A DNA stretch of 64,000 nucleotides. It comes from Gammaproteobacteria bacterium. Its GTDB lineage: Bacteria; Pseudomonadota; Gammaproteobacteria; Steroidobacterales; SZUA-146. The DNA lies in assembly GCA_045107075.1 (NCBI GenBank), contig JBGCFV010000018.1, positions 15,139 to 79,138 of the forward strand, read 5' to 3'. Numbering within the stretch: the stretch's first letter is position 1; each line of letters starts with the position of its first letter. Shown piece by piece: positions 1 to 64,000 of the stretch. The notes under the pieces were generated by a model. That model was not told where the DNA came from and ran no database searches. It saw only the letters and a program-made list of their open reading frames with translations. Position numbers and translations under genes: made by a program.

Positions 1-224
1 GGGTCACGTGTCCGTTCAACATTGACTGTGGCAGGTACATCAAAGGAAGCGGCGCCGGCGTCGTTAATGTTCTGAAGGGCCTGACTAATAAGTTGGGCGA
101 TCTCGTTCTTCACAGCGAATTACTCTGGTTAATTGGGCGCCAAGTTTACCTGAAGCGACGCTCCGGTTGTACGCGAAATGGACTGATTTATGAGGATGTG
201 TACTGAAGGGTATCGACACACCTG

Positions 225-386
225 GACCTTCGGGCCAAGAATAGCGCTTACTCCAAGGACACTTCCGGGCTTGACGCTTTGGGCCGAGTAGAGTGCGTAT
301 CGTGGGAGCGGCTTCCGGCCGCGATAAAATACGCGGTGATGCATAAAACTGGAGCAACTTTTCGCGTCTGGAAGCCGCTCCCGCAC
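225..386. repeat. REP-like family A block: a partial unit, one full unit (273-334), and an inverted partner (GGGAGCGGCTTCC 304-316 / GGAAGCCGCTCCC 370-382)
   Basis: The stretch GCTTTGGGCCGAGTAGAGTGCGTATCGTGGGAGCGGCTTCCGGCCGCGAT recurs at 4582, 24524 and 34943. A 13-bp perfect inverted match lies within the block. It sits just downstream of priA on the minus strand. Confidence 0.75.
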
Positions 387-407
387 GCTGGACCAGCATT
401 TTCAGGT

Positions 408-2621
408 TTAGAACAGTTCCTGAGGGTCGACGTCGAGCGACCAGCGAACGCCCTGAACCGGCGGCGATTCGTACAAAAAGCGGCTCAGCCCGCTCAATAC
501 ATGGTTCATGGCTCCGCGTTGACGGGCCTGAATGAGCAGCTGCCCGTGAATCTTGCCTCCGCGGCGTGCCATGGGCGCGGTTACCGGACCATACAGTTCG
601 ATGCCCAGTCGTTTGGCCTCGTCACGAACGTAGTGGTGGGCGGCACGCAGAAAATCCATGGTGGGCTGCTGACTTTTACTGTGAGCGCGTACCAGTGCCA
701 GATAGCTGAATGGCGGCCATTGAGTTACTTTTCGCTCCTCCAACGCCGCGGTGGCAAAGGCCTCGTAGCCCTCGTGTACGAGATGTTGCAAAAGCGGGTG
801 GTCAGGCATGGATGTCTGGATGAGCACATGTCCCGGCTTTTGTGCGCGTCCTGCGCGTCCCGATACCTGCACAATTAGCTGGGCCAGTTTTTCTGTGCTG
901 CGAAAATCAACGCCAAACAAGCCTTGGTCTGCGTTCAATATAACCACCAACGTGACGTTGGGAAAGTGGTGGCCTTTGGCGAGCATTTGGGTGCCAATGA
1001 GCACTTTCACTTCGCCACTGTTCACTTTGTCGAGAAAGGCTTCAAGCTGCGGGCGTGATCGCACGACGTCTCTGTCCATGCGCGCCACCGGGTAACCGGG
1101 GAACAGCCCGGCAACGTGTTCTTCAATGCGTTCGGTGCCTTGTCCGACAGGTTTGAGTTCGGATTCGCAGCTCGGACATTCGTTGGGCACGGGTTGTAAT
1201 CTGGCGCAGTGGTGGCAACGGAGCGAGTGACTGTCCTGATGATAGGTCAGGTGAGCGTCGCAATCTGGGCAGTCGGCTATCCACGCACATTCGTTGCAGT
1301 ACCAGGCCGGAGAGTAGCCCCGGCGGTTGAGAAAAAACAGCACTTGACCGCCGGCCTTCAAGTGCGCGTCAGCCATCGTGACCGCACGGGTACTTAGGCC
1401 CTGATGACTGGGCTCGGTACTCAAGTCAATCAGGTCCACTTGCGGCGGATTTGCGTTGCCGGCTCTGACTGTCAGCCGAAGTAATTCGTAGCGTTTTTCG
1501 TGTACGTTATGCAGCGACTCGAGTGAGGGTGTGGCAGAACCCAGCACAATAGGAATGTCGCACATTCGGGCCCTGACAACTGCGAGGTCTCTGGCCGAAT
1601 AGCGAAACCCTTCGTGTTGTTTCAAAGAACCGTCGTGCTCTTCGTCAATAACAATTAGGCCGGGGTTGGTTAGTGGTACAAATACCGCCGAACGGGTGCC
1701 GATAATAATGCGTGCCTGACCTTCGCGGATAGCCCGCCAGTTGTTGAGCCGCTCGGTATCGGTCAGCGCAGAATGCATGAGGGCTATGGGCGCATCGAAA
1801 CGCCGTTGAAAGCGCGCGAGTAGTTGAGGCGTGAGGCTTATTTCCGGCACAAGCACAAGGACCTGTTTGCCTCTGGCAAGGGTATGAGCAATGTGGTGGA
1901 AATAAACTTCGGTTTTGCCGCTGCCGGTAACGCCATGCAGCAGGGTGCAGCAAAAATCGTCTTGTTGACAAAGAGCCGTCACGGCTATTTGTTGTTCAGG
2001 GTTTAATTCGTGTGGTGATTCAACTATGTCGCTCGTGTCCAGTACGCTCTTCAAGCGTCGAATTTTTGTGTCAATCCAGCCGCGCTCGCCAAGTGCTCGA
2101 AGTGCAGCGCGCGAATCGAAGGGTAATGCGTTTAACTCCTCCCGATTCATACCGTCGGCGTTAGCTGCCAAAACTTGCCACAGTTCGGCCTGTCTGGGAG
2201 CCCGTTTAAGGAGGGACTCTGCCTCCGCCGGCGCGTTTGCAGAACACAGCCACACAGTCTCGTCACCTGAAAGAGGCGCACCGTCTCGTAGCTTGCGTGG
2301 CAGTGCCGCAGCAATGACCTCGCCTATGGGGTGCTGGTAGTAGTCGGTGGCCCAGTTCAGCAGCCTGATCTGTTCCTCATCGAGGCAGGGTTGCTCGTCG
2401 AGCACCGAGTACGCGCGTTTGAGTTTGGACGCGGGCACATCGCTTTGGTCCTGTCGGGCAACGACAACGCCCACTTTTCGACTGCGCCCAAACGGCACTT
2501 CGACCCGAGCACCCGGATAGATTTCGTCGATGCTCACATCTTCCGGTGGGAAATAGTCGAAAATCTGGCGTAACGGTACGGCCAAGGCAACTTGCATAAC
2601 CGCTCTTGAGCCCATAGTCAC
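408..2621 (-). CDS. priA: Primosomal protein N' (replication-restart helicase PriA)
   Basis: 737-aa ORF with Walker A GVTGSGKTEVY and a DEEH box (VIDEEHD). A Cys-rich zinc insert (CNECAWIADCPDCDAHLTYH..CHHCARLQPVPNECPSC) is characteristic of PriA. Confidence 0.95.
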   Translation of the reverse strand: MTMGSRAVMQVALAVPLRQIFDYFPPEDVSIDEIYPGARVEVPFGRSRKVGVVVARQDQSDVPASKLKRAYSVLDEQPCLDEEQIRLLNWATDYYQHPIGEVIAAALPRKLRDGAPLSGDETVWLCSANAPAEAESLLKRAPRQAELWQVLAANADGMNREELNALPFDSRAALRALGERGWIDTKIRRLKSVLDTSDIVESPHELNPEQQIAVTALCQQDDFCCTLLHGVTGSGKTEVYFHHIAHTLARGKQVLVLVPEISLTPQLLARFQRRFDAPIALMHSALTDTERLNNWRAIREGQARIIIGTRSAVFVPLTNPGLIVIDEEHDGSLKQHEGFRYSARDLAVVRARMCDIPIVLGSATPSLESLHNVHEKRYELLRLTVRAGNANPPQVDLIDLSTEPSHQGLSTRAVTMADAHLKAGGQVLFFLNRRGYSPAWYCNECAWIADCPDCDAHLTYHQDSHSLRCHHCARLQPVPNECPSCESELKPVGQGTERIEEHVAGLFPGYPVARMDRDVVRSRPQLEAFLDKVNSGEVKVLIGTQMLAKGHHFPNVTLVVILNADQGLFGVDFRSTEKLAQLIVQVSGRAGRAQKPGHVLIQTSMPDHPLLQHLVHEGYEAFATAALEERKVTQWPPFSYLALVRAHSKSQQPTMDFLRAAHHYVRDEAKRLGIELYGPVTAPMARRGGKIHGQLLIQARQRGAMNHVLSGLSRFLYESPPVQGVRWSLDVDPQELF

Positions 2622-2652
2622 AGACTCGCTTTAAGCCAGGCACACGGAGGTG

Positions 2653-2693
2653 TTATCCACATGTGTATAAATTGTGGAAAACTTTGTGGATAA
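2653..2693. promoter_or_regulatory. Cluster of three DnaA boxes
   Basis: TTATCCACA at 2653-2661 (9/9). TGTGGAAAA at 2673-2681 (reverse TTTTCCACA, 8/9). TGTGGATAA at 2685-2693 (reverse TTATCCACA, 9/9). Spacers are 11 and 3 bp. The cluster starts about 30 bp upstream of the priA start codon. Confidence 0.7.
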
Positions 2694-2891
2694 CCTGAGT
2701 GTGTATGGTTGGTATCTGGCACAGTATTGTATAGATTAAATTAAAAAGCTTTATTTACAATTAGATAGGGTGGTTTCAGCGGTAGTGCCGAACGCTTGTT
2801 CAGCCCCGTGCAGTAGTAGAAAAGCACCGTTCGTAAGTGCCAGCGCCACTTTAACGCAACTGGCCCCCCCGTTCAGAGATTAATGGTAACC

Positions 2892-3035
2892 AATGGGGTC
2901 AGGGTACATTTTTTGATAATCGCGGATACGTATTTGGGGTCAGAGTATATGGGGTCAGAGTACTTTTTAAGATGGTCCGGCGGGCTCCGACTATTTTGAA
3001 ATGTACTCTGACCTCATTTTCGACCCCATTTTCGG
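2892..3035. repeat. GGGGTCAGAGTAC repeat cluster (three direct units plus one inverted composite unit)
   Basis: AATGGGGTCAGGGTACATTTT at 2892, GGGGTCAGAGTATAT at 2936, GGGGTCAGAGTACTTTTT at 2951. The inverted unit AAATGTACTCTGACC..CGACCCCATTTT lies at 2998-3032. The cluster sits immediately 3' of the SDR gene. Confidence 0.8.
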
Positions 3036-3040
3036 GGTGG

Positions 3041-3742
3041 TTACACTGACCGCGTCATACCGCCGTCAACTCGCAGGTTCTGGCCTGTTATGTACGCACC
3101 GCCTTCGGATGCCAGAAACGAGATGGTGGCGGCGATTTCTTCGGTTTTTCCATAGCGACCCAGAGGTACACGAGAACGAAACTCTTCCTTCTCTGGAAGA
3201 CTGTCTATGAATCCCGGGAGCACATTGTTCATGCGGATGTTGTCTTTGGCGTAGAAATCAGCGAATAACTTGGTGTATGCCGCAAGGCCTGCACGGAAAA
3301 CACCGGAGGTTGGAAACACGGGGTCGGGTTCAAAGGCTGCGAAGGTGGATATATTTACAATGGATCCGCTTTGTTGTTCTTTCATGATCGGAGCAACGAG
3401 GCGAGTCGGACGCACGACGTTCATGAAGTACACATCCATGCCTGTGTGCCAGTCTTCGTCAGTCAGTTCCAGCACGGCTGCACGAGGTCCGTGACCCGCA
3501 CTGTTAACCAAAACGTCAACGCGGCCCCAGCGTGACATGGTTTTATCAACAAGCGTGGCAAGGTCTTCATTGGATTGATTTGAACCTGTAACACCGAGGC
3601 CTCCCAATTCTTCGGCAAGCTGCTCTCCTTTGCCGGATGACGAAAGTATCGCGACTTCGAAACCGTCAGCGGCTAATCGGCGCGCGGCTCCTGCGCCCAT
3701 GCCGCTACCAGCGGCGGTCAGAATCGCTACTCTTTTACTCAT
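3041..3742 (-). CDS. Short-chain dehydrogenase/reductase (SDR) family oxidoreductase
   Basis: 233 aa. N-terminal Rossmann motif TAAGSGMGAGAARRL, NSAG motif, and a C-terminal ITGQNLRVDGG typical of SDRs. Confidence 0.85.
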   Translation of the reverse strand: MSKRVAILTAAGSGMGAGAARRLAADGFEVAILSSSGKGEQLAEELGGLGVTGSNQSNEDLATLVDKTMSRWGRVDVLVNSAGHGPRAAVLELTDEDWHTGMDVYFMNVVRPTRLVAPIMKEQQSGSIVNISTFAAFEPDPVFPTSGVFRAGLAAYTKLFADFYAKDNIRMNNVLPGFIDSLPEKEEFRSRVPLGRYGKTEEIAATISFLASEGGAYITGQNLRVDGGMTRSV

Positions 3743-3889
3743 GTGTCCACTCCAAAAATTAGTCGATTCATGCTACCGCGCAACGTCCATCTGGACACAC
3801 AACTTTTTGTCATGCGTTTGCATTTATGGCCTGTTTCTGGAATAACTAAACGTAGTCTTTTTGAAAGACATAGAGGATCGCGTAACGCT

Positions 3890-4495
3890 ATGGATATTAA
3901 TCAACAGGTTCTACGCACCGACCTGGCAGGCATGCCCCTTGAATGGGTTAGCTACAAAGATGCGGGCAGGCTCTATCACCTTGAGCAGGTCGCTTACGCC
4001 TGCGGTACTCCCTTGTACACTCTTCACGGCGGCATTAACGCTAAAACAGGCGTTCGCAGCATCATTGAAGTGAACTCTATTATCGCGACAAACGGTGATG
4101 GTCCCGGCATGTGTAACAAACGCTACGACTACAAGCCACCGCTCAACAATCAAACACTGTTTCGACGTGACGATAATCTGTGTATGTACTGTGGCAACCG
4201 GTTTTTATCCAATGCGTTATCACGTGATCATATTACGCCCATCAGCCAGGGCGGTGACGACATTTGGGAAAACGTTATTACGGCTTGTAGACGCTGTAAC
4301 AATCACAAAGCGGGGCGCACGCCTGCTCAAGCCAATATGGAGCTGCTGGCCATTCCCTTCGCACCAACCTACGCCGAGTATATCTATCTTAAGAGTCGTC
4401 GCGTTCTAGCCGACCAAATGGAATATCTGCTCGCCCATTTCCCACGGCGCAGCCCGTTACATGCGCGCCTGTGCGGTGAGTTGGCGCGGCATTGA
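3890..4495 (+). CDS. McrA-like zinc-finger HNH endonuclease
   Basis: CMYCGN..DHITPISQGGDDIWENVITACRRCNNHKAG (CxxC..H..N..CxxC-N-H). I prefer the ATG at 3890 (MDINQQ) over the GTG at 3743, which abuts the divergent SDR start. Confidence 0.75.
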   Translation: MDINQQVLRTDLAGMPLEWVSYKDAGRLYHLEQVAYACGTPLYTLHGGINAKTGVRSIIEVNSIIATNGDGPGMCNKRYDYKPPLNNQTLFRRDDNLCMYCGNRFLSNALSRDHITPISQGGDDIWENVITACRRCNNHKAGRTPAQANMELLAIPFAPTYAEYIYLKSRRVLADQMEYLLAHFPRRSPLHARLCGELARH

Positions 4496-4581
4496 GGGAC
4501 TGCAAAGCGTTCAGCAATTGCGTTTCAGGGTGTAAGACTGTTGCGAAGCTGCGCACACTCAGTGCTAGTCACTAAAGCTTG

Positions 4582-4637
4582 GTGCTTTGGGTCAAGTTGA
4601 GTATGCGGGCGCGGTAACTTGCCGCGATAAAACACGC
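4582..4637. repeat. REP-like family A, diverged copy
   Basis: GTGCTTTGGGTCAAGTTGAGTATGCGGGCGCGGTAACTTGCCGCGATAAAACACGC aligns by eye to the unit at 273-334. Confidence 0.5.
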
Positions 4638-4781
4638 GACGTCCTATAAGCTGAGATGATTCTTCACGGCACGATGCCAATGCGGCTTCCACTTGGAATT
4701 ATTTGTGTTTAAAAGCTCTGTTTAGCACCCATCTTCGTTAATCTATTATCATGACGTTCCACAACGACAGGGAGTAGTGTT

Positions 4782-5657
4782 TTGTTGTATCTAATCGATG
4801 CGAGCATTTACGTGTTTCGCGCTTACTACTCAATGCCGGACTCCATTACCGATCCGCAGGGGAACCCGGTTCACGCGGTATACGGTTTTGTTAATTTCCT
4901 GTGTGATTTTGCCAGAAGAACGCAAGCGCAATACGTTGGTGTCGCTTTTGATATTAGCCTGACCAGTTCGTTTCGTAACGACATTTATCCAGCTTACAAA
5001 GCTAACCGAGAGCCGGCTCCTGACGAGTTAAAACGGCAGTTTTCATACTGTCGGGAAATAGCAAAAGAAATGGGCTTCCCCTGTTTTGCCGACAGTACGT
5101 GCGAAGCTGACGATATTATTGGTACGTTGGCGACCAAGTGGCGAAACGACAATACCGGCGTTACCGTTGTAACCCGCGACAAAGATTTACTGCAGTTAGT
5201 GGGGCCTGACGATCGTTACTGGGATTTTGCTAACGACCGCACGCTTGAATACGGTGACGTATTCGGTGAGTTCGGCGTGCAGCCCGAACAGATCGCTGAT
5301 TACCTCGCGTTAATGGGCGATGCGGTAGATAACATTAAGGGCGTTCCAGGTATTGGTGCCAAGACGGCTGCAAAGCTGCTCGAAGCGTACGCTTCGCTGG
5401 ATGACATTTATCGGCATCTTGATGACTTGCACAAGGTTAACGTTCGTGGTGCCAAAACGTTGGCTAACAAGTTAATAGAGCACAGAGAAGCGGCCTACGT
5501 TGCACAGAAGCTTACTCAAATTAAATGCGATATGCCGTTGAACGCTGATAGAAAAGAGCTTCAGCGCAAGCCACCGAATATGCCGGCCATTGAGAGCTTA
5601 TTTGACGAACTTGGGTTTTCGGATTCGCTCAGGAAAAAAACAGCCAACCTGGCTTAA
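4782..5657 (+). CDS. 5'-3' exonuclease / flap endonuclease (Xni/ExoIX- or PolA-N-terminal-like)
   Basis: 291 aa. PIN-like N-terminus (LYLIDASIYVFRAYY, EADDIIGTL, VVTRDKDLLQLV) and an H3TH motif (GDAVDNIKGVPGIGAKTAAKLL). TTG start with GGAG 7 nt upstream. Confidence 0.85.
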   Translation: MLYLIDASIYVFRAYYSMPDSITDPQGNPVHAVYGFVNFLCDFARRTQAQYVGVAFDISLTSSFRNDIYPAYKANREPAPDELKRQFSYCREIAKEMGFPCFADSTCEADDIIGTLATKWRNDNTGVTVVTRDKDLLQLVGPDDRYWDFANDRTLEYGDVFGEFGVQPEQIADYLALMGDAVDNIKGVPGIGAKTAAKLLEAYASLDDIYRHLDDLHKVNVRGAKTLANKLIEHREAAYVAQKLTQIKCDMPLNADRKELQRKPPNMPAIESLFDELGFSDSLRKKTANLA

Positions 5658-5701
5658 CGTGCCCTGGCCGGTCTTGCGAGCAAAGAGATACAAGGGATCA
5701 T

Positions 5702-6250
5702 CTAGTCGCTCCGCGGCTGTTGTGGAACGCGTCTCACCAGGCTGGTGTCATACCCTTCATCACCGGCCATTTTCAGCAAACGATCATACGTCGCGTCATC
5801 CATTTGCGGGTCGCGAGACATGATCCAAACATAGTCGCGTTTGTTACGACCGATGATGGTGTGCTGGTAGTCGTGGTCAATATAGACTATTCGGTAGTCG
5901 GCTTTTATTGGCCAGATGAAGCGCATACCCCACACGGCGTTAGAGGGGTCGTCGTATATAAATCCAGTGGGATTGTACGTTTTTAACTCTCCGTCAAAAC
6001 CGCCCTTGTTAAACGTGAACGTTGTTGCGACCACTCCTGGTTCCGCGAGTGTGTAGCTTTCAACTGCGTTGTACGCTTCTTTTTCAATAAACGTTGGAAG
6101 GTTGCCAATCACGTACCAGTCGCCCATGAAGCGGTCGATGTCTACATATGTGGCAGTTGTAATAGGTGGCATTGAAGGTCCTCCGGCGCAGCCGGCCATG
6201 CTCAAGACCAGCGCAATAACGCCAGGATGTCGTAATGATGCGTGACTCAT
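5702..6250 (-). CDS. Outer-membrane lipocalin (Blc-like) lipoprotein
   Basis: Lipoprotein signal VLSMAGC. The lipocalin signature DIDRFMGDWYVIG and the C-terminal DYVWIMSRDP resemble bacterial Blc. I chose the start at MSHASL (ATG 6250). Confidence 0.8.
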   Translation of the reverse strand: MSHASLRHPGVIALVLSMAGCAGGPSMPPITTATYVDIDRFMGDWYVIGNLPTFIEKEAYNAVESYTLAEPGVVATTFTFNKGGFDGELKTYNPTGFIYDDPSNAVWGMRFIWPIKADYRIVYIDHDYQHTIIGRNKRDYVWIMSRDPQMDDATYDRLLKMAGDEGYDTSLVRRVPQQPRSD

Positions 6251-6282
6251 AAACAGTCCATTCAACTGGTGTTCGTCGTCGA

Positions 6283-7047
6283 TTAATTGCCGGTAGATGC
6301 TACTGAATCCGACCCGAGGTTTGCCGCATTGGTGCGCTCGTAACGCAACGTGCGGTCGCCTTTTGCAAGGCTCTCTAAAGCAAGCCATTCTGTACCTGAG
6401 CTGTCGTACCACAGCGTTATATCAACCGGCTTGCCTTCGTAGTCAGGGGTGCTTCTCAGATTATATTTGACAGCGTCAGTTTGGTTCTCACCGAGAGTCA
6501 ACGTGTCTGGACCAAGCGACACCACCTCAACGTCTACATAGTCGCCAGTCTGTGAATTGAGCAGCTTTGTCGCGTCCAGGATGCTGGGGTTCCAGTAAGC
6601 GAACGTTTGAACGCAGCCGTTCATGCGTTGATCGCCGGCGCTGCTTTCAATTGTAAGCACGTCGTCAACGAGCTCGCCCTGTACCTGCTGACGCTTGCCG
6701 TTGCTACTGGTTTTTGACTCAATTCCGGCGACGCAGTTTTCTTCCCAGCGTTCCACGCTTGAGTGCCGGTATTTGAACGCCGTGATAAACAGCACTTTGA
6801 CGTCGAACTGAGCTTCGCTTTCGACCTTCTTCCCGGCGTCGCTGCGGTTCACGTCAAACTGGTGGTAGCCGATGGGCTTTTCGTCAAGAAAAACACGAAA
6901 GTTGTAGCGGCTAGAGAGGTCGTCACGGTCTGTGACCGCGTCGGTTCTCGAGTTCGCACTCTGGTCTGTGACGGGGGCAGCGCTGGCACCGAGCGCGCAG
7001 CAGGTGACCGACATTGCAAGAAAGAATTTGTGAATACAGTTATTCAT
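6283..7047 (-). CDS. Secreted beta-rich protein of unknown function (DUF6134/DUF3108-like by eye)
   Basis: Start at MNNCIHKFF with signal peptide ..CALGASA|AP. No catalytic motif recognised. Co-directional with the lipocalin and the upstream membrane protein. Confidence 0.6.
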   Translation of the reverse strand: MNNCIHKFFLAMSVTCCALGASAAPVTDQSANSRTDAVTDRDDLSSRYNFRVFLDEKPIGYHQFDVNRSDAGKKVESEAQFDVKVLFITAFKYRHSSVERWEENCVAGIESKTSSNGKRQQVQGELVDDVLTIESSAGDQRMNGCVQTFAYWNPSILDATKLLNSQTGDYVDVEVVSLGPDTLTLGENQTDAVKYNLRSTPDYEGKPVDITLWYDSSGTEWLALESLAKGDRTLRYERTNAANLGSDSVASTGN

Positions 7048-7070
7048 AAGTTGCGAGCTCCTGTTGTTGA

Positions 7071-7661
7071 TCAACGTGCGGAGATTGAGGCTTCGCCAAG
7101 CATGTCGTTTTCTGAAGACTGGTTCTGCATTAGTGAGGGCTCGGCAGTGGCATGCCCGTTCAGGTTTCGTGCCAGAACGACCAGCAGCGGCATCAGTACG
7201 GCCCATCCGAGGCCTACGGCGAGAAGTGAGTTGACCGGGTGACCAAATTCCACGGCCCCGGCTCTCTGACCGGCCGCGAAGGCCAACGGTCCACCAATGG
7301 CGCCCAAAAGGGTCGCAACAACGAGCCGACCTTTAAGCCACTTAAAGCCAACGTTTAAGGTGGTTGCGAAGAGTACCCAAAGGGCGACGATCCAGTACGG
7401 GGCAATATTGCCGGTGTGGCCGCTAACGCTGTAGTCGAGCCAGCCGCTGAAGACCATAAATGATTCCCAAGCGAGTCCGAGCAGGGCAGCGGAAACCAGT
7501 AGTAAAACCGTTTTGGATTTTGTGTGAGCGCTTGCAATGTGGATCACACAGGCTACTGCAACGGCTACAACGCCGATCCAGGGCTGTCCGGAGGCGGCGC
7601 CCAGTACGCAGGCAACCCAGCCGATCTTGTACATTGTGAGATTGGTGACTACGTCTTTCAT
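7071..7661 (-). CDS. Polytopic inner-membrane protein (DUF2878-like)
   Basis: 196 aa with about 6 hydrophobic helices (KIGWVACVLGAASGQPWIGVV..). The family name is from memory of the lipocalin/CFA-synthase neighbourhood. Confidence 0.6.
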   Translation of the reverse strand: MKDVVTNLTMYKIGWVACVLGAASGQPWIGVVAVAVACVIHIASAHTKSKTVLLLVSAALLGLAWESFMVFSGWLDYSVSGHTGNIAPYWIVALWVLFATTLNVGFKWLKGRLVVATLLGAIGGPLAFAAGQRAGAVEFGHPVNSLLAVGLGWAVLMPLLVVLARNLNGHATAEPSLMQNQSSENDMLGEASISAR

Positions 7662-7791
7662 CGCTTGCGCCTCTTCCTGATCTTATCGACAGGCTAGCAA
7701 GCTCGATGTGAAATGGCGGTGTTTCGGTGGTGAGGGGCCAGTGAAACAAAGAACTAATAAAAATCAGTGCATTACGTCAAATTAGAACGGG

Positions 7792-9096
7792 TCAAACATC
7801 GGCTGACTTCGCCTGTGGCAGTGATACGGTGACGGTCGTGCCAACACCTACGGTACTTTCGATGGATAAAGGCCAGGTAAAACGCTCGCATAGCCTCTTC
7901 ACAATCGTCAGACCGACTCCAAAGCCCCCGCGCTGTCTGTCGCGTTTGCCGCGATTAAACGGTTTGAATACCTGTTCAAGCTCATCCGGATCCATGCCGG
8001 GGCCGCTATCCTTAATGGTAACGCCGTCGCGAGAAACCGTTACGGTGACGGCTCCTTCGTCCGTGTAGTTAACCCCGTTGCGCAGCAAATTTCCGACGAC
8101 GCTGGACAGCACTTTTTCGGGAGCCTTGACGGTCATGTTTTCCTCAGAGACCTGAGAAATAGAAACTCGTTTTTCGCCGACCAGAATCTGGGCACGTTCT
8201 ATTTCGTTTTCAACGACCTCGTTCACGCTGATCCAGTCTGCAGGCAGCGACTGATTGGATTCTCGTGCCAGCAGTAAAAACGCCTCTGTCAGTTCTTCCA
8301 TATCCTTGGCGGCTTTTTGAATCCGTCCGAGAGTGCGGCGCTGACTGTCGTTCATGTTGTCGCTGCTACCGGCTAACGACTCAGACGCAATTTTAATGAC
8401 CGTTAGAGGCGAGCGTAGCTCGTGGCTTGCGTCGCGGGTAAAGTCGAATTCTCGTTTGACGAACTCGACCAGCCGCTGGGTGAGATCCTGCATGGCTGAG
8501 TTCAGAGTGTGGAATTCTTCGTCGGTATCGAGTGCGTTCATATTGTTCGAGGTGGCAAACAGTGCTACGTCGGGATTCGCTGGATCCAGTTGTTTGACAC
8601 GTTTGGACAAATCGACAATTGGAGACACCGCGCTTCGAGACACCCGGTAGGCTTGGAACAGCGCCATGTACACACCGGCCAAAACGGTGGCCAAGGGTAC
8701 AATACCGAACCATCTGATCAGCCAACCGACCTGAACCGTGTTAAAGACCTGGTAGAGTCGCTCGCCGTTACGTTCCGTAACCAAAGCCAGCGCTTTTCTG
8801 GGTTCTTCAATTCGATTAAAGCCGGGCTCCATGCCGACAAGATAGACTGGGACTTCGCCGTGACCGTCGCGATACGAGATCATGTTGCGCGTTTCCGGTA
8901 GGGTGTGGTCCTGGTTTTTGGCAGCGCGATCCCAGTAAAAGTCGGCTTCGCCTTTGAGCGCCTGCTTGATTAAAATGTCTTCGACAACAACCGTAACGGC
9001 TGCAAGGCCAACCACTACAGCGACACTAATGTAAACCGCTTGTAATAAAAACGCCTTGCCAAGCCGTCTGCCTACACCTTGTTGTTTACTGCTCAT
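7792..9096 (-). CDS. Sensor histidine kinase (OmpR-partner type)
   Basis: Two TM helices, H-box SHELRSPLT, N-box LLRNGVNY, G-boxes DSGPGMD and GGFGVGLTIVK. Overlaps the upstream response-regulator stop by 11 nt. Confidence 0.9.
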   Translation of the reverse strand: MSSKQQGVGRRLGKAFLLQAVYISVAVVVGLAAVTVVVEDILIKQALKGEADFYWDRAAKNQDHTLPETRNMISYRDGHGEVPVYLVGMEPGFNRIEEPRKALALVTERNGERLYQVFNTVQVGWLIRWFGIVPLATVLAGVYMALFQAYRVSRSAVSPIVDLSKRVKQLDPANPDVALFATSNNMNALDTDEEFHTLNSAMQDLTQRLVEFVKREFDFTRDASHELRSPLTVIKIASESLAGSSDNMNDSQRRTLGRIQKAAKDMEELTEAFLLLARESNQSLPADWISVNEVVENEIERAQILVGEKRVSISQVSEENMTVKAPEKVLSSVVGNLLRNGVNYTDEGAVTVTVSRDGVTIKDSGPGMDPDELEQVFKPFNRGKRDRQRGGFGVGLTIVKRLCERFTWPLSIESTVGVGTTVTVSLPQAKSADV

Positions 9097-9781
9097 CCAG
9101 TTTCACCAGTCGGTATCCAGACCCGGCAATGGTGTGCAGAAGAGGTGTGTCGAAAGGTCTGTCAATTATCTTTCGAAGGTTATACAGGTGGCTGCGTAGC
9201 GCGTCGCTGTCCGGCACAATGTCTCCCCAAACCGAACGCTCCAGTTCTCGACGGCTGACAACTTTCGGAGAGGCTTTGATTAGCGTCATGAGTAGTTTCA
9301 GACCAATAGGGGTCAGGCTAAGGCGTTGGCCCGCGCGAACTACTTCCAAAGTGCCGGTATCAATTCGAAGGTCGGCCACTTCCAGCGTCTCATTAACGAT
9401 CTGACCGCTGGCGCGACGAATAATGGCGCGAAGGCGCGCTTCAAGCTCCGCTGACTCGAACGGCTTGACGAGGTAATCGTCGGCGCCTGCATCCAGTCCG
9501 GCAATTTTGTCTTCAAGCGTGTCACGTGCGGTGAGCATCAACACTGGCGTGCTCTTTGCAGCTTCGTCACGAAGCTTGCGACACAGCTCTATACCGTCCA
9601 TGCCGGGTAACATCAGGTCGAGAATGATCGCGTCGAACTCGTTACTTACGGCGAGATGAAGGCCAGTAACACCGTCGGCGGCGTAGTCAATAATGTAGCC
9701 GCGGTCTTCAAAGTAGTCGCAGACCATCGCCGCAATATCCGGGTGGTCTTCAATCAGCAGTAGCGAAATGTTTTCTTGCAT
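9086..9781 (-). CDS. OmpR/PhoB-family response regulator
   Basis: Receiver domain (LLIEDHPDI.., ILDLMLPGMDG, KP) plus a winged-helix C-terminus (GSGYRL). I chose the start at MQENIS (ATG 9781). Confidence 0.9.
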   Translation of the reverse strand: MQENISLLLIEDHPDIAAMVCDYFEDRGYIIDYAADGVTGLHLAVSNEFDAIILDLMLPGMDGIELCRKLRDEAAKSTPVLMLTARDTLEDKIAGLDAGADDYLVKPFESAELEARLRAIIRRASGQIVNETLEVADLRIDTGTLEVVRAGQRLSLTPIGLKLLMTLIKASPKVVSRRELERSVWGDIVPDSDALRSHLYNLRKIIDRPFDTPLLHTIAGSGYRLVKLDEQ

Positions 9782-10106
9782 GGTGCATATTCCAGGGCCG
9801 GATGTCCGAGCCGTCAGTGAGTGAAGCACTGTATTGGGAATGTGCTTCCGGGGCGAAACGATTTTAGCATTCTCTCGAGGCGGTAACGACCGTTGCGAAG
9901 CGTGCCGTTGTAATTTGCGGCCAAAGATCAAGGACTAACAGTGAAACGAATGTGAAGCACTGCGGATAGAACGACAATAGTGACGCCGCAGTTAAAATGG
10001 TTTTACGGGATCTCTTAACCGAAGAGCAGAAGCTCAACGCACCGTCAATTCTGCTATCCTAGCGCTGACATAATCAGACATTACCTGTCTTGACAAGGAT
10101 TCTAAA

Positions 10107-10331
10107 ATGCCGGATTTCTCAACTCAGACTTGGACCTACATCGTTATCGGGGTTCTTGTCTTGTTCACTCTAGGGATTTTCGCCAGAGTTCGAAATCTCA
10201 TGCGGATCAGCAAGGAGATTGAGTCCAAGTTGGACTATTCCAAGATGAAAAAGTGGGAAGACGAGGACGACGACTGGGGCAAGCCCGAAAGCTTTCTTGT
10301 GGACAAACAGCGCGACAACTCAAAGTCGTGA
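10107..10331 (+). CDS. Small single-pass membrane protein with acidic tail
   Basis: 74 aa with AAGGA 8 nt upstream of the ATG. One TM helix (WTYIVIGVLVLFTLGIF), then KKWEDEDDDWGKPE. Confidence 0.5.
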   Translation: MPDFSTQTWTYIVIGVLVLFTLGIFARVRNLMRISKEIESKLDYSKMKKWEDEDDDWGKPESFLVDKQRDNSKS

Positions 10332-10408
10332 GCTGTGCTTCGCTGCAGTCGTTTGGCGGTGGGCGTTTTACAGAATGCGCCAGCACCAAAAGTGTCTGTG
10401 AAAGGTGA

Positions 10409-10648
10409 CTAAAACTCGTACCAGACGGTCTGCCACCACTCCAGAAATTCGTCAAATTCAATCAAGCCATCCGTGTTTTCGTCGACCAGCTCGAAACCGT
10501 TAATAGCCTGTGCCTCAGTGGTTTCAGGCGAGATGGTTTTGATCAGTTCAATAAACTCTTTGACGTCGATGAAGCCGTTGCCATCACGGTCGAAAAAACT
10601 AAAATTCTGACGGGTTTCTTCGATTTTTTCTGGACTAAGTTGCTGCAT
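10409..10648 (-). CDS. Two-EF-hand calcium-binding protein
   Basis: Two canonical 12-residue loops, DRDGNGFIDVKE and DENTDGLIEFDE. Confidence 0.8.
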   Translation of the reverse strand: MQQLSPEKIEETRQNFSFFDRDGNGFIDVKEFIELIKTISPETTEAQAINGFELVDENTDGLIEFDEFLEWWQTVWYEF

Positions 10649-10829
10649 GTTTTTTCCGCGTTTTTAATAATGTCGAAAGTGTAACTGATGCGTGTTTGCC
10701 CTTCCAGTGAGTGTCAATCTACCTCTTGCTATGTAGTCCAGAGTATCGGCGCGGAAGGTTGAAAATTTCTACTAATTTGATAAATTTCCGCACATTATGT
10801 GATGTCGTGCCAACAGAAAGGTAAGCCCA

Positions 10830-11765
10830 ATGATCGAAACAAGACAGCTGACCAAGCACTATGGACCGATACGCGCCGTTGACGGTGTCAGTTTCTCGGT
10901 TGGCTCTGGCGAAGTGCTGGGGTTTTTGGGTCCTAACGGGGCCGGTAAGTCCACCACGATGAAAATGTTGGCCGGATTTGTCGAGCCTACCTCAGGTCAG
11001 GCGCTTGTGTTCGACCAGGATGTGACTAGCCATCCTATCGAGTGCAAGCGACAAATTGGGTATCTGCCGGAAGGTGCACCAAGCTACGGTGAAATGACTC
11101 CCCATCAGTTTCTCAAATTCATAGGCAACGTTCGGGGCATGACCCCCCGTGATTGTGAGCAGCGAATTGACGCCGTGGTGGCGCAGCTACACCTCGAGCG
11201 TGTGCTTCACCAGTCGATCGAAACGCTTTCGAAAGGTTTCAAGCGTCGGGTGGGGCTGGCACAGGCTATTTTGCATGATCCCCGAATTCTGGTGCTCGAT
11301 GAGCCAACCGACGGACTGGACCCCAATCAAAAACACGAGGTACGCCAGCTTATTCAGGCGATGTCCGCTGATAAAATCATCATAGTTTCGACCCATATTC
11401 TGGAAGAGGTGTCTGCCGTGTGTTCCCGTGCCATCATTATTGCTCGCGGCAAGATTCTGGCAGACGAAACGCCCGCCGATCTTCAGGCTCGAGCGCCGCA
11501 GCACAATCGTGTAGTGCTCACTGCACAAAATGAAAATGCCTCCGACAAATTAGTCGCTGCGTTAGAGAGTCTTCCAAGTGTCAGTAAAGTGAGCCGGGAT
11601 GCGAACCAGATAGTGGTAGACCCCACAAACGGAAAAAACCTGTTGGCCGAAATTTCACTCGTCGCACGTGAACGCAATGTGGTTCTGGACGGTATTCAAC
11701 TGCAGCCGGGACAGCTGGACGATGTTTTTCGTGCCATTACGCTAGGCACGGAGGAACGTTCATGA
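10830..11765 (+). CDS. ABC transporter ATP-binding protein (GldA-like)
   Basis: Walker A GPNGAGKST, signature LSKGFKRR, Walker B ILVLDEPT. Confidence 0.9.
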   Translation: MIETRQLTKHYGPIRAVDGVSFSVGSGEVLGFLGPNGAGKSTTMKMLAGFVEPTSGQALVFDQDVTSHPIECKRQIGYLPEGAPSYGEMTPHQFLKFIGNVRGMTPRDCEQRIDAVVAQLHLERVLHQSIETLSKGFKRRVGLAQAILHDPRILVLDEPTDGLDPNQKHEVRQLIQAMSADKIIIVSTHILEEVSAVCSRAIIIARGKILADETPADLQARAPQHNRVVLTAQNENASDKLVAALESLPSVSKVSRDANQIVVDPTNGKNLLAEISLVARERNVVLDGIQLQPGQLDDVFRAITLGTEERS

Positions 11766-12496
11766 ACGGTATGTTAGCCATTTTTAAGCGAGAATTACGC
11801 AGCTACTTTTCCACGCCGTTGGCCTACGTGTTTATTGTTATTTTCTTGCTCATGTCAGCGGTGTTTACGTTTTCGTTTGGCAATCTGTACGAGCGCGGAC
11901 AGGCCGATTTACTGCCGTTTTTCAGTTTCCATCCTTGGCTCTATTTGTTTTTAGTGCCGGCTTTATCTATGCGGCTTTGGGCAGAAGAGCGCAAGAGCGG
12001 CACGATTGAATTGCTCATGACTCTTCCTGTAACCATAGGTCAGGCCGTGGTTGGAAAGTTTCTGGCCGCGTGGGCGTTCGCAGCTATCGCGCTCGCGCTA
12101 ACCTTTCCAGTCTGGATTACCGTTAACTACCTCGGAGACCCAGACAACGGGGTGATTCTGGCGTCATACATAGGCAGTTTATTAATGAGCGGTGCCTTTC
12201 TAAGCGTCGGCGCTTGTCTGTCGGCGATAACCCGTAATCAGGTCATTGCTTTTGTGCTGACCGCTACGGCCTGTTTTTTTCTAGTCATCGCAGGCTTTCC
12301 GATGGTGCTCGACTTTGTCCGACTTTGGGCGCCGCAAATTGTTGTAGACACTATTTCCTCGATGAGTTTCTTGTCGCACTACTCGTCGATTATTAAAGGC
12401 GTTATCGATATCCGAGACATTGTTTACTACACACTTATGATTAGTTTCTGGCTTTACTGTAACGCCGTTATTCTTGATTTAAAAAAATCTGACTAA
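11762..12496 (+). CDS. ABC-2 type permease (GldF-like)
   Basis: 244 aa with 6 TM helices. ATGA overlap with the ATPase gene. Confidence 0.85.
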   Translation: MNGMLAIFKRELRSYFSTPLAYVFIVIFLLMSAVFTFSFGNLYERGQADLLPFFSFHPWLYLFLVPALSMRLWAEERKSGTIELLMTLPVTIGQAVVGKFLAAWAFAAIALALTFPVWITVNYLGDPDNGVILASYIGSLLMSGAFLSVGACLSAITRNQVIAFVLTATACFFLVIAGFPMVLDFVRLWAPQIVVDTISSMSFLSHYSSIIKGVIDIRDIVYYTLMISFWLYCNAVILDLKKSD

Positions 12497-12524
12497 GCAA
12501 CTAGCACACTTTGGGTATTTAGGT

Positions 12525-14369
12525 ATGAGTTCTACAAAAGAAAAACTCTGGAGCATTCCCGGGCTGTTTTTGCTAGCTGTGCTGCTGGTTCTTGCGGTGT
12601 TGGCCAGTAACACGCTGTTCAAAGGCATGCGCATCGACTTGACTGAAAACCAGCTCTATACCATGACACAGGGCACGCGCAACGTGCTGGCTAATATAGA
12701 AGAGCCGGTGTCGCTGTACTTCTACTTTTCCGATTCAGGTTCGGAGCAGCTTGGTCAGGTGAGAAGTTACGCCAAGCGCGTACTCGAATTACTCGAAGAG
12801 TACGAGCAAAACGCCAAAGGCAAAATCAAACTGCACGTTATTGACCCTCTGCCGTTTTCGGAAGAGGAGGACGAAGCGACTCGTGGTGGTGTGCTGGCCA
12901 ATCAGCTTTCAACCGGCGACACCATATACTTTGGTTTGGTCGCGACTAATACGCTTGACGACCAAAGTGTCATTCCGGTTTTTCAAAGTAGTAAGGAAGC
13001 CTTCCTCGAATACGATCTGACCAAACTAATTTACTCGCTGACTAACCCCAAGAAAACGGTCATTGGGTTGATGACGCCGCTGCCGGCGAGAGGCGGCCTC
13101 AATCCGGCAACCGGCCGCCCACTGCAGCCGTGGACCATCGTAGATCAGGTTGAGCAAATTTTTGAAGTACGTGAAGTTGCTGTAACCACTACTTCTATTG
13201 ACAGTGATATTGACGTGTTGATGATTGCTCATCCCAAAAACTTGAGCACCGATACGCTGTACGCCATTGACCAGTACATGCTGGGTGGCGGACGCGCGTT
13301 GATTTTTGTCGATCCTCACTCCGACTCCGACCTGCCACCGAACGACCCTAATAATCCGGCGGCGCAGTTTCAGAGTCGCAGTTCTACTTTGGCTCCGCTG
13401 TTTGCCGCTTGGGGTATCGACTACTCGGCCAATCACTTTGTTGCCGACAATCAGCTGGCCATCCGAGTGCGTGGGGCCACAGGCGAGGAAATTCGCCATA
13501 TTGGATTTTTGGGTATTACCGAAGACGGTTTGAGTGCCGACGACGTCGTCAGCGGCGGCCTTAACTCCGTTAATCTAGGCTACGCTGGCAGTCTGGATCT
13601 GGTTGACACATCACCTTTAACGATGGAGGCGCTTATTACCAGCAGCGCAGACTCTGGCCTTATGGACACGCAGAGCCTGTTGTTCTCGCAGGACCCGAAC
13701 GAACTGATGGATAACTTTCAAGCCGATGCGAAAGAGCATATTTTGTCTGCCCGATTTAGCGGCGAAGTGGTTTCCGGTTTCGCCGATCGAGCCGAATCTG
13801 AAGGTGGTTTACTCAGCGGCAACATTAATGCGGTCGTGGTCGCTGACACCGATTTTCTGCTCGATCTGTTTTGGGTGCGTGTTCAGAATATTTTGGGTCA
13901 GCGCTTGATGGATCCGTTTGCGAGCAACGGTGACTTTATTTTTAACGCGCTAGACAACCTCACGGGTAGCTCAGATCTCATTAGCATACGAGGAAGAGAA
14001 ACCTATGTGCGGCCGTTCAAGCGCGTCGAGGCATTGAAGATTCAGGCAGAAGAACGTTTTCGACAAACGGAAGACCGGCTGCAAGCTGAATTGGAAGCGG
14101 CCGAGCAACGCCTGTCAGCGCTGCAATCAGTTCGCACCGATCAGGGGTCTTTGATGATGACGCCAGAGCAGCAGGCTGAAATTGATAGCTTCTTCGAACA
14201 AAAAGCGCGTATCCGTAAAGACTTGCGGGACGTTCGACGCAACCTGGCGCGTGACATTGACGGGCTGGGAACGAGACTCAAAGTCGTTAATACGTTGTTA
14301 GTCCCGCTGCTGCTAACCGCCTTGGTACTATTTGGCTGGTGGCGTGGTCGCAGGAGAACACAAATATGA
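12525..14369 (+). CDS. GldG-like ABC transporter auxiliary protein
   Basis: 614 aa with N- and C-terminal TM anchors flanking a large exoplasmic domain and a C-terminal coiled coil. This is the architecture and position of GldG-family proteins. Confidence 0.75.
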   Translation: MSSTKEKLWSIPGLFLLAVLLVLAVLASNTLFKGMRIDLTENQLYTMTQGTRNVLANIEEPVSLYFYFSDSGSEQLGQVRSYAKRVLELLEEYEQNAKGKIKLHVIDPLPFSEEEDEATRGGVLANQLSTGDTIYFGLVATNTLDDQSVIPVFQSSKEAFLEYDLTKLIYSLTNPKKTVIGLMTPLPARGGLNPATGRPLQPWTIVDQVEQIFEVREVAVTTTSIDSDIDVLMIAHPKNLSTDTLYAIDQYMLGGGRALIFVDPHSDSDLPPNDPNNPAAQFQSRSSTLAPLFAAWGIDYSANHFVADNQLAIRVRGATGEEIRHIGFLGITEDGLSADDVVSGGLNSVNLGYAGSLDLVDTSPLTMEALITSSADSGLMDTQSLLFSQDPNELMDNFQADAKEHILSARFSGEVVSGFADRAESEGGLLSGNINAVVVADTDFLLDLFWVRVQNILGQRLMDPFASNGDFIFNALDNLTGSSDLISIRGRETYVRPFKRVEALKIQAEERFRQTEDRLQAELEAAEQRLSALQSVRTDQGSLMMTPEQQAEIDSFFEQKARIRKDLRDVRRNLARDIDGLGTRLKVVNTLLVPLLLTALVLFGWWRGRRRTQI

Positions 14370-15484
14370 AACCTTTACATGTAGTTATTTTGGCGCTGCT
14401 GGCCGTTGGGGCTGGCGCCGCGGTGTGGTTCTCCGGTCTGAGTAACGAGCCCGTTGAAGAAGCGGTGCAAAAACTGTTTCCAAATCTTGCCGACAATCTC
14501 GATGCCGTGACACAAGTGGTCGTGAGTGACGCGGCCGGCGCAAAAGTGACCCTCGACAAAAAAAACAGTGACTGGACGGTAAAAGAGAAAAAAAGATACT
14601 TCGCCAAGCGTAATCAGGTGGCCGAACTGGTGCTTGCTGTATCCGAAGCCCGCATTGTCGAACAAAAAACAGCGAATCCTGAATACTACGAACGACTTGG
14701 GGTGCGCGATATTAAAGAGCCTGATTCGAACGCTGTGTTGCTTACCCTGTCTTCCGCTACCGACACGTTTAGCGTTCTGCTGGGCAACGCTTCAGGGCGC
14801 ATGGGAGGTTCTACCTTTGTACGCAAACCGGATGAGGCGACTTCTTTGCTGGTTGCACCTGCGCTCAGTGCCATTACCGACGCCGACGCGTGGCTGGACA
14901 AAGCGATTGTCGATATTGCCGCGGACGACGTGCAGTCGGTAAAAATCACCAGTGGAGGCAAGGTGACTGAGGTGAGCAAAGAGGCAATCGTCGGTTCCGA
15001 CTTTAAACTGGTTGGGCGCAACGACGACGAACTTGACCAGTCTGCTGTGAGCGGACTAGGCGGCGGACTGGCAGGACTTACGTTTGAACGAGCGCTGCCG
15101 GGGGCAGCCTTTGCAGTTAACGACTACGAGCGCAAGACTGTAACCTACACGCTGTTTAGCGGCGTTGTCATTGACGTCACGCTCTTTTCCCGAGAGCCGA
15201 GTGAGCAAACAGAGTCAAGCGACAAACCACCGGCGCCGGCTCAATATTGGCTGAACGCCAGTGCCCGCTTTGATGAAGATCTCGCCCAGTCGTTTGTTCC
15301 GCAGCCTTCGGCCGTCGACGGTGCCGAACCAAAACGGTTCAGGTTAACCGCAGCCGATATGGCTGATCGCCGGGCTGAGGTTGAACAGTTTAACAAGACG
15401 CGTAGACCATGGGTTTACAAAATGTCTGCAGAGCGTTACTCCAGCATGAATCAGACTGACCTGAGTCTTGTCGCAACGCCCTGA
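14366..15484 (+). CDS. DUF4340-like exported protein
   Basis: Start MKPLHVVILALLAVGAGA (ATGA overlap with the GldG-like gene). This is the usual fourth gene of GldA/F/G-like clusters. Confidence 0.65.
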   Translation: MKPLHVVILALLAVGAGAAVWFSGLSNEPVEEAVQKLFPNLADNLDAVTQVVVSDAAGAKVTLDKKNSDWTVKEKKRYFAKRNQVAELVLAVSEARIVEQKTANPEYYERLGVRDIKEPDSNAVLLTLSSATDTFSVLLGNASGRMGGSTFVRKPDEATSLLVAPALSAITDADAWLDKAIVDIAADDVQSVKITSGGKVTEVSKEAIVGSDFKLVGRNDDELDQSAVSGLGGGLAGLTFERALPGAAFAVNDYERKTVTYTLFSGVVIDVTLFSREPSEQTESSDKPPAPAQYWLNASARFDEDLAQSFVPQPSAVDGAEPKRFRLTAADMADRRAEVEQFNKTRRPWVYKMSAERYSSMNQTDLSLVATP

Positions 15485-15577
15485 CCGGCGGCTTCGAGAA
15501 TGTGTGAGCGTGGTAAGCTTTCCGCATGTTAGGCAGAGCAAAAGTCAGGCCAAACATCTCGGCGTACAAAAGATATA

Positions 15578-16138
15578 TCAGGATGATTGACGCATAGCCG
15601 TCAGGCGCGCGTTGGATTCTTCGAACACGCGCTTGGTGTCTTCAACGCTGTAGGGTCTTTCTTCCAGCGTCTCCGGGTCCCATTCGCTGCGTGGCGTTTC
15701 GAAAAAGTCACCGCCGTAAACGTGTAGGGCACAGGTCAGTTTTTCCAAAGGGTTAGTCACACCGTGAATGATGGACTCGCCTAGCGGAGCGGCGTCACCG
15801 ACGTTAAGTTCTTTTACGCCAAACTGTCGAAGCGTGTCGTTGTCCCGACGATAAAACGTGTTTTCTTCCCGGCCGCCGTATAGGCCGATCACAGCCCACA
15901 TTTCATGATTATGCGGTTTCAATGACATGCCCGGACCCCAGCTGAGATTTAGCACCGTAAGGTCGTCTGAGTGGTACAAGGTCTGAATACCGGCGGTCGT
16001 CGGTTCTCCAAGTGATTGAATGATGTCGGACGGTGAGCTGACAGCGCTGCGAATAAGTTCAAGAACCGCCTGCTGAGCGTCTGATTCGCGCACAGCGAGT
16101 CGGCAGTCATCAAGAAATTGTTCGGTAGTAAAGGCCAT
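15578..16138 (-). CDS. Cupin-fold metalloprotein (cysteine-dioxygenase-like)
   Basis: HNHEMWAVIGLYGGRE.. and a later HVYGG suggest a double-stranded beta-helix metal site. I chose the start at MAFTTEQ. Confidence 0.6.
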   Translation of the reverse strand: MAFTTEQFLDDCRLAVRESDAQQAVLELIRSAVSSPSDIIQSLGEPTTAGIQTLYHSDDLTVLNLSWGPGMSLKPHNHEMWAVIGLYGGREENTFYRRDNDTLRQFGVKELNVGDAAPLGESIIHGVTNPLEKLTCALHVYGGDFFETPRSEWDPETLEERPYSVEDTKRVFEESNARLTAMRQSS

Positions 16139-16185
16139 TTTGCATCCTTTCTTTGTGGGGCTCGTTTTAGTCTTTCGAGCCGGGC

Positions 16186-16578
16186 TCAACGGTTTTTCTG
16201 GTGGGACTCGATTTCAGCCGCCGGATTTAACCACGACGCTTTTTCGCTGCACCATATCTCTTCTGCTACGTGCTCGTCGATCGCGTCGTCCAGAGTGCCG
16301 ACGGCGATGTTTAAGTAGGGTGTGTTGCCGTCTATGAATTGCAGCGTTGAACCGCACAGGCCACAAAACGTTCGAGTGACGTTCTTCGATGAGCGATAGC
16401 ACGACACCATGTCTTCGCCGCTTGTGAACCGGAAAGCCCTTTTGTCCGCTTGTGCATAGGTGCCAAAGGCAGCTCCGTGTGCCTTTTGACACTGAGTGCA
16501 ATGACAGTTACTCAGATTTCTTACGCGGGCAGAAATTTCGTACCTGACAGTGCCGCACAAACATGAGCCGTTTAACAT
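16186..16578 (-). CDS. GFA/CENP-V family zinc protein (glutathione-dependent formaldehyde-activating-like)
   Basis: CLCGTVRYE .. CHCTQCQKAHGAAF .. FCGLCGS cysteine pattern. Confidence 0.8.
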   Translation of the reverse strand: MLNGSCLCGTVRYEISARVRNLSNCHCTQCQKAHGAAFGTYAQADKRAFRFTSGEDMVSCYRSSKNVTRTFCGLCGSTLQFIDGNTPYLNIAVGTLDDAIDEHVAEEIWCSEKASWLNPAAEIESHQKNR

Positions 16579-16645
16579 TGAGTTCGTCCACCAAGTGAGT
16601 GTTCTACAGACTGGAAAATCGCAAACGCTTGTTAACGCCCTGCAA

Positions 16646-18214
16646 TCACTTCATATCATCGTGCCGGTTGCGAGCGAAGTCAATTGCGGTGTTCAGAACG
16701 GTGTCGTCGCCTTTCAGATAGTCTGGAACAGTCTGCGTTACGGCTACGTCCGGCGTTAATCCCAGTCCGTGTTCAAACTCAGTGACGTTATAGAATGTTT
16801 GTAGAAAGGGCACGCGCGTTTTTATCTTGCTTTCGGGCAGTGTCAGTGTGAACGAGAGTCCGGCTGTAGGTCCTTCTACGCTACCACCCGTCTTTCCCCC
16901 GATGAGTGTGGTGTCGGCATGCTGTTTAATGACGGTCAGGATGCTGGTTGAGCCTGATGAATTGGATGTACTGGTCAGCACCAACACCTTTCCGGTAAAG
17001 GCATGCTTGGCCGGTTTGAGCTTGTCGAGATCATCACTGACAAAACCGCGCATCGCCCATGTACCGTCGTCGTTCTTTCTAAAGCCCATTCGATTTGGAT
17101 TGAGAGCACGCTTATCCCACGTCCAAAGGTGTTCGCGCAGGCCGTCAAGATTTAGAGTTTTCGCGCGTATCTCTCGAACGGGTTTTATTTTCTTACTAAT
17201 GAGATGGGCGATAAGACTACGCTGTGCGTCGTTTGATCCGCCGCCGTTTCGTCTAAGGTCGAGAATAAGAGTAGACGCGCCTGAGTTGTTTAGCTGTTTA
17301 AACAAGGGAGAGAACAGTTCGTCTGGATCTACGGGTTTGCGATAGTTTACGAGTGTGTCAACGCGAAGATAGGCGGTGTATTGGTTAATAAGGGAGAAAA
17401 AGACCCCGTCTTTAAAGTTGGCTGCCGTTTCCTGTGGGGCTCCGCCAATGGCAGTGCCACTGGATTTAAGGGCCAGCCAATCGGCGTGAGTGGTTCGTTT
17501 AACGTCAATATTCAGCGACTGCCATTCGCCTGAATCAGTTGTTTTTCGGCGTACGTTTACTGTGGCCGTATCATTGATATCGAAGAGCAAAGCACCGAAA
17601 TGATCGATGGCACCGCCTTTAAATTCTAACGATTCGGTGAGTCCCGACTCTCGGGACCACTCGGTGTAACCGTCATACGGAATGAAAGCTTCAACTTTAT
17701 CCAGGAGTTCTGCAAAAGGGCGTCCGTCTATGCTGATGATTTCATCTTTCACTTGCAGCCCTGAATCGGTGGCAGTAGCCCGCACAAAACCTCGGCGTTC
17801 TATTAGTTCGATTTTCGCTGGCAGGTAGACGGGCGTTAGATCGCGGTCTTTGCTCATGTTCGAGGGCAGTTCGGCTTTGGTATGGTCGCAGCGAATTAGA
17901 GTGAGTGCTTTGCTGATTTCAAGATAGAAGTCTCCTTGCGACAGGCCCCCCTCGCGGTTTGCCCTATCGACAATGTGTTGCCAACCGGCATCTAATTCCG
18001 TCATTTCGGTATAGCGTGTGTAGCCCGGATGAATGCGTTGATACGTTTCCCTGGCAAGCTCAATGTCCTGCTCGACCTGACGTGGAGTGAGCCGGATTTC
18101 GACCGGGGCTTTGGCCGCGTCTACGGGTTTCGCTTCGTTTGCTGCGGCATCGGAAACTGGGAGCAGGCTGGTCAATAGCAGTAAGATAACAGCAACAAAA
18201 TTGAGTGCGGGCAT
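16646..18214 (-). CDS. Secreted S41-family peptidase
   Basis: Signal peptide, a PDZ-like segment, and LILDLRRNGGGS typical of S41/tail-specific proteases. Confidence 0.75.
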   Translation of the reverse strand: MPALNFVAVILLLLTSLLPVSDAAANEAKPVDAAKAPVEIRLTPRQVEQDIELARETYQRIHPGYTRYTEMTELDAGWQHIVDRANREGGLSQGDFYLEISKALTLIRCDHTKAELPSNMSKDRDLTPVYLPAKIELIERRGFVRATATDSGLQVKDEIISIDGRPFAELLDKVEAFIPYDGYTEWSRESGLTESLEFKGGAIDHFGALLFDINDTATVNVRRKTTDSGEWQSLNIDVKRTTHADWLALKSSGTAIGGAPQETAANFKDGVFFSLINQYTAYLRVDTLVNYRKPVDPDELFSPLFKQLNNSGASTLILDLRRNGGGSNDAQRSLIAHLISKKIKPVREIRAKTLNLDGLREHLWTWDKRALNPNRMGFRKNDDGTWAMRGFVSDDLDKLKPAKHAFTGKVLVLTSTSNSSGSTSILTVIKQHADTTLIGGKTGGSVEGPTAGLSFTLTLPESKIKTRVPFLQTFYNVTEFEHGLGLTPDVAVTQTVPDYLKGDDTVLNTAIDFARNRHDDMK

Positions 18215-18301
18215 GGCATGGTCCTCGTTTGGTGAGGGCGCAGTACACCAGCAACTGTGGTGCGATACGCCTCAAAACCCCGAAAGATTAACGTTTTTAC
18301 G

Positions 18302-19426
18302 TTATGAGACGTTTTTTCTTCGATACTCAGTGGGCGTGCAGCCCTCGATCGTGCGAAATACCCGGTTGAAGCTGGCTTTGGAGCCGAACCCGGATTGGTA
18401 CGCGACATCGAGCAGTTTCATATTGGAGTCACGCAGCAGTGTACGGGCGTGAGCGGCGCGCATTGAGTTGATGAACTGAGAGAAGTTTTCGCCGAGTCCG
18501 TCGTTAATGGCTCGGGAAATGTAGGACCGATTGAGTCCTGCCCGTTGAGCTAGCGTAGCCAGTGAAAAGTCGGTTTCCAGAAACCAGTTTTGGTCGAGTA
18601 CTTTTTGTCGCAGTTCTTCACCCAGCGCCGGCCAGTCTTGAGCGGGCTTTTCAACACTGGCTTCTGGCTGAGCGGTTTCTTCGACCGTCATTTTGGGAAA
18701 CGCATGTCGCCGTGACAGCGTTTCCAACAGAATCACCAATAGCGTTATTAGTGAAACGATGACCAGCCAGTAGCGAGCTCTGTAGTTGTAACTGTCACGA
18801 AACTCCATAACAATAATGGCAATCCAAAGTGCGCCCATTACCAAGCAAAGCGTGAGAAAGTAATTTAGCCAGACGGGCCGAAAATGGTCATCGTCGGCAC
18901 GCATTGTCGGAAGCCAGCGTTTGTAGTTTTGGTACAGTTTGTGAACGGCGTACCAGCAACCGGCGTAAAGCAGAAGCGACACTGTCCAGACGATTGGTTC
19001 GATTATCGGATCGTGCACTCTAAGAGTGAATTCCCACTTGGTTTCATAACCGCCAAGCAAAGTAAACGCGGCCAATTGATACACGAAATGCACAAGTGCA
19101 GGCAAGAGTAGCCACCAGCGCCAGCCAGGCTTCAAGCCGGTTAGACAGGAGTGCACGTAAATATACAGAAGTGGTCCGAAGGACAGTGTCATTTCTACCG
19201 GAAGAAACGTTAAGTCCGGCCAGGCGTCATAGGCGCCAGCGAAGCCTATAAAGAAAGGGATTGAGGACAGCACGACGCCTGCCATAAGTGCCGCCAGCCA
19301 CCTGGCGGGCGATCTGTCTGTAGCCTTTAACAGCAGTAAAAGGGTGCCGACGACGATGGGCAGCAGAATGGATCCCATCAACGCGCTACGCCACCCAAAT
19401 GAAAGTTGCTCAAATAGCGCGGTCAC
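18302..19426 (-). CDS. Membrane-embedded AraC-family transcriptional regulator
   Basis: About 7 N-terminal TM helices. C-terminal AraC HTH (TLAQRAGLNRSYISRAINDG .. GFGSKASFNRVFRTIEGCTPTEYRR). GTG start. Confidence 0.8.
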   Translation of the reverse strand: MTALFEQLSFGWRSALMGSILLPIVVGTLLLLLKATDRSPARWLAALMAGVVLSSIPFFIGFAGAYDAWPDLTFLPVEMTLSFGPLLYIYVHSCLTGLKPGWRWWLLLPALVHFVYQLAAFTLLGGYETKWEFTLRVHDPIIEPIVWTVSLLLYAGCWYAVHKLYQNYKRWLPTMRADDDHFRPVWLNYFLTLCLVMGALWIAIIVMEFRDSYNYRARYWLVIVSLITLLVILLETLSRRHAFPKMTVEETAQPEASVEKPAQDWPALGEELRQKVLDQNWFLETDFSLATLAQRAGLNRSYISRAINDGLGENFSQFINSMRAAHARTLLRDSNMKLLDVAYQSGFGSKASFNRVFRTIEGCTPTEYRRKNVS

Positions 19427-19468
19427 TACCTGCCACTCTTGTTCCGGGTACGAATGGTTGCGCTAGCG

Positions 19469-20134
19469 TCAAAAACGCGCTCGGTTAACCAATATGTCGA
19501 AGTCGAATGGCGTGCGAAGCACTCCTTGATCGTCGGCGTTTACCGAAAACGTTTGCCAGCCGTTCTTGGCGCTATGCACTACCAGCGCATCAAGATTGCC
19601 CGTATAGACGGCAGTGGGGCGTTCTATCTGCGGATTGAAATACATGATTGGATCAATAGTTGGATCGGTCTCGGTTGGTCGAAGTATTTGTTGCACAAGC
19701 TGCCAGAATGCTTCGCGCTCAGGTGTGTGAGGTAGCTCGAAGCGTTCAAAGGTTCCGAGCACGCCGGGAGAGCCGGGAACGTCAACGAAAGCGGGTGAAA
19801 ACGTACGAGCTTCAATCAGGTTTACGCGTTGTTGGCCCGGGTCGAAAAAACTGACCCGGTTAAACTGCAGTTCACCTAACTCGGCGTCCTCAAACTCGAT
19901 AAAGTTTCCAAGTGTTGGGGCGAAACGTCCTACGTTTTGCAATACGTAGGTAAGCGTTGGGCTTTTGAATTCGCTTTGGTGCAGGCCGACATGAAAGGTA
20001 CTGTCGCCCAGAACACCGTAGTGGTGCTTGAGTATTTCATTCGCCTGGCGCTCTTCAAAGCCAAGGTTGGCGAACCACCCCATGTCTTTCAAGATCTGTT
20101 CGGTCGACACACTAACTTCGAGTAATTTTGGCAT
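19469..20134 (-). CDS. Hypothetical protein, possibly VOC/glyoxalase-fold
   Basis: 221-aa ORF with a good ATG. The fold guess rests only on a two-half beta-alpha pattern. Confidence 0.45.
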   Translation of the reverse strand: MPKLLEVSVSTEQILKDMGWFANLGFEERQANEILKHHYGVLGDSTFHVGLHQSEFKSPTLTYVLQNVGRFAPTLGNFIEFEDAELGELQFNRVSFFDPGQQRVNLIEARTFSPAFVDVPGSPGVLGTFERFELPHTPEREAFWQLVQQILRPTETDPTIDPIMYFNPQIERPTAVYTGNLDALVVHSAKNGWQTFSVNADDQGVLRTPFDFDILVNRARF

Positions 20135-20206
20135 TAGATTCTCTTGGCAATAAGGCCGGTTGGAGAGCTTGCCCCTTCTTTTTGAGGGCTTTTGTTAGCG
20201 GACAGG

Positions 20207-21310
20207 TTAAACATTCGACTCCATCGATGCGGCGCGCTGTTTTGAATCAAGCAAAGCCGCTTCGTTGTTTGTCGTAGGCAGCGCGTTAGTCCATGTTTGT
20301 ATGTGGGTACAAACTAATTCTGTGAGAAAGTCGAGGTGCGTGTCGGCCGCGTTTAGGCAGGGAATGTACCGCAGCTCGTCGCCTCCGTGTTCTTTAAACA
20401 GGTCGCCGTATTCTTCAATCATCTCTTCGAGCGTTTCGAGGCAGTCGGCCGAAAACCCAGGACAAATGGTGTCGATCGTCTTCAGTCCCTCTTTCGCCCA
20501 CTGTTCAACGGTGTCGCCGGTGTAGGGTGTGAGCCATTCTTCCCTGCCTAGTCTGGACTGAAAAGACACCGCCCACTCCGAGTCTTCAAGGCCTAATTCG
20601 TCGGCGAGTAAGCGGGCCGTTTTGTGACACTGGCAGTGATACGGATCGCCGTTAATCAGGTAGCGTTTTGGAATACCGTGAAAAGACATGAGCAGGCGTT
20701 CGCCTGGTGTGTGTTGTTGGCGGTATTCGCGAACTGACTGAGCTAACGCCTTAATGTAGCCGGGGTGATCGTGGTACTGATTGATCATCCGTAGCTCTGG
20801 TATCCAGCGCTTGCGCGTGAACACCGCGGCGACAGCGTCGAACGTTGAGGCACTGGTCACGGCTGAGTATTGTGGGTACAACGGGAGCACCAGCAAATTG
20901 CGAACGTTTTGGTCATTGAGTTTTTGCAGTGCGCTGGATACCGAGGGATTGCCGTAGCGCATGGCGAGTTCTACTTCAATGTCGTCTCCGAAGCGCTCTT
21001 TAAGTCGCGTCCGAATGCCGCTGGTTTGTTCGCGCGAAATGCTGATGAGCGGCGAGCCCTCTTCAGTCCAGACGGTTTGGTAGGCTCTGGCGCTGCGAGG
21101 CGGGCGAATTCGCAGAATGACGCCGTGTAAAATAATGCGCCACAGAATACGGGGTACTTCCACCACTCGCGGGTCCATTAGAAATTCGGCGAGATAACGC
21201 CGCACCGACGGGGTGGTCGCTTCATCCGGGCTACCCAAGTTAGCCAGCAGCACGCCAATGCGAGTGCGTTGGCCGTGCTTGAACCGGGGCTCGCCAGAAA
21301 ATTTGGGCAT
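20207..21310 (-). CDS. hemH: Ferrochelatase
   Basis: GVLLANLGSPD, LPLYPQYS and SFHGIP motifs over 367 aa. Confidence 0.93.
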   Translation of the reverse strand: MPKFSGEPRFKHGQRTRIGVLLANLGSPDEATTPSVRRYLAEFLMDPRVVEVPRILWRIILHGVILRIRPPRSARAYQTVWTEEGSPLISISREQTSGIRTRLKERFGDDIEVELAMRYGNPSVSSALQKLNDQNVRNLLVLPLYPQYSAVTSASTFDAVAAVFTRKRWIPELRMINQYHDHPGYIKALAQSVREYRQQHTPGERLLMSFHGIPKRYLINGDPYHCQCHKTARLLADELGLEDSEWAVSFQSRLGREEWLTPYTGDTVEQWAKEGLKTIDTICPGFSADCLETLEEMIEEYGDLFKEHGGDELRYIPCLNAADTHLDFLTELVCTHIQTWTNALPTTNNEAALLDSKQRAASMESNV

Positions 21311-21448
21311 ATCAGAGTGTTCCGCTTCTAATTACGTTAACAGCCAGAACGTTACGGCTTGTTAACTTGGGCGTGAAAGAGCGGTAGTTTAGCAACAAAG
21401 TGTCAGTTTGGGGTGAGTCTCGGTCGCCTAAAACGTTTTAACAGCCGT

Positions 21449-22198
21449 TCAGGCGACAATTGACGGCATGTCGTCAAACTGGGCACGGTCGAAAGTGCAG
21501 TGATCTTCGGGTCCAGTGGCATGGGCGCGAGAAAAATGAGCTTCAACCGGGCTGAGATAGAAGTACCAGGTTTGTCGGTCTATGGGCCCGGGCTTTTGGA
21601 AGGCTGACGGATTCATTAACGCCAGGTTTAGTCCCCGGTTTATATCCCTCACAGATTCGAATGCAATCAGGTCGACCTCGGCTCGCCGGGCGGTATCCGC
21701 GAGGTTTTGTGTTTGTTGATAGCTGGTCTGACTGGTCCACTGGACGGCGTCGCGATTTAACGGCGGCCGGCTCAGATTTATATGGGCCGAAGCCGAGTAC
21801 GCGATGGTAAACGCCGTAAGCTGTGCCCGGGGTCGGGGTAGCTGTTTTGATGTGGTGGCCTTAAAAAAACGAATTCGATAGTAGGCCGTTTCGGCGAGAG
21901 CGGTGGGCAGCTTTGCTGAAGCATAAAATACACCCTCGCGGCTGCCCGCACGTCGAAAACGTGAACCGTAGCGGTTAACCGGCAGGTAGCGAAACGGTGT
22001 TTTAAGCAGGTAGTCAAAGTGGGCCACGGACTCCGGGTACTTGGGTTTTGAAGAGTCGAGTATGTCCTCCAGAAGCTGTTGCTCCTGCTGTGTGTCGACC
22101 AGCTTGCGCGTTGCGTGGGTGTGCTGGTGTTCGACCACGCGCCACGCCATGCCCGCTAGCGGTCGCGCGTTAGACTTTAGCTCGGAAGGCGTCCACAT
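21449..22198 (-). CDS. RES-domain toxin (NAD+-targeting family)
   Basis: R-E-S signature: YGSRFRR .. TALAETAYY .. AFESVRD. ATG at 22198 (a GTG at 22207 is also possible). Overlaps the upstream antitoxin gene by about 29 nt. Confidence 0.85.
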   Translation of the reverse strand: MWTPSELKSNARPLAGMAWRVVEHQHTHATRKLVDTQQEQQLLEDILDSSKPKYPESVAHFDYLLKTPFRYLPVNRYGSRFRRAGSREGVFYASAKLPTALAETAYYRIRFFKATTSKQLPRPRAQLTAFTIAYSASAHINLSRPPLNRDAVQWTSQTSYQQTQNLADTARRAEVDLIAFESVRDINRGLNLALMNPSAFQKPGPIDRQTWYFYLSPVEAHFSRAHATGPEDHCTFDRAQFDDMPSIVA

Positions 22199-22547
22199 AG
22201 GCGACACAATCTACCAGTCCTGTGATTTGTCGAATGAGCTCATCCGGTCGACCGTCCAGATCGTGATTGTGGCTGGACATCCAGCCGCGCATGGCCGCTT
22301 CGTCACCGGCCATGATGGCGTCAAGACCGCGGTACAAACGTACCAGAAGGGCGGCCAGTTCCCACTCTTTTGTGTCTGTGCCTAACAGAAAGTGACCACC
22401 GGACATGCGTGTGACCGATGCAGGGCTAATGCCCAGCACGCGAGCTAGAGAGGCTTTGCTTAAACCCATGAGTTCGTGCGCTTTTAGCACGGCTTTTGTC
22501 AGCACCGCCCGGTAGTTGTCACTTGATAAGTGTTGAGCTCCATCCAT
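22170..22547 (-). CDS. Xre/MbcA/ParS-type antitoxin (HTH plus DUF2384-like toxin-binding domain)
   Basis: HTH (LSKASLARVLGISPASVTRM) and a C-terminus (RGWMSSHNHDLDGRPDELI..GLVDCVAYVDA). I chose the start at MDGAQHL (ATG 22547); the upstream part of the ORF is AT-rich. Confidence 0.8.
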   Translation of the reverse strand: MDGAQHLSSDNYRAVLTKAVLKAHELMGLSKASLARVLGISPASVTRMSGGHFLLGTDTKEWELAALLVRLYRGLDAIMAGDEAAMRGWMSSHNHDLDGRPDELIRQITGLVDCVAYVDAFRAKV

Positions 22548-23052
22548 GTGCAAAATATACCACAAGAAATATAAAATAGTAAATATTTCACTAGAAAGAT
22601 ATTGGTTGCGCATGTCGCCATCTTTGCTTAAGATGTATAGACAAGGTGTGACAACGATGTCATTGTTTTTCTTCAGATTAACAATGCCTGACATTTCGGT
22701 GTTATGCATTCCTGCTGCAGTGCGGTTAGATTAGACCCACCCAGCGCGGATAGACCTGTGTGAAAAACCGTTTCCGTTGACGGTTACCGCGCGTAAATGG
22801 CCGGCCGGTAAGGCAGCCGGGCATTAGGCGATTGAAGTAACAATAATACGAATTGTACGTTTCCAGTGGGCGGAGTTGATTACAACCCGCCCACATTCAA
22901 ACCGGCTTTCTCCCTCTTCAAGTTCGGCCTCCCTCTCTCCAAATCAATCACTCGCTGTTCACTAAAGCGTCGTAAACTTGACCTCTCTCAAGCGTTTACG
23001 AAACCCGACTGTTCTTACTCACTTCTAACCACTACTTTTTGAAAAGAGTTCA

Positions 23053-24486
23053 ATGGCTACTACCTTAATTTGGTTCAGACAGGACCTGCGACTTTGTGAC
23101 CATCGACCACTGACTCGTGCGCTTGAGCTGGGACACGACGTCGTGTGCTGCTACGTTTACGATCAAACTACACCAGGTCGTAATCGCATTGGCGGAGCGA
23201 GTCGTTGGTGGTTACATCACGCACTAAGCGACATTCAATCACAGCTCGAAAAGTTGGGCGGTCGTCTCGTGCTGCGTCAGGGTGATTACGAAAAAGTCAT
23301 TCCGGCACTCGCCGAAGAGTGCGGTGCCGATGCGGTTTATTTTAGTCGCAACTACGAACCGTTCATGCAGAACGTGGAGCAAGCGATAAAAAAAACGCTC
23401 GATGAACGCGACGTTACCGTGCGTCGTTTCGCTGGCAATATTCTGTTTGACCCGGATCAGCTGCGCACCAAAGGTGGTACGCCGTTCAAAGTATTCACTC
23501 CGTTTTGGCGGAACTGTCGGTCGTTGCCACCACCGGTAGAACCTTTACCGGCTCCTGATTCAATTGCGTTTGCAACGCGGCAGCCCGACAGTGAAGCCCT
23601 CGAAGACTGGAAGTTGCTGCCAACCAAACCTGATTGGACTACGCAGTTTGTAAAAGAATGGCAGCCAAACGAAGAGGCGGCGCATGAAGCGCTTCAGCAG
23701 TTTCTTGAATCAAGCGTTGGACGATATCGCGACGCGCGTAACCTCCCGGCCAAAAAAGGCACATCACGTTTGTCGCCTTACCTGCACTACGGTCAGGTGA
23801 GTCCGGCGCAGGTTTATCACGCCACGACGGCGCACTTGGCCGAGCAAGTCAAAGACACGGATGGTGGCGATACGTTTTTATCAGAAATAGGTTGGCGCGA
23901 GTTTTCTTATCATTTGCTTAATCAGTTTCCCGAGCTGCCGCATTCGGAGTTTCGTGCCAACTTTAAAAAATTTCCGTGGAAGAAAAATGCCAAAGCGCTT
24001 AAAGCCTGGCAGCAGGGTCAAACCGGGTTTCCGATTGTCGACGCGGGTATGCGCGAGCTGTGGGCCACTGGCTGGATGCACAATCGTGTTCGCATGATTG
24101 TTGGTTCATTTCTGGTTAAAGACTTGCTCATTCCGTGGCAGCAAGGCGCGGCCTGGTTTTGGGATACGCTGGTCGACGCAGATCTCGCGTCGAACTCAGC
24201 CAGCTGGCAGTGGGTTTCGGGTTGCGGTGCTGACGCCGCGCCGTACTTCCGTATTTTTAATCCGATACTTCAAGGTCAAAAATTTGATACAGAAGGCGAC
24301 TACGTGCGACGTTGGGTGCCGGAACTGGCAGACGTTCCCAAGAAGTGGATTCATAACCCGTCGGAGGCACCAACCGACGTGCTAAGAGCGGCGGGCGTAG
24401 TGCTCGGAAAAGACTACCCCAAACCGATGATTGATCGTAAGGCTGCACGCCAACGTGCTTTGGATGCGTTTGCACAGATTAAATAA
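23053..24486 (+). CDS. phrB: Deoxyribodipyrimidine photolyase (class I CPD photolyase/cryptochrome family)
   Basis: LIWFRQDLRLCDH N-terminus. FAD-binding C-terminus WQWVSGCGADAAPYFRIFNP. Confidence 0.92.
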   Translation: MATTLIWFRQDLRLCDHRPLTRALELGHDVVCCYVYDQTTPGRNRIGGASRWWLHHALSDIQSQLEKLGGRLVLRQGDYEKVIPALAEECGADAVYFSRNYEPFMQNVEQAIKKTLDERDVTVRRFAGNILFDPDQLRTKGGTPFKVFTPFWRNCRSLPPPVEPLPAPDSIAFATRQPDSEALEDWKLLPTKPDWTTQFVKEWQPNEEAAHEALQQFLESSVGRYRDARNLPAKKGTSRLSPYLHYGQVSPAQVYHATTAHLAEQVKDTDGGDTFLSEIGWREFSYHLLNQFPELPHSEFRANFKKFPWKKNAKALKAWQQGQTGFPIVDAGMRELWATGWMHNRVRMIVGSFLVKDLLIPWQQGAAWFWDTLVDADLASNSASWQWVSGCGADAAPYFRIFNPILQGQKFDTEGDYVRRWVPELADVPKKWIHNPSEAPTDVLRAAGVVLGKDYPKPMIDRKAARQRALDAFAQIK

Positions 24487-24523
24487 CGTTTCGATGCGTC
24501 TGTCAGGAATGTTTTCGGACTTT

Positions 24524-24575
24524 TGCCTTCGGGCCAAGTAGAGTTCCTATCGCAGGAGCGGCTTCCAGCCGCGAT
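24524..24575. repeat. REP-like family A unit
   Basis: TGCCTTCGGGCCAAGTAGAGTTCCTATCGCAGGAGCGGCTTCCAGCCGCGAT lies between the convergent phrB and symporter genes. Confidence 0.75.
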
Positions 24576-24632
24576 TGAGTCTAGCTACTACGTCAATCAA
24601 GACTGAAAGCCGTTTCTGCTGTTGGCTTTGCT

Positions 24633-26354
24633 TTAAGCCTTGCCGTCAATAATGTCGTCAATGCTGGGCGCCGGCGTGTTCGCACCCGGTTCAGCCTGCC
24701 CGGACTTAACGCGTTTGAAGTAATTGTGATACGCGCGAATAGCCTGCCGACCAAAAATCAACATGATGGGAATGTTCGCAAGCACCGCCACACCTGTACC
24801 GAAACTGGTCAGGTTGTCGAGTGACCGACTGTTCTCAATAAAGCCAAGCGTTGCGACAACGATGAGCAGGCAGTAGACAAACTTGTAGGTCAGTACGGCT
24901 TTGTTACCCATCAAATAAACAATGCACTGTTCGCCGTAATAGCTCCAGGAAATCATGGTCGACAGGGCAAACATGAGTGACGCGATGCTCACGAGCCATT
25001 TACCCAAACCGGGCGCGGCTGAGTCAAACGCACGAGCCGTGAGCGTGGCACCTGTCAATCCGACAAACACTTCAGCGTTTTGAAGCTGTGGTGTGACATC
25101 CATTTCGATGTTGTTCCAGTCAATAAACATCTGTCCGTTCTTCTCGAAAACGTTGCCGAAAAGCTGATGTAAGTTGTTGCCGCGTTTTTCTTGTTGATCA
25201 CCCGTGATAAACATGAAAACAGTTTGACCTTCCTGCCAAACGTTGTTCGTGGAGGCTGGCGCGGGCGTGTCGTTAATCGAAAACTGGCTGGCACCAACCG
25301 GGATAATAGCGGGTGGAGAGGTGAACTCGCCGTCAGCGCCGCGGTTCCATACGCCGGTACTTAAAATGATGACCGCGGTAAAAGTACACACAACAATGGT
25401 GTCAATGAACGGTTCAAGTCCGGCAACCAGCCCCTCGCGAACTGGTTCGTCGGTTTTCGCGGCCGAGTGAATAACAGGAGAGCTACCCTGACCGGCTTCG
25501 TTTGAGAAAATGGCTCGCTTCATGCCAAACAGCAAGGCCGAAGCCATGGTGCCGCCAACAAAGGCTCCGGTAGCTTCCGTTGGGTTAAAAGCTGAATGAA
25601 AAATCAGACGGAATACGTCTGGAATGGCGCCGGCGTTTTTAATGAGTACGAATGTACCCGCGATCAAGTAGAGACCGACCATAAACGGCACGAGGAAACC
25701 GGCGACTTTACCAATACGATTAATGCCTCCGATAATGACGAGGCCAACCAGAACCGACATGATGATGCCGGTGATCCAGCCGTCAATTCCAAAATAGGTT
25801 TGACCCAGCTCGGCTACGTTCCAGGCCTGGAACATATTGCCGCCGGTAGTAGTTGAGATCAGCAGCATTATGCAGAACACACCGCCGATTAATGATCCGA
25901 GCCAGGCCAGCTTGGGCGACATGCGTGCCATGCCTTTTGAGGCTACCCACATGGGTCCACCGTGCGGATTGTTTGGGTCGTCGGTGTTTCGGTAGAGCAT
26001 GGACTGGGTGACTTCAGTCAGTTTAATCGCCATGCCGAGGAAACCAATAATCCACATCCAGAACACAGCGCCGGGTCCGCCGAGGCTAATGGCCAGGGCC
26101 ACGCCGCCAATATTACCGAGTCCCACAGTCGCCGAGAGGGCGCCGGAAAGTGCCTGAAAGTGATTGATAGCGCCTGGATCGTTGGGATCGTCGTAGGCTC
26201 CACGGAGAACCTTGGCTCCGTGGGTCAGGGAGCGAAATTGGCCAAAAAATGATGTAACCGTAAAAAGTACCCCTACTCCAACGATCAGGTAGAGCATATT
26301 GTCGTGCCACAAGTACGCGTTTGCGGTTTCCAGGAACGAATTGAATGCTTCCAT
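24633..26354 (-). CDS. Alanine/glycine:cation symporter (AGCS family), long form
   Basis: FQALSGALSATVGLGNIGGVA, FSNEAGQGSSP and WSYYGE motifs. At 573 aa it carries an extra hydrophilic segment of about 95 aa. Confidence 0.88.
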   Translation of the reverse strand: MEAFNSFLETANAYLWHDNMLYLIVGVGVLFTVTSFFGQFRSLTHGAKVLRGAYDDPNDPGAINHFQALSGALSATVGLGNIGGVALAISLGGPGAVFWMWIIGFLGMAIKLTEVTQSMLYRNTDDPNNPHGGPMWVASKGMARMSPKLAWLGSLIGGVFCIMLLISTTTGGNMFQAWNVAELGQTYFGIDGWITGIIMSVLVGLVIIGGINRIGKVAGFLVPFMVGLYLIAGTFVLIKNAGAIPDVFRLIFHSAFNPTEATGAFVGGTMASALLFGMKRAIFSNEAGQGSSPVIHSAAKTDEPVREGLVAGLEPFIDTIVVCTFTAVIILSTGVWNRGADGEFTSPPAIIPVGASQFSINDTPAPASTNNVWQEGQTVFMFITGDQQEKRGNNLHQLFGNVFEKNGQMFIDWNNIEMDVTPQLQNAEVFVGLTGATLTARAFDSAAPGLGKWLVSIASLMFALSTMISWSYYGEQCIVYLMGNKAVLTYKFVYCLLIVVATLGFIENSRSLDNLTSFGTGVAVLANIPIMLIFGRQAIRAYHNYFKRVKSGQAEPGANTPAPSIDDIIDGKA

Positions 26355-26488
26355 TTTAGGCCTTTCTATTAGTTTAGGTGTGAGCCAAAGGATTTAATTT
26401 GGACCACATCATGCGGGTTATGCTGGTGTGAGGCAAGAAACCGGCGGGCAGGAGGGGCTTGTGCGGCGCACAAGTATGCCGGTGGACG

Positions 26489-27286
26489 TTAGCGGTTTAG
26501 CGAAGCGTGGCTCAACGAAAGCCGGCCTCTCAGCCAGATAGACAAATGAATCATTATTGAGAAGCCAACGGACGTGATCACAAGATAGCGACCGTATGCC
26601 CTGGCCGCCGGTCCAATGCCGTAATAGAAAGAGCGAGTCTGAATCCAGGCTTCAATCAGGGCTACGATGGCCGGCGCTACAAAAATAATGCTGCATCCAG
26701 CGAGCTTTAACCAAAGTGGCAGCATTAAACGGCATTTGAATGGCTTTGCAGGAGGAGTGTATGGCGCTTTTGTCCAGCGATAAAGCCACCAAGCCATAAG
26801 CGGTAAAAGCACAACGCTGCTGCCGTGCTGCAAGAGTTTGTAATATCCGTGAGAGTGACCGAAGAGCACCACTCGCGTTTTCAAAGCCGGCACTAAGTCG
26901 ACGCCCCAGCCAATATGGTGGGTAAACGAGTCCCACAGCACGTGGGAGCCAGCGCCAAGAATTAAAGCTGCAACAATGCCCGCAAGGTATTTTGCGTTGT
27001 GCGTGCTGCGTTCGCCCAGACGCTGACTGATCGCCCAGGGCATTAACTCGAGCAAAGCCGTCCGCACGAGCAGCTCGAAAATAACGTACATGACAAGGCC
27101 AATGGGTAAGCACGCCGTAAAAAGGCCTGTAAGAGAATGTGTCTGACTGTAAGAACTGACCACATTAAAAAATATGGGCATGTCAGGGACCATGGTGCCA
27201 ATGGCGAGGGCGGTAAACGGCAAAATAGAACCGGTTAGCTTTTTAATGGGTATGGCCGCGGCGATGTGGGTCAGAGTGAAAGGCAC
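26489..27286 (-). CDS. DUF4184-like membrane protein (putative metal-dependent hydrolase fold)
   Basis: MPFTLTHIAAAIP N-terminus, His-rich motifs (GSHVLWDSFTHH), multiple TM helices. GTG start. Confidence 0.6.
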   Translation of the reverse strand: MPFTLTHIAAAIPIKKLTGSILPFTALAIGTMVPDMPIFFNVVSSYSQTHSLTGLFTACLPIGLVMYVIFELLVRTALLELMPWAISQRLGERSTHNAKYLAGIVAALILGAGSHVLWDSFTHHIGWGVDLVPALKTRVVLFGHSHGYYKLLQHGSSVVLLPLMAWWLYRWTKAPYTPPAKPFKCRLMLPLWLKLAGCSIIFVAPAIVALIEAWIQTRSFYYGIGPAARAYGRYLVITSVGFSIMIHLSIWLRGRLSLSHASLNR

Positions 27287-27486
27287 ATGTTGCTCTGGTT
27301 AAAAATGGGCAGTGTTAAAGAGTTCAGTTTTGCGTTCTCTGAATTCCGGTAGTTTCAGTTCGCGTTTGTGGCTTCGCAGCCTGTTTATGGCTGTGTACCT
27401 GATTTTATCGGCATGCCGAGGTGATTCCTTGTCGCGGTTCTCACTTTTCATAACCTGCATTTACAATAATGTTATCGACCATATGC

Positions 27487-27598
27487 CGATTAGCTGAAGC
27501 GACTGGCGGGGCAATCTCCGTCCGGTTGCCCGGAGCCAAAACGACGGTCTATAGCGACCGTCAAGAGATTGCGGCGCGCTTTGCGCCCGCAATGACGA
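27487..27598. repeat. REP-like family B, inverted pair (degenerate left unit, full right unit)
   Basis: Left unit: ..GGCGGGGCAATCTCCGTC. Right unit: GACCGTCAAGAGATTGCGGCGCGCTTTGCGCCCGCAATGACGAG, which is the reverse complement of CTCGTCATTGCGGGC..GCCGCAATCTCTTGACGG. Confidence 0.7.
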
Positions 27599-27659
27599 GA
27601 GTCTTGGGCGCGCAAGCACTGTCGAGTGCGTCAGGACTTACAGGACTTACTGGCTCGAA

Positions 27660-28940
27660 CTAGCGCTCGACTATGGCCGTCACGCCCATACCGCCTGCCG
27701 TGCATATAGATATGAGAGCGCGTCCGGAGCCTTTTTGTTCCAATAGTTTTGCCGTATGAGCCAAAATTCTTGCTCCGGTAGCAGCGAACGGGTGGCCCAC
27801 AGCGAGGCTGCTGCCATTGACGTTCAGTTTGTCCCGGTCGATAGCACCCATGGCTTCAGTTCGGCCGAGCCGGTCACGGCAGAACGACTCCGACTCCCAC
27901 GCGCGTAGCGTGCACAAAACCTGTGCTGCGAAGGCTTCATGAATTTCGTAAAAGTCGAAATCTTGCAGCGTCAGATTGGCTTTTTCGAGCATCTCTGACA
28001 CAGCGTAGGCCGGTGCCATAAGTAGTCCCTCCGATTCGACAAAATCGATGGCGGCAACCTGACCGTGCGTTAAATACGCTTGCACGTCGTGACCGCGTGC
28101 GTCTGCCCATTCCTGTGAACAGAGCAGCAAGGCCGCGGCACCATCAGTAAGTGGTGTGCTGTTACCGGCGGTCAGCGTACCGTGGCCGCTCGTGCGGTCA
28201 AACGCCGGGCGCAGTTTTCCCAACGATTCCATTGACGAGTCACGCCGCAGATTATTGTCTATTGAAACTCCGCGAAACGGCACAACAAGGTCAGAGAAAA
28301 AACCCGAGTCGTACGCCGCCGCGGCGTTAGTGTGACTGGTAAGTGCCAGCGCGTCCTGCTCTTCGCGAGAAATGTTCCACTCGCGTGCCATTTGCTCGGT
28401 ACTCTCACCCATTGACAGACCGGTGCGAGGTTCGTTTACACCTGGAGCTTCAGGTTTTAAATGAGAGGGACGGAAGCCGAGAATAGCTTTGAGTTTGTCG
28501 GCCATGCTTCTCGCCCGGAACACGTTCATGAGCACAGACCGGTATTCTTTCGGGTACACAATGGGTGCGTCACTGACCGTGTCGGCACCCGCGGCAATGC
28601 CCGAATCAATTTGGCCGACAGCAATTTTGTTGCCGATAAGAATCGCAGCCTCCAGCGACGTGCCACACGCGCGTTGTAAATCAAACGCAGGCGTTGCCGC
28701 GCCGAGGCCCGATCCGAGCACTGACTCCCGTGCAAGGTTCCAGTCTTTCGAGTGTTTGAGTACGGCACCGCTTGCGACATCGCCAAGCGTTTCGCCCTGA
28801 AGTTCGAAACGGTTAACCAGGCCCGCCAAGGCCGCCGTCAGCATGTCCTGGTTAGAGGCGCTTTTGTATTTTGTGTGCGAACGGCAAAAGGGAATTCGGC
28901 TGCCTCCTACAATGGCAACTTTGCGTGTGTTTTGTTTCAT
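27660..28940 (-). CDS. Thiolase (acetyl-CoA C-acyltransferase family)
   Basis: Active-site Cys context RACGTSLEA. C-terminal NVNGSSLAVGHPFAATGAR and CTAGGMG. Confidence 0.9.
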   Translation of the reverse strand: MKQNTRKVAIVGGSRIPFCRSHTKYKSASNQDMLTAALAGLVNRFELQGETLGDVASGAVLKHSKDWNLARESVLGSGLGAATPAFDLQRACGTSLEAAILIGNKIAVGQIDSGIAAGADTVSDAPIVYPKEYRSVLMNVFRARSMADKLKAILGFRPSHLKPEAPGVNEPRTGLSMGESTEQMAREWNISREEQDALALTSHTNAAAAYDSGFFSDLVVPFRGVSIDNNLRRDSSMESLGKLRPAFDRTSGHGTLTAGNSTPLTDGAAALLLCSQEWADARGHDVQAYLTHGQVAAIDFVESEGLLMAPAYAVSEMLEKANLTLQDFDFYEIHEAFAAQVLCTLRAWESESFCRDRLGRTEAMGAIDRDKLNVNGSSLAVGHPFAATGARILAHTAKLLEQKGSGRALISICTAGGMGVTAIVER

Positions 28941-29036
28941 AATCAGGCTCCGCGGTCTCGGCGATTAGGGTGCGTGTTGCGTTAACAGGCGTGCTAGAGT
29001 GAGCGCCCTTATCATAGCAAGAACCGCAGCCGCAAA

Positions 29037-30419
29037 GTGATATCCCTGTCGCGACGTTTACGATTTATCAAAGAGAGCAAAGCGCTTTTCGTGCTTGGCT
29101 GGCCTCTAATTGTGAACAATGTAGTCATAGGCCTAACAACGTTTGTCGATTTTGTTATGGCCGGAAAACTCGGCACTCGCGACTTGGCGTCAGTGGGGGT
29201 TGGTAACACGCTCTGGTCATTTTTGTTTCTGGCCGGCATGGGCGTGATGATGGCAATGAGCCCGATTACAGCTCAGCTGCACGGCGCTAACAAACCCACC
29301 GAAATCGGTGAAGCCGGCCGTCAAAGCTTGTGGATGGCGCTGCTCATTGCGGTTGTTGTTTTCATTATTATGCGAGTGGGTGGCGAGAGTGTCATGCAGC
29401 TCATTGGCATTGAGCAAGAGCTTATTCCTCTCGCCGACAGTTACCTCAAAGCACTCGCGTTCGGTACGTTCGGCATTTTTGGCTTTCTGGGTCTTCGTTA
29501 TGTCAGCGAAGGCATTGGTCACACCAAGCCTATAATGCTTGCCGCATTTGCCGGGCTAATCAGTAACGCAGTCGGCAACTACATTTTTATGTACGGCAAC
29601 TTTGGTGCTCCGCGTCTCGGCATTGTCGGCTGCGGTTACGCAACTGCGTTCTCAATGTGGTTGAGCCTGTTCATAATGGTTGGCTATATGCGGGTGCGTA
29701 AAGATATTTATGCCCGACTTACGCTCTTTGATCGTTTTGAGTGGCCGCAGTGGGGGCGCATAAAAGAGTTTATGCGCATTGGTTTGCCCATTGGCGGCAG
29801 CGTCACAGCAGAGGTAGGTTTGTTTAGCGCCGCCGGACTCATCATGGGAACGCTGAGTACGACCGAGGCTGCGGCTCATTCCGTCGCGATTAACTACGCG
29901 TCCACCATGTTCATGGTGCCGCTGGCCCTGCATTCGGCTTTAATGATTCGGGTCGGACAACGTGTGGGTTCAGGTGACGTTGTGCAGGCCCGGTACGCCG
30001 GTTGGGTTGGCATTATTCTATGCACTGCGTTTATGACGCTCTCGGCGTTTACGCTTCTGTTGCTGCGTGACCCGATCACAACGCTTTACGTTGACGATCC
30101 TGATGTTCGGGCGGTAGCCGCTCAACTCCTTATGATGGCTATGATATTTCAAATTGTCGACGGTATTCAGGTGGGTGCTGCCGGTGCGGTGCGTGGCTTT
30201 AAAGATACGGCGATACCTTTTTATATCAATATATTCTCGTTTTGGATAATTGGTTTTCCGGTAGCTTGGTATGCCGGAACACAGCTGGGTTTTCGCGGTG
30301 AAGGCGTATGGGGCGGGCTCGCCGCTGGCCTCACGGTTGCTGCGGTATTGCTGTGCTGGCGCTTCCAATACATTGGCCGGGCGGCGGTGACAGCTCAAGC
30401 TGACGTGATCAGGCAATAG
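29037..30419 (+). CDS. MATE-family multidrug efflux pump (NorM-like)
   Basis: 460 aa with 12 TM helices. LGWPLIVNNVVIGLTTFVDFVMAG N-terminus. GTG start. Confidence 0.88.
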   Translation: MISLSRRLRFIKESKALFVLGWPLIVNNVVIGLTTFVDFVMAGKLGTRDLASVGVGNTLWSFLFLAGMGVMMAMSPITAQLHGANKPTEIGEAGRQSLWMALLIAVVVFIIMRVGGESVMQLIGIEQELIPLADSYLKALAFGTFGIFGFLGLRYVSEGIGHTKPIMLAAFAGLISNAVGNYIFMYGNFGAPRLGIVGCGYATAFSMWLSLFIMVGYMRVRKDIYARLTLFDRFEWPQWGRIKEFMRIGLPIGGSVTAEVGLFSAAGLIMGTLSTTEAAAHSVAINYASTMFMVPLALHSALMIRVGQRVGSGDVVQARYAGWVGIILCTAFMTLSAFTLLLLRDPITTLYVDDPDVRAVAAQLLMMAMIFQIVDGIQVGAAGAVRGFKDTAIPFYINIFSFWIIGFPVAWYAGTQLGFRGEGVWGGLAAGLTVAAVLLCWRFQYIGRAAVTAQADVIRQ

Positions 30420-30656
30420 TAAAAACTGGACGCTGCTTTATGACGTTTTGAGAAACGCTCATGTTTGAGGCTGAGAGTGCGTATACTCTGCGGCTGGAGC
30501 TGGCTTGAACTCAGGTCAAACACAAGGTTTGGTTTCCTGGTTCATAACCCCCGGTTTACACTCTCTGTTCGGTTAGCCAGTTCAGCTTCAAGCGTCCGGC
30601 GTTACCGATCAGTCTATTACTCAATGCTTCGCAAACTCACAGCAGTGGAGATCGAC

Positions 30657-31148
30657 ATGCGTTCAAACAAAGTAGCTCGCGGACTTTTTCTGGCCTTCGT
30701 TTTGGTAAGCCTTGGCGCGTGTAGCAGCCTTGATACGCTGCGTCAGATAGTCGACCCACCTCGAGTTACCCTAGCCGATGTAAAATTGGTCAGTGCTGGT
30801 TTGCTGGAGCAGCGGTATCGTCTGAGTCTTCGAGTGCAAAACCCAAACAGTGTCTCAATCCCGATCAACGGTTTGGACTACGTGGTGAATATTGGTGGCA
30901 ATGATTTTGTCAGCGGTGTTACAGCCAGCTCTTTCGTCCTGCCCGCAAATGGCGAAGACCTCGTGCAAATTGATGTCTCAACCAACCTGCTGGATTCTGC
31001 GCGTCACGTGTACGCGTTGCTAAAAAGCGGTGACGATAACGTCGATTACAGCCTCAGTGGCAACGTAAAAGTCGACTTGCCGTTTGTGAAATCGCTGCCG
31101 TTCTCGCGCAGCGGCCAGGTAGATCTTCGCGGTCTTAACGGTCGTTAG
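30657..31148 (+). CDS. LEA_2 / water-stress (Lea14-like) domain lipoprotein
   Basis: Lipobox LVSLGAC, then PRVTLADVKLVSAGLLEQRYRLSLRVQNPNSVSIPINGLDY, typical of the LEA type 2 fold. I chose the start at MRSNKV. Confidence 0.75.
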   Translation: MRSNKVARGLFLAFVLVSLGACSSLDTLRQIVDPPRVTLADVKLVSAGLLEQRYRLSLRVQNPNSVSIPINGLDYVVNIGGNDFVSGVTASSFVLPANGEDLVQIDVSTNLLDSARHVYALLKSGDDNVDYSLSGNVKVDLPFVKSLPFSRSGQVDLRGLNGR

Positions 31149-31150
31149 TC

Positions 31151-31513
31151 ATGCGTGTTTGGGGTCTGCTGCTCGTTGCGGCGCTGTGTTTGAACGCCTG
31201 CGGATCAGGCGATACTCAATTGCACACGTATCAAATAGTCGTGAACGGATCGACCACTCCGATACCTGTAGAATTTACAGGCAGCTATGCCTGTGAGAAT
31301 GCCGGAAGCGAGCGTATCCACGATATTTCCGGATCAGGCACCATGTCAGCTTCCTTTGAGTGCGAGCGATTGCTGCACGTTCGTATTCAGCGTGTTTTGG
31401 GCGCGGGACTTGTCAGTTTAACCGTTTACAAAAATGGTGAAGCCGTGTTCGCGACCCCTTCTACCAGCTCGGTGGCGCCTATTGTCTACGTACCGGAAGC
31501 CGACAATAGCTAG
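31151..31513 (+). CDS. Small lipoprotein, unknown function
   Basis: Lipobox ALCLNAC. Separated by a 2-nt gap from the LEA_2 gene. Confidence 0.6.
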   Translation: MRVWGLLLVAALCLNACGSGDTQLHTYQIVVNGSTTPIPVEFTGSYACENAGSERIHDISGSGTMSASFECERLLHVRIQRVLGAGLVSLTVYKNGEAVFATPSTSSVAPIVYVPEADNS

Positions 31514-31542
31514 GTATAGTCTCCGTGTTTTTATTACCGGGC

Positions 31543-33618
31543 CTACTTATCGTCGCGAACAGGTAGAACAATTCGGAACTCTACGCCTTCTCCGTTGGGT
31601 AAATTGCGTGCGCTAATTTCGCCTCGATGAAGTGTCGTAACAAGCCGTGCAATAAACAAACCAAAGCCCAGGTGAGCGTTGTCGCTGCCGCCATCACGCA
31701 CAGAAATAAGAGAGTCGAACAAACGCTCTTGCATGTGAGCGGGTAGTAAAGGCCCTTCGTTGGTGACGCGCAGAGTGTAGTGGCGCGGTGACCGGTCAAG
31801 ATCAAACGTTATAGAGCCGCCTGGTGGTGTGAAGTCGACAGCGTTTTCCACCAGTTTATCCATGGTCTGCGCGAGTAAATCTGCAACGCCAAAATAACGA
31901 CACGGGTCATCAGGGACCGTTACTTCGATTACGTGAGATTTGTACGTGTCCCCGTAGCCATGAGCCATATCTTTGACGAAGCCTGCGAGATTAAAGAAAT
32001 CAAATTCGGCCGTTTCGATGCTCTGCTCTACGCGGCTGGCCGCGCTCATGGCGCTGACAATATGCCGCAGGCGGGCTACGCCTGCGGCGGCGCGCTGCGC
32101 ATACACGTCGGACTGCTGCGACAGTTCTTGGGACTGAAGATTGTCAAGCGACGACTGCACAACTGCGAGAGGGGTGCGCAGCTCGTGCGACAGTTTGCTC
32201 GCAAGAGACTTCAGGTACTGCGTGTAGTCCTTGAGCTGTACAAGAAGGGTTTGAAAACTACGTGACAAGTCACCGAGCTCGTCGTCGGCGCCAATGCCTG
32301 GCAAGTGTGTTGACAGCCTGCCGTCGTCGGCCATGGCGTGTTCGGTAGCATTTCTAAGCCGGCGAATGCGCAAGCTCAAAAGAGTAGCGAAGCCGAGTAG
32401 ACCTGATACCACGAACGCCGTGGATATGAAGGTCACGGTCAAGATTCGTTTGAGCGCTTTGTTCGTTAGCAGCAGCGTTGCAGCACTGGTTTGCTCAAGC
32501 GTTACCGCGCCGACGATTTGTTCGTCGTCGTATAGCGGCACGGCCGAGGAAATCACCGCGTCAGAATCGTAAGGCGGTTGATACCACACGCCTGCTTCGC
32601 GACCTTGCAACGCTTCTTGTACGTCTGGCCCTAAAATTTGGCCTGGAATAGAACTTTGGTTAGCGTACGGCTGCAGGCCCGGGTCGAGTAATTTGCGGTA
32701 TACCCTGTCGAGAATACTGGGCGCTGGTGTCTGGTCGTCGCGTGTGTCGGCCAGCTTTCCGCCTTCGGCTAATATCCAGCCGTGGCGGTCGAGTACGCGT
32801 AAGCGCCGGTCGCCCTGGCTCAGGTCGGTGACGTTGGCGGTGAGCTCAGGAAGCGGCTGGCTAATTAAGGCTGGCAGCGGATTCAGGTCATACGGGTCAA
32901 CGGTGCCCAGAAACGGCAGTGGATCGAGCGGCGTCGAGTCTCCGTCAATTACTGCAAAGCCAAAGCGCGGTCCTACGAGCGACTGAGGGATTTGTATTTC
33001 AACGTTGTATCCAGCCGAAGTCGGTTGCCAGTTACCGAAAATTTGACTGGGGTCTATGTCGCCAGCCGGTTCGTTGTTTAACCAGTGTGCGCGGACTTCG
33101 CCGGGCGCGTTGGTTTCAATAATCAGGTCGTTGAATTTTTCTACTGAGTCCCAAAACACCAGTCGCACAGAATCGTGAACGGGGCCGTTAGCCTCGTTGC
33201 GGTAAACCACGTAGTCGTCGGTAACGCTTAGAAACAGGTACAGGTTCTGACGGTTTGAGGCCATCGCGAATGTAATGGACAGCGTACCGTCGGTGGTTTC
33301 ACCACCTCGAAGCTTGCGGTACTGCTCGTTGTCGAGAGTCCAGTCGTCGTCGTAGCCGTCAATGGTTAGCGGTGTTGTCACAGGATAGGCGTACACATCG
33401 CTGACCGGGTCGGAGCTTGCGCTAAACGTACTGCGGTACCGATAGAGGAGCTGTTGGCGTTCCTGAAGGATACTCGCAATTGCGTTAGCGCTGTCTTGCA
33501 AACTGTTTTGCTGCCCTTCCCGAAGCGCGCTCTCAAGCTCGGTAATGTACTCACAGCCTGCCCACGGCAGGAACAGGGTGAGCAGGCTCACAAGAAGTAG
33601 TTGTCGGCGCAGACTCAT
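31543..33618 (-). CDS. Sensor histidine kinase with an approximately 360-aa periplasmic domain
   Basis: Signal/TM, a large exoplasmic region (..TIDGYDDDWT.., carbohydrate-binding/DOMON-like by eye), a second TM, HAMP, H-box SHELRTPLAV, and an ATPase G-box (LGFGLFIARLV). Confidence 0.88.
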   Translation of the reverse strand: MSLRRQLLLVSLLTLFLPWAGCEYITELESALREGQQNSLQDSANAIASILQERQQLLYRYRSTFSASSDPVSDVYAYPVTTPLTIDGYDDDWTLDNEQYRKLRGGETTDGTLSITFAMASNRQNLYLFLSVTDDYVVYRNEANGPVHDSVRLVFWDSVEKFNDLIIETNAPGEVRAHWLNNEPAGDIDPSQIFGNWQPTSAGYNVEIQIPQSLVGPRFGFAVIDGDSTPLDPLPFLGTVDPYDLNPLPALISQPLPELTANVTDLSQGDRRLRVLDRHGWILAEGGKLADTRDDQTPAPSILDRVYRKLLDPGLQPYANQSSIPGQILGPDVQEALQGREAGVWYQPPYDSDAVISSAVPLYDDEQIVGAVTLEQTSAATLLLTNKALKRILTVTFISTAFVVSGLLGFATLLSLRIRRLRNATEHAMADDGRLSTHLPGIGADDELGDLSRSFQTLLVQLKDYTQYLKSLASKLSHELRTPLAVVQSSLDNLQSQELSQQSDVYAQRAAAGVARLRHIVSAMSAASRVEQSIETAEFDFFNLAGFVKDMAHGYGDTYKSHVIEVTVPDDPCRYFGVADLLAQTMDKLVENAVDFTPPGGSITFDLDRSPRHYTLRVTNEGPLLPAHMQERLFDSLISVRDGGSDNAHLGFGLFIARLVTTLHRGEISARNLPNGEGVEFRIVLPVRDDK

Positions 33619-33789
33619 AGGGGCTTAGTGTACTCGGGTCGATTCAGGTTGTACCAGTGTTCTGCGTGCGGGGCTCGATGCCGTGTTGTGTACATGGTTA
33701 ATGGTTGAGAAACATCCGGGGACAAGGGCAGCGGGCTATACGTATCTAAAGCGGCCGCCACCCGAAAGCGCGTGTGCCGAAGCACCGTA

Positions 33790-34488
33790 CTAAACCGCGT
33801 CGCCTTTCCAGCGATATCCCATGCCGTAAACGGTCTCAATGGAATCAAAATCGGTGTCTACAGCCAGAAACTTTTTGCGCAGTCGTTTGATGTGAGACGT
33901 GATGGTGTTGTCGTCTAATACCACGTTGGCCGCGTCCATCAGCTGCTGACGGTTTTTAACGTGGCCTGGAAAACGCGCCATGGCGTGAACCAGCCAAAAT
34001 TCAGTGACCGTGAGAGGTATGACTTCAGCGCGCCAGCTCACAACCATGCGGTCGACGTTTATGCCAAGTGCACCACGTTCGAGATTGCTGTCTTCTTTGT
34101 CGTCGTTTAGCAACGCGTCGGTTCGTCGGAACAAAGCGACGACGCGAGCAACCAGATGATTAAGCGACAGGTCTTTAGTCAGGTAGTCGTCAGCTCCGAG
34201 TCGCAGTCCGGATATGGCGTCGAGCTCACTGTCACGTGCGGTCAAGAAAATAATCGGTAACGAGTCGCTGCGAGCACGCAGTTCGCGGCACAAATCGAAA
34301 CCGCCTTCAACTTCGGCTCCGAGGTTAATGTCGATAATAACCAGGTCAGGAAGCTTGTGAGTAAAGGCGGCCAGTGCCTGACCCCGATTGCTAAATCCGG
34401 ACACACGGTAGCCGTGGCGTGTGAACGCGTCGACGTAGTTTTCCCGAATAGCCGGTTGGTCTTCCACAATTGCGATGTGTTTTTGCAT
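33790..34488 (-). CDS. OmpR-family response regulator
   Basis: Receiver domain (IAIVEDQPAI, VIIDINLG, K) plus a winged helix (GMGYRW). Confidence 0.9.
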   Translation of the reverse strand: MQKHIAIVEDQPAIRENYVDAFTRHGYRVSGFSNRGQALAAFTHKLPDLVIIDINLGAEVEGGFDLCRELRARSDSLPIIFLTARDSELDAISGLRLGADDYLTKDLSLNHLVARVVALFRRTDALLNDDKEDSNLERGALGINVDRMVVSWRAEVIPLTVTEFWLVHAMARFPGHVKNRQQLMDAANVVLDDNTITSHIKRLRKKFLAVDTDFDSIETVYGMGYRWKGDAV

Positions 34489-34650
34489 GTTTGAAGTGTC
34501 CCACAGGTGCGATCATTTTTCGTCACTATTGTACCGATTTGTGTCATGAGTCGGGCTGCGGATGGCCGTAATGCCGGGGTTAAATACAGTGGCAAGCGAT
34601 TAATAAGTCGCATTGTGTTTGTCCAATAATATCGCTTTCGGAGAAAACTC

Positions 34651-34851
34651 ATGTCAGAAAACGCATCGTTCCACAGCCCGCAGTCCTACTCTCATCTGTA
34701 CCGACAAGGCCGTCGCCGCTGGGTTCCCAAAGGAGTGGCGCTGCTGGCGATATTGTTTGTGATCGGGTTGCTGGGTGCCTGCCAGTCGCCGATACAGGAA
34801 GTGGCCGCCATTGCGATACCGGTCGATGTGACAGGTACGGAGGATGTGTAG
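34651..34851 (+). CDS. Possible small lipoprotein
   Basis: 66 aa with GGAG 8 nt upstream of the ATG. Basic n-region, hydrophobic core and lipobox (LLAILFVIGLLGAC). There is no other support. Confidence 0.4.
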   Translation: MSENASFHSPQSYSHLYRQGRRRWVPKGVALLAILFVIGLLGACQSPIQEVAAIAIPVDVTGTEDV

Positions 34852-34942
34852 CTTTGCAACCAAAATGAAAAGAAGTAATTTGCGCGGGGAGTAAAACGTA
34901 GTGCACAAAAAGTAGGATAAAAATCGAAGGATAAAAATAATA

Positions 34943-34969
34943 GGGGCGGCTTCCAGCTGCGAAAAAGCG
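34943..34969. repeat. REP-like family A, partial unit
   Basis: GGGGCGGCTTCCAGCTGCGAAAAAGCG matches the family core. Confidence 0.5.
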
Positions 34970-35088
34970 TTTCATTTCTTGACGGTGTCGCGTATTTCAG
35001 CTCGGCAAGCTGGGCCGTGCAGTCTGACCGGCCACCGGCCGGACAAGCAAATACCCTTGGGGTACGCACTCTACCTGGCACGAAAGGT

Positions 35089-36387
35089 CTAACCGGGAGC
35101 TCTGCGCCACTGCCAGTGCATAAGCAGGCCGCGCGACGCCATAAACAGTGCGAACGCGAGCCACAGTCCGTGGTTGCCCATAAACCCAAACAACCACCAG
35201 GCTGGAATAAAGATAACGAAGGTGCTAAGTACCATAATGTTACGCATCTCTTTGCTGCGCATGGCCCCGACGAATACGCCGTCGTACAAAAAACTCCAAA
35301 CGGATATTAAGGGTAGGGCAATTAACCACGGCAGATAAACCCGGGCCAGTTCACGTACTTCTTCAATGTTGGTTATGCGGTCTATTAACGTGTTACCGGC
35401 CAGCACAAATATGACGGTCATACCTGCTGCGATGAGCAGTGACCATGCGCGGTTTAACCGGACGGCCTGATCCAAAGCCCGCGCCTGTTTCGCGCCCACC
35501 GCACGTCCAACCATCGCTTCAGCAGCATTCGCGAAACCATCCAGCGCATAGGAAACAATCCACTGAAAGTTAAGCAATACGGCGTTGGCGGCTAAAATCA
35601 GCGCGCCTTGCCGGGCACCGGCGGCGGTAATAATGACAAACGTAAGCTGCAACGCCAGCGTGCGAATTAACAAGTCCAGATTGACCTGCATGAGTTCGCG
35701 GAACCGACTTACAACCAGTACACCTTCCATGAGGCCGTGAGATTTTGAGCGCAGGCTGCGTAGCGCGAGCCACAAGCCAGCGATGCAGCCGCTGTATTCA
35801 GCGATCACGCTCGCCAGAGCGACTCCGCTAGCGCGCAGGTCGTAGTGCATGACGAACAGAAAATCGAGCGCAATGTTAATCAGGTTGATGATCAGCATAA
35901 GTACAAGAGGCGTACGCCCATCCTGTCGGCCGATGAACCAACCAATAAGCACAATGTTCATAAGTGAGGCGGGCGCGGCCCAGATTCGCACTTGAAAATA
36001 GTCGGATGCAATCAAGCTGATGGCCGCATCGGGTTTAATCACCGCCAGAGCAGCCAGTAGGGTTGGGTGTTGAAGTGCTATTAATGCGAGGGCAATGACT
36101 ACAGCGAGCGTCAGTGCGCGCATGAGTACGCGACGCAGTTCTTCGCTGTCTTCTTTTCCAAATGCATGGGCCGCCAGACCCGTGGTGCCCATGCGCAAAA
36201 AATTCATACCCAGAAAAAGAACGCTGAAAATGGTGGAGCCAACCGCAACCGCACCCAGATAGTCCGGGCTCGGCAAATGACCCACAACAAAGGTGTCTAC
36301 CAGTCCAAGAAGGGGAACAGTAATGTTCGATAGGACCATAGGTAGCGCTATGCGCCATACGGAACGGTGAGTGAATTCTAACGACAT
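35089..36387 (-). CDS. MATE-family efflux protein (DinF-like)
   Basis: 432 aa with 12 TM helices. WRIALPMVLSNITVPLLGLVDTFVVGHL N-terminus. Confidence 0.85.
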   Translation of the reverse strand: MSLEFTHRSVWRIALPMVLSNITVPLLGLVDTFVVGHLPSPDYLGAVAVGSTIFSVLFLGMNFLRMGTTGLAAHAFGKEDSEELRRVLMRALTLAVVIALALIALQHPTLLAALAVIKPDAAISLIASDYFQVRIWAAPASLMNIVLIGWFIGRQDGRTPLVLMLIINLINIALDFLFVMHYDLRASGVALASVIAEYSGCIAGLWLALRSLRSKSHGLMEGVLVVSRFRELMQVNLDLLIRTLALQLTFVIITAAGARQGALILAANAVLLNFQWIVSYALDGFANAAEAMVGRAVGAKQARALDQAVRLNRAWSLLIAAGMTVIFVLAGNTLIDRITNIEEVRELARVYLPWLIALPLISVWSFLYDGVFVGAMRSKEMRNIMVLSTFVIFIPAWWLFGFMGNHGLWLAFALFMASRGLLMHWQWRRAPG

Positions 36388-36527
36388 GAATGCTCGCTGT
36401 GTCTTGTCATGTCACGACTGAGCTTATGGTGGCCAATCAGTGGTTTGAGGAGTGTCGCTTTTCGAGCTGGGTGACAAACGCTGTTAACGCATAGTGCAGG
36501 CGAGTCTTTTAGCTTGCAATGCTAACC

Positions 36528-36938
36528 CTATTCGCAGTCGGCACATTCAAGCAGTTCGCGAAGACGAGAGTAGTTGTAGCCGTGCACCACGCGATCACCA
36601 ATTGTGACCACCGGGACGCCACGGCCACCAAGCTGCTGGAAGGTTTGGTTGGCTGATTCGTTCTGTTCAATATCGAGCTCCTGAAACGGTATCTCGTGTT
36701 TGGTCAGAGTGCGTCGGACTTTCTTGCAGTAGCCACACCAGCTGGTGCTGTAGAGCGTGACCGGGCCAGCCGCTTCGGCGCTGTACTGGATTTTCCCACC
36801 AACCGTATCGCGTAGCGTACTGAAATTGAGCACCACGAAGAAAGCACCAAAGATAACGGCCCAGTGCCAAATAGGTGTTCCCGCGCGTTTCCTGGTTTTT
36901 TTGGTCGAAAATGCGAGGTCTTTGGGAGAATCGGTCAT
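36528..36938 (-). CDS. Membrane-anchored glutaredoxin-like protein
   Basis: N-terminal TM helix, then a Grx fold with a CGYC active site (LYSTSWCGYCKK) and GGRGVPVVTIGD. Confidence 0.8.
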   Translation of the reverse strand: MTDSPKDLAFSTKKTRKRAGTPIWHWAVIFGAFFVVLNFSTLRDTVGGKIQYSAEAAGPVTLYSTSWCGYCKKVRRTLTKHEIPFQELDIEQNESANQTFQQLGGRGVPVVTIGDRVVHGYNYSRLRELLECADCE

Positions 36939-37110
36939 TGAATTCCTGTATCACAAACGTGTCTTAAGAGCGTATCAGTCAAGACCGGTGATTTGAGATA
37001 AATGTTTCGGCGAGTGTGGCAGTATCGCCTCACTCGAATCCGGTCGCAACGTGGTTACATTCAGCCACATAACTGAATTTGAACTAACTTTACATAACGG
37101 AGATATCGGG

Positions 37111-37782
37111 ATGCTAATCAAAAAAGCTGGCTTATCCGCAGTAGCGGCCACATTTGTACTCGGCATCGGTGGCTGCACCACTATTAATCCTTATACGGGT
37201 GATGAGCAGACCGCAAAAGCGACCAAAGGCGCACTAATTGGAGCCGGAATTGGCGCATTAGCCGGAATAATCTCTGGTAGTGACTCTCGTGACCGTCGCA
37301 AGCGTGCTCTGATTGGCGCTGGCATCGGCGGTATCACGGGCGGTTCCATTGGATATTACATGGACGTGCAGGAGGCCAAGCTGCGTAAAGAGCTGGCCGA
37401 CACCGGTATTGTCTTCGAGCGTCAGGGCGACAACATTGTGCTGGCCATGCCGGGCAACGTGACGTTCGACGTTAATAAGGCAGACATAAAGCCGCAGTTT
37501 GTCTCGGTGCTTGATCGTCTAGCCCGGATTTTTAACGAAAAAAACCAGACGTTTATCGAGGTTGTCGGCCACACCGATAGCACGGGTTCCGATTCCATTA
37601 ACCAGGCTCTGTCAGAGCGGCGCGCCCAAAGCGTGGTTAACTACCTGGCTAATCGAAGTGTCGTGAACGACCGCCTGGCCGGGTTTGGCAAGAGTTCGGC
37701 TTACCCGATTGCGGATAACGGCACGGAGCAGGGTCGCCAGCTCAACCGTAGAGTTGAAATTACTTTGGTGCCGATTACTTAA
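37111..37782 (+). CDS. OmpA-family lipoprotein with glycine-zipper segment
   Basis: Lipobox GIGGC. Two Gly zippers (GALIGAGIGALAGII, ALIGAGIGGITGGSIG). OmpA_C motif VVGHTDSTGSDSINQALSERRAQSV. Confidence 0.88.
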   Translation: MLIKKAGLSAVAATFVLGIGGCTTINPYTGDEQTAKATKGALIGAGIGALAGIISGSDSRDRRKRALIGAGIGGITGGSIGYYMDVQEAKLRKELADTGIVFERQGDNIVLAMPGNVTFDVNKADIKPQFVSVLDRLARIFNEKNQTFIEVVGHTDSTGSDSINQALSERRAQSVVNYLANRSVVNDRLAGFGKSSAYPIADNGTEQGRQLNRRVEITLVPIT

Positions 37783-37800
37783 ATTCGGTAGCGCGAGTAC

Positions 37801-37920
37801 TGTCATTGCCAGCGCGTAGCGCGCGGCAATCTCTTGACGCTACTTCGAGCTGTCTCACTCATCAGGCTCGAAGCACCCGGACAGAGATCGCTACGCCCGC
37901 TGCGCGGACTCGCAATGACA
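37801..37920. repeat. REP-like family B, inverted pair
   Basis: Left unit TGTCATTGCCAGCGCGTAGCGCGCGGCAATCTCTTGACGC. Right unit GACAGAGATCGCTACGCCCGCTGCGCGGACTCGCAATGACA. Confidence 0.8.
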
Positions 37921-38271
37921 GGATACTTGTTTTTGCGCCCCAAGCCGGACTCTCATATGTATAAAATGTCCTGATTACAGTGCAAATGAGTTGAAAAATT
38001 ACCGATCTGTAGCGATCTACGCCAATTTTTCTCTCCGTTTTTTATCGGCATAGACATGTGGTTGCTCGCCGTAATTTCTGCATTAGGTTAAATAATAATG
38101 GTGTGCTTAATAGTGGTTAGCGTCAATCAAAATCAGTAAATAGCACTAATTGTCGTTCAAAAGTGCATAAATTCAATCAAAATCGTTTAAACGGCACATC
38201 GAACATTCCCGCCCGATGAACTCACAATCAGACCGACTGTCCGATATAGTATCGCCATGACAGGAATACCC

Positions 38272-39039
38272 ATGATTAAAGCTCGCTCTATTATTGCTTT
38301 CGTAACCCAACTGCTCGCCGTAACGGTCCTGGCGACAGGCGCGACGGTGTCCGCTGCCGATTTCGAACCGCATAGTGCCCACTACGACGTCCGCATTAAA
38401 ATGTTCAAAGGATCCATGGTCACCGGGCTGCAGGCGGAGAAGGGTGTGTTCACCGGCACCTCCGAAATTAGAGCGCGTGGTCTGGCAAGACTGGCGGCAA
38501 AAGGCACCATTGAAAATCGATCACAGTTCAGACTCAGCAACGACGCTGTCCAACCACTTGCTTTTGAAGGCAACGACTCAATCTCCAAACGCAAGAAAAA
38601 AGCGACGCTCGATTTTGACTGGGAGGCACTTCGGGTAACCGGTCTGACTTCGCAAAAGAACAGCGGCGAGCTCGTCGAGAACCAGGTGAACGACCCGGTT
38701 GAAGACGGCACGCATGACGCCGTGTCGCTGCAGTACGCACTCATGCACGACCTTCAAAAAGACCAGCTGCGTGATCAGTATATTTTGATCGATGGCAGCG
38801 AGCGCAAGGTCATTAACATCACGCGCCGCGAGCCCGTCACGCTGCGTGTGCCCTTTGGTGAATTTGAAGCTGTGCCTGTCGAGCACCAGGTGGAAGGGTC
38901 CTCTCGCACGACCATATTCTGGTTAGCCGAAGAACTGAATTTCTTGCCCGTTAAAATCGAGCAGCGTCGCAAAGGCAAACGTTTAATGAAAGCGGAGCTT
39001 GGCGACTACCGGCCGACGGAAGAGCTTTCGTCACTCTAG
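38272..39039 (+). CDS. DUF3108-like exported protein
   Basis: AGGA 6 nt upstream of the ATG at 38272. Signal peptide ..ATVSA|AD. Beta-rich sequence ending ..LPVKIEQRRKGKRLMKAEL, as in DUF3108 proteins (from memory). Confidence 0.65.
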   Translation: MIKARSIIAFVTQLLAVTVLATGATVSAADFEPHSAHYDVRIKMFKGSMVTGLQAEKGVFTGTSEIRARGLARLAAKGTIENRSQFRLSNDAVQPLAFEGNDSISKRKKKATLDFDWEALRVTGLTSQKNSGELVENQVNDPVEDGTHDAVSLQYALMHDLQKDQLRDQYILIDGSERKVINITRREPVTLRVPFGEFEAVPVEHQVEGSSRTTIFWLAEELNFLPVKIEQRRKGKRLMKAELGDYRPTEELSSL

Positions 39040-39137
39040 CTCTCCGGTCGGCCCTCTTCGAGTTGGCGTGGTATTCGGTTAATGATCACATCGCATTAAC
39101 AACGCAACGCTAGTTATCCGCGTTCAATTTCCCGAAA

Positions 39138-42100
39138 CTAATCACACACGTTGCCAACTCCCCCCGGCCCTGGCGGCATTAAAAAATAATCTACGAACAA
39201 ACTGATATCCAGGAAGTTCACGACACCGTCGCTATTGAGGTCATACAGCGGCGAGCTAGTGCTCAAGAACTGTGGCGCAAGTGCAGCGTAGTCGACGAAA
39301 TTGACGATGCAGTCGTTGTTAAAGTCGGGATCACACGCATTGCCTATGTTGTCACCGTCGGTATCTTGCTGACCCGCGTTGGCAATCAACAAGCAGTTGT
39401 CGCTGCTGTTTGCCACACCGTCAGCGTCGTCGTCCGTGCTAAAACCTCCTTCAGAAGGTGTTCCTTCGTCACCGTTAGCGTCAACGGGATAAACGCGGTA
39501 CTGCCAGTTAAGCAGCTGTCCCGGGAAGGGTGGCAGGTCAAGCCAGAAGGTAGATGCTGTGCTTGGGTACGCGTCGCCTGAACTTTGGTAAGCGAATTCA
39601 CCGCCATCCGTGCTTTTGTACACGTTGTACCCCACTGCGCCAGGTACCGGGTCCCAGTCAATATCCAAAGCGATGTCGCCCTGTACCGTAACGTTAAGCG
39701 GCCCCATTACCAACGCGTCGCACACGTCGCCCACACCGTCTCCGTCGCTGTCGGTCTGGCTGTAATTTGAAATGAACGGGCAGTTGTCTATGGCGTCGGA
39801 CACGTCGTCGAAATCTGTGTCGCGACAGCCTTCGTCAATGTCGAGATCGCCGTCGTTGTCGAGACCGTCGCAGGATTCTGTATTGGGTGGCAGTTCGAGA
39901 AAGTCGCCGTCTTCCACTATGGCGTCGGGCGATATGCCGCCGCCGACCTGAGTGCTCCGGCCGCCGGCCTGAACAGGGCAGTCAACAACGGGCCTACCGC
40001 TGGGTCGGCAGTCCATTGCTGCGCTCGTGTTAATTTCATTGCGGTAAGCCTGTGGCTGCTGGTAGCAGTTTGCCGTTTGGTTATAGCGCACAATGCAGCT
40101 GCCTGGTCGCGGCAAATTGAGCCAGTCAACGTTTTCACTGCGCAGCGGATTACCTGAACCCGATACCGTCCACTGACAGTCTTCGTCTATTTCATTGTCG
40201 CCGTTGTTGTCGACTCCGTCGCCGCAAATTTCCTGCGCACTCGGCAAGAAGAATTCATTTCTTACACCTACGCCGTTGATGTTCTCGCTTACGCTTGAGC
40301 TGATTGCACCGTCACAATTCCAGTCGATGCCGTTCGGAGTGTCTGCGTTCCAGCCGGTGTCATCGGCTGAAGAGCCGTGCATCCGCCGCGATTGAGCCTG
40401 CGCTCCGTTAGTCCAGACCACGGAACGACGCGCGTTCAAATCTACGTCGAGCGCCGTGTTTTCATCAGGGTCGGCACAGGTGTAGGCAATTAGCGGAACC
40501 GACCCTGGAGCCGACATCGGGCAGTTCCAGAACCCAAGCGCACTGACAATTCCACTTGTTGAACGTTCATCCAGATTGTTCTCGATGAGATTGCCAAGCA
40601 GTTGGCCTGAGTAGTCAAGGCCCGAGGTGATGTTCCCGTTGGGTGTAATACAGACATCGCCGTTGTAGCCGTAGTTCATCACGCTACGGTAGTTGGGTTT
40701 GAGATTTACATCATCGCCCCTACCTGGATAATAAAGATACTCTTCGATGATGTTCGGTGTTGTAGAAACGTCTCGTCGGCCACCGTGGTGCAAACCCATT
40801 ACGTGTCCGAGCTCGTGCATGAAGAGCCTTGTTTGTGAATCTGCGCTTTCTCGCGAGCAGGAAGTGTCAACAGCTTCTGTCCCCAGTCCGCAGGTCGCCG
40901 GATCTATCCCGGACAGTGGGCATTCGCAGTCATCGCCTCTGTACATATTAAGGGTAAAGAAGCGTCCATCAGCGTAGCTTCTTCCGGTGCTGTGTCGGCT
41001 GTAAGCGTAGAAGTGTGTCCAGTTGTGCTTGGGTGGAAAATAGTAGTTGCCGTTGTCGTCTACTCTCGCCGCTGCGGAGGCGCCGTCAAATGTCGATATG
41101 GCATCACTTGTTGGTCGGGGCCGTTCGTTCTCGGTAACGTGTAACGTCACACCGTTGCGCTGGTACGCGGCGACAACATTTTCTATGATGCCGTCCCTTA
41201 CGCGTGCCCCTGTCTCGTAGTCGTACTGTAAGAACACGTCTTTGTGACACGGGTTCGCTCCCATGCTGGGAAGGTCCACATAGTCACCATCAGGGAAAGA
41301 AGCTCCCAGTACTTCCCATTTGTCTATGATTGAATCACCGTCGGTGTCGGGGTTGTTTTTCGATGTGCATAGAATGTCTTCAATGTCGTCGACTAGTCCG
41401 TCGCCGTCGCTGTCTGTACCTGTGTTGCCAAACACCACGCGTCGGGTCACGGTGGCGTTAAAACCCTCGCTGTCAGTTGTCGATACAATGACGCTCCGCA
41501 CGCGCTGACCCGAAGACTGCACGGTCGTGCTGCAAGACTCTTCGGTGTTTGTGCCCGGGAAATTACACACCTGTTGTCCGACCGAAATAAAGGTTATTCC
41601 TGCAGGGTCCGTCGCCGTGGCGATGAGCGTTGCGCTTCCACCGGCCGGTGGCGAAACCGGATCTGAAATAATCGAGAGTTCCGGATTGTTACCGTCTTCC
41701 AGAACGCGAAAAGAGTCCATTCTTGACACGCCTGTGCGGCCAGCCACGTCGGTTACTACTGCGTAGAAATGATGCTGTCCCGGTAAAAGATTCAATTCGA
41801 TGTTGCAGAGTTCCAGAACATTTCCCGGCGCCGGAAAGTCGCACGTAAGTACAGGGCCGCGGCCGAGAACCGGGCCGCGATCAAGGAAGAGGGTAATAGA
41901 CTCAACCCGGTTCTGGTCGAAGCCGCTTGATCGCAGCATCACGGGTCCGGCAGGAGGGTTATTTGATGGTGAATGGGCAATAGACACATTTGGGTTTTGG
42001 GAATCAGGTTCAGGAATGAGCGAGTCATTGATTTTTACTGCCTGGTAACGGGCAGGCCAGTCCCAGAAGTAGTTGACCGGCCAGCCCCAGTCTTCACTTA

Positions 42101-43313
42101 TGCTGTCGCCGTTGTCCTGGTCGTCAATAACCTGAAGTCGAAACGTGTTGTCAGGACCCATTTCAAGAAGACTGCGAGGAATGCGAAACTCGGCTTTCCA
42201 GCGAAACTCGCCGTCAGAAAACCACTGCGCCGCTGCACCCGTGGGACCGGCACCTGAAAAACCACCCGAGCCGGTTCCAGCTTCACTGATGAAGGTGCCG
42301 CCTTCTTGTAAGCGCAGGCGAAAGTCATCCGGATTTGAGTATTCAGACGCGTCGTTGGTGGGGTCGACATAGACGCCGACAAACGAGCCCCCTTTCTGAA
42401 CATTTTCCATGCATACCCATAAATCGGTTTGAGTCGCACCGAGATAAAGCCACTCAATTTGGGAAGGTACGTCATCATTCCAGACCGGAATGCGTAGCGG
42501 GCCATTGAGGCCGGTGCACTGACCGTCAAGTGCCGGCTCCAAAATACGAGGTATTTGAAGTGGGCCCTCTGCGACTGGTGGTGCTATCTGACCAAAGAAA
42601 TTAGCAGCGCCATCCTGAGCGCCGTCAAAATTTCCAAAGGCTTCTCCGGGGCCACCCTCTAGAGGCCACACCGCGACGAGTCCATCGCGCGTGGATTCGA
42701 TTTTTTTGACAATGTCTCGTCGAATATCGTTCTGTAGCCGGGCGATTCGCCATAGGCGTACTTCGGCAATATTGCCCAGAAACGGGCAGGTGTTGCCGCA
42801 GGTGTTCGACGCCTCACCACCGATACCAATGCTGTCGAGATTAACGGGCAACGGCGCCGTGCTTGCGACAGACAGGTCAAGGACGCCGTTAACGTAAAAT
42901 TTGAGCGTACTGCCGTCATACGTAACAGCAATGTGGGTCCACTCACCCACTGCAACTGTTTTTGTTCCAGTAGTGCTGCCACCACCTCCCGCGTAGTAAC
43001 GAATTCGCCCGCTGCACAGTCCTAACCAGTAACCGGTTATGAAATTCTTACCGACGACTGTCTGACAGCTAGAGCTGGTGGTTTGTCTTACCCAGGCTTC
43101 AAGTGTAATTTCGCTACCCGGGTTTAACTCGGGTGCGTTCGGAATGACAATCCGGTCAGTGCCGCCATTGACTCGCAGCGTGTTTATCGTGGCCTGCGCG
43201 GTTGGCATTACAATGGCCATAGCCAGAAACAGTATTGCGACTGTTCGCGAGAATAAATTCTCCAGTTTGGAAAATAAGAAGGCGATAGTCGTTTCTGTGT
43301 TTTTCTGGTTCAC
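39138..43313 (-). CDS. Giant secreted multidomain metzincin: LamG-like, Ig-like, TSP3 Ca-binding repeats, HEXXHXXGXXH protease, MopE-like Cys/Asp repeats, FN3, dockerin-like C-terminus
   Basis: 1391 aa. Signal ..PTAQA|T. LamG-like segment (ITLEAWVRQ..WTHIAVTYDGSTLKFYVNG). HELGHVMGLHH at aa 833-843 (nt 40785-40817) with Met-turn SVMNY at aa 877-881. CGDGVDNNGDNEIDEDC and CDGLDNDGDLDIDEGC. DSDGDGVGDVCD and DTDGDNIGNACD. C-terminal DFNNDCIVNFVDY / DLNSDGVVNFLDI. GTG start. Confidence 0.85.
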   Translation of the reverse strand: MNQKNTETTIAFLFSKLENLFSRTVAILFLAMAIVMPTAQATINTLRVNGGTDRIVIPNAPELNPGSEITLEAWVRQTTSSSCQTVVGKNFITGYWLGLCSGRIRYYAGGGGSTTGTKTVAVGEWTHIAVTYDGSTLKFYVNGVLDLSVASTAPLPVNLDSIGIGGEASNTCGNTCPFLGNIAEVRLWRIARLQNDIRRDIVKKIESTRDGLVAVWPLEGGPGEAFGNFDGAQDGAANFFGQIAPPVAEGPLQIPRILEPALDGQCTGLNGPLRIPVWNDDVPSQIEWLYLGATQTDLWVCMENVQKGGSFVGVYVDPTNDASEYSNPDDFRLRLQEGGTFISEAGTGSGGFSGAGPTGAAAQWFSDGEFRWKAEFRIPRSLLEMGPDNTFRLQVIDDQDNGDSISEDWGWPVNYFWDWPARYQAVKINDSLIPEPDSQNPNVSIAHSPSNNPPAGPVMLRSSGFDQNRVESITLFLDRGPVLGRGPVLTCDFPAPGNVLELCNIELNLLPGQHHFYAVVTDVAGRTGVSRMDSFRVLEDGNNPELSIISDPVSPPAGGSATLIATATDPAGITFISVGQQVCNFPGTNTEESCSTTVQSSGQRVRSVIVSTTDSEGFNATVTRRVVFGNTGTDSDGDGLVDDIEDILCTSKNNPDTDGDSIIDKWEVLGASFPDGDYVDLPSMGANPCHKDVFLQYDYETGARVRDGIIENVVAAYQRNGVTLHVTENERPRPTSDAISTFDGASAAARVDDNGNYYFPPKHNWTHFYAYSRHSTGRSYADGRFFTLNMYRGDDCECPLSGIDPATCGLGTEAVDTSCSRESADSQTRLFMHELGHVMGLHHGGRRDVSTTPNIIEEYLYYPGRGDDVNLKPNYRSVMNYGYNGDVCITPNGNITSGLDYSGQLLGNLIENNLDERSTSGIVSALGFWNCPMSAPGSVPLIAYTCADPDENTALDVDLNARRSVVWTNGAQAQSRRMHGSSADDTGWNADTPNGIDWNCDGAISSSVSENINGVGVRNEFFLPSAQEICGDGVDNNGDNEIDEDCQWTVSGSGNPLRSENVDWLNLPRPGSCIVRYNQTANCYQQPQAYRNEINTSAAMDCRPSGRPVVDCPVQAGGRSTQVGGGISPDAIVEDGDFLELPPNTESCDGLDNDGDLDIDEGCRDTDFDDVSDAIDNCPFISNYSQTDSDGDGVGDVCDALVMGPLNVTVQGDIALDIDWDPVPGAVGYNVYKSTDGGEFAYQSSGDAYPSTASTFWLDLPPFPGQLLNWQYRVYPVDANGDEGTPSEGGFSTDDDADGVANSSDNCLLIANAGQQDTDGDNIGNACDPDFNNDCIVNFVDYAALAPQFLSTSSPLYDLNSDGVVNFLDISLFVDYFLMPPGPGGVGNVCD

Positions 43314-43473
43314 TTGTCGGAATTCCTGTGATGCTGATTGGCCACGTTTGCTGAGCTCGTCTGCGTCATGAATATCAGGCTGGCGTTAAATTGCAGACGC
43401 GCCCAGTTAGGAATACGTAAAGTTTCGGTCAAAGCGGCATCTGATTTTTGTTATTGCAAATCCGCTATCAGCT

Positions 43474-43613
43474 TCCGTCATTGCGAGCCCGCACGGCGGG
43501 CGAGGCAATCTCCGTCAGGGTGAGAAGAGATTAGATAATAACGTAGCGCTATAAGTCTCCGTCATTGCGAGGCCGCACAGCGGGCGCGGCAATCTCCGTC
43601 AGGGTGAGAAGAG
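43474..43613. repeat. REP-like family B, two direct tandem units (43474-43529 and 43558-43613)
   Basis: TCCGTCATTGCGAG(C/G)CCGCAC(G/A)GCGGGCG(A/C)GGCAATCTCCGTCAGGGTGAGAAGAG occurs twice with an 84-bp period. Confidence 0.85.
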
Positions 43614-43691
43614 GTAAATGAAGAAAATAATGAGCGGTTGCATTAAACAACTTCGGCAGGTCGCGCTTGCAAGAAAATTCTTGACCAAAAA

Positions 43692-45023
43692 CTAATCCGA
43701 TTCGTCTTCCTTCGGTTTACGAAGTTTATCAAGGATCGATATCGCTCCCTTCTTTAATCCTCCTCCCACGTCAGCCTCTTTATCAACCTGTATGTTGAAC
43801 GACGTCAAAATAAATTTAATCGACTCTCCAACGGCAGACCAAAGTCCCGCGGCAGCCAATGAAGACTTGGATTCAAACTGGGATTCATTTAAGACCAGAG
43901 AAAATTCGAGAGGGAAGTCGCCATTGTGTCCGTTAACGTAACGAGTCAGTGGTGCGGATGCGATTCGTTTGAACTTGCTTGTCCCCTGAGGTGCCTTGAC
44001 TTCAATGTTTGAAAACTTAAGGCGCCAGTCCATATCGATGGTAAGTGAGTTGTCGATCTCCCACTCATCGACAACAAACACCTCAACGGTGCCTTCGCTA
44101 AACCACGACAGTGGTCCACCTGCCATCGCTCCAAGACTCGCAACGGGTATGTTCGGAGCTCGCCATTCCGTTTTGCGGCCACTGGCAATCTTGGACGTGA
44201 CAATATCAAATGGAGAATCAGAAATTGATCCGCTAACGTTTGATCTGAACAATACGTCGAATAGCGCCATGCGTGATCTCAACGGTTGGCTATGAATGTG
44301 TTCAATGCTTATTGGTAGTGAGAACGGATTACCGTCAGGGTTTACGCCAGACACATTCAAATCTACATTCGTTACGTCGAGCCGGTCTATTACAAAAGCT
44401 CGTCGTGGCTTGTCGACGTCTTCACTACTGTCGGAATCGTTGGCAGCCTTTTGCGTCTTTTTAACCCAGCCATCAAGACCATCAAGCTCGGCACTCTCCA
44501 ACTGAGCGGTACCAAACAAAGAGGTAATCTTTAGGTCGAGGCTTATTTTGGCCAGGCGAAGGTCGAACGAAGACTCAGAATGGGAAGGTCGCTGAATAGT
44601 GCAATTGCGAAGGTCAATTTTCCCCGCAAATACGGAGCCGTCAATGTTCTCGCAGGACGTAGTAATTCCGCTTCGATCTTGCACTTTGTTGAAGACGTAT
44701 CGAACAGAGTCGTTGAAGAAGAATGTGTTCACAATGCCGATGCCGGCGAGAGTCAGCACGGCGAGGCCGGTCAGAACCATGGCGCCCAGTCGGGCAAATC
44801 GGAGTGTTTGGGGTTTGCCCGTACTACTTGCCGTGACACTATCTCGCGTTGTTTCAGTGCCTGTCTGTTGTTTCTCTTTTGTCTGGGTATTGATGTAGCT
44901 CGATCCGAGCAAGAATGACGCGATTAAACTGAACACCGAGCCAATCAGATTGGCGATCAGTAAAAAGAACGGTGCTAACACGGCGAAAACGATTTCACCA
45001 ATTATCAGAACGATCGCTTCCAT
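43692..45023 (-). CDS. Hypothetical membrane-anchored protein (no family recognised)
   Basis: Start MEAIVLIIGEIVF. Two N-terminal TM segments separated by a Thr/Gln-rich linker, then about 330 aa of beta-rich sequence. Visibly lower G+C than its neighbours. Confidence 0.6.
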   Translation of the reverse strand: MEAIVLIIGEIVFAVLAPFFLLIANLIGSVFSLIASFLLGSSYINTQTKEKQQTGTETTRDSVTASSTGKPQTLRFARLGAMVLTGLAVLTLAGIGIVNTFFFNDSVRYVFNKVQDRSGITTSCENIDGSVFAGKIDLRNCTIQRPSHSESSFDLRLAKISLDLKITSLFGTAQLESAELDGLDGWVKKTQKAANDSDSSEDVDKPRRAFVIDRLDVTNVDLNVSGVNPDGNPFSLPISIEHIHSQPLRSRMALFDVLFRSNVSGSISDSPFDIVTSKIASGRKTEWRAPNIPVASLGAMAGGPLSWFSEGTVEVFVVDEWEIDNSLTIDMDWRLKFSNIEVKAPQGTSKFKRIASAPLTRYVNGHNGDFPLEFSLVLNESQFESKSSLAAAGLWSAVGESIKFILTSFNIQVDKEADVGGGLKKGAISILDKLRKPKEDESD

Positions 45024-45087
45024 ATGGCTTCTTTTGTTACTACTCCCCAATTCGTATAGTCGTGTATGTTGGTCTTTTTGTAAAGAG

Positions 45088-45119
45088 TACTTGACAAGTA
45101 TTAGAGGCGCGATTATGAT
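45088..45119 (+). promoter_or_regulatory. Sigma70-type promoter (TTGACA-17-TATGAT) overlapped by the 13-bp palindrome TACTTGACAAGTA
   Basis: -35 TTGACA at 45091-45096, a 17-nt spacer, and -10 TATGAT at 45114-45119. The palindrome spans 45088-45100. The promoter lies 44 nt upstream of the 45163 ORF. Confidence 0.6.
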
Positions 45120-45162
45120 TTAGGTCAAGTTTACTTTACTTTAAGACAAAGAGGTTAGACAT

Positions 45163-45585
45163 ATGAGTGATTTAAAGTCCGACTCCTGCGATTGGCAATC
45201 GGACGGAGCAAGAAATACCGTTCGTCTTGGACTTTGGACCGCGGCCTGGTTACTGACCTTGGCCGTGGCGACCTCTGGTCCCAAGTTAATATGGGATTTC
45301 GCTACCCTTCCCTCGGTTCTCGCTGTTCTCGTTAACCTTGGCGTTGGAATCGGAATGATTCTGGCGAATAAGCAGCATCTTCAAGGGCTGGACGAATTGC
45401 AGCAGAAAATATTTCTCGACGCGGCGGCACTCTCACTGGGTGTTGGGTTAGTGTGCGGGTTCAGCTACGAGCTGCTGGAAGACATTAAACTTGTTTCGTT
45501 TGAACCGGAGATTTGGCATCTCATAGTTGTAATGTCTCTTGCCTTCCTCGCCGGAACGATTGCCGGACATAGAAAGTACCGATGA
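45163..45585 (+). CDS. Small four-helix membrane protein
   Basis: 140 aa with 4 predicted TM helices. ATGA overlap with the downstream XRE gene. Confidence 0.6.
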   Translation: MSDLKSDSCDWQSDGARNTVRLGLWTAAWLLTLAVATSGPKLIWDFATLPSVLAVLVNLGVGIGMILANKQHLQGLDELQQKIFLDAAALSLGVGLVCGFSYELLEDIKLVSFEPEIWHLIVVMSLAFLAGTIAGHRKYR

Positions 45586-45782
45586 AGAATCGCTTAAAAG
45601 TACTTCGTGCCGAAAGAGACTGGACTCAGGCGCAGCTTGCCAAAGAGCTCAGCGTTTCGCGTCAAACGGTGAACGCCATTGAGAAAGGAAAATTCGACCC
45701 CAGTTTACCTTTGGCATTCAAAGCGGCGCGTCTGTTTAAACTGTCGATAGAAGAAATTTTTCAGGATGAAGTTGAGTCCTGA
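45582..45782 (+). CDS. XRE-family (Cro/C1) HTH transcriptional regulator, 66 aa
   Basis: LKVLRAERDWTQAQLAKELSVSRQTVNAIEKGKFDPSLPLAFKAARLF is a classic short XRE HTH. Confidence 0.88.
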   Translation: MKNRLKVLRAERDWTQAQLAKELSVSRQTVNAIEKGKFDPSLPLAFKAARLFKLSIEEIFQDEVES

Positions 45783-45799
45783 CTAACCAGCGGTAGCCT

Positions 45800-47767
45800 C
45801 TAGTCTCGCTGCACCCATGTCGCAATTTCACGCAGAGTCGGGTAGTCAAACAAATCACTTACGTCAAGCTTGCCAGGAAAGCGTTCTTCAATGGCAAGAG
45901 ATATTTCTGTTAGCGTTAAAGAGCTCACGCCTGCTTCAAACAAATTGTCGTCCGGACCAATTTGCCCTTCGGTTACGAACTCCGACGCTATGCTCACAAG
46001 CTGACTACATACGTCACTGCCTGCTTCCGTCGCATTGCTTTCAGACGCCTCTGTAGAGGAAGCTGAGGTTACGCCTTCTGCTTCAAGCGTGTGATCAAAC
46101 TCACCTCGCATAAAGGTCTGGGCCAACTGGTGTCTTTGAATTTTTCCACTGGTGGTTTTTGGAATACGGGGCACCGGTACAACCAGGTCTGCCTCAAGTC
46201 CTGTTTTGGCGCTAATCTCGGCACGAAGTTCTTTGGCAAGTGACGCAAAGTCGGCAAGCTCTTTTCGAAACAAAACAAACACAGCAATCTGTTCGGTCGT
46301 ATGCTCGGGCAGCCTTACAGAAGCGACCGCAACTTTGCCAAGCTCGGCGCCGCTGGTGGAACTGACCGCGTTTTCTATATCGTGGGCATAGAAATTTTGG
46401 CCGTTGCTAATTAGCACGTCTTTAATACGACCCACAATCATCAGTTCGGGTTCGCCATTATTTGAAGAGACCAATGCACCAGAGTCGCCGGTGCGTAACC
46501 AGCCGTCTGCGGTGAACATGGCCTGTGTCGTCTGCTCGTCGCCGTAAATACGCTCAGTCACGCTGTCGCCTTTGAGTTGCAGATGCCCGATGATGCTGGC
46601 TGCTATTTCCGCATCGTTGTCATCAACTAGTCGCAGCTGTACGTCGCGTATGGGAGGACCAACGTGAACGAGGTCAATGCCTTCGTCGTCGGTAACCGCC
46701 TCAATTCGTGCTCCGATGGCTACCGATTCACGATGTATACGTGTGCTCGTGTAGAGTGTGCCAGGTTTTGAAAAGCTTACCCCTACCGTTGCCTCGGCTA
46801 AACCGTATACAGGTCTCATGGCTGTTGCAGGCAGACCGGTTGAGGCGAGCGTGGCATTAAACGTGTCGCATAACGCGCGAGAAATGGGTTCGGCACCGTT
46901 GAGCATTTGTCGGACGTGCGACAGGTCGATATCGTCGATTCCTTTTCGTTCCACCGCTTTCAGGTAGTGCTGGTAGCCGAAGTTGGGAGAACACAATATA
47001 GTGCTCTTGCGCTCGGCGGCCATAGACAGCCACAGCTTCGGTCGTCGCACGAACGCGCTTGTGTCCATAATGGCGTGGTGCATTCCGGCAGCCAGTACGC
47101 TGAGATGAAAGCCAATTAACCCCATGTCGTGAGTGAGCGGCATCCAGCTTAGCGCTTTGTCTTCTGGGCCCCATCCACCCGCTTCGATAATAGCGCGCAC
47201 GTTGGTCGTGACGTTCTTGTGTGTGAGGCAGACGCCCTTCGGGTCGCCGGTGGAGCCAGAGCTGTACTGAATAAACGCCAGGTCATCAGGTGTCGGCTTG
47301 GAAAGTTCTGTCGGTGCTGAATCGTTATCTTCTATTGAGGTGATCCAGCGAGCTGATTCTTTGAGCACGACGGGCATGCTGTCGTGGCTTTCGGCGAATT
47401 CGTGCAAACGAGTAGACAGATCAGCTGTGGTAAAGACGTAAGCGCTGCGCAGTTGCCCGACAATACGCAGGAGCTTGTTGCGGTGTTCATCGCTAATGCC
47501 AACCGCCACCGGAACAGGTACAAGTCCGCCCAGTACAGCCGCCCAGAAGGCAATGACAAAGTCTTCGTTAGACTGCGTATGAATGACGAGTTCGTCGCCG
47601 ACCTTCATGCCCCGTGCTTGCAAGAGCGCAAGTAATTCGCCTGCTCGTGACTTGAGTTGAGCCGGAGTTAGCGTAGTGGTCTGATCTTGTCCGTGAATAA
47701 ACTCAATCACGAGGTCAGAAGAGAGCTGACTGTCCAATAGATCATTCAGCGTCGAATGCAGCGGCAT
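45800..47767 (-). CDS. Fatty-acyl-AMP ligase (FAAL) fused to a C-terminal acyl carrier protein domain
   Basis: Adenylation core IQYSSGSTGDPKGV. FAAL-type MPLTHDMGLIG, YGLAEAT, GWLRTGD, and GRIKD. C-terminal carrier motif LFEAGVSSLTLTEISLAIE. Confidence 0.85.
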   Translation of the reverse strand: MPLHSTLNDLLDSQLSSDLVIEFIHGQDQTTTLTPAQLKSRAGELLALLQARGMKVGDELVIHTQSNEDFVIAFWAAVLGGLVPVPVAVGISDEHRNKLLRIVGQLRSAYVFTTADLSTRLHEFAESHDSMPVVLKESARWITSIEDNDSAPTELSKPTPDDLAFIQYSSGSTGDPKGVCLTHKNVTTNVRAIIEAGGWGPEDKALSWMPLTHDMGLIGFHLSVLAAGMHHAIMDTSAFVRRPKLWLSMAAERKSTILCSPNFGYQHYLKAVERKGIDDIDLSHVRQMLNGAEPISRALCDTFNATLASTGLPATAMRPVYGLAEATVGVSFSKPGTLYTSTRIHRESVAIGARIEAVTDDEGIDLVHVGPPIRDVQLRLVDDNDAEIAASIIGHLQLKGDSVTERIYGDEQTTQAMFTADGWLRTGDSGALVSSNNGEPELMIVGRIKDVLISNGQNFYAHDIENAVSSTSGAELGKVAVASVRLPEHTTEQIAVFVLFRKELADFASLAKELRAEISAKTGLEADLVVPVPRIPKTTSGKIQRHQLAQTFMRGEFDHTLEAEGVTSASSTEASESNATEAGSDVCSQLVSIASEFVTEGQIGPDDNLFEAGVSSLTLTEISLAIEERFPGKLDVSDLFDYPTLREIATWVQRD

Positions 47768-47768
47768 A

Positions 47769-49079
47769 TTATGAAGCCCTTGAAGTAATATTGAGTCGTA
47801 TCGCGTCGCTTGAACGCAGGTTTATACCGAGCTCCAGCTCGGGGTGAACATCCGTTTGCGGCTCTAACTTAAACTTTGGTAGAAGCGTCGCGAGCATCAA
47901 CTTCATTTCCATAAACGAAAAATACTCGCCGAGACAGCGGCGGGGTCCGAGCGAAAAGGGCAAGGATAAACCATCTTCAATGGATTTGTCTGGTGCGTAA
48001 CGCTGGGGTTCGAAGCTGTCAGGGTTGGGCCAGTGTGCCTCGGTGGTCTGCAGAACCAGCGGCGAGATATAAATATCGGTACCTTCATGAATGACAATAT
48101 CGTCAAGTTCGAAAGCAGTCACTGCACGTCGCGTAAACAGCCACACCGGCGGATACAGGCGCAAGGTTTCGTCAAGCACCTGTTGAGAGTATGTAAGCGA
48201 CATGAGTAATGCGGCATCTACTTCCTCGGCGGGTGAGTAGAGTGACGCGTATTCAGCTAGAAGTCGGCTTTCTACTTCAGGGTGGGTCGCAATGAGATAC
48301 CACGCCCAGTTCAGGGTGCCCGCTGACGTTTCGTAACCTGCAACTGTGAGTGTGATGATTTCGTCGAGCAACTCTTTGTCGGTAAAGCCAACGCCTTCTT
48401 TGTCCTTTTGACCCATTAGCATGGTGAGAAAGTCGTAGTCAGTTTCAGCCGGTTGCTCACGCCGTTGTTCGATAATGGCAAGAATGAGTGAGCGTAACTC
48501 CCGTACCTGCATCACAACTCGCAAGTCACGGGTTGAGTCTTCGCTTAGGAAAGCGAACGGATTAGTGCCGTTACTGACAATTGAGCGGTCGTAGTCTTCA
48601 CCAAAAATGGCGCGCAAGATTAACTCGAGTCCGGCGTCGTTCATTTCCCGGGTGACGTCTACGTCTGCATTTGACGCTGCAAGTTCTGTCCAGCGCTGCG
48701 CACGATTAAGGCAGCAGCTATGCATCATTTGCAGAAGCTTGTGCAGGTGCTTACGTGAGAACGCTGGTTGAATCATGCGTCTCGAACGTCGCCAGGTTGT
48801 GCCGTCGCTTACAATCAGTCCGTTGCCGAGCAGCATTTTGACGCGCTCAAAGCCCGGGCCTTTGTGAAATTTGTCGTGGTGTTTTACCAGCAGGCGGTGA
48901 ATTAGATCGGGTTTATTAATGAACAGTCCACGTCGTCCGCTGGCGCGGTTGATGGCCACCACGTCGCCGTACTCATGCTGCAGCGTCCGCAGCAAGTCGA
49001 GACTCTGCGGATCGATGCCCAGAGCGACCGGGTCGGACGGCCCGGGAACGGTGTTTTGATCAGAATCGGGAGTGCTCAT
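47769..49079 (-). CDS. Cytochrome P450 monooxygenase
   Basis: I-helix AGYETSAG, K-helix ETLRLYPP, heme loop FSLGPRRCLGEYF. The stop codon lies 1 nt from the FAAL-ACP start. Confidence 0.92.
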   Translation of the reverse strand: MSTPDSDQNTVPGPSDPVALGIDPQSLDLLRTLQHEYGDVVAINRASGRRGLFINKPDLIHRLLVKHHDKFHKGPGFERVKMLLGNGLIVSDGTTWRRSRRMIQPAFSRKHLHKLLQMMHSCCLNRAQRWTELAASNADVDVTREMNDAGLELILRAIFGEDYDRSIVSNGTNPFAFLSEDSTRDLRVVMQVRELRSLILAIIEQRREQPAETDYDFLTMLMGQKDKEGVGFTDKELLDEIITLTVAGYETSAGTLNWAWYLIATHPEVESRLLAEYASLYSPAEEVDAALLMSLTYSQQVLDETLRLYPPVWLFTRRAVTAFELDDIVIHEGTDIYISPLVLQTTEAHWPNPDSFEPQRYAPDKSIEDGLSLPFSLGPRRCLGEYFSFMEMKLMLATLLPKFKLEPQTDVHPELELGINLRSSDAIRLNITSRAS

Positions 49080-49183
49080 GAGCCAGTGCTGAATCTACGC
49101 GACGTTACGCAGGCTGCAGTTTACAATGACGCAGTCATGACCGATAGTGCGCCTAGGCTGGCAGCGGACTTGAGACCTACCTG

Positions 49184-49930
49184 ATGACCGACCAAAAACA
49201 ATCTGACGACATAGAGGCACGCCGGGGCAAATCGTCGCGACGTCGTATGACGTTCGGAAGACGAATGTCTTACGTTATTGGCATACCGCTGCTGCGCCTG
49301 ATATTGAGGCTATTGTGGATGAGCTACCGGGTTCAGCCTGTCTCGGTTCCACCGAGCGTGGCCAAGCTGATGGACAATAACACCCTGTTTGCGCCGTGCT
49401 ACTGGCATCAAAATCACATTTTATGCACCAGTACCATTAAACAGTGGATCAAGCGTGGTTTTAAAGCGGCCTTTCTAATCTCCGGGTCGGTCGACGGCGA
49501 AGTGCCGGCGAGTGTTGCTACTGCGTGGGGAGCGGAGGTCATTCGCGGCTCGTCAAATACTTCCGGTGCGCTTGTGCTACGCGACATGCACGCCACCATG
49601 AAACGAGGTGTGTCTATTGTCACCACGGCGGACGGTCCTTTAGGGCCGCAGCACCACTTCAAAGAGGGTGCTGTCCTCATGGCCCGAATTGGCGGAGCGC
49701 CGCTGGTTGCGCTGGGCTGTGCCGCCGACCGGGTCTGGGTGCTGGATCGTCGATGGGATAAATTCATTATTCCTAAACCGTTTGCGAAGGTGGCCATCTG
49801 TGTCTCCGAGCCGATTGTTGTGCCCAAATCAGCTCCGGCTGACCAGCTTGAAAGCTACCGTCAGGCCATGGAAGACGAGATTAATGCCCAGTCTGCCCGA
49901 GCTCGAGAGCTTTTAGGTCCCGGGGGCTAG
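49184..49930 (+). CDS. DUF374-like protein (lysophospholipid-acyltransferase superfamily)
   Basis: 248 aa. N-terminal basic/TM segment, then YWHQNHIL..LISGSVDGE..WGAEVIRGSSN..G, resembling DUF374 (from memory). Divergent from the P450 operon across a 104-bp spacer. Confidence 0.6.
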   Translation: MTDQKQSDDIEARRGKSSRRRMTFGRRMSYVIGIPLLRLILRLLWMSYRVQPVSVPPSVAKLMDNNTLFAPCYWHQNHILCTSTIKQWIKRGFKAAFLISGSVDGEVPASVATAWGAEVIRGSSNTSGALVLRDMHATMKRGVSIVTTADGPLGPQHHFKEGAVLMARIGGAPLVALGCAADRVWVLDRRWDKFIIPKPFAKVAICVSEPIVVPKSAPADQLESYRQAMEDEINAQSARARELLGPGG

Positions 49931-49942
49931 GGGGGGCTAGGA

Positions 49943-50045
49943 GGCTAGGGGTCAAGTCTTCCCATATCCCATTTTAGTCCGATGGCGGATGTTAGATGGA
50001 TGCCACAGCACAAAAATGGGATATGGGAAGACTTGACCCCTAGCC
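49943..50045. repeat. Perfect 33-bp inverted repeat with 37-nt loop (MITE/REP-like hairpin element)
   Basis: GGCTAGGGGTCAAGTCTTCCCATATCCCATTTT at 49943-49975 is the exact reverse complement of 50013-50045. It is preceded by GGCTAG repeated three times (49925-49948). Confidence 0.9.
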
Positions 50046-50161
50046 TGACCCCTAAGCCGCGACGCTTCTGGCTGAACGTTGAGATTTCAGCAAAATTAAA
50101 TGTAATGTTTCCGGATGCGCTGCGACTATAGAACTGACAGGGAACACATCGGGACTGGCTT

Positions 50162-50656
50162 TTGGCAGCTGACCAGGAATTTCAACAGATACTGAACGAT
50201 CACGCGCCGATGATTCAGCGTATCGCCCAGACCTATGAGCGCCGGCCGGCACTTGTACAAGAGATTGTGCAGGAAGCTGCATTTGCGCTCTGGCGGGCGT
50301 TGCCCAAATTTCGCGGTGATAGCTCAATGCGTACGTTTGTTGGTCGCATAGCTCACAATGTCTGCGTGAGCCACGTCCGCAAAGAGTCTAAAAGCCGCTA
50401 CGATGAACTTCCCGAAGCGCTGGCTGATCCAAAGCCTTTGCTTGACGTCAAGGCCGAGCAGGACTCGCGCCGGGAATGGCTGCTTGCAGCCGTTCGAGAA
50501 CTACCTCTGAGTATTCGTCCGGTTGTAACGCTTCACCTTGAAGGGTTTAGCAATCTCGAAATTGCTGACGCACTGGCGCTTACCGCAAACAATGTTGGCG
50601 TCCGTCTAAATCGGGGACGGTCACAGCTTAAAGCCCGTATTGAGGCATCCAAATGA
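50162..50656 (+). CDS. ECF-type RNA polymerase sigma factor
   Basis: Region 2 (IQRIAQTYE..EIVQEAAFALWRAL) and region 4.2 (GFSNLEIADALALTANNVGVRLNRGRSQLK). TTG start. Confidence 0.88.
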   Translation: MAADQEFQQILNDHAPMIQRIAQTYERRPALVQEIVQEAAFALWRALPKFRGDSSMRTFVGRIAHNVCVSHVRKESKSRYDELPEALADPKPLLDVKAEQDSRREWLLAAVRELPLSIRPVVTLHLEGFSNLEIADALALTANNVGVRLNRGRSQLKARIEASK

Positions 50657-51267
50657 ACGACTTACCAGATCACCCAAATAACGACAACGTTGACGATATG
50701 AACCTGCAAGATCTTTGGCAGGAAACACCGCCCGTAAACGTTGATGACCTGGTTAAGAGCGTCAAGAGCGCTCACCGAAAAATGCGATTTTATGTTTACT
50801 ACGAACTCGCATCATCTGTATTTGGCATATTCCTGTTCGTGTGGATTTTTAAAGAAAATCTCTTTGAAGATCAACTGTGGATTCCGATTCTACTAGGCGC
50901 GCTGGTTTTCTTGATTCAGGCTTGGGCGTTTACGTGGCGGAGAGGTTTGTGGAATGCTTTTGCCAGGTCACCCGAAGAACTGTTTCAACTAAAAAGACGT
51001 CACTTATTCCTTGATATAAAGGTGGCGCGTTCGATTTATGGCGGCATCGTAGGCGGTGGCGCGGTAGGTGCCCTCGCAGCGTACTTCTCCAGCGGTGACC
51101 GTCATTTCGAGCTCTCGGAGTTCGCGCGCGGTTCGATTTTAACGCTCGTCGCTTGTTCAGCCGTCTACTTTTTTATCTGGGGTGTTCGAAAAGAAATTAA
51201 GGCGCGTAAGCAGCTAAAAGAATTGGAAAAACAAATTAAGGAGTACGAAAGCTTCGAAAGTTTGTAA
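50653..51267 (+). CDS. Polytopic membrane protein coupled to the ECF sigma factor (candidate non-canonical anti-sigma)
   Basis: ATGA overlap with the sigma gene. 204 aa with about 4 TM helices. No HxxxCxxC zinc anti-sigma motif. C-terminal coiled-coil KQLKELEKQIKEYE. Confidence 0.6.
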   Translation: MNDLPDHPNNDNVDDMNLQDLWQETPPVNVDDLVKSVKSAHRKMRFYVYYELASSVFGIFLFVWIFKENLFEDQLWIPILLGALVFLIQAWAFTWRRGLWNAFARSPEELFQLKRRHLFLDIKVARSIYGGIVGGGAVGALAAYFSSGDRHFELSEFARGSILTLVACSAVYFFIWGVRKEIKARKQLKELEKQIKEYESFESL

Positions 51268-51322
51268 TGTTTTAGAAACAACGACGACTAGGTAATTACA
51301 CATTCACAAAAGCGTAGTCGTT

Positions 51323-52747
51323 ATGAAAACTAAAATAGCCGCAGTGCTAATACTGCTAATGGTAATCGGATCACTTGGGGTTCCAGCTAAATCGTTAAGT
51401 CATTTGGCAACTGATGTTGCTTTAACTTCATGTCACGTAAAGAGCATCGAAGCCAAAGCACGGTGTGCGAAAATTTCGGTACCTGAAGACTGGTCGACTC
51501 CCGACGGCAAACACATCTCACTTTACGTTGCAGTAGTTCCGCCAAGTGGCGGCCAACCGAGCAAGGCACCGCTGTATGTTCTCGCGGGTGGCCCGGGGCA
51601 GGCTGCATCCACCCTTGGTCCAAACGTCGATATGGGTCTTGCAAAAGCAAGGCGCGGGCGTGAGGTGATTCTGGTCGACCAGCGTGGCACAGGTATGAGT
51701 TCACCTTTCGATTGTCCGTTTAGCCTGGACCCTGATATTAAAGGTGGTGAGTATGCACGCTCGTGCCTGAACTCAACGAATAATCAACCTGAGTTTTACA
51801 ACTCCGACGCGTTTATGCTCGACCTGGACGCGGTGCGTAAAGCCTTGGGTCACGAGCAAATCAACTTGCTGGGTGGCTCTTACGGAACACGTGCCGCGCT
51901 GTTGTACTTACGCAAATTTCCGCAGAACGTACGCTCAATTGTGCTGGACGCGGTCGCGGCACCTGAAACGGCTTTCTTCGAGCAGTTTCATGCAAGCGCG
52001 GCTCGCGCCTTGAACAAACTGTTTGCTGACTGCGCGGCCGACACCGACTGTAAAGAGGCCTATCCCACTTTGCGTGAGCAGTTTAGTCAGGTAGTGAGTG
52101 ATTTAAATCAAGCACCTGTTATTCGACACCGACCACAAACGCTGGAAGTCACTCCAGACATTTTTCTCAACGCGCTTCGCAACGCGCTCTACTCTCCGCT
52201 TACTACGGCTCAGATACCGCTCGTTATTGACGCTGCAGCAAATGGAAACTTTGATCCGTGGAGTGCGATAGCGGGTGGTATGAATTCAACGTACGTCGAC
52301 ATGTCGATTGGAACGATGCTGTCAGTGCTGTGCGGTGAAGAGCTGCATACAACTTCGCCTCAAGCCATATCGCACGCCGGGCGCGGCGGCGCATTTGAGG
52401 GGGTTTCCATGGATTTCTGGTTCGACGCCTGTGCGGTATGGCCGCATCAGGTTGCGGATGAAGGCTATCGCGATCCGGTTGAATCTGACATTCCTGTGCT
52501 GCTGTTATCTGGCGCGCAGGATCCTGTTACGCCGCCGGTGTTTGGCGACGTCGCCGCGTCCAGGCTAAGTAACTCGGTTCACGTTGTTGCCCCGTACGGC
52601 GGCCACACCATTGGTGCGTACTCGTGCGTACCGCGTCTGATTGCAGACTTTCTCGATAATCTCGATCCCGCAGCGATAGACCCAGGCTGTTTGGATGACG
52701 TTACCCGCGAACCGTTCATCGTTAGTCACTACGGCCCGAAGCCCTAG
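51323..52747 (+). CDS. Secreted alpha/beta hydrolase, S33 tripeptidyl/prolyl-aminopeptidase-like
   Basis: Signal peptide, nucleophile elbow GGSYGT, and C-terminal PVLLLSGAQDPVTP..GGH (TAP-like). Confidence 0.8.
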   Translation: MKTKIAAVLILLMVIGSLGVPAKSLSHLATDVALTSCHVKSIEAKARCAKISVPEDWSTPDGKHISLYVAVVPPSGGQPSKAPLYVLAGGPGQAASTLGPNVDMGLAKARRGREVILVDQRGTGMSSPFDCPFSLDPDIKGGEYARSCLNSTNNQPEFYNSDAFMLDLDAVRKALGHEQINLLGGSYGTRAALLYLRKFPQNVRSIVLDAVAAPETAFFEQFHASAARALNKLFADCAADTDCKEAYPTLREQFSQVVSDLNQAPVIRHRPQTLEVTPDIFLNALRNALYSPLTTAQIPLVIDAAANGNFDPWSAIAGGMNSTYVDMSIGTMLSVLCGEELHTTSPQAISHAGRGGAFEGVSMDFWFDACAVWPHQVADEGYRDPVESDIPVLLLSGAQDPVTPPVFGDVAASRLSNSVHVVAPYGGHTIGAYSCVPRLIADFLDNLDPAAIDPGCLDDVTREPFIVSHYGPKP

Positions 52748-52798
52748 TAATAAGCCAGCTACAAAAAGCTAAAAGAAATCTGGATAAGGAACTCAGCA

Positions 52799-53524
52799 AT
52801 GATTGAACTACAAAAAATGCATAAATCCTACGGCGACGTTCACGCGGTAAATGGACTCAGCCTGACCGCGAACGACGGCGAAATCACAACGCTTTTGGGT
52901 GCTAACGGCTCGGGCAAGTCGACCACGCTGCGCATGCTTGCCGGAATCATTAAACCCGACGGCGGGCAGGCTCTGGTTGATTCGATTAATGTTGCTGCAC
53001 ATCCGATGAAGGCCCGCAGACGACTCGGCATGTTTGGCGATCAGTTTGGTTTGTACCCAAGAATTACCGCTTTCGAGCACCTTGAGTATGTTGGCGGTTT
53101 TCACGGTTTAAGTGGCAAAGCCTTAAAGAACTCGGTTGCCGAAATTAGCGAGCTGTTGCAAATGACCGATTTGCTCGACCGTCGCACGGAAGGGTTTTCT
53201 CAAGGCCAGCGAATGAAAGTGGCGTTAGCCAGAACGCTGGTGACCAAACCCCAGAATCTGGTTCTCGATGAGCCTACTCGCGGTCTGGATATCATGAGCA
53301 TGCGTTTGTTGCGGTCGGTGTTGAAAGACCTGCGCGATTCAGGCCGGTGCATTTTGTTGTCCAGTCACGTCATGGCCGACGTTGAAGAACTGTCCGACAA
53401 GATCGTGTTTCTCGCAGCAGGGCAGGTTGTGCACACCGGATCGGCGTCAGAACTGATGGCCATTAGTGGTACTGCATCGCTGGAAGAAGCGTTTATTTCG
53501 ATGATTAACACACACGCGGCTTAG
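52799..53524 (+). CDS. ABC transporter ATP-binding protein (NatA-like)
   Basis: Walker A GANGSGKST, signature FSQGQRMK, Walker B LVLDEPT. Confidence 0.9.
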   Translation: MIELQKMHKSYGDVHAVNGLSLTANDGEITTLLGANGSGKSTTLRMLAGIIKPDGGQALVDSINVAAHPMKARRRLGMFGDQFGLYPRITAFEHLEYVGGFHGLSGKALKNSVAEISELLQMTDLLDRRTEGFSQGQRMKVALARTLVTKPQNLVLDEPTRGLDIMSMRLLRSVLKDLRDSGRCILLSSHVMADVEELSDKIVFLAAGQVVHTGSASELMAISGTASLEEAFISMINTHAA

Positions 53525-53533
53525 GGGCTTGTC

Positions 53534-54685
53534 ATGAAATTACTGTTTAATGTTATCCGCAAAGAGTGGCGTGACGCGACACGTGATCGTCGCAGTATTA
53601 CATCTTCTTTGTTATTCGCCGTTTTGGGTCCGTTACTGATTTTTTTCTTGCTTGACTCGTTGGCAGACGATGTCGATAGCACCGACGCACTTCCCGTAGC
53701 GGTTGTGGGTGCCCAGTACGCACCCACAATGATTGCAAAGTTGGCAGAGCAGGGTATTGCCTGGACCAGGTACGAGAGCCTTGAGGCTGCGCGCAGCGCA
53801 GCGCCTGAAGTGCTTGTCACTATTCCTGACGACTTCAGTGATCGCTATCTTGACGGTGTTCCGGTCGATGTAGCCATTACGGCGAATTTCAAGAATTCGA
53901 AAGATCAGGCGGCAGCGCTGCGCGTCGAGAAAATCATGTCAGGCTACGGCAACAAGATTAGCTACTCACGCCTTATTGCAGCCGGGGTTGCACCGGATTC
54001 CGTTCGAGCCATCAAGGTGACGACGTATGACTCGTCACTGGCGGGTGGGCGCGCGTCACGCATTAGTGATTCGATGATCTATATGTTTTTGTTGGCGGCG
54101 TTTGTTAGCGGTGCACTCATGGCGGCTGACTCGATAGCCGGTGAGCGGGAGAGACATTCGTTGGAGTCTCTGTTGTCGCAACCTGTGAGTCCTCTGACCC
54201 TTACCGCCGGAAAATGGATTGCCGCTGCAATGATTAGCGGCATAGTCTCGACGGCCACGGTGGCGATCGGTGGCCTGGTTTTGGCCGTCGCGCCGCTTGA
54301 AGTGTTGGGCCTGCGCATTGTTGTGAGCCCGTTGAGTATCTTAATGGGCGTTCTGGTGCTGTTGCCGTTAGCGCTAATGGCTGTTGCGATGCAAATGTTC
54401 TTCGCGGCCCGCGCTCGCACGTACCGCGAAGCCGGAATATACGCACAGTTCACTTCGTTTCTTCCCATTGTGGTGGCGGGAACCGTGATGATAGGCAATG
54501 TTGACTACGGCACGCTGGGCCAACTGCTTCCAATTACCAGTCAGACTATGGCTTTGAAAGACGTCCTGCTGGAGGGGCGGCCAGCGTTTCGGGCGTTTTT
54601 TGGCGGATCACTCACGACCCTGTTGGCTGCCGCTGCGTTTGTGTGGTTTACCTCAAAACGACTCAGTGACGAGCGCAGTCTGTAG
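53534..54685 (+). CDS. ABC-2 permease with large extracytoplasmic loop (NatB-like)
   Basis: 383 aa. TM1, an exoplasmic loop of about 150 aa, then 5 TM helices. Confidence 0.8.
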   Translation: MKLLFNVIRKEWRDATRDRRSITSSLLFAVLGPLLIFFLLDSLADDVDSTDALPVAVVGAQYAPTMIAKLAEQGIAWTRYESLEAARSAAPEVLVTIPDDFSDRYLDGVPVDVAITANFKNSKDQAAALRVEKIMSGYGNKISYSRLIAAGVAPDSVRAIKVTTYDSSLAGGRASRISDSMIYMFLLAAFVSGALMAADSIAGERERHSLESLLSQPVSPLTLTAGKWIAAAMISGIVSTATVAIGGLVLAVAPLEVLGLRIVVSPLSILMGVLVLLPLALMAVAMQMFFAARARTYREAGIYAQFTSFLPIVVAGTVMIGNVDYGTLGQLLPITSQTMALKDVLLEGRPAFRAFFGGSLTTLLAAAAFVWFTSKRLSDERSL

Positions 54686-54775
54686 GATAAACTTTTGGAA
54701 GTTTTACAAAGTTGGGCTTGCGAAGGCTCGCAGGAGTAGACATCATCGTCTTTGGTTATTTAAGAGAACAGCGCT

Positions 54776-55291
54776 GTGAAAAAACCTGCGAGCCTGCTGA
54801 AACAAATAGGCGTTTTGGCCCTGCTGGTGCTTGTGTATCTCGGCAACGAGTATCTGGGCAACGGCACCAATGACCGTCCTTCCGGAACTACGCAGAATCA
54901 GACGGAACAGTCGTCACGAGGCTCGTCGCAAAGCAGTGGCGCTACGCGGTCGAGCAACGACGACACAAATCTGATTATTGAGAGTTTTGAGGCGCAACGC
55001 TCAGACGTCTGGGTGCAGGCCAGTGGCACTGTAGACCGCGTGCTACCCGACGACAACGAAGGCTCTCGGCATCAGCGCTTTTTGGTGGCGCTTCGTACCG
55101 GTCATACGATATTGATTGCACACAATATTGATCTGGCTCCAAAGGTGCCTCTGGAGCGGGGAGATACGGTAGAGTTTCGCGGCGAGTACGAGTGGAACGA
55201 CCGCGGAGGCGTCGTGCACTGGACCCACCACGACCCGAGAGGGCGTAAGAAAGGCGGCTGGATTAGCCATCGCAAGCAAACATACGAGTAG
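54776..55291 (+). CDS. DUF3465-like exported protein
   Basis: Signal anchor, low-complexity Ser/Gln linker, then RHQRFLVALRTGHTILIAHNIDLAP..GDTVEFRGEYEWNDRGGVVHWTHHDP. GTG start. Confidence 0.7.
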   Translation: MKKPASLLKQIGVLALLVLVYLGNEYLGNGTNDRPSGTTQNQTEQSSRGSSQSSGATRSSNDDTNLIIESFEAQRSDVWVQASGTVDRVLPDDNEGSRHQRFLVALRTGHTILIAHNIDLAPKVPLERGDTVEFRGEYEWNDRGGVVHWTHHDPRGRKKGGWISHRKQTYE

Positions 55292-55385
55292 ATCTCATGT
55301 CTTGGTTTCCAGACTCAGGTCTTTGTGCCGACGTACGTTGACGATTGAACGCCGTGCAAACCGGCCGATTTAGGCTATCCAAAAC

Positions 55386-55421
55386 CAAAAAAGCCCCGCT
55401 GAACGAATCAGCGGGGCTTTT
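55386..55421. terminator. Bidirectional rho-independent terminator
   Basis: An A-tract, the stem GCCCCGCTG / CAGCGGGGC (55392-55400 / 55408-55416), then a T-tract. It lies between the convergent DUF3465 and dodecin genes. Confidence 0.85.
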
Positions 55422-55439
55422 TAGATTAGAGCGTCTTGC

Positions 55440-55643
55440 TTAGTCTTTTAGTACAAACGTGATTTTCATATTCACGCGGTACTCGGAGACTTCGCCATTG
55501 TCTACAACGACTTTTTGGCTTTCAACCCAGGCGCTGGTGATGTTGTCGAGAGTCTTTGAGGCGCGTTTTACGCCCTGGCGGACGGCGTCTTCAAAGCTCT
55601 TGGTGCTCGATGCGGTAATTTCAGTGACGCGTGCAACTGTCAT
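55440..55643 (-). CDS. Dodecin-family flavin-binding protein
   Basis: 67 aa: ARVTEITASSTKSFEDAVRQGVKRASKTLDNITSAWV..YRVNMKITF, typical of dodecins. Confidence 0.8.
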   Translation of the reverse strand: MTVARVTEITASSTKSFEDAVRQGVKRASKTLDNITSAWVESQKVVVDNGEVSEYRVNMKITFVLKD

Positions 55644-55785
55644 GGTGTAACTCCTTAAGTCTTGCTTAGGGACCGCTCCTGTTCAGCAGGGGGGTCTAAA
55701 GATGAGCTAAGGATACTAGGAGGGAGCGGGCGACAGGTCAACCGAGTTCAAGTCTAAGTATGTGATGTTTGAGTGAATTTTTGTG

Positions 55786-55814
55786 TTGATAACGTTAATG
55801 ATAATCGTTATCAT
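55786..55814 (+). promoter_or_regulatory. Fur box overlapping a TTGATA-17-TATCAT promoter
   Basis: GTTAATGATAATCGTTATC at 55794-55812 matches GATAATGATAATCATTATC at 17/19 positions. A second overlapping 14/19 match starts at 55788. The site lies about 40 nt upstream of the TonB-receptor ATG. Confidence 0.8.
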
Positions 55815-55849
55815 TTGCATTCTAGTTATCTCCACGAAAGGCGCTCCAC

Positions 55850-58120
55850 ATGTCCCGTCCCTTTTCCCCCGTATTGGCCAGCGTGCTATTAGCCGCATCC
55901 ATTACGGTCAATGCTCAGACGACTGCGGCGCCCGAAGTTACTCCTGCAAAGATTGATCTGTCGATCGAAGAAATTACCATTATTGGCGATCGCGAAGACG
56001 CAGCTAATGCGACAGGATCAGCTCAGGTACTCGATAGTGAAGAGCTGGAAAAATTTGAATTTGCCAATGTGCAGCAAATTTTACGTGCGGTTCCCGGTGT
56101 GGCTCTGCAGCTCGAAGACGGCTACGGCCTTCGTCCAAACATTAGCATTCGAGGCACCGCCACCGAACGCAGCGGTCGCATTACGCTGCTGGAAGACAAC
56201 GTACTGATTGCTCCGGCTCCGTACTCGGCGCCGTCGGCCTACTACTTTCCAACGGCAGGACGCATGGAGCAAATGGAAGTTTTGAAGGGGTCTGCTGCGA
56301 TCAAGCAGGGACCCTATACCGTAGGTGGCGCGATTAATATGTTGTCGACCCAAATTCCAACGGAGCGCACCGGAATGGTTAACGCGGAGTTTGGTTCAAA
56401 CGCTACGACACGTTTGCATGCGTATTACGGCGACAGTCAGGACAACTACGGCTGGCTGATTGAAACTCACTTGTGGGACAGCGAAGGATTTCAGTCTATC
56501 GACTCCGTGGGTGGTGACACGGGTCTTGATAAAGACGACTTCACGGCAAAGTTTCGATTTAACAGTGACGCTAACAGTCCTGTGTATCAACAGCTCGACA
56601 TCAAGCTTCAGTACGCCAAAGAAAACTCGGACCAAAGCTACCTTGGTCTGACCGACGCCGACTTCAGAAATAACTCAGTCAGACGTTACGCCGCTTCGCA
56701 GCTCGACAACATCGAAACCGAACACGAGCAAATTATTGTGCGTTACCTTGCGTCGTTTAACGATGCATTGGAATTCACCGCGACCGTTTACAACAACACG
56801 CACGAGCGCGACTGGTTTAAAACCGAGCGACTGGATCAAGACGGCAGTACGTCAGCGGCTGACTTTGACGGTGCTAGTTGGAACTCAATTATTCAGAATG
56901 TAAACCTTGGTGGGGCAGGAGCGACAGAGCTACAGGCTATCCTTGATGGTGCGGACACCGCGCCGGGTGCGCTGCAGGTACGCAGCAACGCCCGTGAGTA
57001 CTTCTCTCGCGGCATTCAGTTAGGTCTTTCGTTCGATAAAGCGTTTGGCAACGTCACGCACGAATTTGAATTTGGTCTTCGTTATCACGAGGACGAAGAA
57101 GACCGTCTGCAGCGCAACAGTACTTACAGCCAGGTAAATAGCGAGCTGGTTTTAGATGACATCGGTTTGCTCGGTAACGCAGGGAACCGCATTCAAAGTG
57201 CCGAAGCGCTGTCGTTTCACGCCTACGACCGCATTGAGTTTGGTAATTGGACTCTGACCCCCGGCTTTCGCATTGAAGACATTGACCAGTCCCGCGTGCG
57301 GTATGAGATTCGCGATGGTCGTACGACAGACCCGTCAAGCCGCTCAGATGACAATTTGCGCAGCATGCGCGATAACAGCACAACTGTATTTCTCCCAGGC
57401 ATGGGTGTGCTTTACAGCGTCAACGAAAAACTTTCACTTTACGGAGGTATGCACAAAGGTTTCACGGCGCCAAGTAATTCACCGAACGTGAACGAAGAAG
57501 AAAGTCTTAACTACGAGCTTGGCATGCGCTTTGTTGCCGAAGGCATCAACATAGATGCCGCTTTATTCTTTACCGACTACGACAACTTGCTGGGTGAGTG
57601 CACGTCGTCTTCAGGTGCCGACTGTGAAATTGGTTCAGCCTTTAACGGTGACGCAGCAAGCATTAAAGGTTTGGAGTTACAGGCCTCTGCACAGCTTGTT
57701 CGCAACGCCAGCTTCTCAATGCCGCTTACGTTGAGCTTCACTCATCTGGACGGTCAGTTTGATTCTGACATTGCGGATACCGCTTTCTTCGGCGACGTAA
57801 GCCGCGGCGATTCCCTACCGTATATTCCTGACAACCAACTGTTGCTTGAACTTGGGTTTGAGCGCAACGCCTGGTCAGCTTATCTTCGGGCTAATCACGT
57901 CGACGACGTGTGTGTACGAGCTGCCTGCGGAGAGTTTGAACGCACCGATGCGTTTACCGTGTTGGATTTGTCAACACATTACCAAGTGAACCCGCGCTTG
58001 AATTTGTACGGGCGATGGGAAAACATCACTGACGAATCCGCCATCGTGGGTCGTCAGCCGTATGGCGCTCGTCCTTTGATTGACACGACGTACTCGCTGG
58101 GCTTCAGGTTTAGTTTGTAG
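55850..58120 (+). CDS. TonB-dependent outer-membrane receptor (iron-regulated)
   Basis: Signal peptide, plug domain (EEITIIGDRE..VLDSEELEKF..LRAVPGV), beta-barrel, and a C-terminal aromatic ending ..LGFRFSL. Confidence 0.92.
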   Translation: MSRPFSPVLASVLLAASITVNAQTTAAPEVTPAKIDLSIEEITIIGDREDAANATGSAQVLDSEELEKFEFANVQQILRAVPGVALQLEDGYGLRPNISIRGTATERSGRITLLEDNVLIAPAPYSAPSAYYFPTAGRMEQMEVLKGSAAIKQGPYTVGGAINMLSTQIPTERTGMVNAEFGSNATTRLHAYYGDSQDNYGWLIETHLWDSEGFQSIDSVGGDTGLDKDDFTAKFRFNSDANSPVYQQLDIKLQYAKENSDQSYLGLTDADFRNNSVRRYAASQLDNIETEHEQIIVRYLASFNDALEFTATVYNNTHERDWFKTERLDQDGSTSAADFDGASWNSIIQNVNLGGAGATELQAILDGADTAPGALQVRSNAREYFSRGIQLGLSFDKAFGNVTHEFEFGLRYHEDEEDRLQRNSTYSQVNSELVLDDIGLLGNAGNRIQSAEALSFHAYDRIEFGNWTLTPGFRIEDIDQSRVRYEIRDGRTTDPSSRSDDNLRSMRDNSTTVFLPGMGVLYSVNEKLSLYGGMHKGFTAPSNSPNVNEEESLNYELGMRFVAEGINIDAALFFTDYDNLLGECTSSSGADCEIGSAFNGDAASIKGLELQASAQLVRNASFSMPLTLSFTHLDGQFDSDIADTAFFGDVSRGDSLPYIPDNQLLLELGFERNAWSAYLRANHVDDVCVRAACGEFERTDAFTVLDLSTHYQVNPRLNLYGRWENITDESAIVGRQPYGARPLIDTTYSLGFRFSL

Positions 58121-58154
58121 GTAAGGGCGAAACGTCTGTTAGCGCGAACAAAGC

Positions 58155-58275
58155 CCGTCATTGCGAGCGCGGAGCGCGTGGCAATCTCGTGACGAAGCCA
58201 CAGCCTGTCTTTTTATGGAGTTCGAAGTAACCCGACAGAGATTGCCGCACCCGCTACGCGGGCTCGCAATGAATG
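58155..58275. repeat. REP-like family B, inverted pair
   Basis: Left unit CCGTCATTGCGAGCGCGGAGCGCGTGGCAATCTCGTGACG. Right unit CGACAGAGATTGCCGCACCCGCTACGCGGGCTCGCAATGAATG. The pair lies between the convergent TBDR and rpoH genes. Confidence 0.8.
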
Positions 58276-58367
58276 GGGGCGGCCTTCGAAAGACGAGGAT
58301 CTATCTTGCAATGACCCGGGTCTGACTCGGAATGAGGAATGAAAGTCGTGAGGTTGAATCTAAGCGC

Positions 58368-59234
58368 TTAGCTCATGCTCGCTTTGAGCAATTTGAGACC
58401 GCGGCTTTCGATTTGGCGAATGCGTTCAGCCGACACGCCGTATTCCTGAGCCAATTCCGTTAACGTCTCTTTGTCTTCGGTGAGCCAACGGCGTTTGAGA
58501 ATATCCCGCGTGCGATCGTCGAGTTCACTCAAGGCATTTCCGAGCTGAGCCGTTTGAAAAGACTGTTCGTCTTCGTCTTCGAGCGCTACCTGAGGATCTG
58601 AGTTAGCGGCCGGTAGATACGTTTCCGGGCCGTAACCGTCGCTTTCGCCGGCGGCCGGAACCGCGTTGAACGACATGTCGGCGTTCGACATGCGTTTTTC
58701 CATTTCGGTTACGTCCGACACCTTGACGCCAAGATCGTTGGCAATGGCCTGAGTGTCTTCAGTTGATAACCAGGACAAATTTTTCTTCTTCTTGCGAAGA
58801 TTGAAGAACAGCTTGCGCTGGGCTTTGGTCGTAGCGACCTTGACCATGCGCCAGTTGCGCAGGACAAACTCGTGGATTTCGGAGCGAATCCAGTGAACTG
58901 CGAAAGAAACCAGACGCACACCCACGGAAGGGTCGAAGCGTTTAACGGCTTTCATCAGACCGACGTTCCCTTCCTGAACAATGTCTGCAAGAGCGAGGCC
59001 GTAGCCTGAATAGCCGCGGGCAATGTGCACAACAAAACGCAAATGGCTGTAAACCAGCTCCCGTGCGGCGCCCAGGTCTTCGTTGTCCCGGTACCGGTTG
59101 GCAAGCTCTACTTCAGCGTCGCGCTCCAGAATAGGAATCTGGGTGACGTTCTGCAGGTAGGCGTCCAAACTGCCTATTGGTCCCGCAAGTATCTGATTGT
59201 TTTGCTTTAAAGCTAATGCGCTTGTCATTATCAT
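58368..59234 (-). CDS. rpoH: RNA polymerase sigma-32 (heat-shock sigma factor)
   Basis: LRFVVHIARGYSGYGLALADIVQEGNVGLMKAVKRFDP and the RpoH box QRKLFFNLRKKK. Confidence 0.95.
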   Translation of the reverse strand: MIMTSALALKQNNQILAGPIGSLDAYLQNVTQIPILERDAEVELANRYRDNEDLGAARELVYSHLRFVVHIARGYSGYGLALADIVQEGNVGLMKAVKRFDPSVGVRLVSFAVHWIRSEIHEFVLRNWRMVKVATTKAQRKLFFNLRKKKKNLSWLSTEDTQAIANDLGVKVSDVTEMEKRMSNADMSFNAVPAAGESDGYGPETYLPAANSDPQVALEDEDEQSFQTAQLGNALSELDDRTRDILKRRWLTEDKETLTELAQEYGVSAERIRQIESRGLKLLKASMS

Positions 59235-59442
59235 CTCCGTTAGTGCCCGTATTTTAGCACTCCCTAGTATAGAGTGCTAAATCCGCCGGTGGTTCCCGAG
59301 GCAGGCTTATTATAAAACCATAAAAAACAATGCTTTAGTGATTTCATCCGCCGCGGTCGCCAGATTTACTACTTATTAGCGACCGTTACAGGCGTACATG
59401 TAGACGTGGGGACCCACGCTCTTATTTCAAGGCCTGCAGGGT

Positions 59443-60540
59443 TTAACCAGGCTCAATCTTCCGAATTTGACGTGATGACGCAATGAATGCGCCCAAAACA
59501 CCTAGTAATATCGACGCCAGCAGCAGCCAGGACCACTGCCAGTCTCCGAGACCACGCAGCGTAAAGTCGCTGCCGTACAGACCTGCTACCCGCTGCACGG
59601 GGCCGGCCATGAGTTCTACCGCCAGGGTTACAAGGCCAACAGCAAGAGCGCCTCCCATGAGGCCGTACCAGAAGCCGGTATAAACAAACGGCCGCCGTAT
59701 AAACGCATCGGTGCCGCCAACCAGCTTGGTTATTTCAATTTCGTCGTGGCGTTGTTGAACCTCAACGCGAATGGTGTTGCCCACAATCACCAGAACCGCC
59801 AGTGCGAGCAGGAAAGCGGCCACCATTACGGCCCGCCGCACTACTTCCAGTATGCCCTGGAAGCGCGCGACCCACTCGGTGTCGAGCTGCACAAGGTCCA
59901 CGTTGGGCAGTGCACCAAGCGTCGCGGCCAGTGCGCTCATTTTTTCGGGATCGTCGTCGATGCCGTTTGGTCGAACGATCAAAGAAGCGGGCAGTGGATT
60001 TTCGTCGAACGATTCAATGGCCCGACCAAATCCTGAAAGAGCTTTAAAGTCTTCAATGGCCTGCGCAGCAGTAATTACGATGACACCGTCTACCTCGTCG
60101 AGCCGCTCGACGCTTTGGCGTAGTGCATCCAGCGCTTCGCTGCTGGTGCCGGGTGTCGCGTAAACAGACAGGTCAATGGCGCTTGCCCATTCTCCGCTAA
60201 TTAGTCGGGCATTTTGAACCAGCAAATGAAGGCCAGCGGGCAGAGCAAGAGCGATACCAATAACGAGTAACGTCATGACCGTTGCAAAGGGCTGCTTTAA
60301 CAATCTTCTGAGTGCGTTGCCAAACGCTTCGCGATGACTGCCGGCCAGTACGCCAATGGAACCACTGAGCGAACCGCCAGCCGATCCGCGGCCGGGTCGG
60401 CGTGAGCGTTTCTTGGCAGAGCCCGACGCTGTTGCAGAGTTACGAGTCGCGGCCGATGCCCGTCGTTTGGACGTACTAAACACTGTACGAGTCTCCGGGC
60501 GTGCCGGGATTGTACAATCGCTTGTCTCTACCGGGTTCAA
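59443..60540 (-). CDS. ftsX: Cell-division ABC transporter permease FtsX
   Basis: Basic N-terminal tail, 4 TM helices, periplasmic domain, and position after ftsE. The maximal ORF starts at TTG 60540. An in-frame GTG at 60483 (GGAG 9 nt upstream) would reduce the ftsE overlap from 65 nt to 8 nt. Confidence 0.88.
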   Translation of the reverse strand: MNPVETSDCTIPARPETRTVFSTSKRRASAATRNSATASGSAKKRSRRPGRGSAGGSLSGSIGVLAGSHREAFGNALRRLLKQPFATVMTLLVIGIALALPAGLHLLVQNARLISGEWASAIDLSVYATPGTSSEALDALRQSVERLDEVDGVIVITAAQAIEDFKALSGFGRAIESFDENPLPASLIVRPNGIDDDPEKMSALAATLGALPNVDLVQLDTEWVARFQGILEVVRRAVMVAAFLLALAVLVIVGNTIRVEVQQRHDEIEITKLVGGTDAFIRRPFVYTGFWYGLMGGALAVGLVTLAVELMAGPVQRVAGLYGSDFTLRGLGDWQWSWLLLASILLGVLGAFIASSRQIRKIEPG

Positions 60541-61186
60541 CCAGCTGCCCCTTGTCCAGTGTAATGAGGCGTGGATTAAACGCGTCTATCAGGTGGTGAT
60601 CGTGACTCGCCACCAACACGGTTACGCCCACGTCGCTGAAGCGCTGAAAGATGGACATGATTTCCATGGACAAAGCGGGATCCAGATTACCCGTTGGTTC
60701 GTCTGCGATAAGCAGCGCCGGCTTGCGCACAACTGCGCGGGCAATGCCCACGCGCTGTTGTTCTCCGGTTGACAGGGTCTCCGGAAGTGCGTGTTCTTTG
60801 TGTAACAGGCTGACCTGATCGAGCGCTGCTCGCACGCGCTTCTCGACCTGGTTTTTGGCCACTCCGGCGACCACCAGTGGCAGAGCGACGTTGGCAAAAA
60901 CGCTGCGGTCTTGCAGCAGTTTGTGGTCTTGAAACACTACGCCAATCTGACGCCGAAAAACCGGGATTTTCCAGCGCGACGTGTTCGCCGTGTTGCGACC
61001 GTTAATGAACACCTGTCCACGTGTAGGTCGCTCGATAAGCGCAATCAGTTTTAACAGGGTGCTCTTTCCGGCTCCAGAGTGGCCGGTCAAAAAGGCCATT
61101 TCCCCGGCTTCCAGAGAAAAGCTCACGCCTGACAGCGCTTCCTGCCCTCCGGGATAACGTTTAGTGACGTTCTCGAAGCGAATCAC
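60476..61186 (-). CDS. ftsE: Cell-division ABC transporter ATPase FtsE
   Basis: Walker A GHSGAGKST, signature LSTGEQQR, Walker B LIADEPTGNLD. GTGA overlap with the ftsY stop. Confidence 0.95.
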   Translation of the reverse strand: MIRFENVTKRYPGGQEALSGVSFSLEAGEMAFLTGHSGAGKSTLLKLIALIERPTRGQVFINGRNTANTSRWKIPVFRRQIGVVFQDHKLLQDRSVFANVALPLVVAGVAKNQVEKRVRAALDQVSLLHKEHALPETLSTGEQQRVGIARAVVRKPALLIADEPTGNLDPALSMEIMSIFQRFSDVGVTVLVASHDHHLIDAFNPRLITLDKGQLVEPGRDKRLYNPGTPGDSYSV

Positions 61187-62163
61187 GCGGTCTTTTCCGG
61201 TCCTTTCAGCAGTGCGTCAACATATTGTTCTGCGTCGAACGGTCCGAGGTCTTCGGCCTTTTCACCAATGCCGACGTAGCGAATTGGAATGCCCAGTTTC
61301 GCAGCTACGTTAATCAAAATGCCGCCTTTGGCCGTGCCGTCGAGTTTCGTAATGGTAATGCCGGTTAAGCCGACGGCGTCGTTAAACTGAGTGGCTTGCG
61401 CCAGGGCGTTCTGACCGTTGCTCGAGTCAATGACGAGCATGACTTCGTGCGGCGCGTCTGGATCAATTCGCCCGAGCACTCGTTTAATTTTCTTAAGCTC
61501 GTCCATCAGACCGTCCTGCGTGTGCAGACGTCCTGCGGTGTCGGCAATGAGAACTTCAACGTCGCGTGACTGTGCGGCTTGAAACGCGTCGAAGACAACG
61601 GCGGCCGGATCGGCTCCCGTGCTCTGTGCCACCACGGGTACGTTGTTTCTCTCGCCCCAGGTTTGTAGCTGTTCTACCGCTGCCGCCCGAAACGTATCGC
61701 CTGCCGCGAGCATGACCGACACCCCGTTTTCCCGAAAACGTCGGGCCAGCTTGCCAATTGTGGTGGTTTTGCCGGCGCCGTTGACACCGACCATCAGCAG
61801 TACGAACGGCCCTTCGGCACCGCGTATGCGAAGGGGTTTGTTGCTGGGTTCCAAAATTTCGAGAATGGCTTTTCGCAGCGCGGCGTAGAGTGCCTTGCCG
61901 TTGCTCAATTCGTCGCGTGAAATCTGCGCCTGAATGTCGCTCATGATTTTTTCGGTGGCTTCAATGCCGACGTCGGCCATTAGTAAACGGGTTTCCAGCT
62001 CCTCGATCAGTTCGTCGTCGATGGCGCCACCACCGAACAGGTCGCCCAAGTCGGCGGTTAGCCACGACTCTCCACGATTAAGACGAGCTCGCATGCGCGA
62101 GAAAAAGCCACCTTTCTTTGCAGGCTGAGTGGAATTGTTATCTGGTTCTGAAGCGTCGGACAT
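61183..62163 (-). CDS. ftsY: Signal-recognition-particle receptor FtsY
   Basis: NG domain GVNGAGKTTTIGKL, DTAGR, TKLDGTAKGG. I prefer the ATG at 62163 (MSDASEPD); a GTG at 62199 is also open. Confidence 0.93.
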   Translation of the reverse strand: MSDASEPDNNSTQPAKKGGFFSRMRARLNRGESWLTADLGDLFGGGAIDDELIEELETRLLMADVGIEATEKIMSDIQAQISRDELSNGKALYAALRKAILEILEPSNKPLRIRGAEGPFVLLMVGVNGAGKTTTIGKLARRFRENGVSVMLAAGDTFRAAAVEQLQTWGERNNVPVVAQSTGADPAAVVFDAFQAAQSRDVEVLIADTAGRLHTQDGLMDELKKIKRVLGRIDPDAPHEVMLVIDSSNGQNALAQATQFNDAVGLTGITITKLDGTAKGGILINVAAKLGIPIRYVGIGEKAEDLGPFDAEQYVDALLKGPEKTA

Positions 62164-62453
62164 AATGAGGGTTGTTGGCCTTTGCCGGGAGATGGGCACA
62201 TTTCACGGCATGTGTTAATTGAATTCGGCCGCCGGTCAAAATCGGTTGGAGTCTGACGGTCGACGGAGCGTAAAGATTGCGCGCGGCTATCACCGAGCGG
62301 TTATGCTAGCGATTATGAGACGTGTTTACCATGTTCAGTTCCGCTGTAGCGGCTTTTTTTCAGTTCAGTTTGAATTGAGGGGTCGTGGATCCGGCGAGGA
62401 CGTTGCTTTGACAAGCGGTCATGATCCAATAGCCAATTCTGCGGGAGGTCGCT

Positions 62454-63032
62454 TTGGTTTCACGTAAATCGTCGGGCGCCAACGAGTTCCGGGTCATCGC
62501 GGGTCAGTATCGGCGGCGTAAACTTACCTTTGCGCCAGAGTCGCAGGCACGTCCGACACCCAACAGGGTGCGTGAAACGTTGTTTAACTGGCTTGAGCCG
62601 CATATTAAAGGTCTGCGGGTAGCTGACTTGTTCGCCGGATCGGGAGCGCTGGGTATCGAAGCGCTGTCTCGCGGAGCGGCAAGCGCTGTATTTGTAGAGC
62701 GCGACGCCCGGTTGGCAAGGAGTTTGCGCGATAACCTCGAAGTGTTGGGCAGCCAAAATGGTCAGGTCCATTGCACGACGACTGAAAAGTGGCTGGAGGG
62801 TAAGCGCGAAGCGGTCGATTTGGTTTTTCTGGACCCGCCGTTCGCTACTCGCAGCCACGGCAAATTGTGTAAACTGCTGGAGCGGCATCGCAGCATTGTT
62901 CCGGGTGGCTGGTGTTACCTCGAAATGGCGGCCGATCAGGAGCCTGACCAACTGCCTCAGAACTGGAGCGTTGTTCGGGACAAACGCGCGGGTAACGTGC
63001 GCTACCAGCTGGTCAGGGTGGACCACGAATGA
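62454..63032 (+). CDS. rsmD: 16S rRNA (guanine966-N2)-methyltransferase
   Basis: RPTPNRVRETLFNWL, DLFAGSGALGIEALSRGA, FLDPPF. TTG start with GGAGG 5 nt upstream. Conserved position divergent from ftsY. Confidence 0.9.
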   Translation: MVSRKSSGANEFRVIAGQYRRRKLTFAPESQARPTPNRVRETLFNWLEPHIKGLRVADLFAGSGALGIEALSRGAASAVFVERDARLARSLRDNLEVLGSQNGQVHCTTTEKWLEGKREAVDLVFLDPPFATRSHGKLCKLLERHRSIVPGGWCYLEMAADQEPDQLPQNWSVVRDKRAGNVRYQLVRVDHE

Positions 63033-63087
63033 GTATCCCGACTTGTCGGGACCACAATCTCAGTACTTAACGTGAGTGACAATTAAA

Positions 63088-63573
63088 ATGCGAGCCATGT
63101 ACCCGGGTACTTTTGACCCCATTACCAACGGACACCAGGACCTGGTGCGCCGGGCCAGCGGTATTTTCGACGAAGTGGTTGTGGGGATTGCCTCCAATCC
63201 AAAAAAACGACCCTTGTTTACGCTAGAAGAACGCGTCGAGTTGGCAAGACTTGTGTTGGCCGATATACCCAACTGTTCCGTTATTGGTTACTCGGGTCTC
63301 ACGGTGCAGTACGCGGTCGACAACAATCTGGGGGTGATGGTGCGAGGGCTTCGCGCGGTGTCTGACTTCGAGGCTGAATTTCAAATGGCCACCATGACGC
63401 GAAAAATTGAGCCTAAAGTTGAAACCGTATTTCTGACTCCGGACGAGCAGTTCACCTACATCTCGTCCAGCATGGTCAAAGAGGTCGCCGCTTTTGGTGG
63501 CGACGTAGCCCAGTTCGTGCACCCGCGTGTCGACGAGGAGCTGCAGATTCGGTTCCGGTCGAAGACTGATTAA
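63088..63573 (+). CDS. coaD: Phosphopantetheine adenylyltransferase
   Basis: YPGTFDPITNGHQDLVRRA, and ISSSMVKEV near the C-terminus. ATG at 63088 chosen by analogy with other CoaD N-termini. Confidence 0.93.
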   Translation: MRAMYPGTFDPITNGHQDLVRRASGIFDEVVVGIASNPKKRPLFTLEERVELARLVLADIPNCSVIGYSGLTVQYAVDNNLGVMVRGLRAVSDFEAEFQMATMTRKIEPKVETVFLTPDEQFTYISSSMVKEVAAFGGDVAQFVHPRVDEELQIRFRSKTD

Positions 63574-63631
63574 AGCTGGTCGAAAGCCGGTGGCGAAAAC
63601 CACAGAGCACCAAGAAAGCGGGTCAACGTAA

Positions 63632-63904
<273 letters not shown>

Positions 63905-64000
63905 CGGTAATCGGAGTGCAGCGCGTATTCAGGCAGAGCGTCTAATTAGGTCTCCAGGCGGTTCAATCAGCGCTGTTGCGTTTAGTTTTGACAGCCGGTG

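Follow-up and report, generated by a model that had tools for sequence, protein, structure and literature searches.

Fatty acyl-AMP ligases that carry an acyl carrier protein domain (FAAL-ACP) usually prime PKS or NRPS lines, and in E. coli the Aas protein joins an acyl-ACP synthetase of the AMP-binding type with an LPLAT domain that reacylates lysophospholipids. The cytochrome P450 BioI (CYP107H1) acts on acyl-ACP and yields pimeloyl-ACP. The DUF374 proteins, of which only a handful have been assayed, constitute the LpxJ family, which provides lipid A with its 3' secondary acyl chain, acyl-ACP being the donor (PMC6148475, PMC6286764). For the delivery of a hydroxylated chain by a dedicated carrier and a late acyltransferase there is a precedent in AcpXL/LpxXL (PMC5613085), and LpxN of V. 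cholerae, which transfers 3-hydroxylauroyl, is a precedent for a late acyltransferase with a hydroxylated chain (PMC6286764). A published description of a route made up of a P450, a FAAL-ACP and an LpxJ was not found in our literature search, in line with the original remark that no characterised system of this three-part composition is known.

The window, which is the whole 64-kb stretch of DNA analysed here, contains a P450 of 436 aa (47769..49079, minus strand), a FAAL-ACP didomain protein of 655 aa (45800..47767, minus strand) and a DUF374/LpxJ-family membrane acyltransferase of 248 aa with an N-terminal helix (49184..49930, plus strand). The three reading frames lie exactly where they were predicted, and the domains named for them, p450 (2.9e-75), AMP-binding (2.4e-53), PP-binding (3e-14) and DUF374 (PF04028, 3.8e-16), are all above the Pfam gathering scores. 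We read the genes as one module in which an oxidised acyl chain would be built on a dedicated carrier and installed on lipid A, and give this reading a probability of about 0.5. If true, it would be a previously undescribed route attaching a P450-oxidised fatty acid to lipid A. The original interpretation as a whole is partly supported.

The FAAL-ACP protein is conserved in at least 71 orthologues, and in it a low-complexity linker joins the fatty acyl-AMP ligase domain to a carrier domain at the C-terminus. By Pfam and motifs the N-terminal adenylation domain comprises aa 28–406 (46550..47686, minus strand), and it contains the A3 motif YSSGSTGDPKG (47234-47266), the FAAL hallmark MPLTHDMGLIG (47111-47143) and a FAAL-specific insertion at about aa 333–372 (46652-46771), all on the minus strand. 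The insertion matches the E. coli FAAL 3PBK in the alignment and is a gap in McyG, and together with the HDMGL motif it indicates the FAAL character of the domain. The motifs IQYSSGSTGDPKG, MPLTHDMGLIG and GVSSL, on which the original assignment was based, are all found in the translated frame. Among the NCBIfam models those for FAAL match best (3e-101), yet they score under the curated cut-offs, and the PDB neighbours are FAAL-type adenylation domains with McyG and NRPS-embedded or non-fatty-acid adenylation domains among the top ones, making the substrate class uncertain. In the PP-binding carrier domain (Pfam, aa 599–652, 45812..45973, minus strand) phosphopantetheine is predicted to be attached at Ser616, within DNLFEAGVSSL (codon 45920-45922, minus strand). 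The motif DNLFE.G.SS[LMI] is kept in Woeseiaceae, outgroups and Planctomycetota, and the serine, on whose phosphopantetheinylation the prediction depended, is conserved in every lineage compared. In at least 12 loci an Sfp-type PPTase is encoded within the module, and this speaks for a functional holo form of the carrier.

The usual role of FAAL-ACP proteins, and the McyG and NRPS-embedded domains among the top PDB neighbours, would also suit a loading cassette in which FAAL-ACP and P450 provide the hydroxy-acyl starter of a PKS or NRPS line whose genes lie at another site of the genome. This we regard as very improbable, since the 64-kb window lacks genes for a PKS, an NRPS, a thioesterase or a reductase, megasynthase genes (KS, AT, C or TE) are likewise missing from the window and within 6–10 kb in about 170 related loci, and the recurrent partners are instead LpxJ-type and LpxL-type acyltransferases and PPTases, in a core chromosome setting with ftsYEX, rpoH, priA and hemH close by. 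The absence of KS, thioesterase and reductase genes, as originally noted, holds throughout the window, to which the statement on KS has to be limited because a canonical FabH, with Phe87 and the Cys-His-Asn triad conserved, is translationally coupled to FAAL-ACP in most Woeseiaceae.

The P450 shows the heme loop FSLGPRRCLG (47928-47957), the ExxR motif as ETLR (48159-48170) and the sequence AGYETS (48324-48344), all on the minus strand, and is probably a monooxygenase of the O2-activating type. Orthologues of this protein number in thousands. Its stop codon and the start codon of FAAL-ACP are, as predicted, 1 nt apart (TAA-T-ATG), so the genes are translationally juxtaposed, and across 82 related loci the gap is -4 to +15 nt, the coupling being universal among them. 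No redox partner is encoded nearby, in agreement with the original statement on ferredoxin, although the window does hold a single ferredoxin-like ORF, a YfhL-type gene 14 kb away (63635-63904). The gene order, and the coupling of the P450 to a protein that bears a carrier, suit a tethered substrate, and by analogy to BioI, which makes pimeloyl-ACP from acyl-ACP, the enzyme might cleave a C-C bond or over-oxidise the chain to a dicarboxylate, giving a short or dicarboxylic acyl-carrier for pimelate and biotin or for a bolaform lipid. There is little to recommend such chemistry here, as the P450, unrelated to CYP107 enzymes, has its nearest solved relatives among the CYP97, CYP170, CYP46, CYP4, CYP3A and CYP102-type hydroxylases, biotin genes are absent from the window and the related loci examined, and the conserved partner is an acyltransferase and not a BioF-type enzyme.

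Judged by its sequence, the DUF374 gene of the window belongs to the LpxJ family of lipid A late acyltransferases and has its catalytic residues intact. The original prediction needs amending in that DUF374 is a characterised family; the assignment to DUF374 stands and is sharpened to a family of lipid A 3'-secondary acyltransferases. The catalytic motifs on the plus strand are CYWHQ (49397-49411), SVDGE (49487-49501), TADGPLGP (49625-49648) and RRWDKFIIPKPF (49748-49783), and every residue that is critical in the LpxJ of R. typhi (PMC6148475), namely W-H, D, DGP and W-D, is present. An LpxL/HtrB-family lipid A late acyltransferase gene is located directly 3' of FAAL-ACP in 10 loci, one of them without DUF374, which gives independent support to the original hint at lipid A, an acceptor that we infer.

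Another membrane lipid is conceivable as the acceptor of the same module, for example in lysophospholipid repair or remodelling or in an aminolipid or glycolipid, with DUF374 acting as a general O-acyltransferase of the LPLAT superfamily. The AF2 model of the enzyme has its best PDB match in PatA (TM 0.5), a phosphatidylinositol-mannoside acyltransferase, few DUF374 proteins have been assayed, Aas pairs an acyl-ACP synthetase with an LPLAT domain, and a GT87 glycosyltransferase and a methyltransferase adjoin the Planctomycetota module. A lineage labelled Anaerolineae, whose possession of P450-FAAL also speaks for another acceptor, keeps only a truncated remnant of DUF374, indicating that LpxJ is not indispensable to the pair; the truncation is also what an LPS-dependent role would predict. 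With this, with all LpxJ-critical residues conserved and with the LpxL/HtrB-family genes flanking the module, we consider a different acceptor possible but doubtful.

The three genes are tightly linked across phyla. Co-occurrence had been set beforehand as a test of the prediction, and it was found over distant lineages and in two gene orders, DUF374 being adjacent to P450-FAAL-ACP in essentially every Woeseiaceae-type locus examined with enough sequence, and the order P450, FAAL-ACP, DUF374 being collinear in one Planctomycetota MAG and in locus L147. In outgroups with 40–46% identity in the P450, only 32–37% in DUF374 and unrelated flanks, the trio is still adjacent, and the GC content of the trio loci spans 33–70%. 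As a unit, only a five-gene block keeps its position across the 35 loci of at least 20 kb, and the trio genes are under purifying selection. Among metagenome loci whose sequence extends to both sides, DUF374 is present in 26 of the 32 that are FAAL-positive, and absent from 6, as against none of the 6 FAAL-negative ones, so that its adjacency follows FAAL-ACP (Fisher p=3e-4) and it is not seen near the FAAL-less relatives of the P450 (0/6). This tracking, together with the narrow range of P450-FAAL gaps, places the arrangement far beyond chance.

The divergent start codons are separated by 104 bp (49080..49183), as predicted. The conserved core at about 49100–49150 is read as back-to-back overlapping promoters, with a predicted -35 TTTACA and -10 GATAGT pair in the DUF374 direction at 49120-49148; it is kept in 4 loci of the sublineage, and its two boxes are conserved in about 72 of 76 loci of the family. 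It is nevertheless conceivable that the trio is not one pathway, and that a housekeeping LpxJ using AcpP-bound chains has become the neighbour of a separate P450-FAAL-ACP unit, for instance in fatty-acid salvage or detoxification, through clustering of lipid genes and shared regulation. The first 83 loci are mostly from a single family, where vertical synteny is expected, several loci have P450-FAAL-ACP without an adjacent DUF374 (in L090 there is none within 3.8 kb upstream), and the FabH in the operon of most Woeseiaceae is of a housekeeping type, indicating that such lipid genes can be syntenic without being specific to the pathway. Independent units are all the same unlikely, because the adjacency persists where the flanks, the phylum or the gene order (divergent or collinear) differ and at 32–37% DUF374 identity, at least 9 loci have an operon of PPTase and DUF374 opposite P450-FAAL-ACP, FAAL-less P450 relatives never adjoin DUF374, and the core of overlapping promoters is conserved throughout the family.

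The cassette is less strictly minimal than had been proposed, since it is accompanied by DUF3108 in Woeseiaceae and by a PPTase elsewhere. The fourth partner that is conserved in Woeseiaceae is the DUF3108 protein (PF11306; 38257..39039, plus strand), which has a signal peptide and is an exported beta-barrel. In canonical Woeseiaceae it is placed beside DUF374, and in the sublineage of the window at the FAAL-ACP end, directly in L005, two genes off in L001 and, in the window, with a lineage-specific insert of 6.7 kb in between; the linkage is thus kept despite rearrangement. The AF2 model (pLDDT 89) has weak fold matches to RseB, LolA and LprG-type lipid binders.

In the reading of one lipid A-directed module, the FAAL domain would adenylate a free long-chain fatty acid and form a thioester on its own Ser616, as the family features suggest. 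The coupled P450 would then hydroxylate the chain, most likely while tethered, with a terminal or sub-terminal position as a guess. The membrane-anchored LpxJ-type acyltransferase, expressed from the overlapping divergent promoter, would take the acyl-carrier as donor and esterify one of the primary 3-hydroxyacyl chains on a lipid A precursor, i.e. a secondary acylation, a step suggested by the function of the LpxJ family and the genomic context. Loading, tethered oxidation and transfer to lipid A are thus all conditional, and a role of the LolA/RseB-like DUF3108 protein of Woeseiaceae in handling the modified glycolipid in the periplasm is speculative.

The E. coli Aas is similar in combining ATP-dependent activation of a fatty acid onto a carrier with LPLAT-superfamily transfer to a membrane lipid, but it is a single fused polypeptide that uses AcpP, has a PlsC-type HX4D domain, lacks an oxidation step and has lysophospholipid as acceptor. 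The LpxJ proteins of Helicobacter, Campylobacter, Wolinella and Rickettsia share with the window enzyme the family (PF04028), the size and a membrane helix at the N-terminus, and use acyl-ACP donors to acylate lipid A on its 3' primary chain; the characterised ones use ordinary AcpP-bound C12–C18 chains, however, and none is reported beside a FAAL-ACP or a P450. In NovH/NovI and NikP1/NikQ a stand-alone A-T didomain gene lies beside a co-expressed P450 that oxidises the tethered substrate, as BioI does with acyl-ACP, but there the A domains activate amino acids, the products enter antibiotic pathways and the P450s are class I bacterial types, whereas the window module has a FAAL-type A domain, a P450 nearer to CYP97, CYP4 and CYP102-like enzymes, and apparently a membrane acyltransferase for off-loading. 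The best reading is that the pathway logic resembles that of rhizobial AcpXL/LpxXL with different parts. There, a dedicated carrier clustered with a late acyltransferase puts a special hydroxylated secondary chain, the very-long-chain 27-hydroxy-C28 fatty acid, on lipid A, with AcpXL as a stand-alone ACP served by dedicated FabF/FabZ elongation enzymes, a hydroxyl that does not come from a P450, and LpxXL as a PF03279 (LpxL-family) and not a DUF374 protein; the window module has its carrier fused to a FAAL, which would take a free fatty acid, and the oxidation would be carried out by a P450.

The FAAL-ACP gene (45800–47767, minus strand) encodes a predicted fatty acyl-AMP ligase of 655 aa fused to a C-terminal carrier domain, with Pfam matches to AMP-binding (2.4e-53) and to PP-binding (PF00550, 3e-14; 53.4 bits, with the cut-off at 20.8), and is separated from the cytochrome P450 gene upstream by the junction TAA-T-ATG. 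This junction, the coordinates of all three genes, the quoted motifs (including MPLTHDMGLIG and GVSSL) and the 104 bp between the divergent start codons agree with the original prediction, in which the trio was proposed from the sequence as a pathway for a hydroxylated acyl lipid, and the AMP-binding, PP-binding, p450 and DUF374 domains all exceed their Pfam gathering scores. The adenylation domain contains the ANL core motifs YSSGSTGDPKG (A3), YGLAEAT (A5), GWLRTGD (A8) and PKTTSGKIQR (with the A10 lysine), and the adenylation motifs are at least 90–98% conserved in 71 orthologues. FAALs are set apart from acyl-CoA synthetases by an HDMGL-type motif and an insertion in the N-terminal domain; the motif MPLTHDMGLIG of the window corresponds to WLPFYHDMGLVG in E. 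coli FAAL, and by alignment residues ~333–372 (about 40 residues) line up with the insertion in 3PBK, an E. coli FAAL, and fall opposite a gap in McyG. The best NCBIfam model is NF006624 (fatty acyl-AMP ligase, 3e-101) with 339.5 bits versus a cut-off of 600; since the scores of the FAAL models are below the curated cut-offs the protein falls outside the named NCBIfam subfamilies. TIGR01733, used to test for an amino-acid-activating A domain, gives only 121 bits versus 317. The motifs and the alignment point to a FAAL-like enzyme and away from both acyl-CoA synthetases and A domains for amino acids. The top PDB neighbours of the domain include adenylation domains activating other acids, and a fatty acid is therefore the likeliest but unproven substrate class. 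A carrier lacking its serine had been named as an argument against the pathway; the predicted phosphopantetheine site, Ser616 in DNLFEAGVSSL, is conserved on alignment in all lineages, where GVSSL is kept as G.SS[LMI].

The cytochrome P450 (47769–49079, minus strand, 436 aa, PF00067 2.9e-75) has invariant hallmarks, namely the cysteine heme loop FSLGPRRCLG, the ExxR motif (ETLR) and, in AGYETS, the I-helix acid-alcohol pair typical of O2-activating monooxygenases. Its closest solved relatives are hydroxylases of hydrophobic substrates (CYP97, CYP170, CYP46, CYP4B1, CYP3A and CYP102), with 7WZL, for which a literature search gave no paper, as the nearest entry, and an exact-sequence database look-up gave no match. 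Membership of the P450 family was assigned independently of any redox partner. No ferredoxin, flavodoxin or reductase gene is located within 14 kb of the P450 in the window, in line with the original prediction, and no conserved redox partner was seen across the related loci. At 63076–63904 coaD (phosphopantetheine adenylyltransferase) is followed by a gene for an 89-aa YfhL-like 2x[4Fe-4S] ferredoxin (63635–63904), which is the sole ferredoxin-like ORF of the window, 14 kb from the module, and might possibly serve the P450 as a non-specific electron donor.

The third gene (49184–49930, plus strand) encodes a DUF374 protein of 248 aa (PF04028, 3.8e-16, 58.9 bits against a cut-off of 26.8), so the family assignment stands, and DUF374 is a characterised family. 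It has been renamed LpxJ, and members in Helicobacter, Campylobacter, Wolinella and Rickettsia acylate the 3' primary chain of lipid A, with acyl-ACP as the donor for this secondary acylation (PMC6148475; PMC6286764). The essential residues of R. typhi LpxJ, W60, H61, D86, D132, W172 and D173 (PMC6148475), have their counterparts in W74-H75, D104, D150 and W191-D192 of the window protein. In the alignment W74, H75, D150, W191 and D192 are invariant among Woeseiaceae, outgroups and Planctomycetota, and D104 is substituted in one outgroup, L085. The AlphaFold (AF2) model (pLDDT 80) shows helical residues 24–47, the N-terminal membrane anchor, and in a Foldseek search of the PDB the first 11 matches were all PatA (TM 0.45–0.51), followed by GPAT1; the PatA match agrees with the relationship proposed by the LpxJ authors. 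A sequence search against the PDB gave nothing useful. LpxJ is a non-orthologous substitute for LpxM-type enzymes, and PF03279 genes were found neither in the window nor in L001–L083, the related loci that are mostly of the Woeseiaceae type.

The window P450 has thousands of relatives in metagenomes, and a scan of one genome per species gave 194 positive species genomes, the best 80 of which are all Woeseiaceae or unclassified gammaproteobacterial MAGs; the module is near-universal in Woeseiaceae. The window belongs to a sister sublineage together with L001, L004 and L005 (72–79% P450 identity). DUF374 lies divergently upstream of P450→FAAL-ACP in every locus whose contig extends far enough, and the gap between the P450 and FAAL genes is -4 to +15 nt in 82/82 loci. 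The canonical Woeseiaceae order is DUF3108←DUF374← | →P450→FAAL-ACP→FabH, and among 35 loci of at least 20 kb this five-gene block is the only positionally fixed unit, with varying flanks. In the sublineage of the window the gene for the exported DUF3108 protein (38257–39039, plus strand, in the window) has been relocated to the opposite end of the cluster, immediately behind FAAL-ACP in L005 and at a distance of two genes in L001, while in the window it is 6.7 kb away beyond a lineage-specific insert, and it thus stays linked to the module despite rearrangement. In one Woeseiaceae MAG (L048:3829–4554) the orthologue has an in-frame stop and is a pseudogene or an assembly error. The protein has a signal peptide and a predicted beta-barrel (pLDDT 89; alignments for structure prediction were built from database hits), and a fold search gave only weak matches (TM 0.3–0.56) to RseB/MucB, LolA/LolB, EPDR1 and LprG-type lipid binders, and these did not include 3FZX, the entry with the YmcC fold to which the literature refers; a sequence search against the PDB gave nothing useful. 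The modelled fold would fit an envelope role.

The window is otherwise ordinary core chromosome with priA, hemH, photolyase, two-component systems, ftsYEX, rpoH and coaD. The insert between FAAL-ACP and DUF3108 (39138–45782) contains a gene for a protein of 1391 aa that looks secreted and shows Laminin_G_3, TSP type-3 repeats and motifs like those of dockerin and MopE, another for a protein of 452 aa that unexpectedly matches MDM31/MDM32 in Pfam (2.5e-10), and a 140-aa ORF overlapping a gene for a 66-aa XRE-type HTH protein (45582–45782). Downstream of DUF374, the region 50162–55291 is syntenic with L001 1929–7053 and encodes an ECF sigma factor, a putative anti-sigma factor whose gene overlaps that of the sigma factor (204 aa, no Pfam match), an alpha/beta hydrolase of 474 aa whose C-terminus is TAP-like, a pair of ABC-2 transporter proteins and DUF3465; this set is peculiar to the sublineage and lies outside the conserved module.

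A FabH (KASIII) gene is located directly after FAAL-ACP in L002 (11304–12272), L003 (11272–12240) and some 60 further loci of Woeseiaceae, and in 23 loci the two genes overlap by ATGA. It is absent from the window and its sublineage. A role as specialised condensing enzyme was rejected, as the proteins match E. coli and Neisseria FabH with E-values of ~1e-103 to 1e-114 and the residues are conserved (the triad Cys112/His244/Asn274 and Phe87), indicating a canonical short-primer FabH. The absence of a KS gene noted in the original prediction thus holds for the window but not for most Woeseiaceae. Since this FabH is canonical, synteny at this locus can extend to housekeeping lipid genes, and DUF374 might in principle likewise be a housekeeping LpxJ that is separate from the P450-FAAL-ACP unit. 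The frequent ATGA overlap of FabH with FAAL-ACP and the existence of some P450-FAAL-ACP loci without DUF374 both speak for such independent units, an explanation that we consider improbable, and the region between the two units bears on the same question. It contains a non-coding core of ~45 nt (~49100–49150 in the window), kept family-wide in L002–L083 and the window at ~55% protein identity, in which the box GTCAATGTA is exact in 72/76 loci and AGTTTGCAG in 65/76. In the P450 sense the core reads GAGTTTGCAGTATCG-N10-GGTCAATGTAATATTGCGCCTG, with the partial palindrome CAATGTAATATTG inside. A promoter match in the DUF374 direction has the -35 region TTTACA and the -10 region GATAGT spaced by 17 nucleotides, and the putative -10 region in the P450 direction overlies this -35 region; the core may be interpreted as back-to-back promoters with overlapping -35/-10 elements, or as an operator. 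Its conservation argues that the DUF374 and P450-FAAL-ACP units have long been under joint control.

Synteny within one family is weak evidence, and the search was therefore extended to outgroups. An exhaustive search of 50%-identity representatives gave a graded series of P450s of the same length with 36–46% identity. Among the outgroup loci, L084 has the same four genes, L085 (GC 61%) has the divergent trio amid a sulfatase, a Ser/Thr kinase and a PF07638 sigma factor, and L086 has it amid methylamine-metabolism genes, the DUF374 proteins of the latter two being 37 and 32% identical to that of the window respectively. In L093, a Planctomycetota MAG with a GC content of 71.5%, the genes are collinear in one operon, P450→FAAL-ACP→DUF374, in which an ATGA overlap occurs, and the Planctomycetota P450 and DUF374 clusters are found on contigs of matching size in many assemblies. 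Convergent after the trio (L093:14178–16737) are genes for a 221-aa protein with no Pfam match, a membrane glycosyltransferase of family GT87 and a SAM methyltransferase, all of them possibly further genes for envelope-lipid tailoring. A metagenome scan with the outgroup alignment as query returned 80 loci, 43 of them bearing the trio, with GC contents of 33–70%, and the P450s of the trio loci form 13 clusters at 60% identity. When the count is restricted to loci with room on both sides, with FAAL calls taken from HSP coordinates, 26 have both FAAL-ACP and DUF374, six have FAAL-ACP only, none has DUF374 only and six have neither (Fisher's exact p=3e-4). The original prediction depended on the three genes occurring together in other genomes, and with these counts and the outgroup loci they clearly do so, in Woeseiaceae, outgroups, Planctomycetota and metagenomes; besides the two named lineages the module recurs in many lineages of soil, peat and marine origin that are unassigned.

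Two of the loci that have FAAL but no DUF374 (L131:8068–9159 and L143:9414–11276) have a second AMP-binding gene downstream and a phosphopantetheinyl transferase (PPTase) gene upstream, which suggests variant modules with different off-loading. Two further loci (L088:1–196 and L089:1–338), whose P450 is named by NCBI as from an Anaerolineae bacterium, contain only an N-terminal DUF374 fragment (the membrane helix and PCYWHQQ, then a stop) abutting a PPTase gene upstream of P450-FAAL. The Anaerolineae lineage is reported to be without LPS, and the remnant may reflect decay of the acyltransferase in an LPS-lacking lineage or a mis-binned contig. In one sub-group of trios (L101:2342–5026 and 12 more loci from metagenomes) a gene just past DUF374 encodes a large signalling protein of the PAS-GGDEF-EAL type, probably as a result of lineage synteny rather than function.

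At least 12 related loci have a gene for an Sfp-type PPTase inside the module, usually at the head of a PPTase→DUF374 operon that faces P450→FAAL-ACP, and no such gene was seen in the window; its presence argues that the fused carrier would be a working holo-carrier with its own activating enzyme. In 10 loci, one of them without DUF374, a late acyltransferase gene of the LpxL/HtrB family (PF03279, 5.7e-36) is convergent directly after FAAL-ACP, and the best NCBIfam models for these module-adjacent proteins are lipid A lauroyl acyltransferases. That LpxL-type genes accompany the module supports, independently and through genomic context, lipid A as the acceptor. The acceptor might instead be another lipid, with an Aas-like or a PatA-like reaction; we regard this as unlikely, though deserving of attention.

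By the reading that we prefer, to which we give a probability of about 0.5, a P450-oxidised chain is carried on a private carrier and transferred to lipid A. The FAAL would adenylate a free fatty acid and load it onto the phosphopantetheine at Ser616; the co-translated P450 would then hydroxylate the chain, probably while tethered, by analogy with A-T/P450 pairs and BioI; and the LpxJ-type enzyme would take the acyl-carrier as donor and attach a secondary chain to a precursor of lipid A. BioI acts on acyl-ACP, and BioI-like chemistry, as in a biotin pathway, is a very improbable alternative for the module. Equally hard to credit is the supply of a PKS or NRPS starter, since the 64-kb window has no PKS, NRPS, thioesterase or reductase genes, just as the original prediction had it. 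A stronger form of the lipid A reading, which we put forward tentatively and hold to have somewhat less than an even chance, is that this is the first cytochrome P450 devoted to lipopolysaccharide assembly, with a hydroxy-acyl chain on the FAAL-fused private carrier being installed on lipid A by an LpxJ-type, or in some lineages an LpxL-type, enzyme. Because every part is a small protein, either soluble or with a single helix, the hypothesis lends itself to direct testing in E. coli lpxM-mutant strains, and such reporter strains have reportedly been employed earlier for LpxJ.

Lipid A acylation governs outer-membrane rigidity, permeability and recognition by innate immunity, and a P450-dependent, salvage-fed route with a private carrier would, if true, add a new branch to the Raetz pathway. 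Such a route would then also define the chemistry of the outer membrane in Woeseiales, which make up 1–22% of the 16S sequences in marine sediments (PMC7082342). The module is not confined to one genome, and it sits in the core envelope biogenesis of a globally abundant clade, among the most abundant bacterial groups of marine sediments. Some planctomycetes contain C26–C32 (omega-1)-hydroxy fatty acids that are 'only residually bound' (PMC3327967), and biosynthetic genes assigned to these long-chain acids were not found in the literature searched. It is a speculative proposal that they could be products of a P450 working close to the end of the chain; if the lipid A reading is true and the hydroxyl is terminal or sub-terminal, the module would be a widespread, previously unknown source of the non-extractable, LPS-type (omega-1)-hydroxy acids of planctomycetes, and it offers a concrete genetic handle on the lipid-geochemistry question of their origin.

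No published description of the module was found in the literature searched, consistent with the earlier statement that no characterised system with this composition was known to its author. To our knowledge all known secondary-chain routes use AcpP or rhizobial AcpXL, and the only oxidation of secondary chains that we know of is that by the Fe/2-oxoglutarate enzyme LpxO. The AcpXL/LpxXL system puts 27-hydroxy-C28 on rhizobial lipid A (PMC5613085). The parallel is one of logic only, by analogy, in that a dedicated carrier is combined with a late acyltransferase; a stand-alone AcpXL, the elongation genes FabF1XL, FabF2XL and FabZXL, and a PF03279 LpxXL are all missing from the window, although PF03279, the family of LpxXL, flanks the module in 10 related loci. 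As V. cholerae LpxN indicates, lipid A tolerates hydroxylated secondary chains (PMC6286764). The architecture is also like that of the NovH/NovI-type pairs of A-T protein and P450, but the A domain of the module is of the FAAL type whereas that of NovH activates an amino acid. Every part of the module is from a known family and its logic has precedents, and what is new, with no precedent found, is the combination of a private carrier fused to a FAAL with a P450 and a transferase of the LpxJ type, optionally joined by a PPTase, LpxL or DUF3108.
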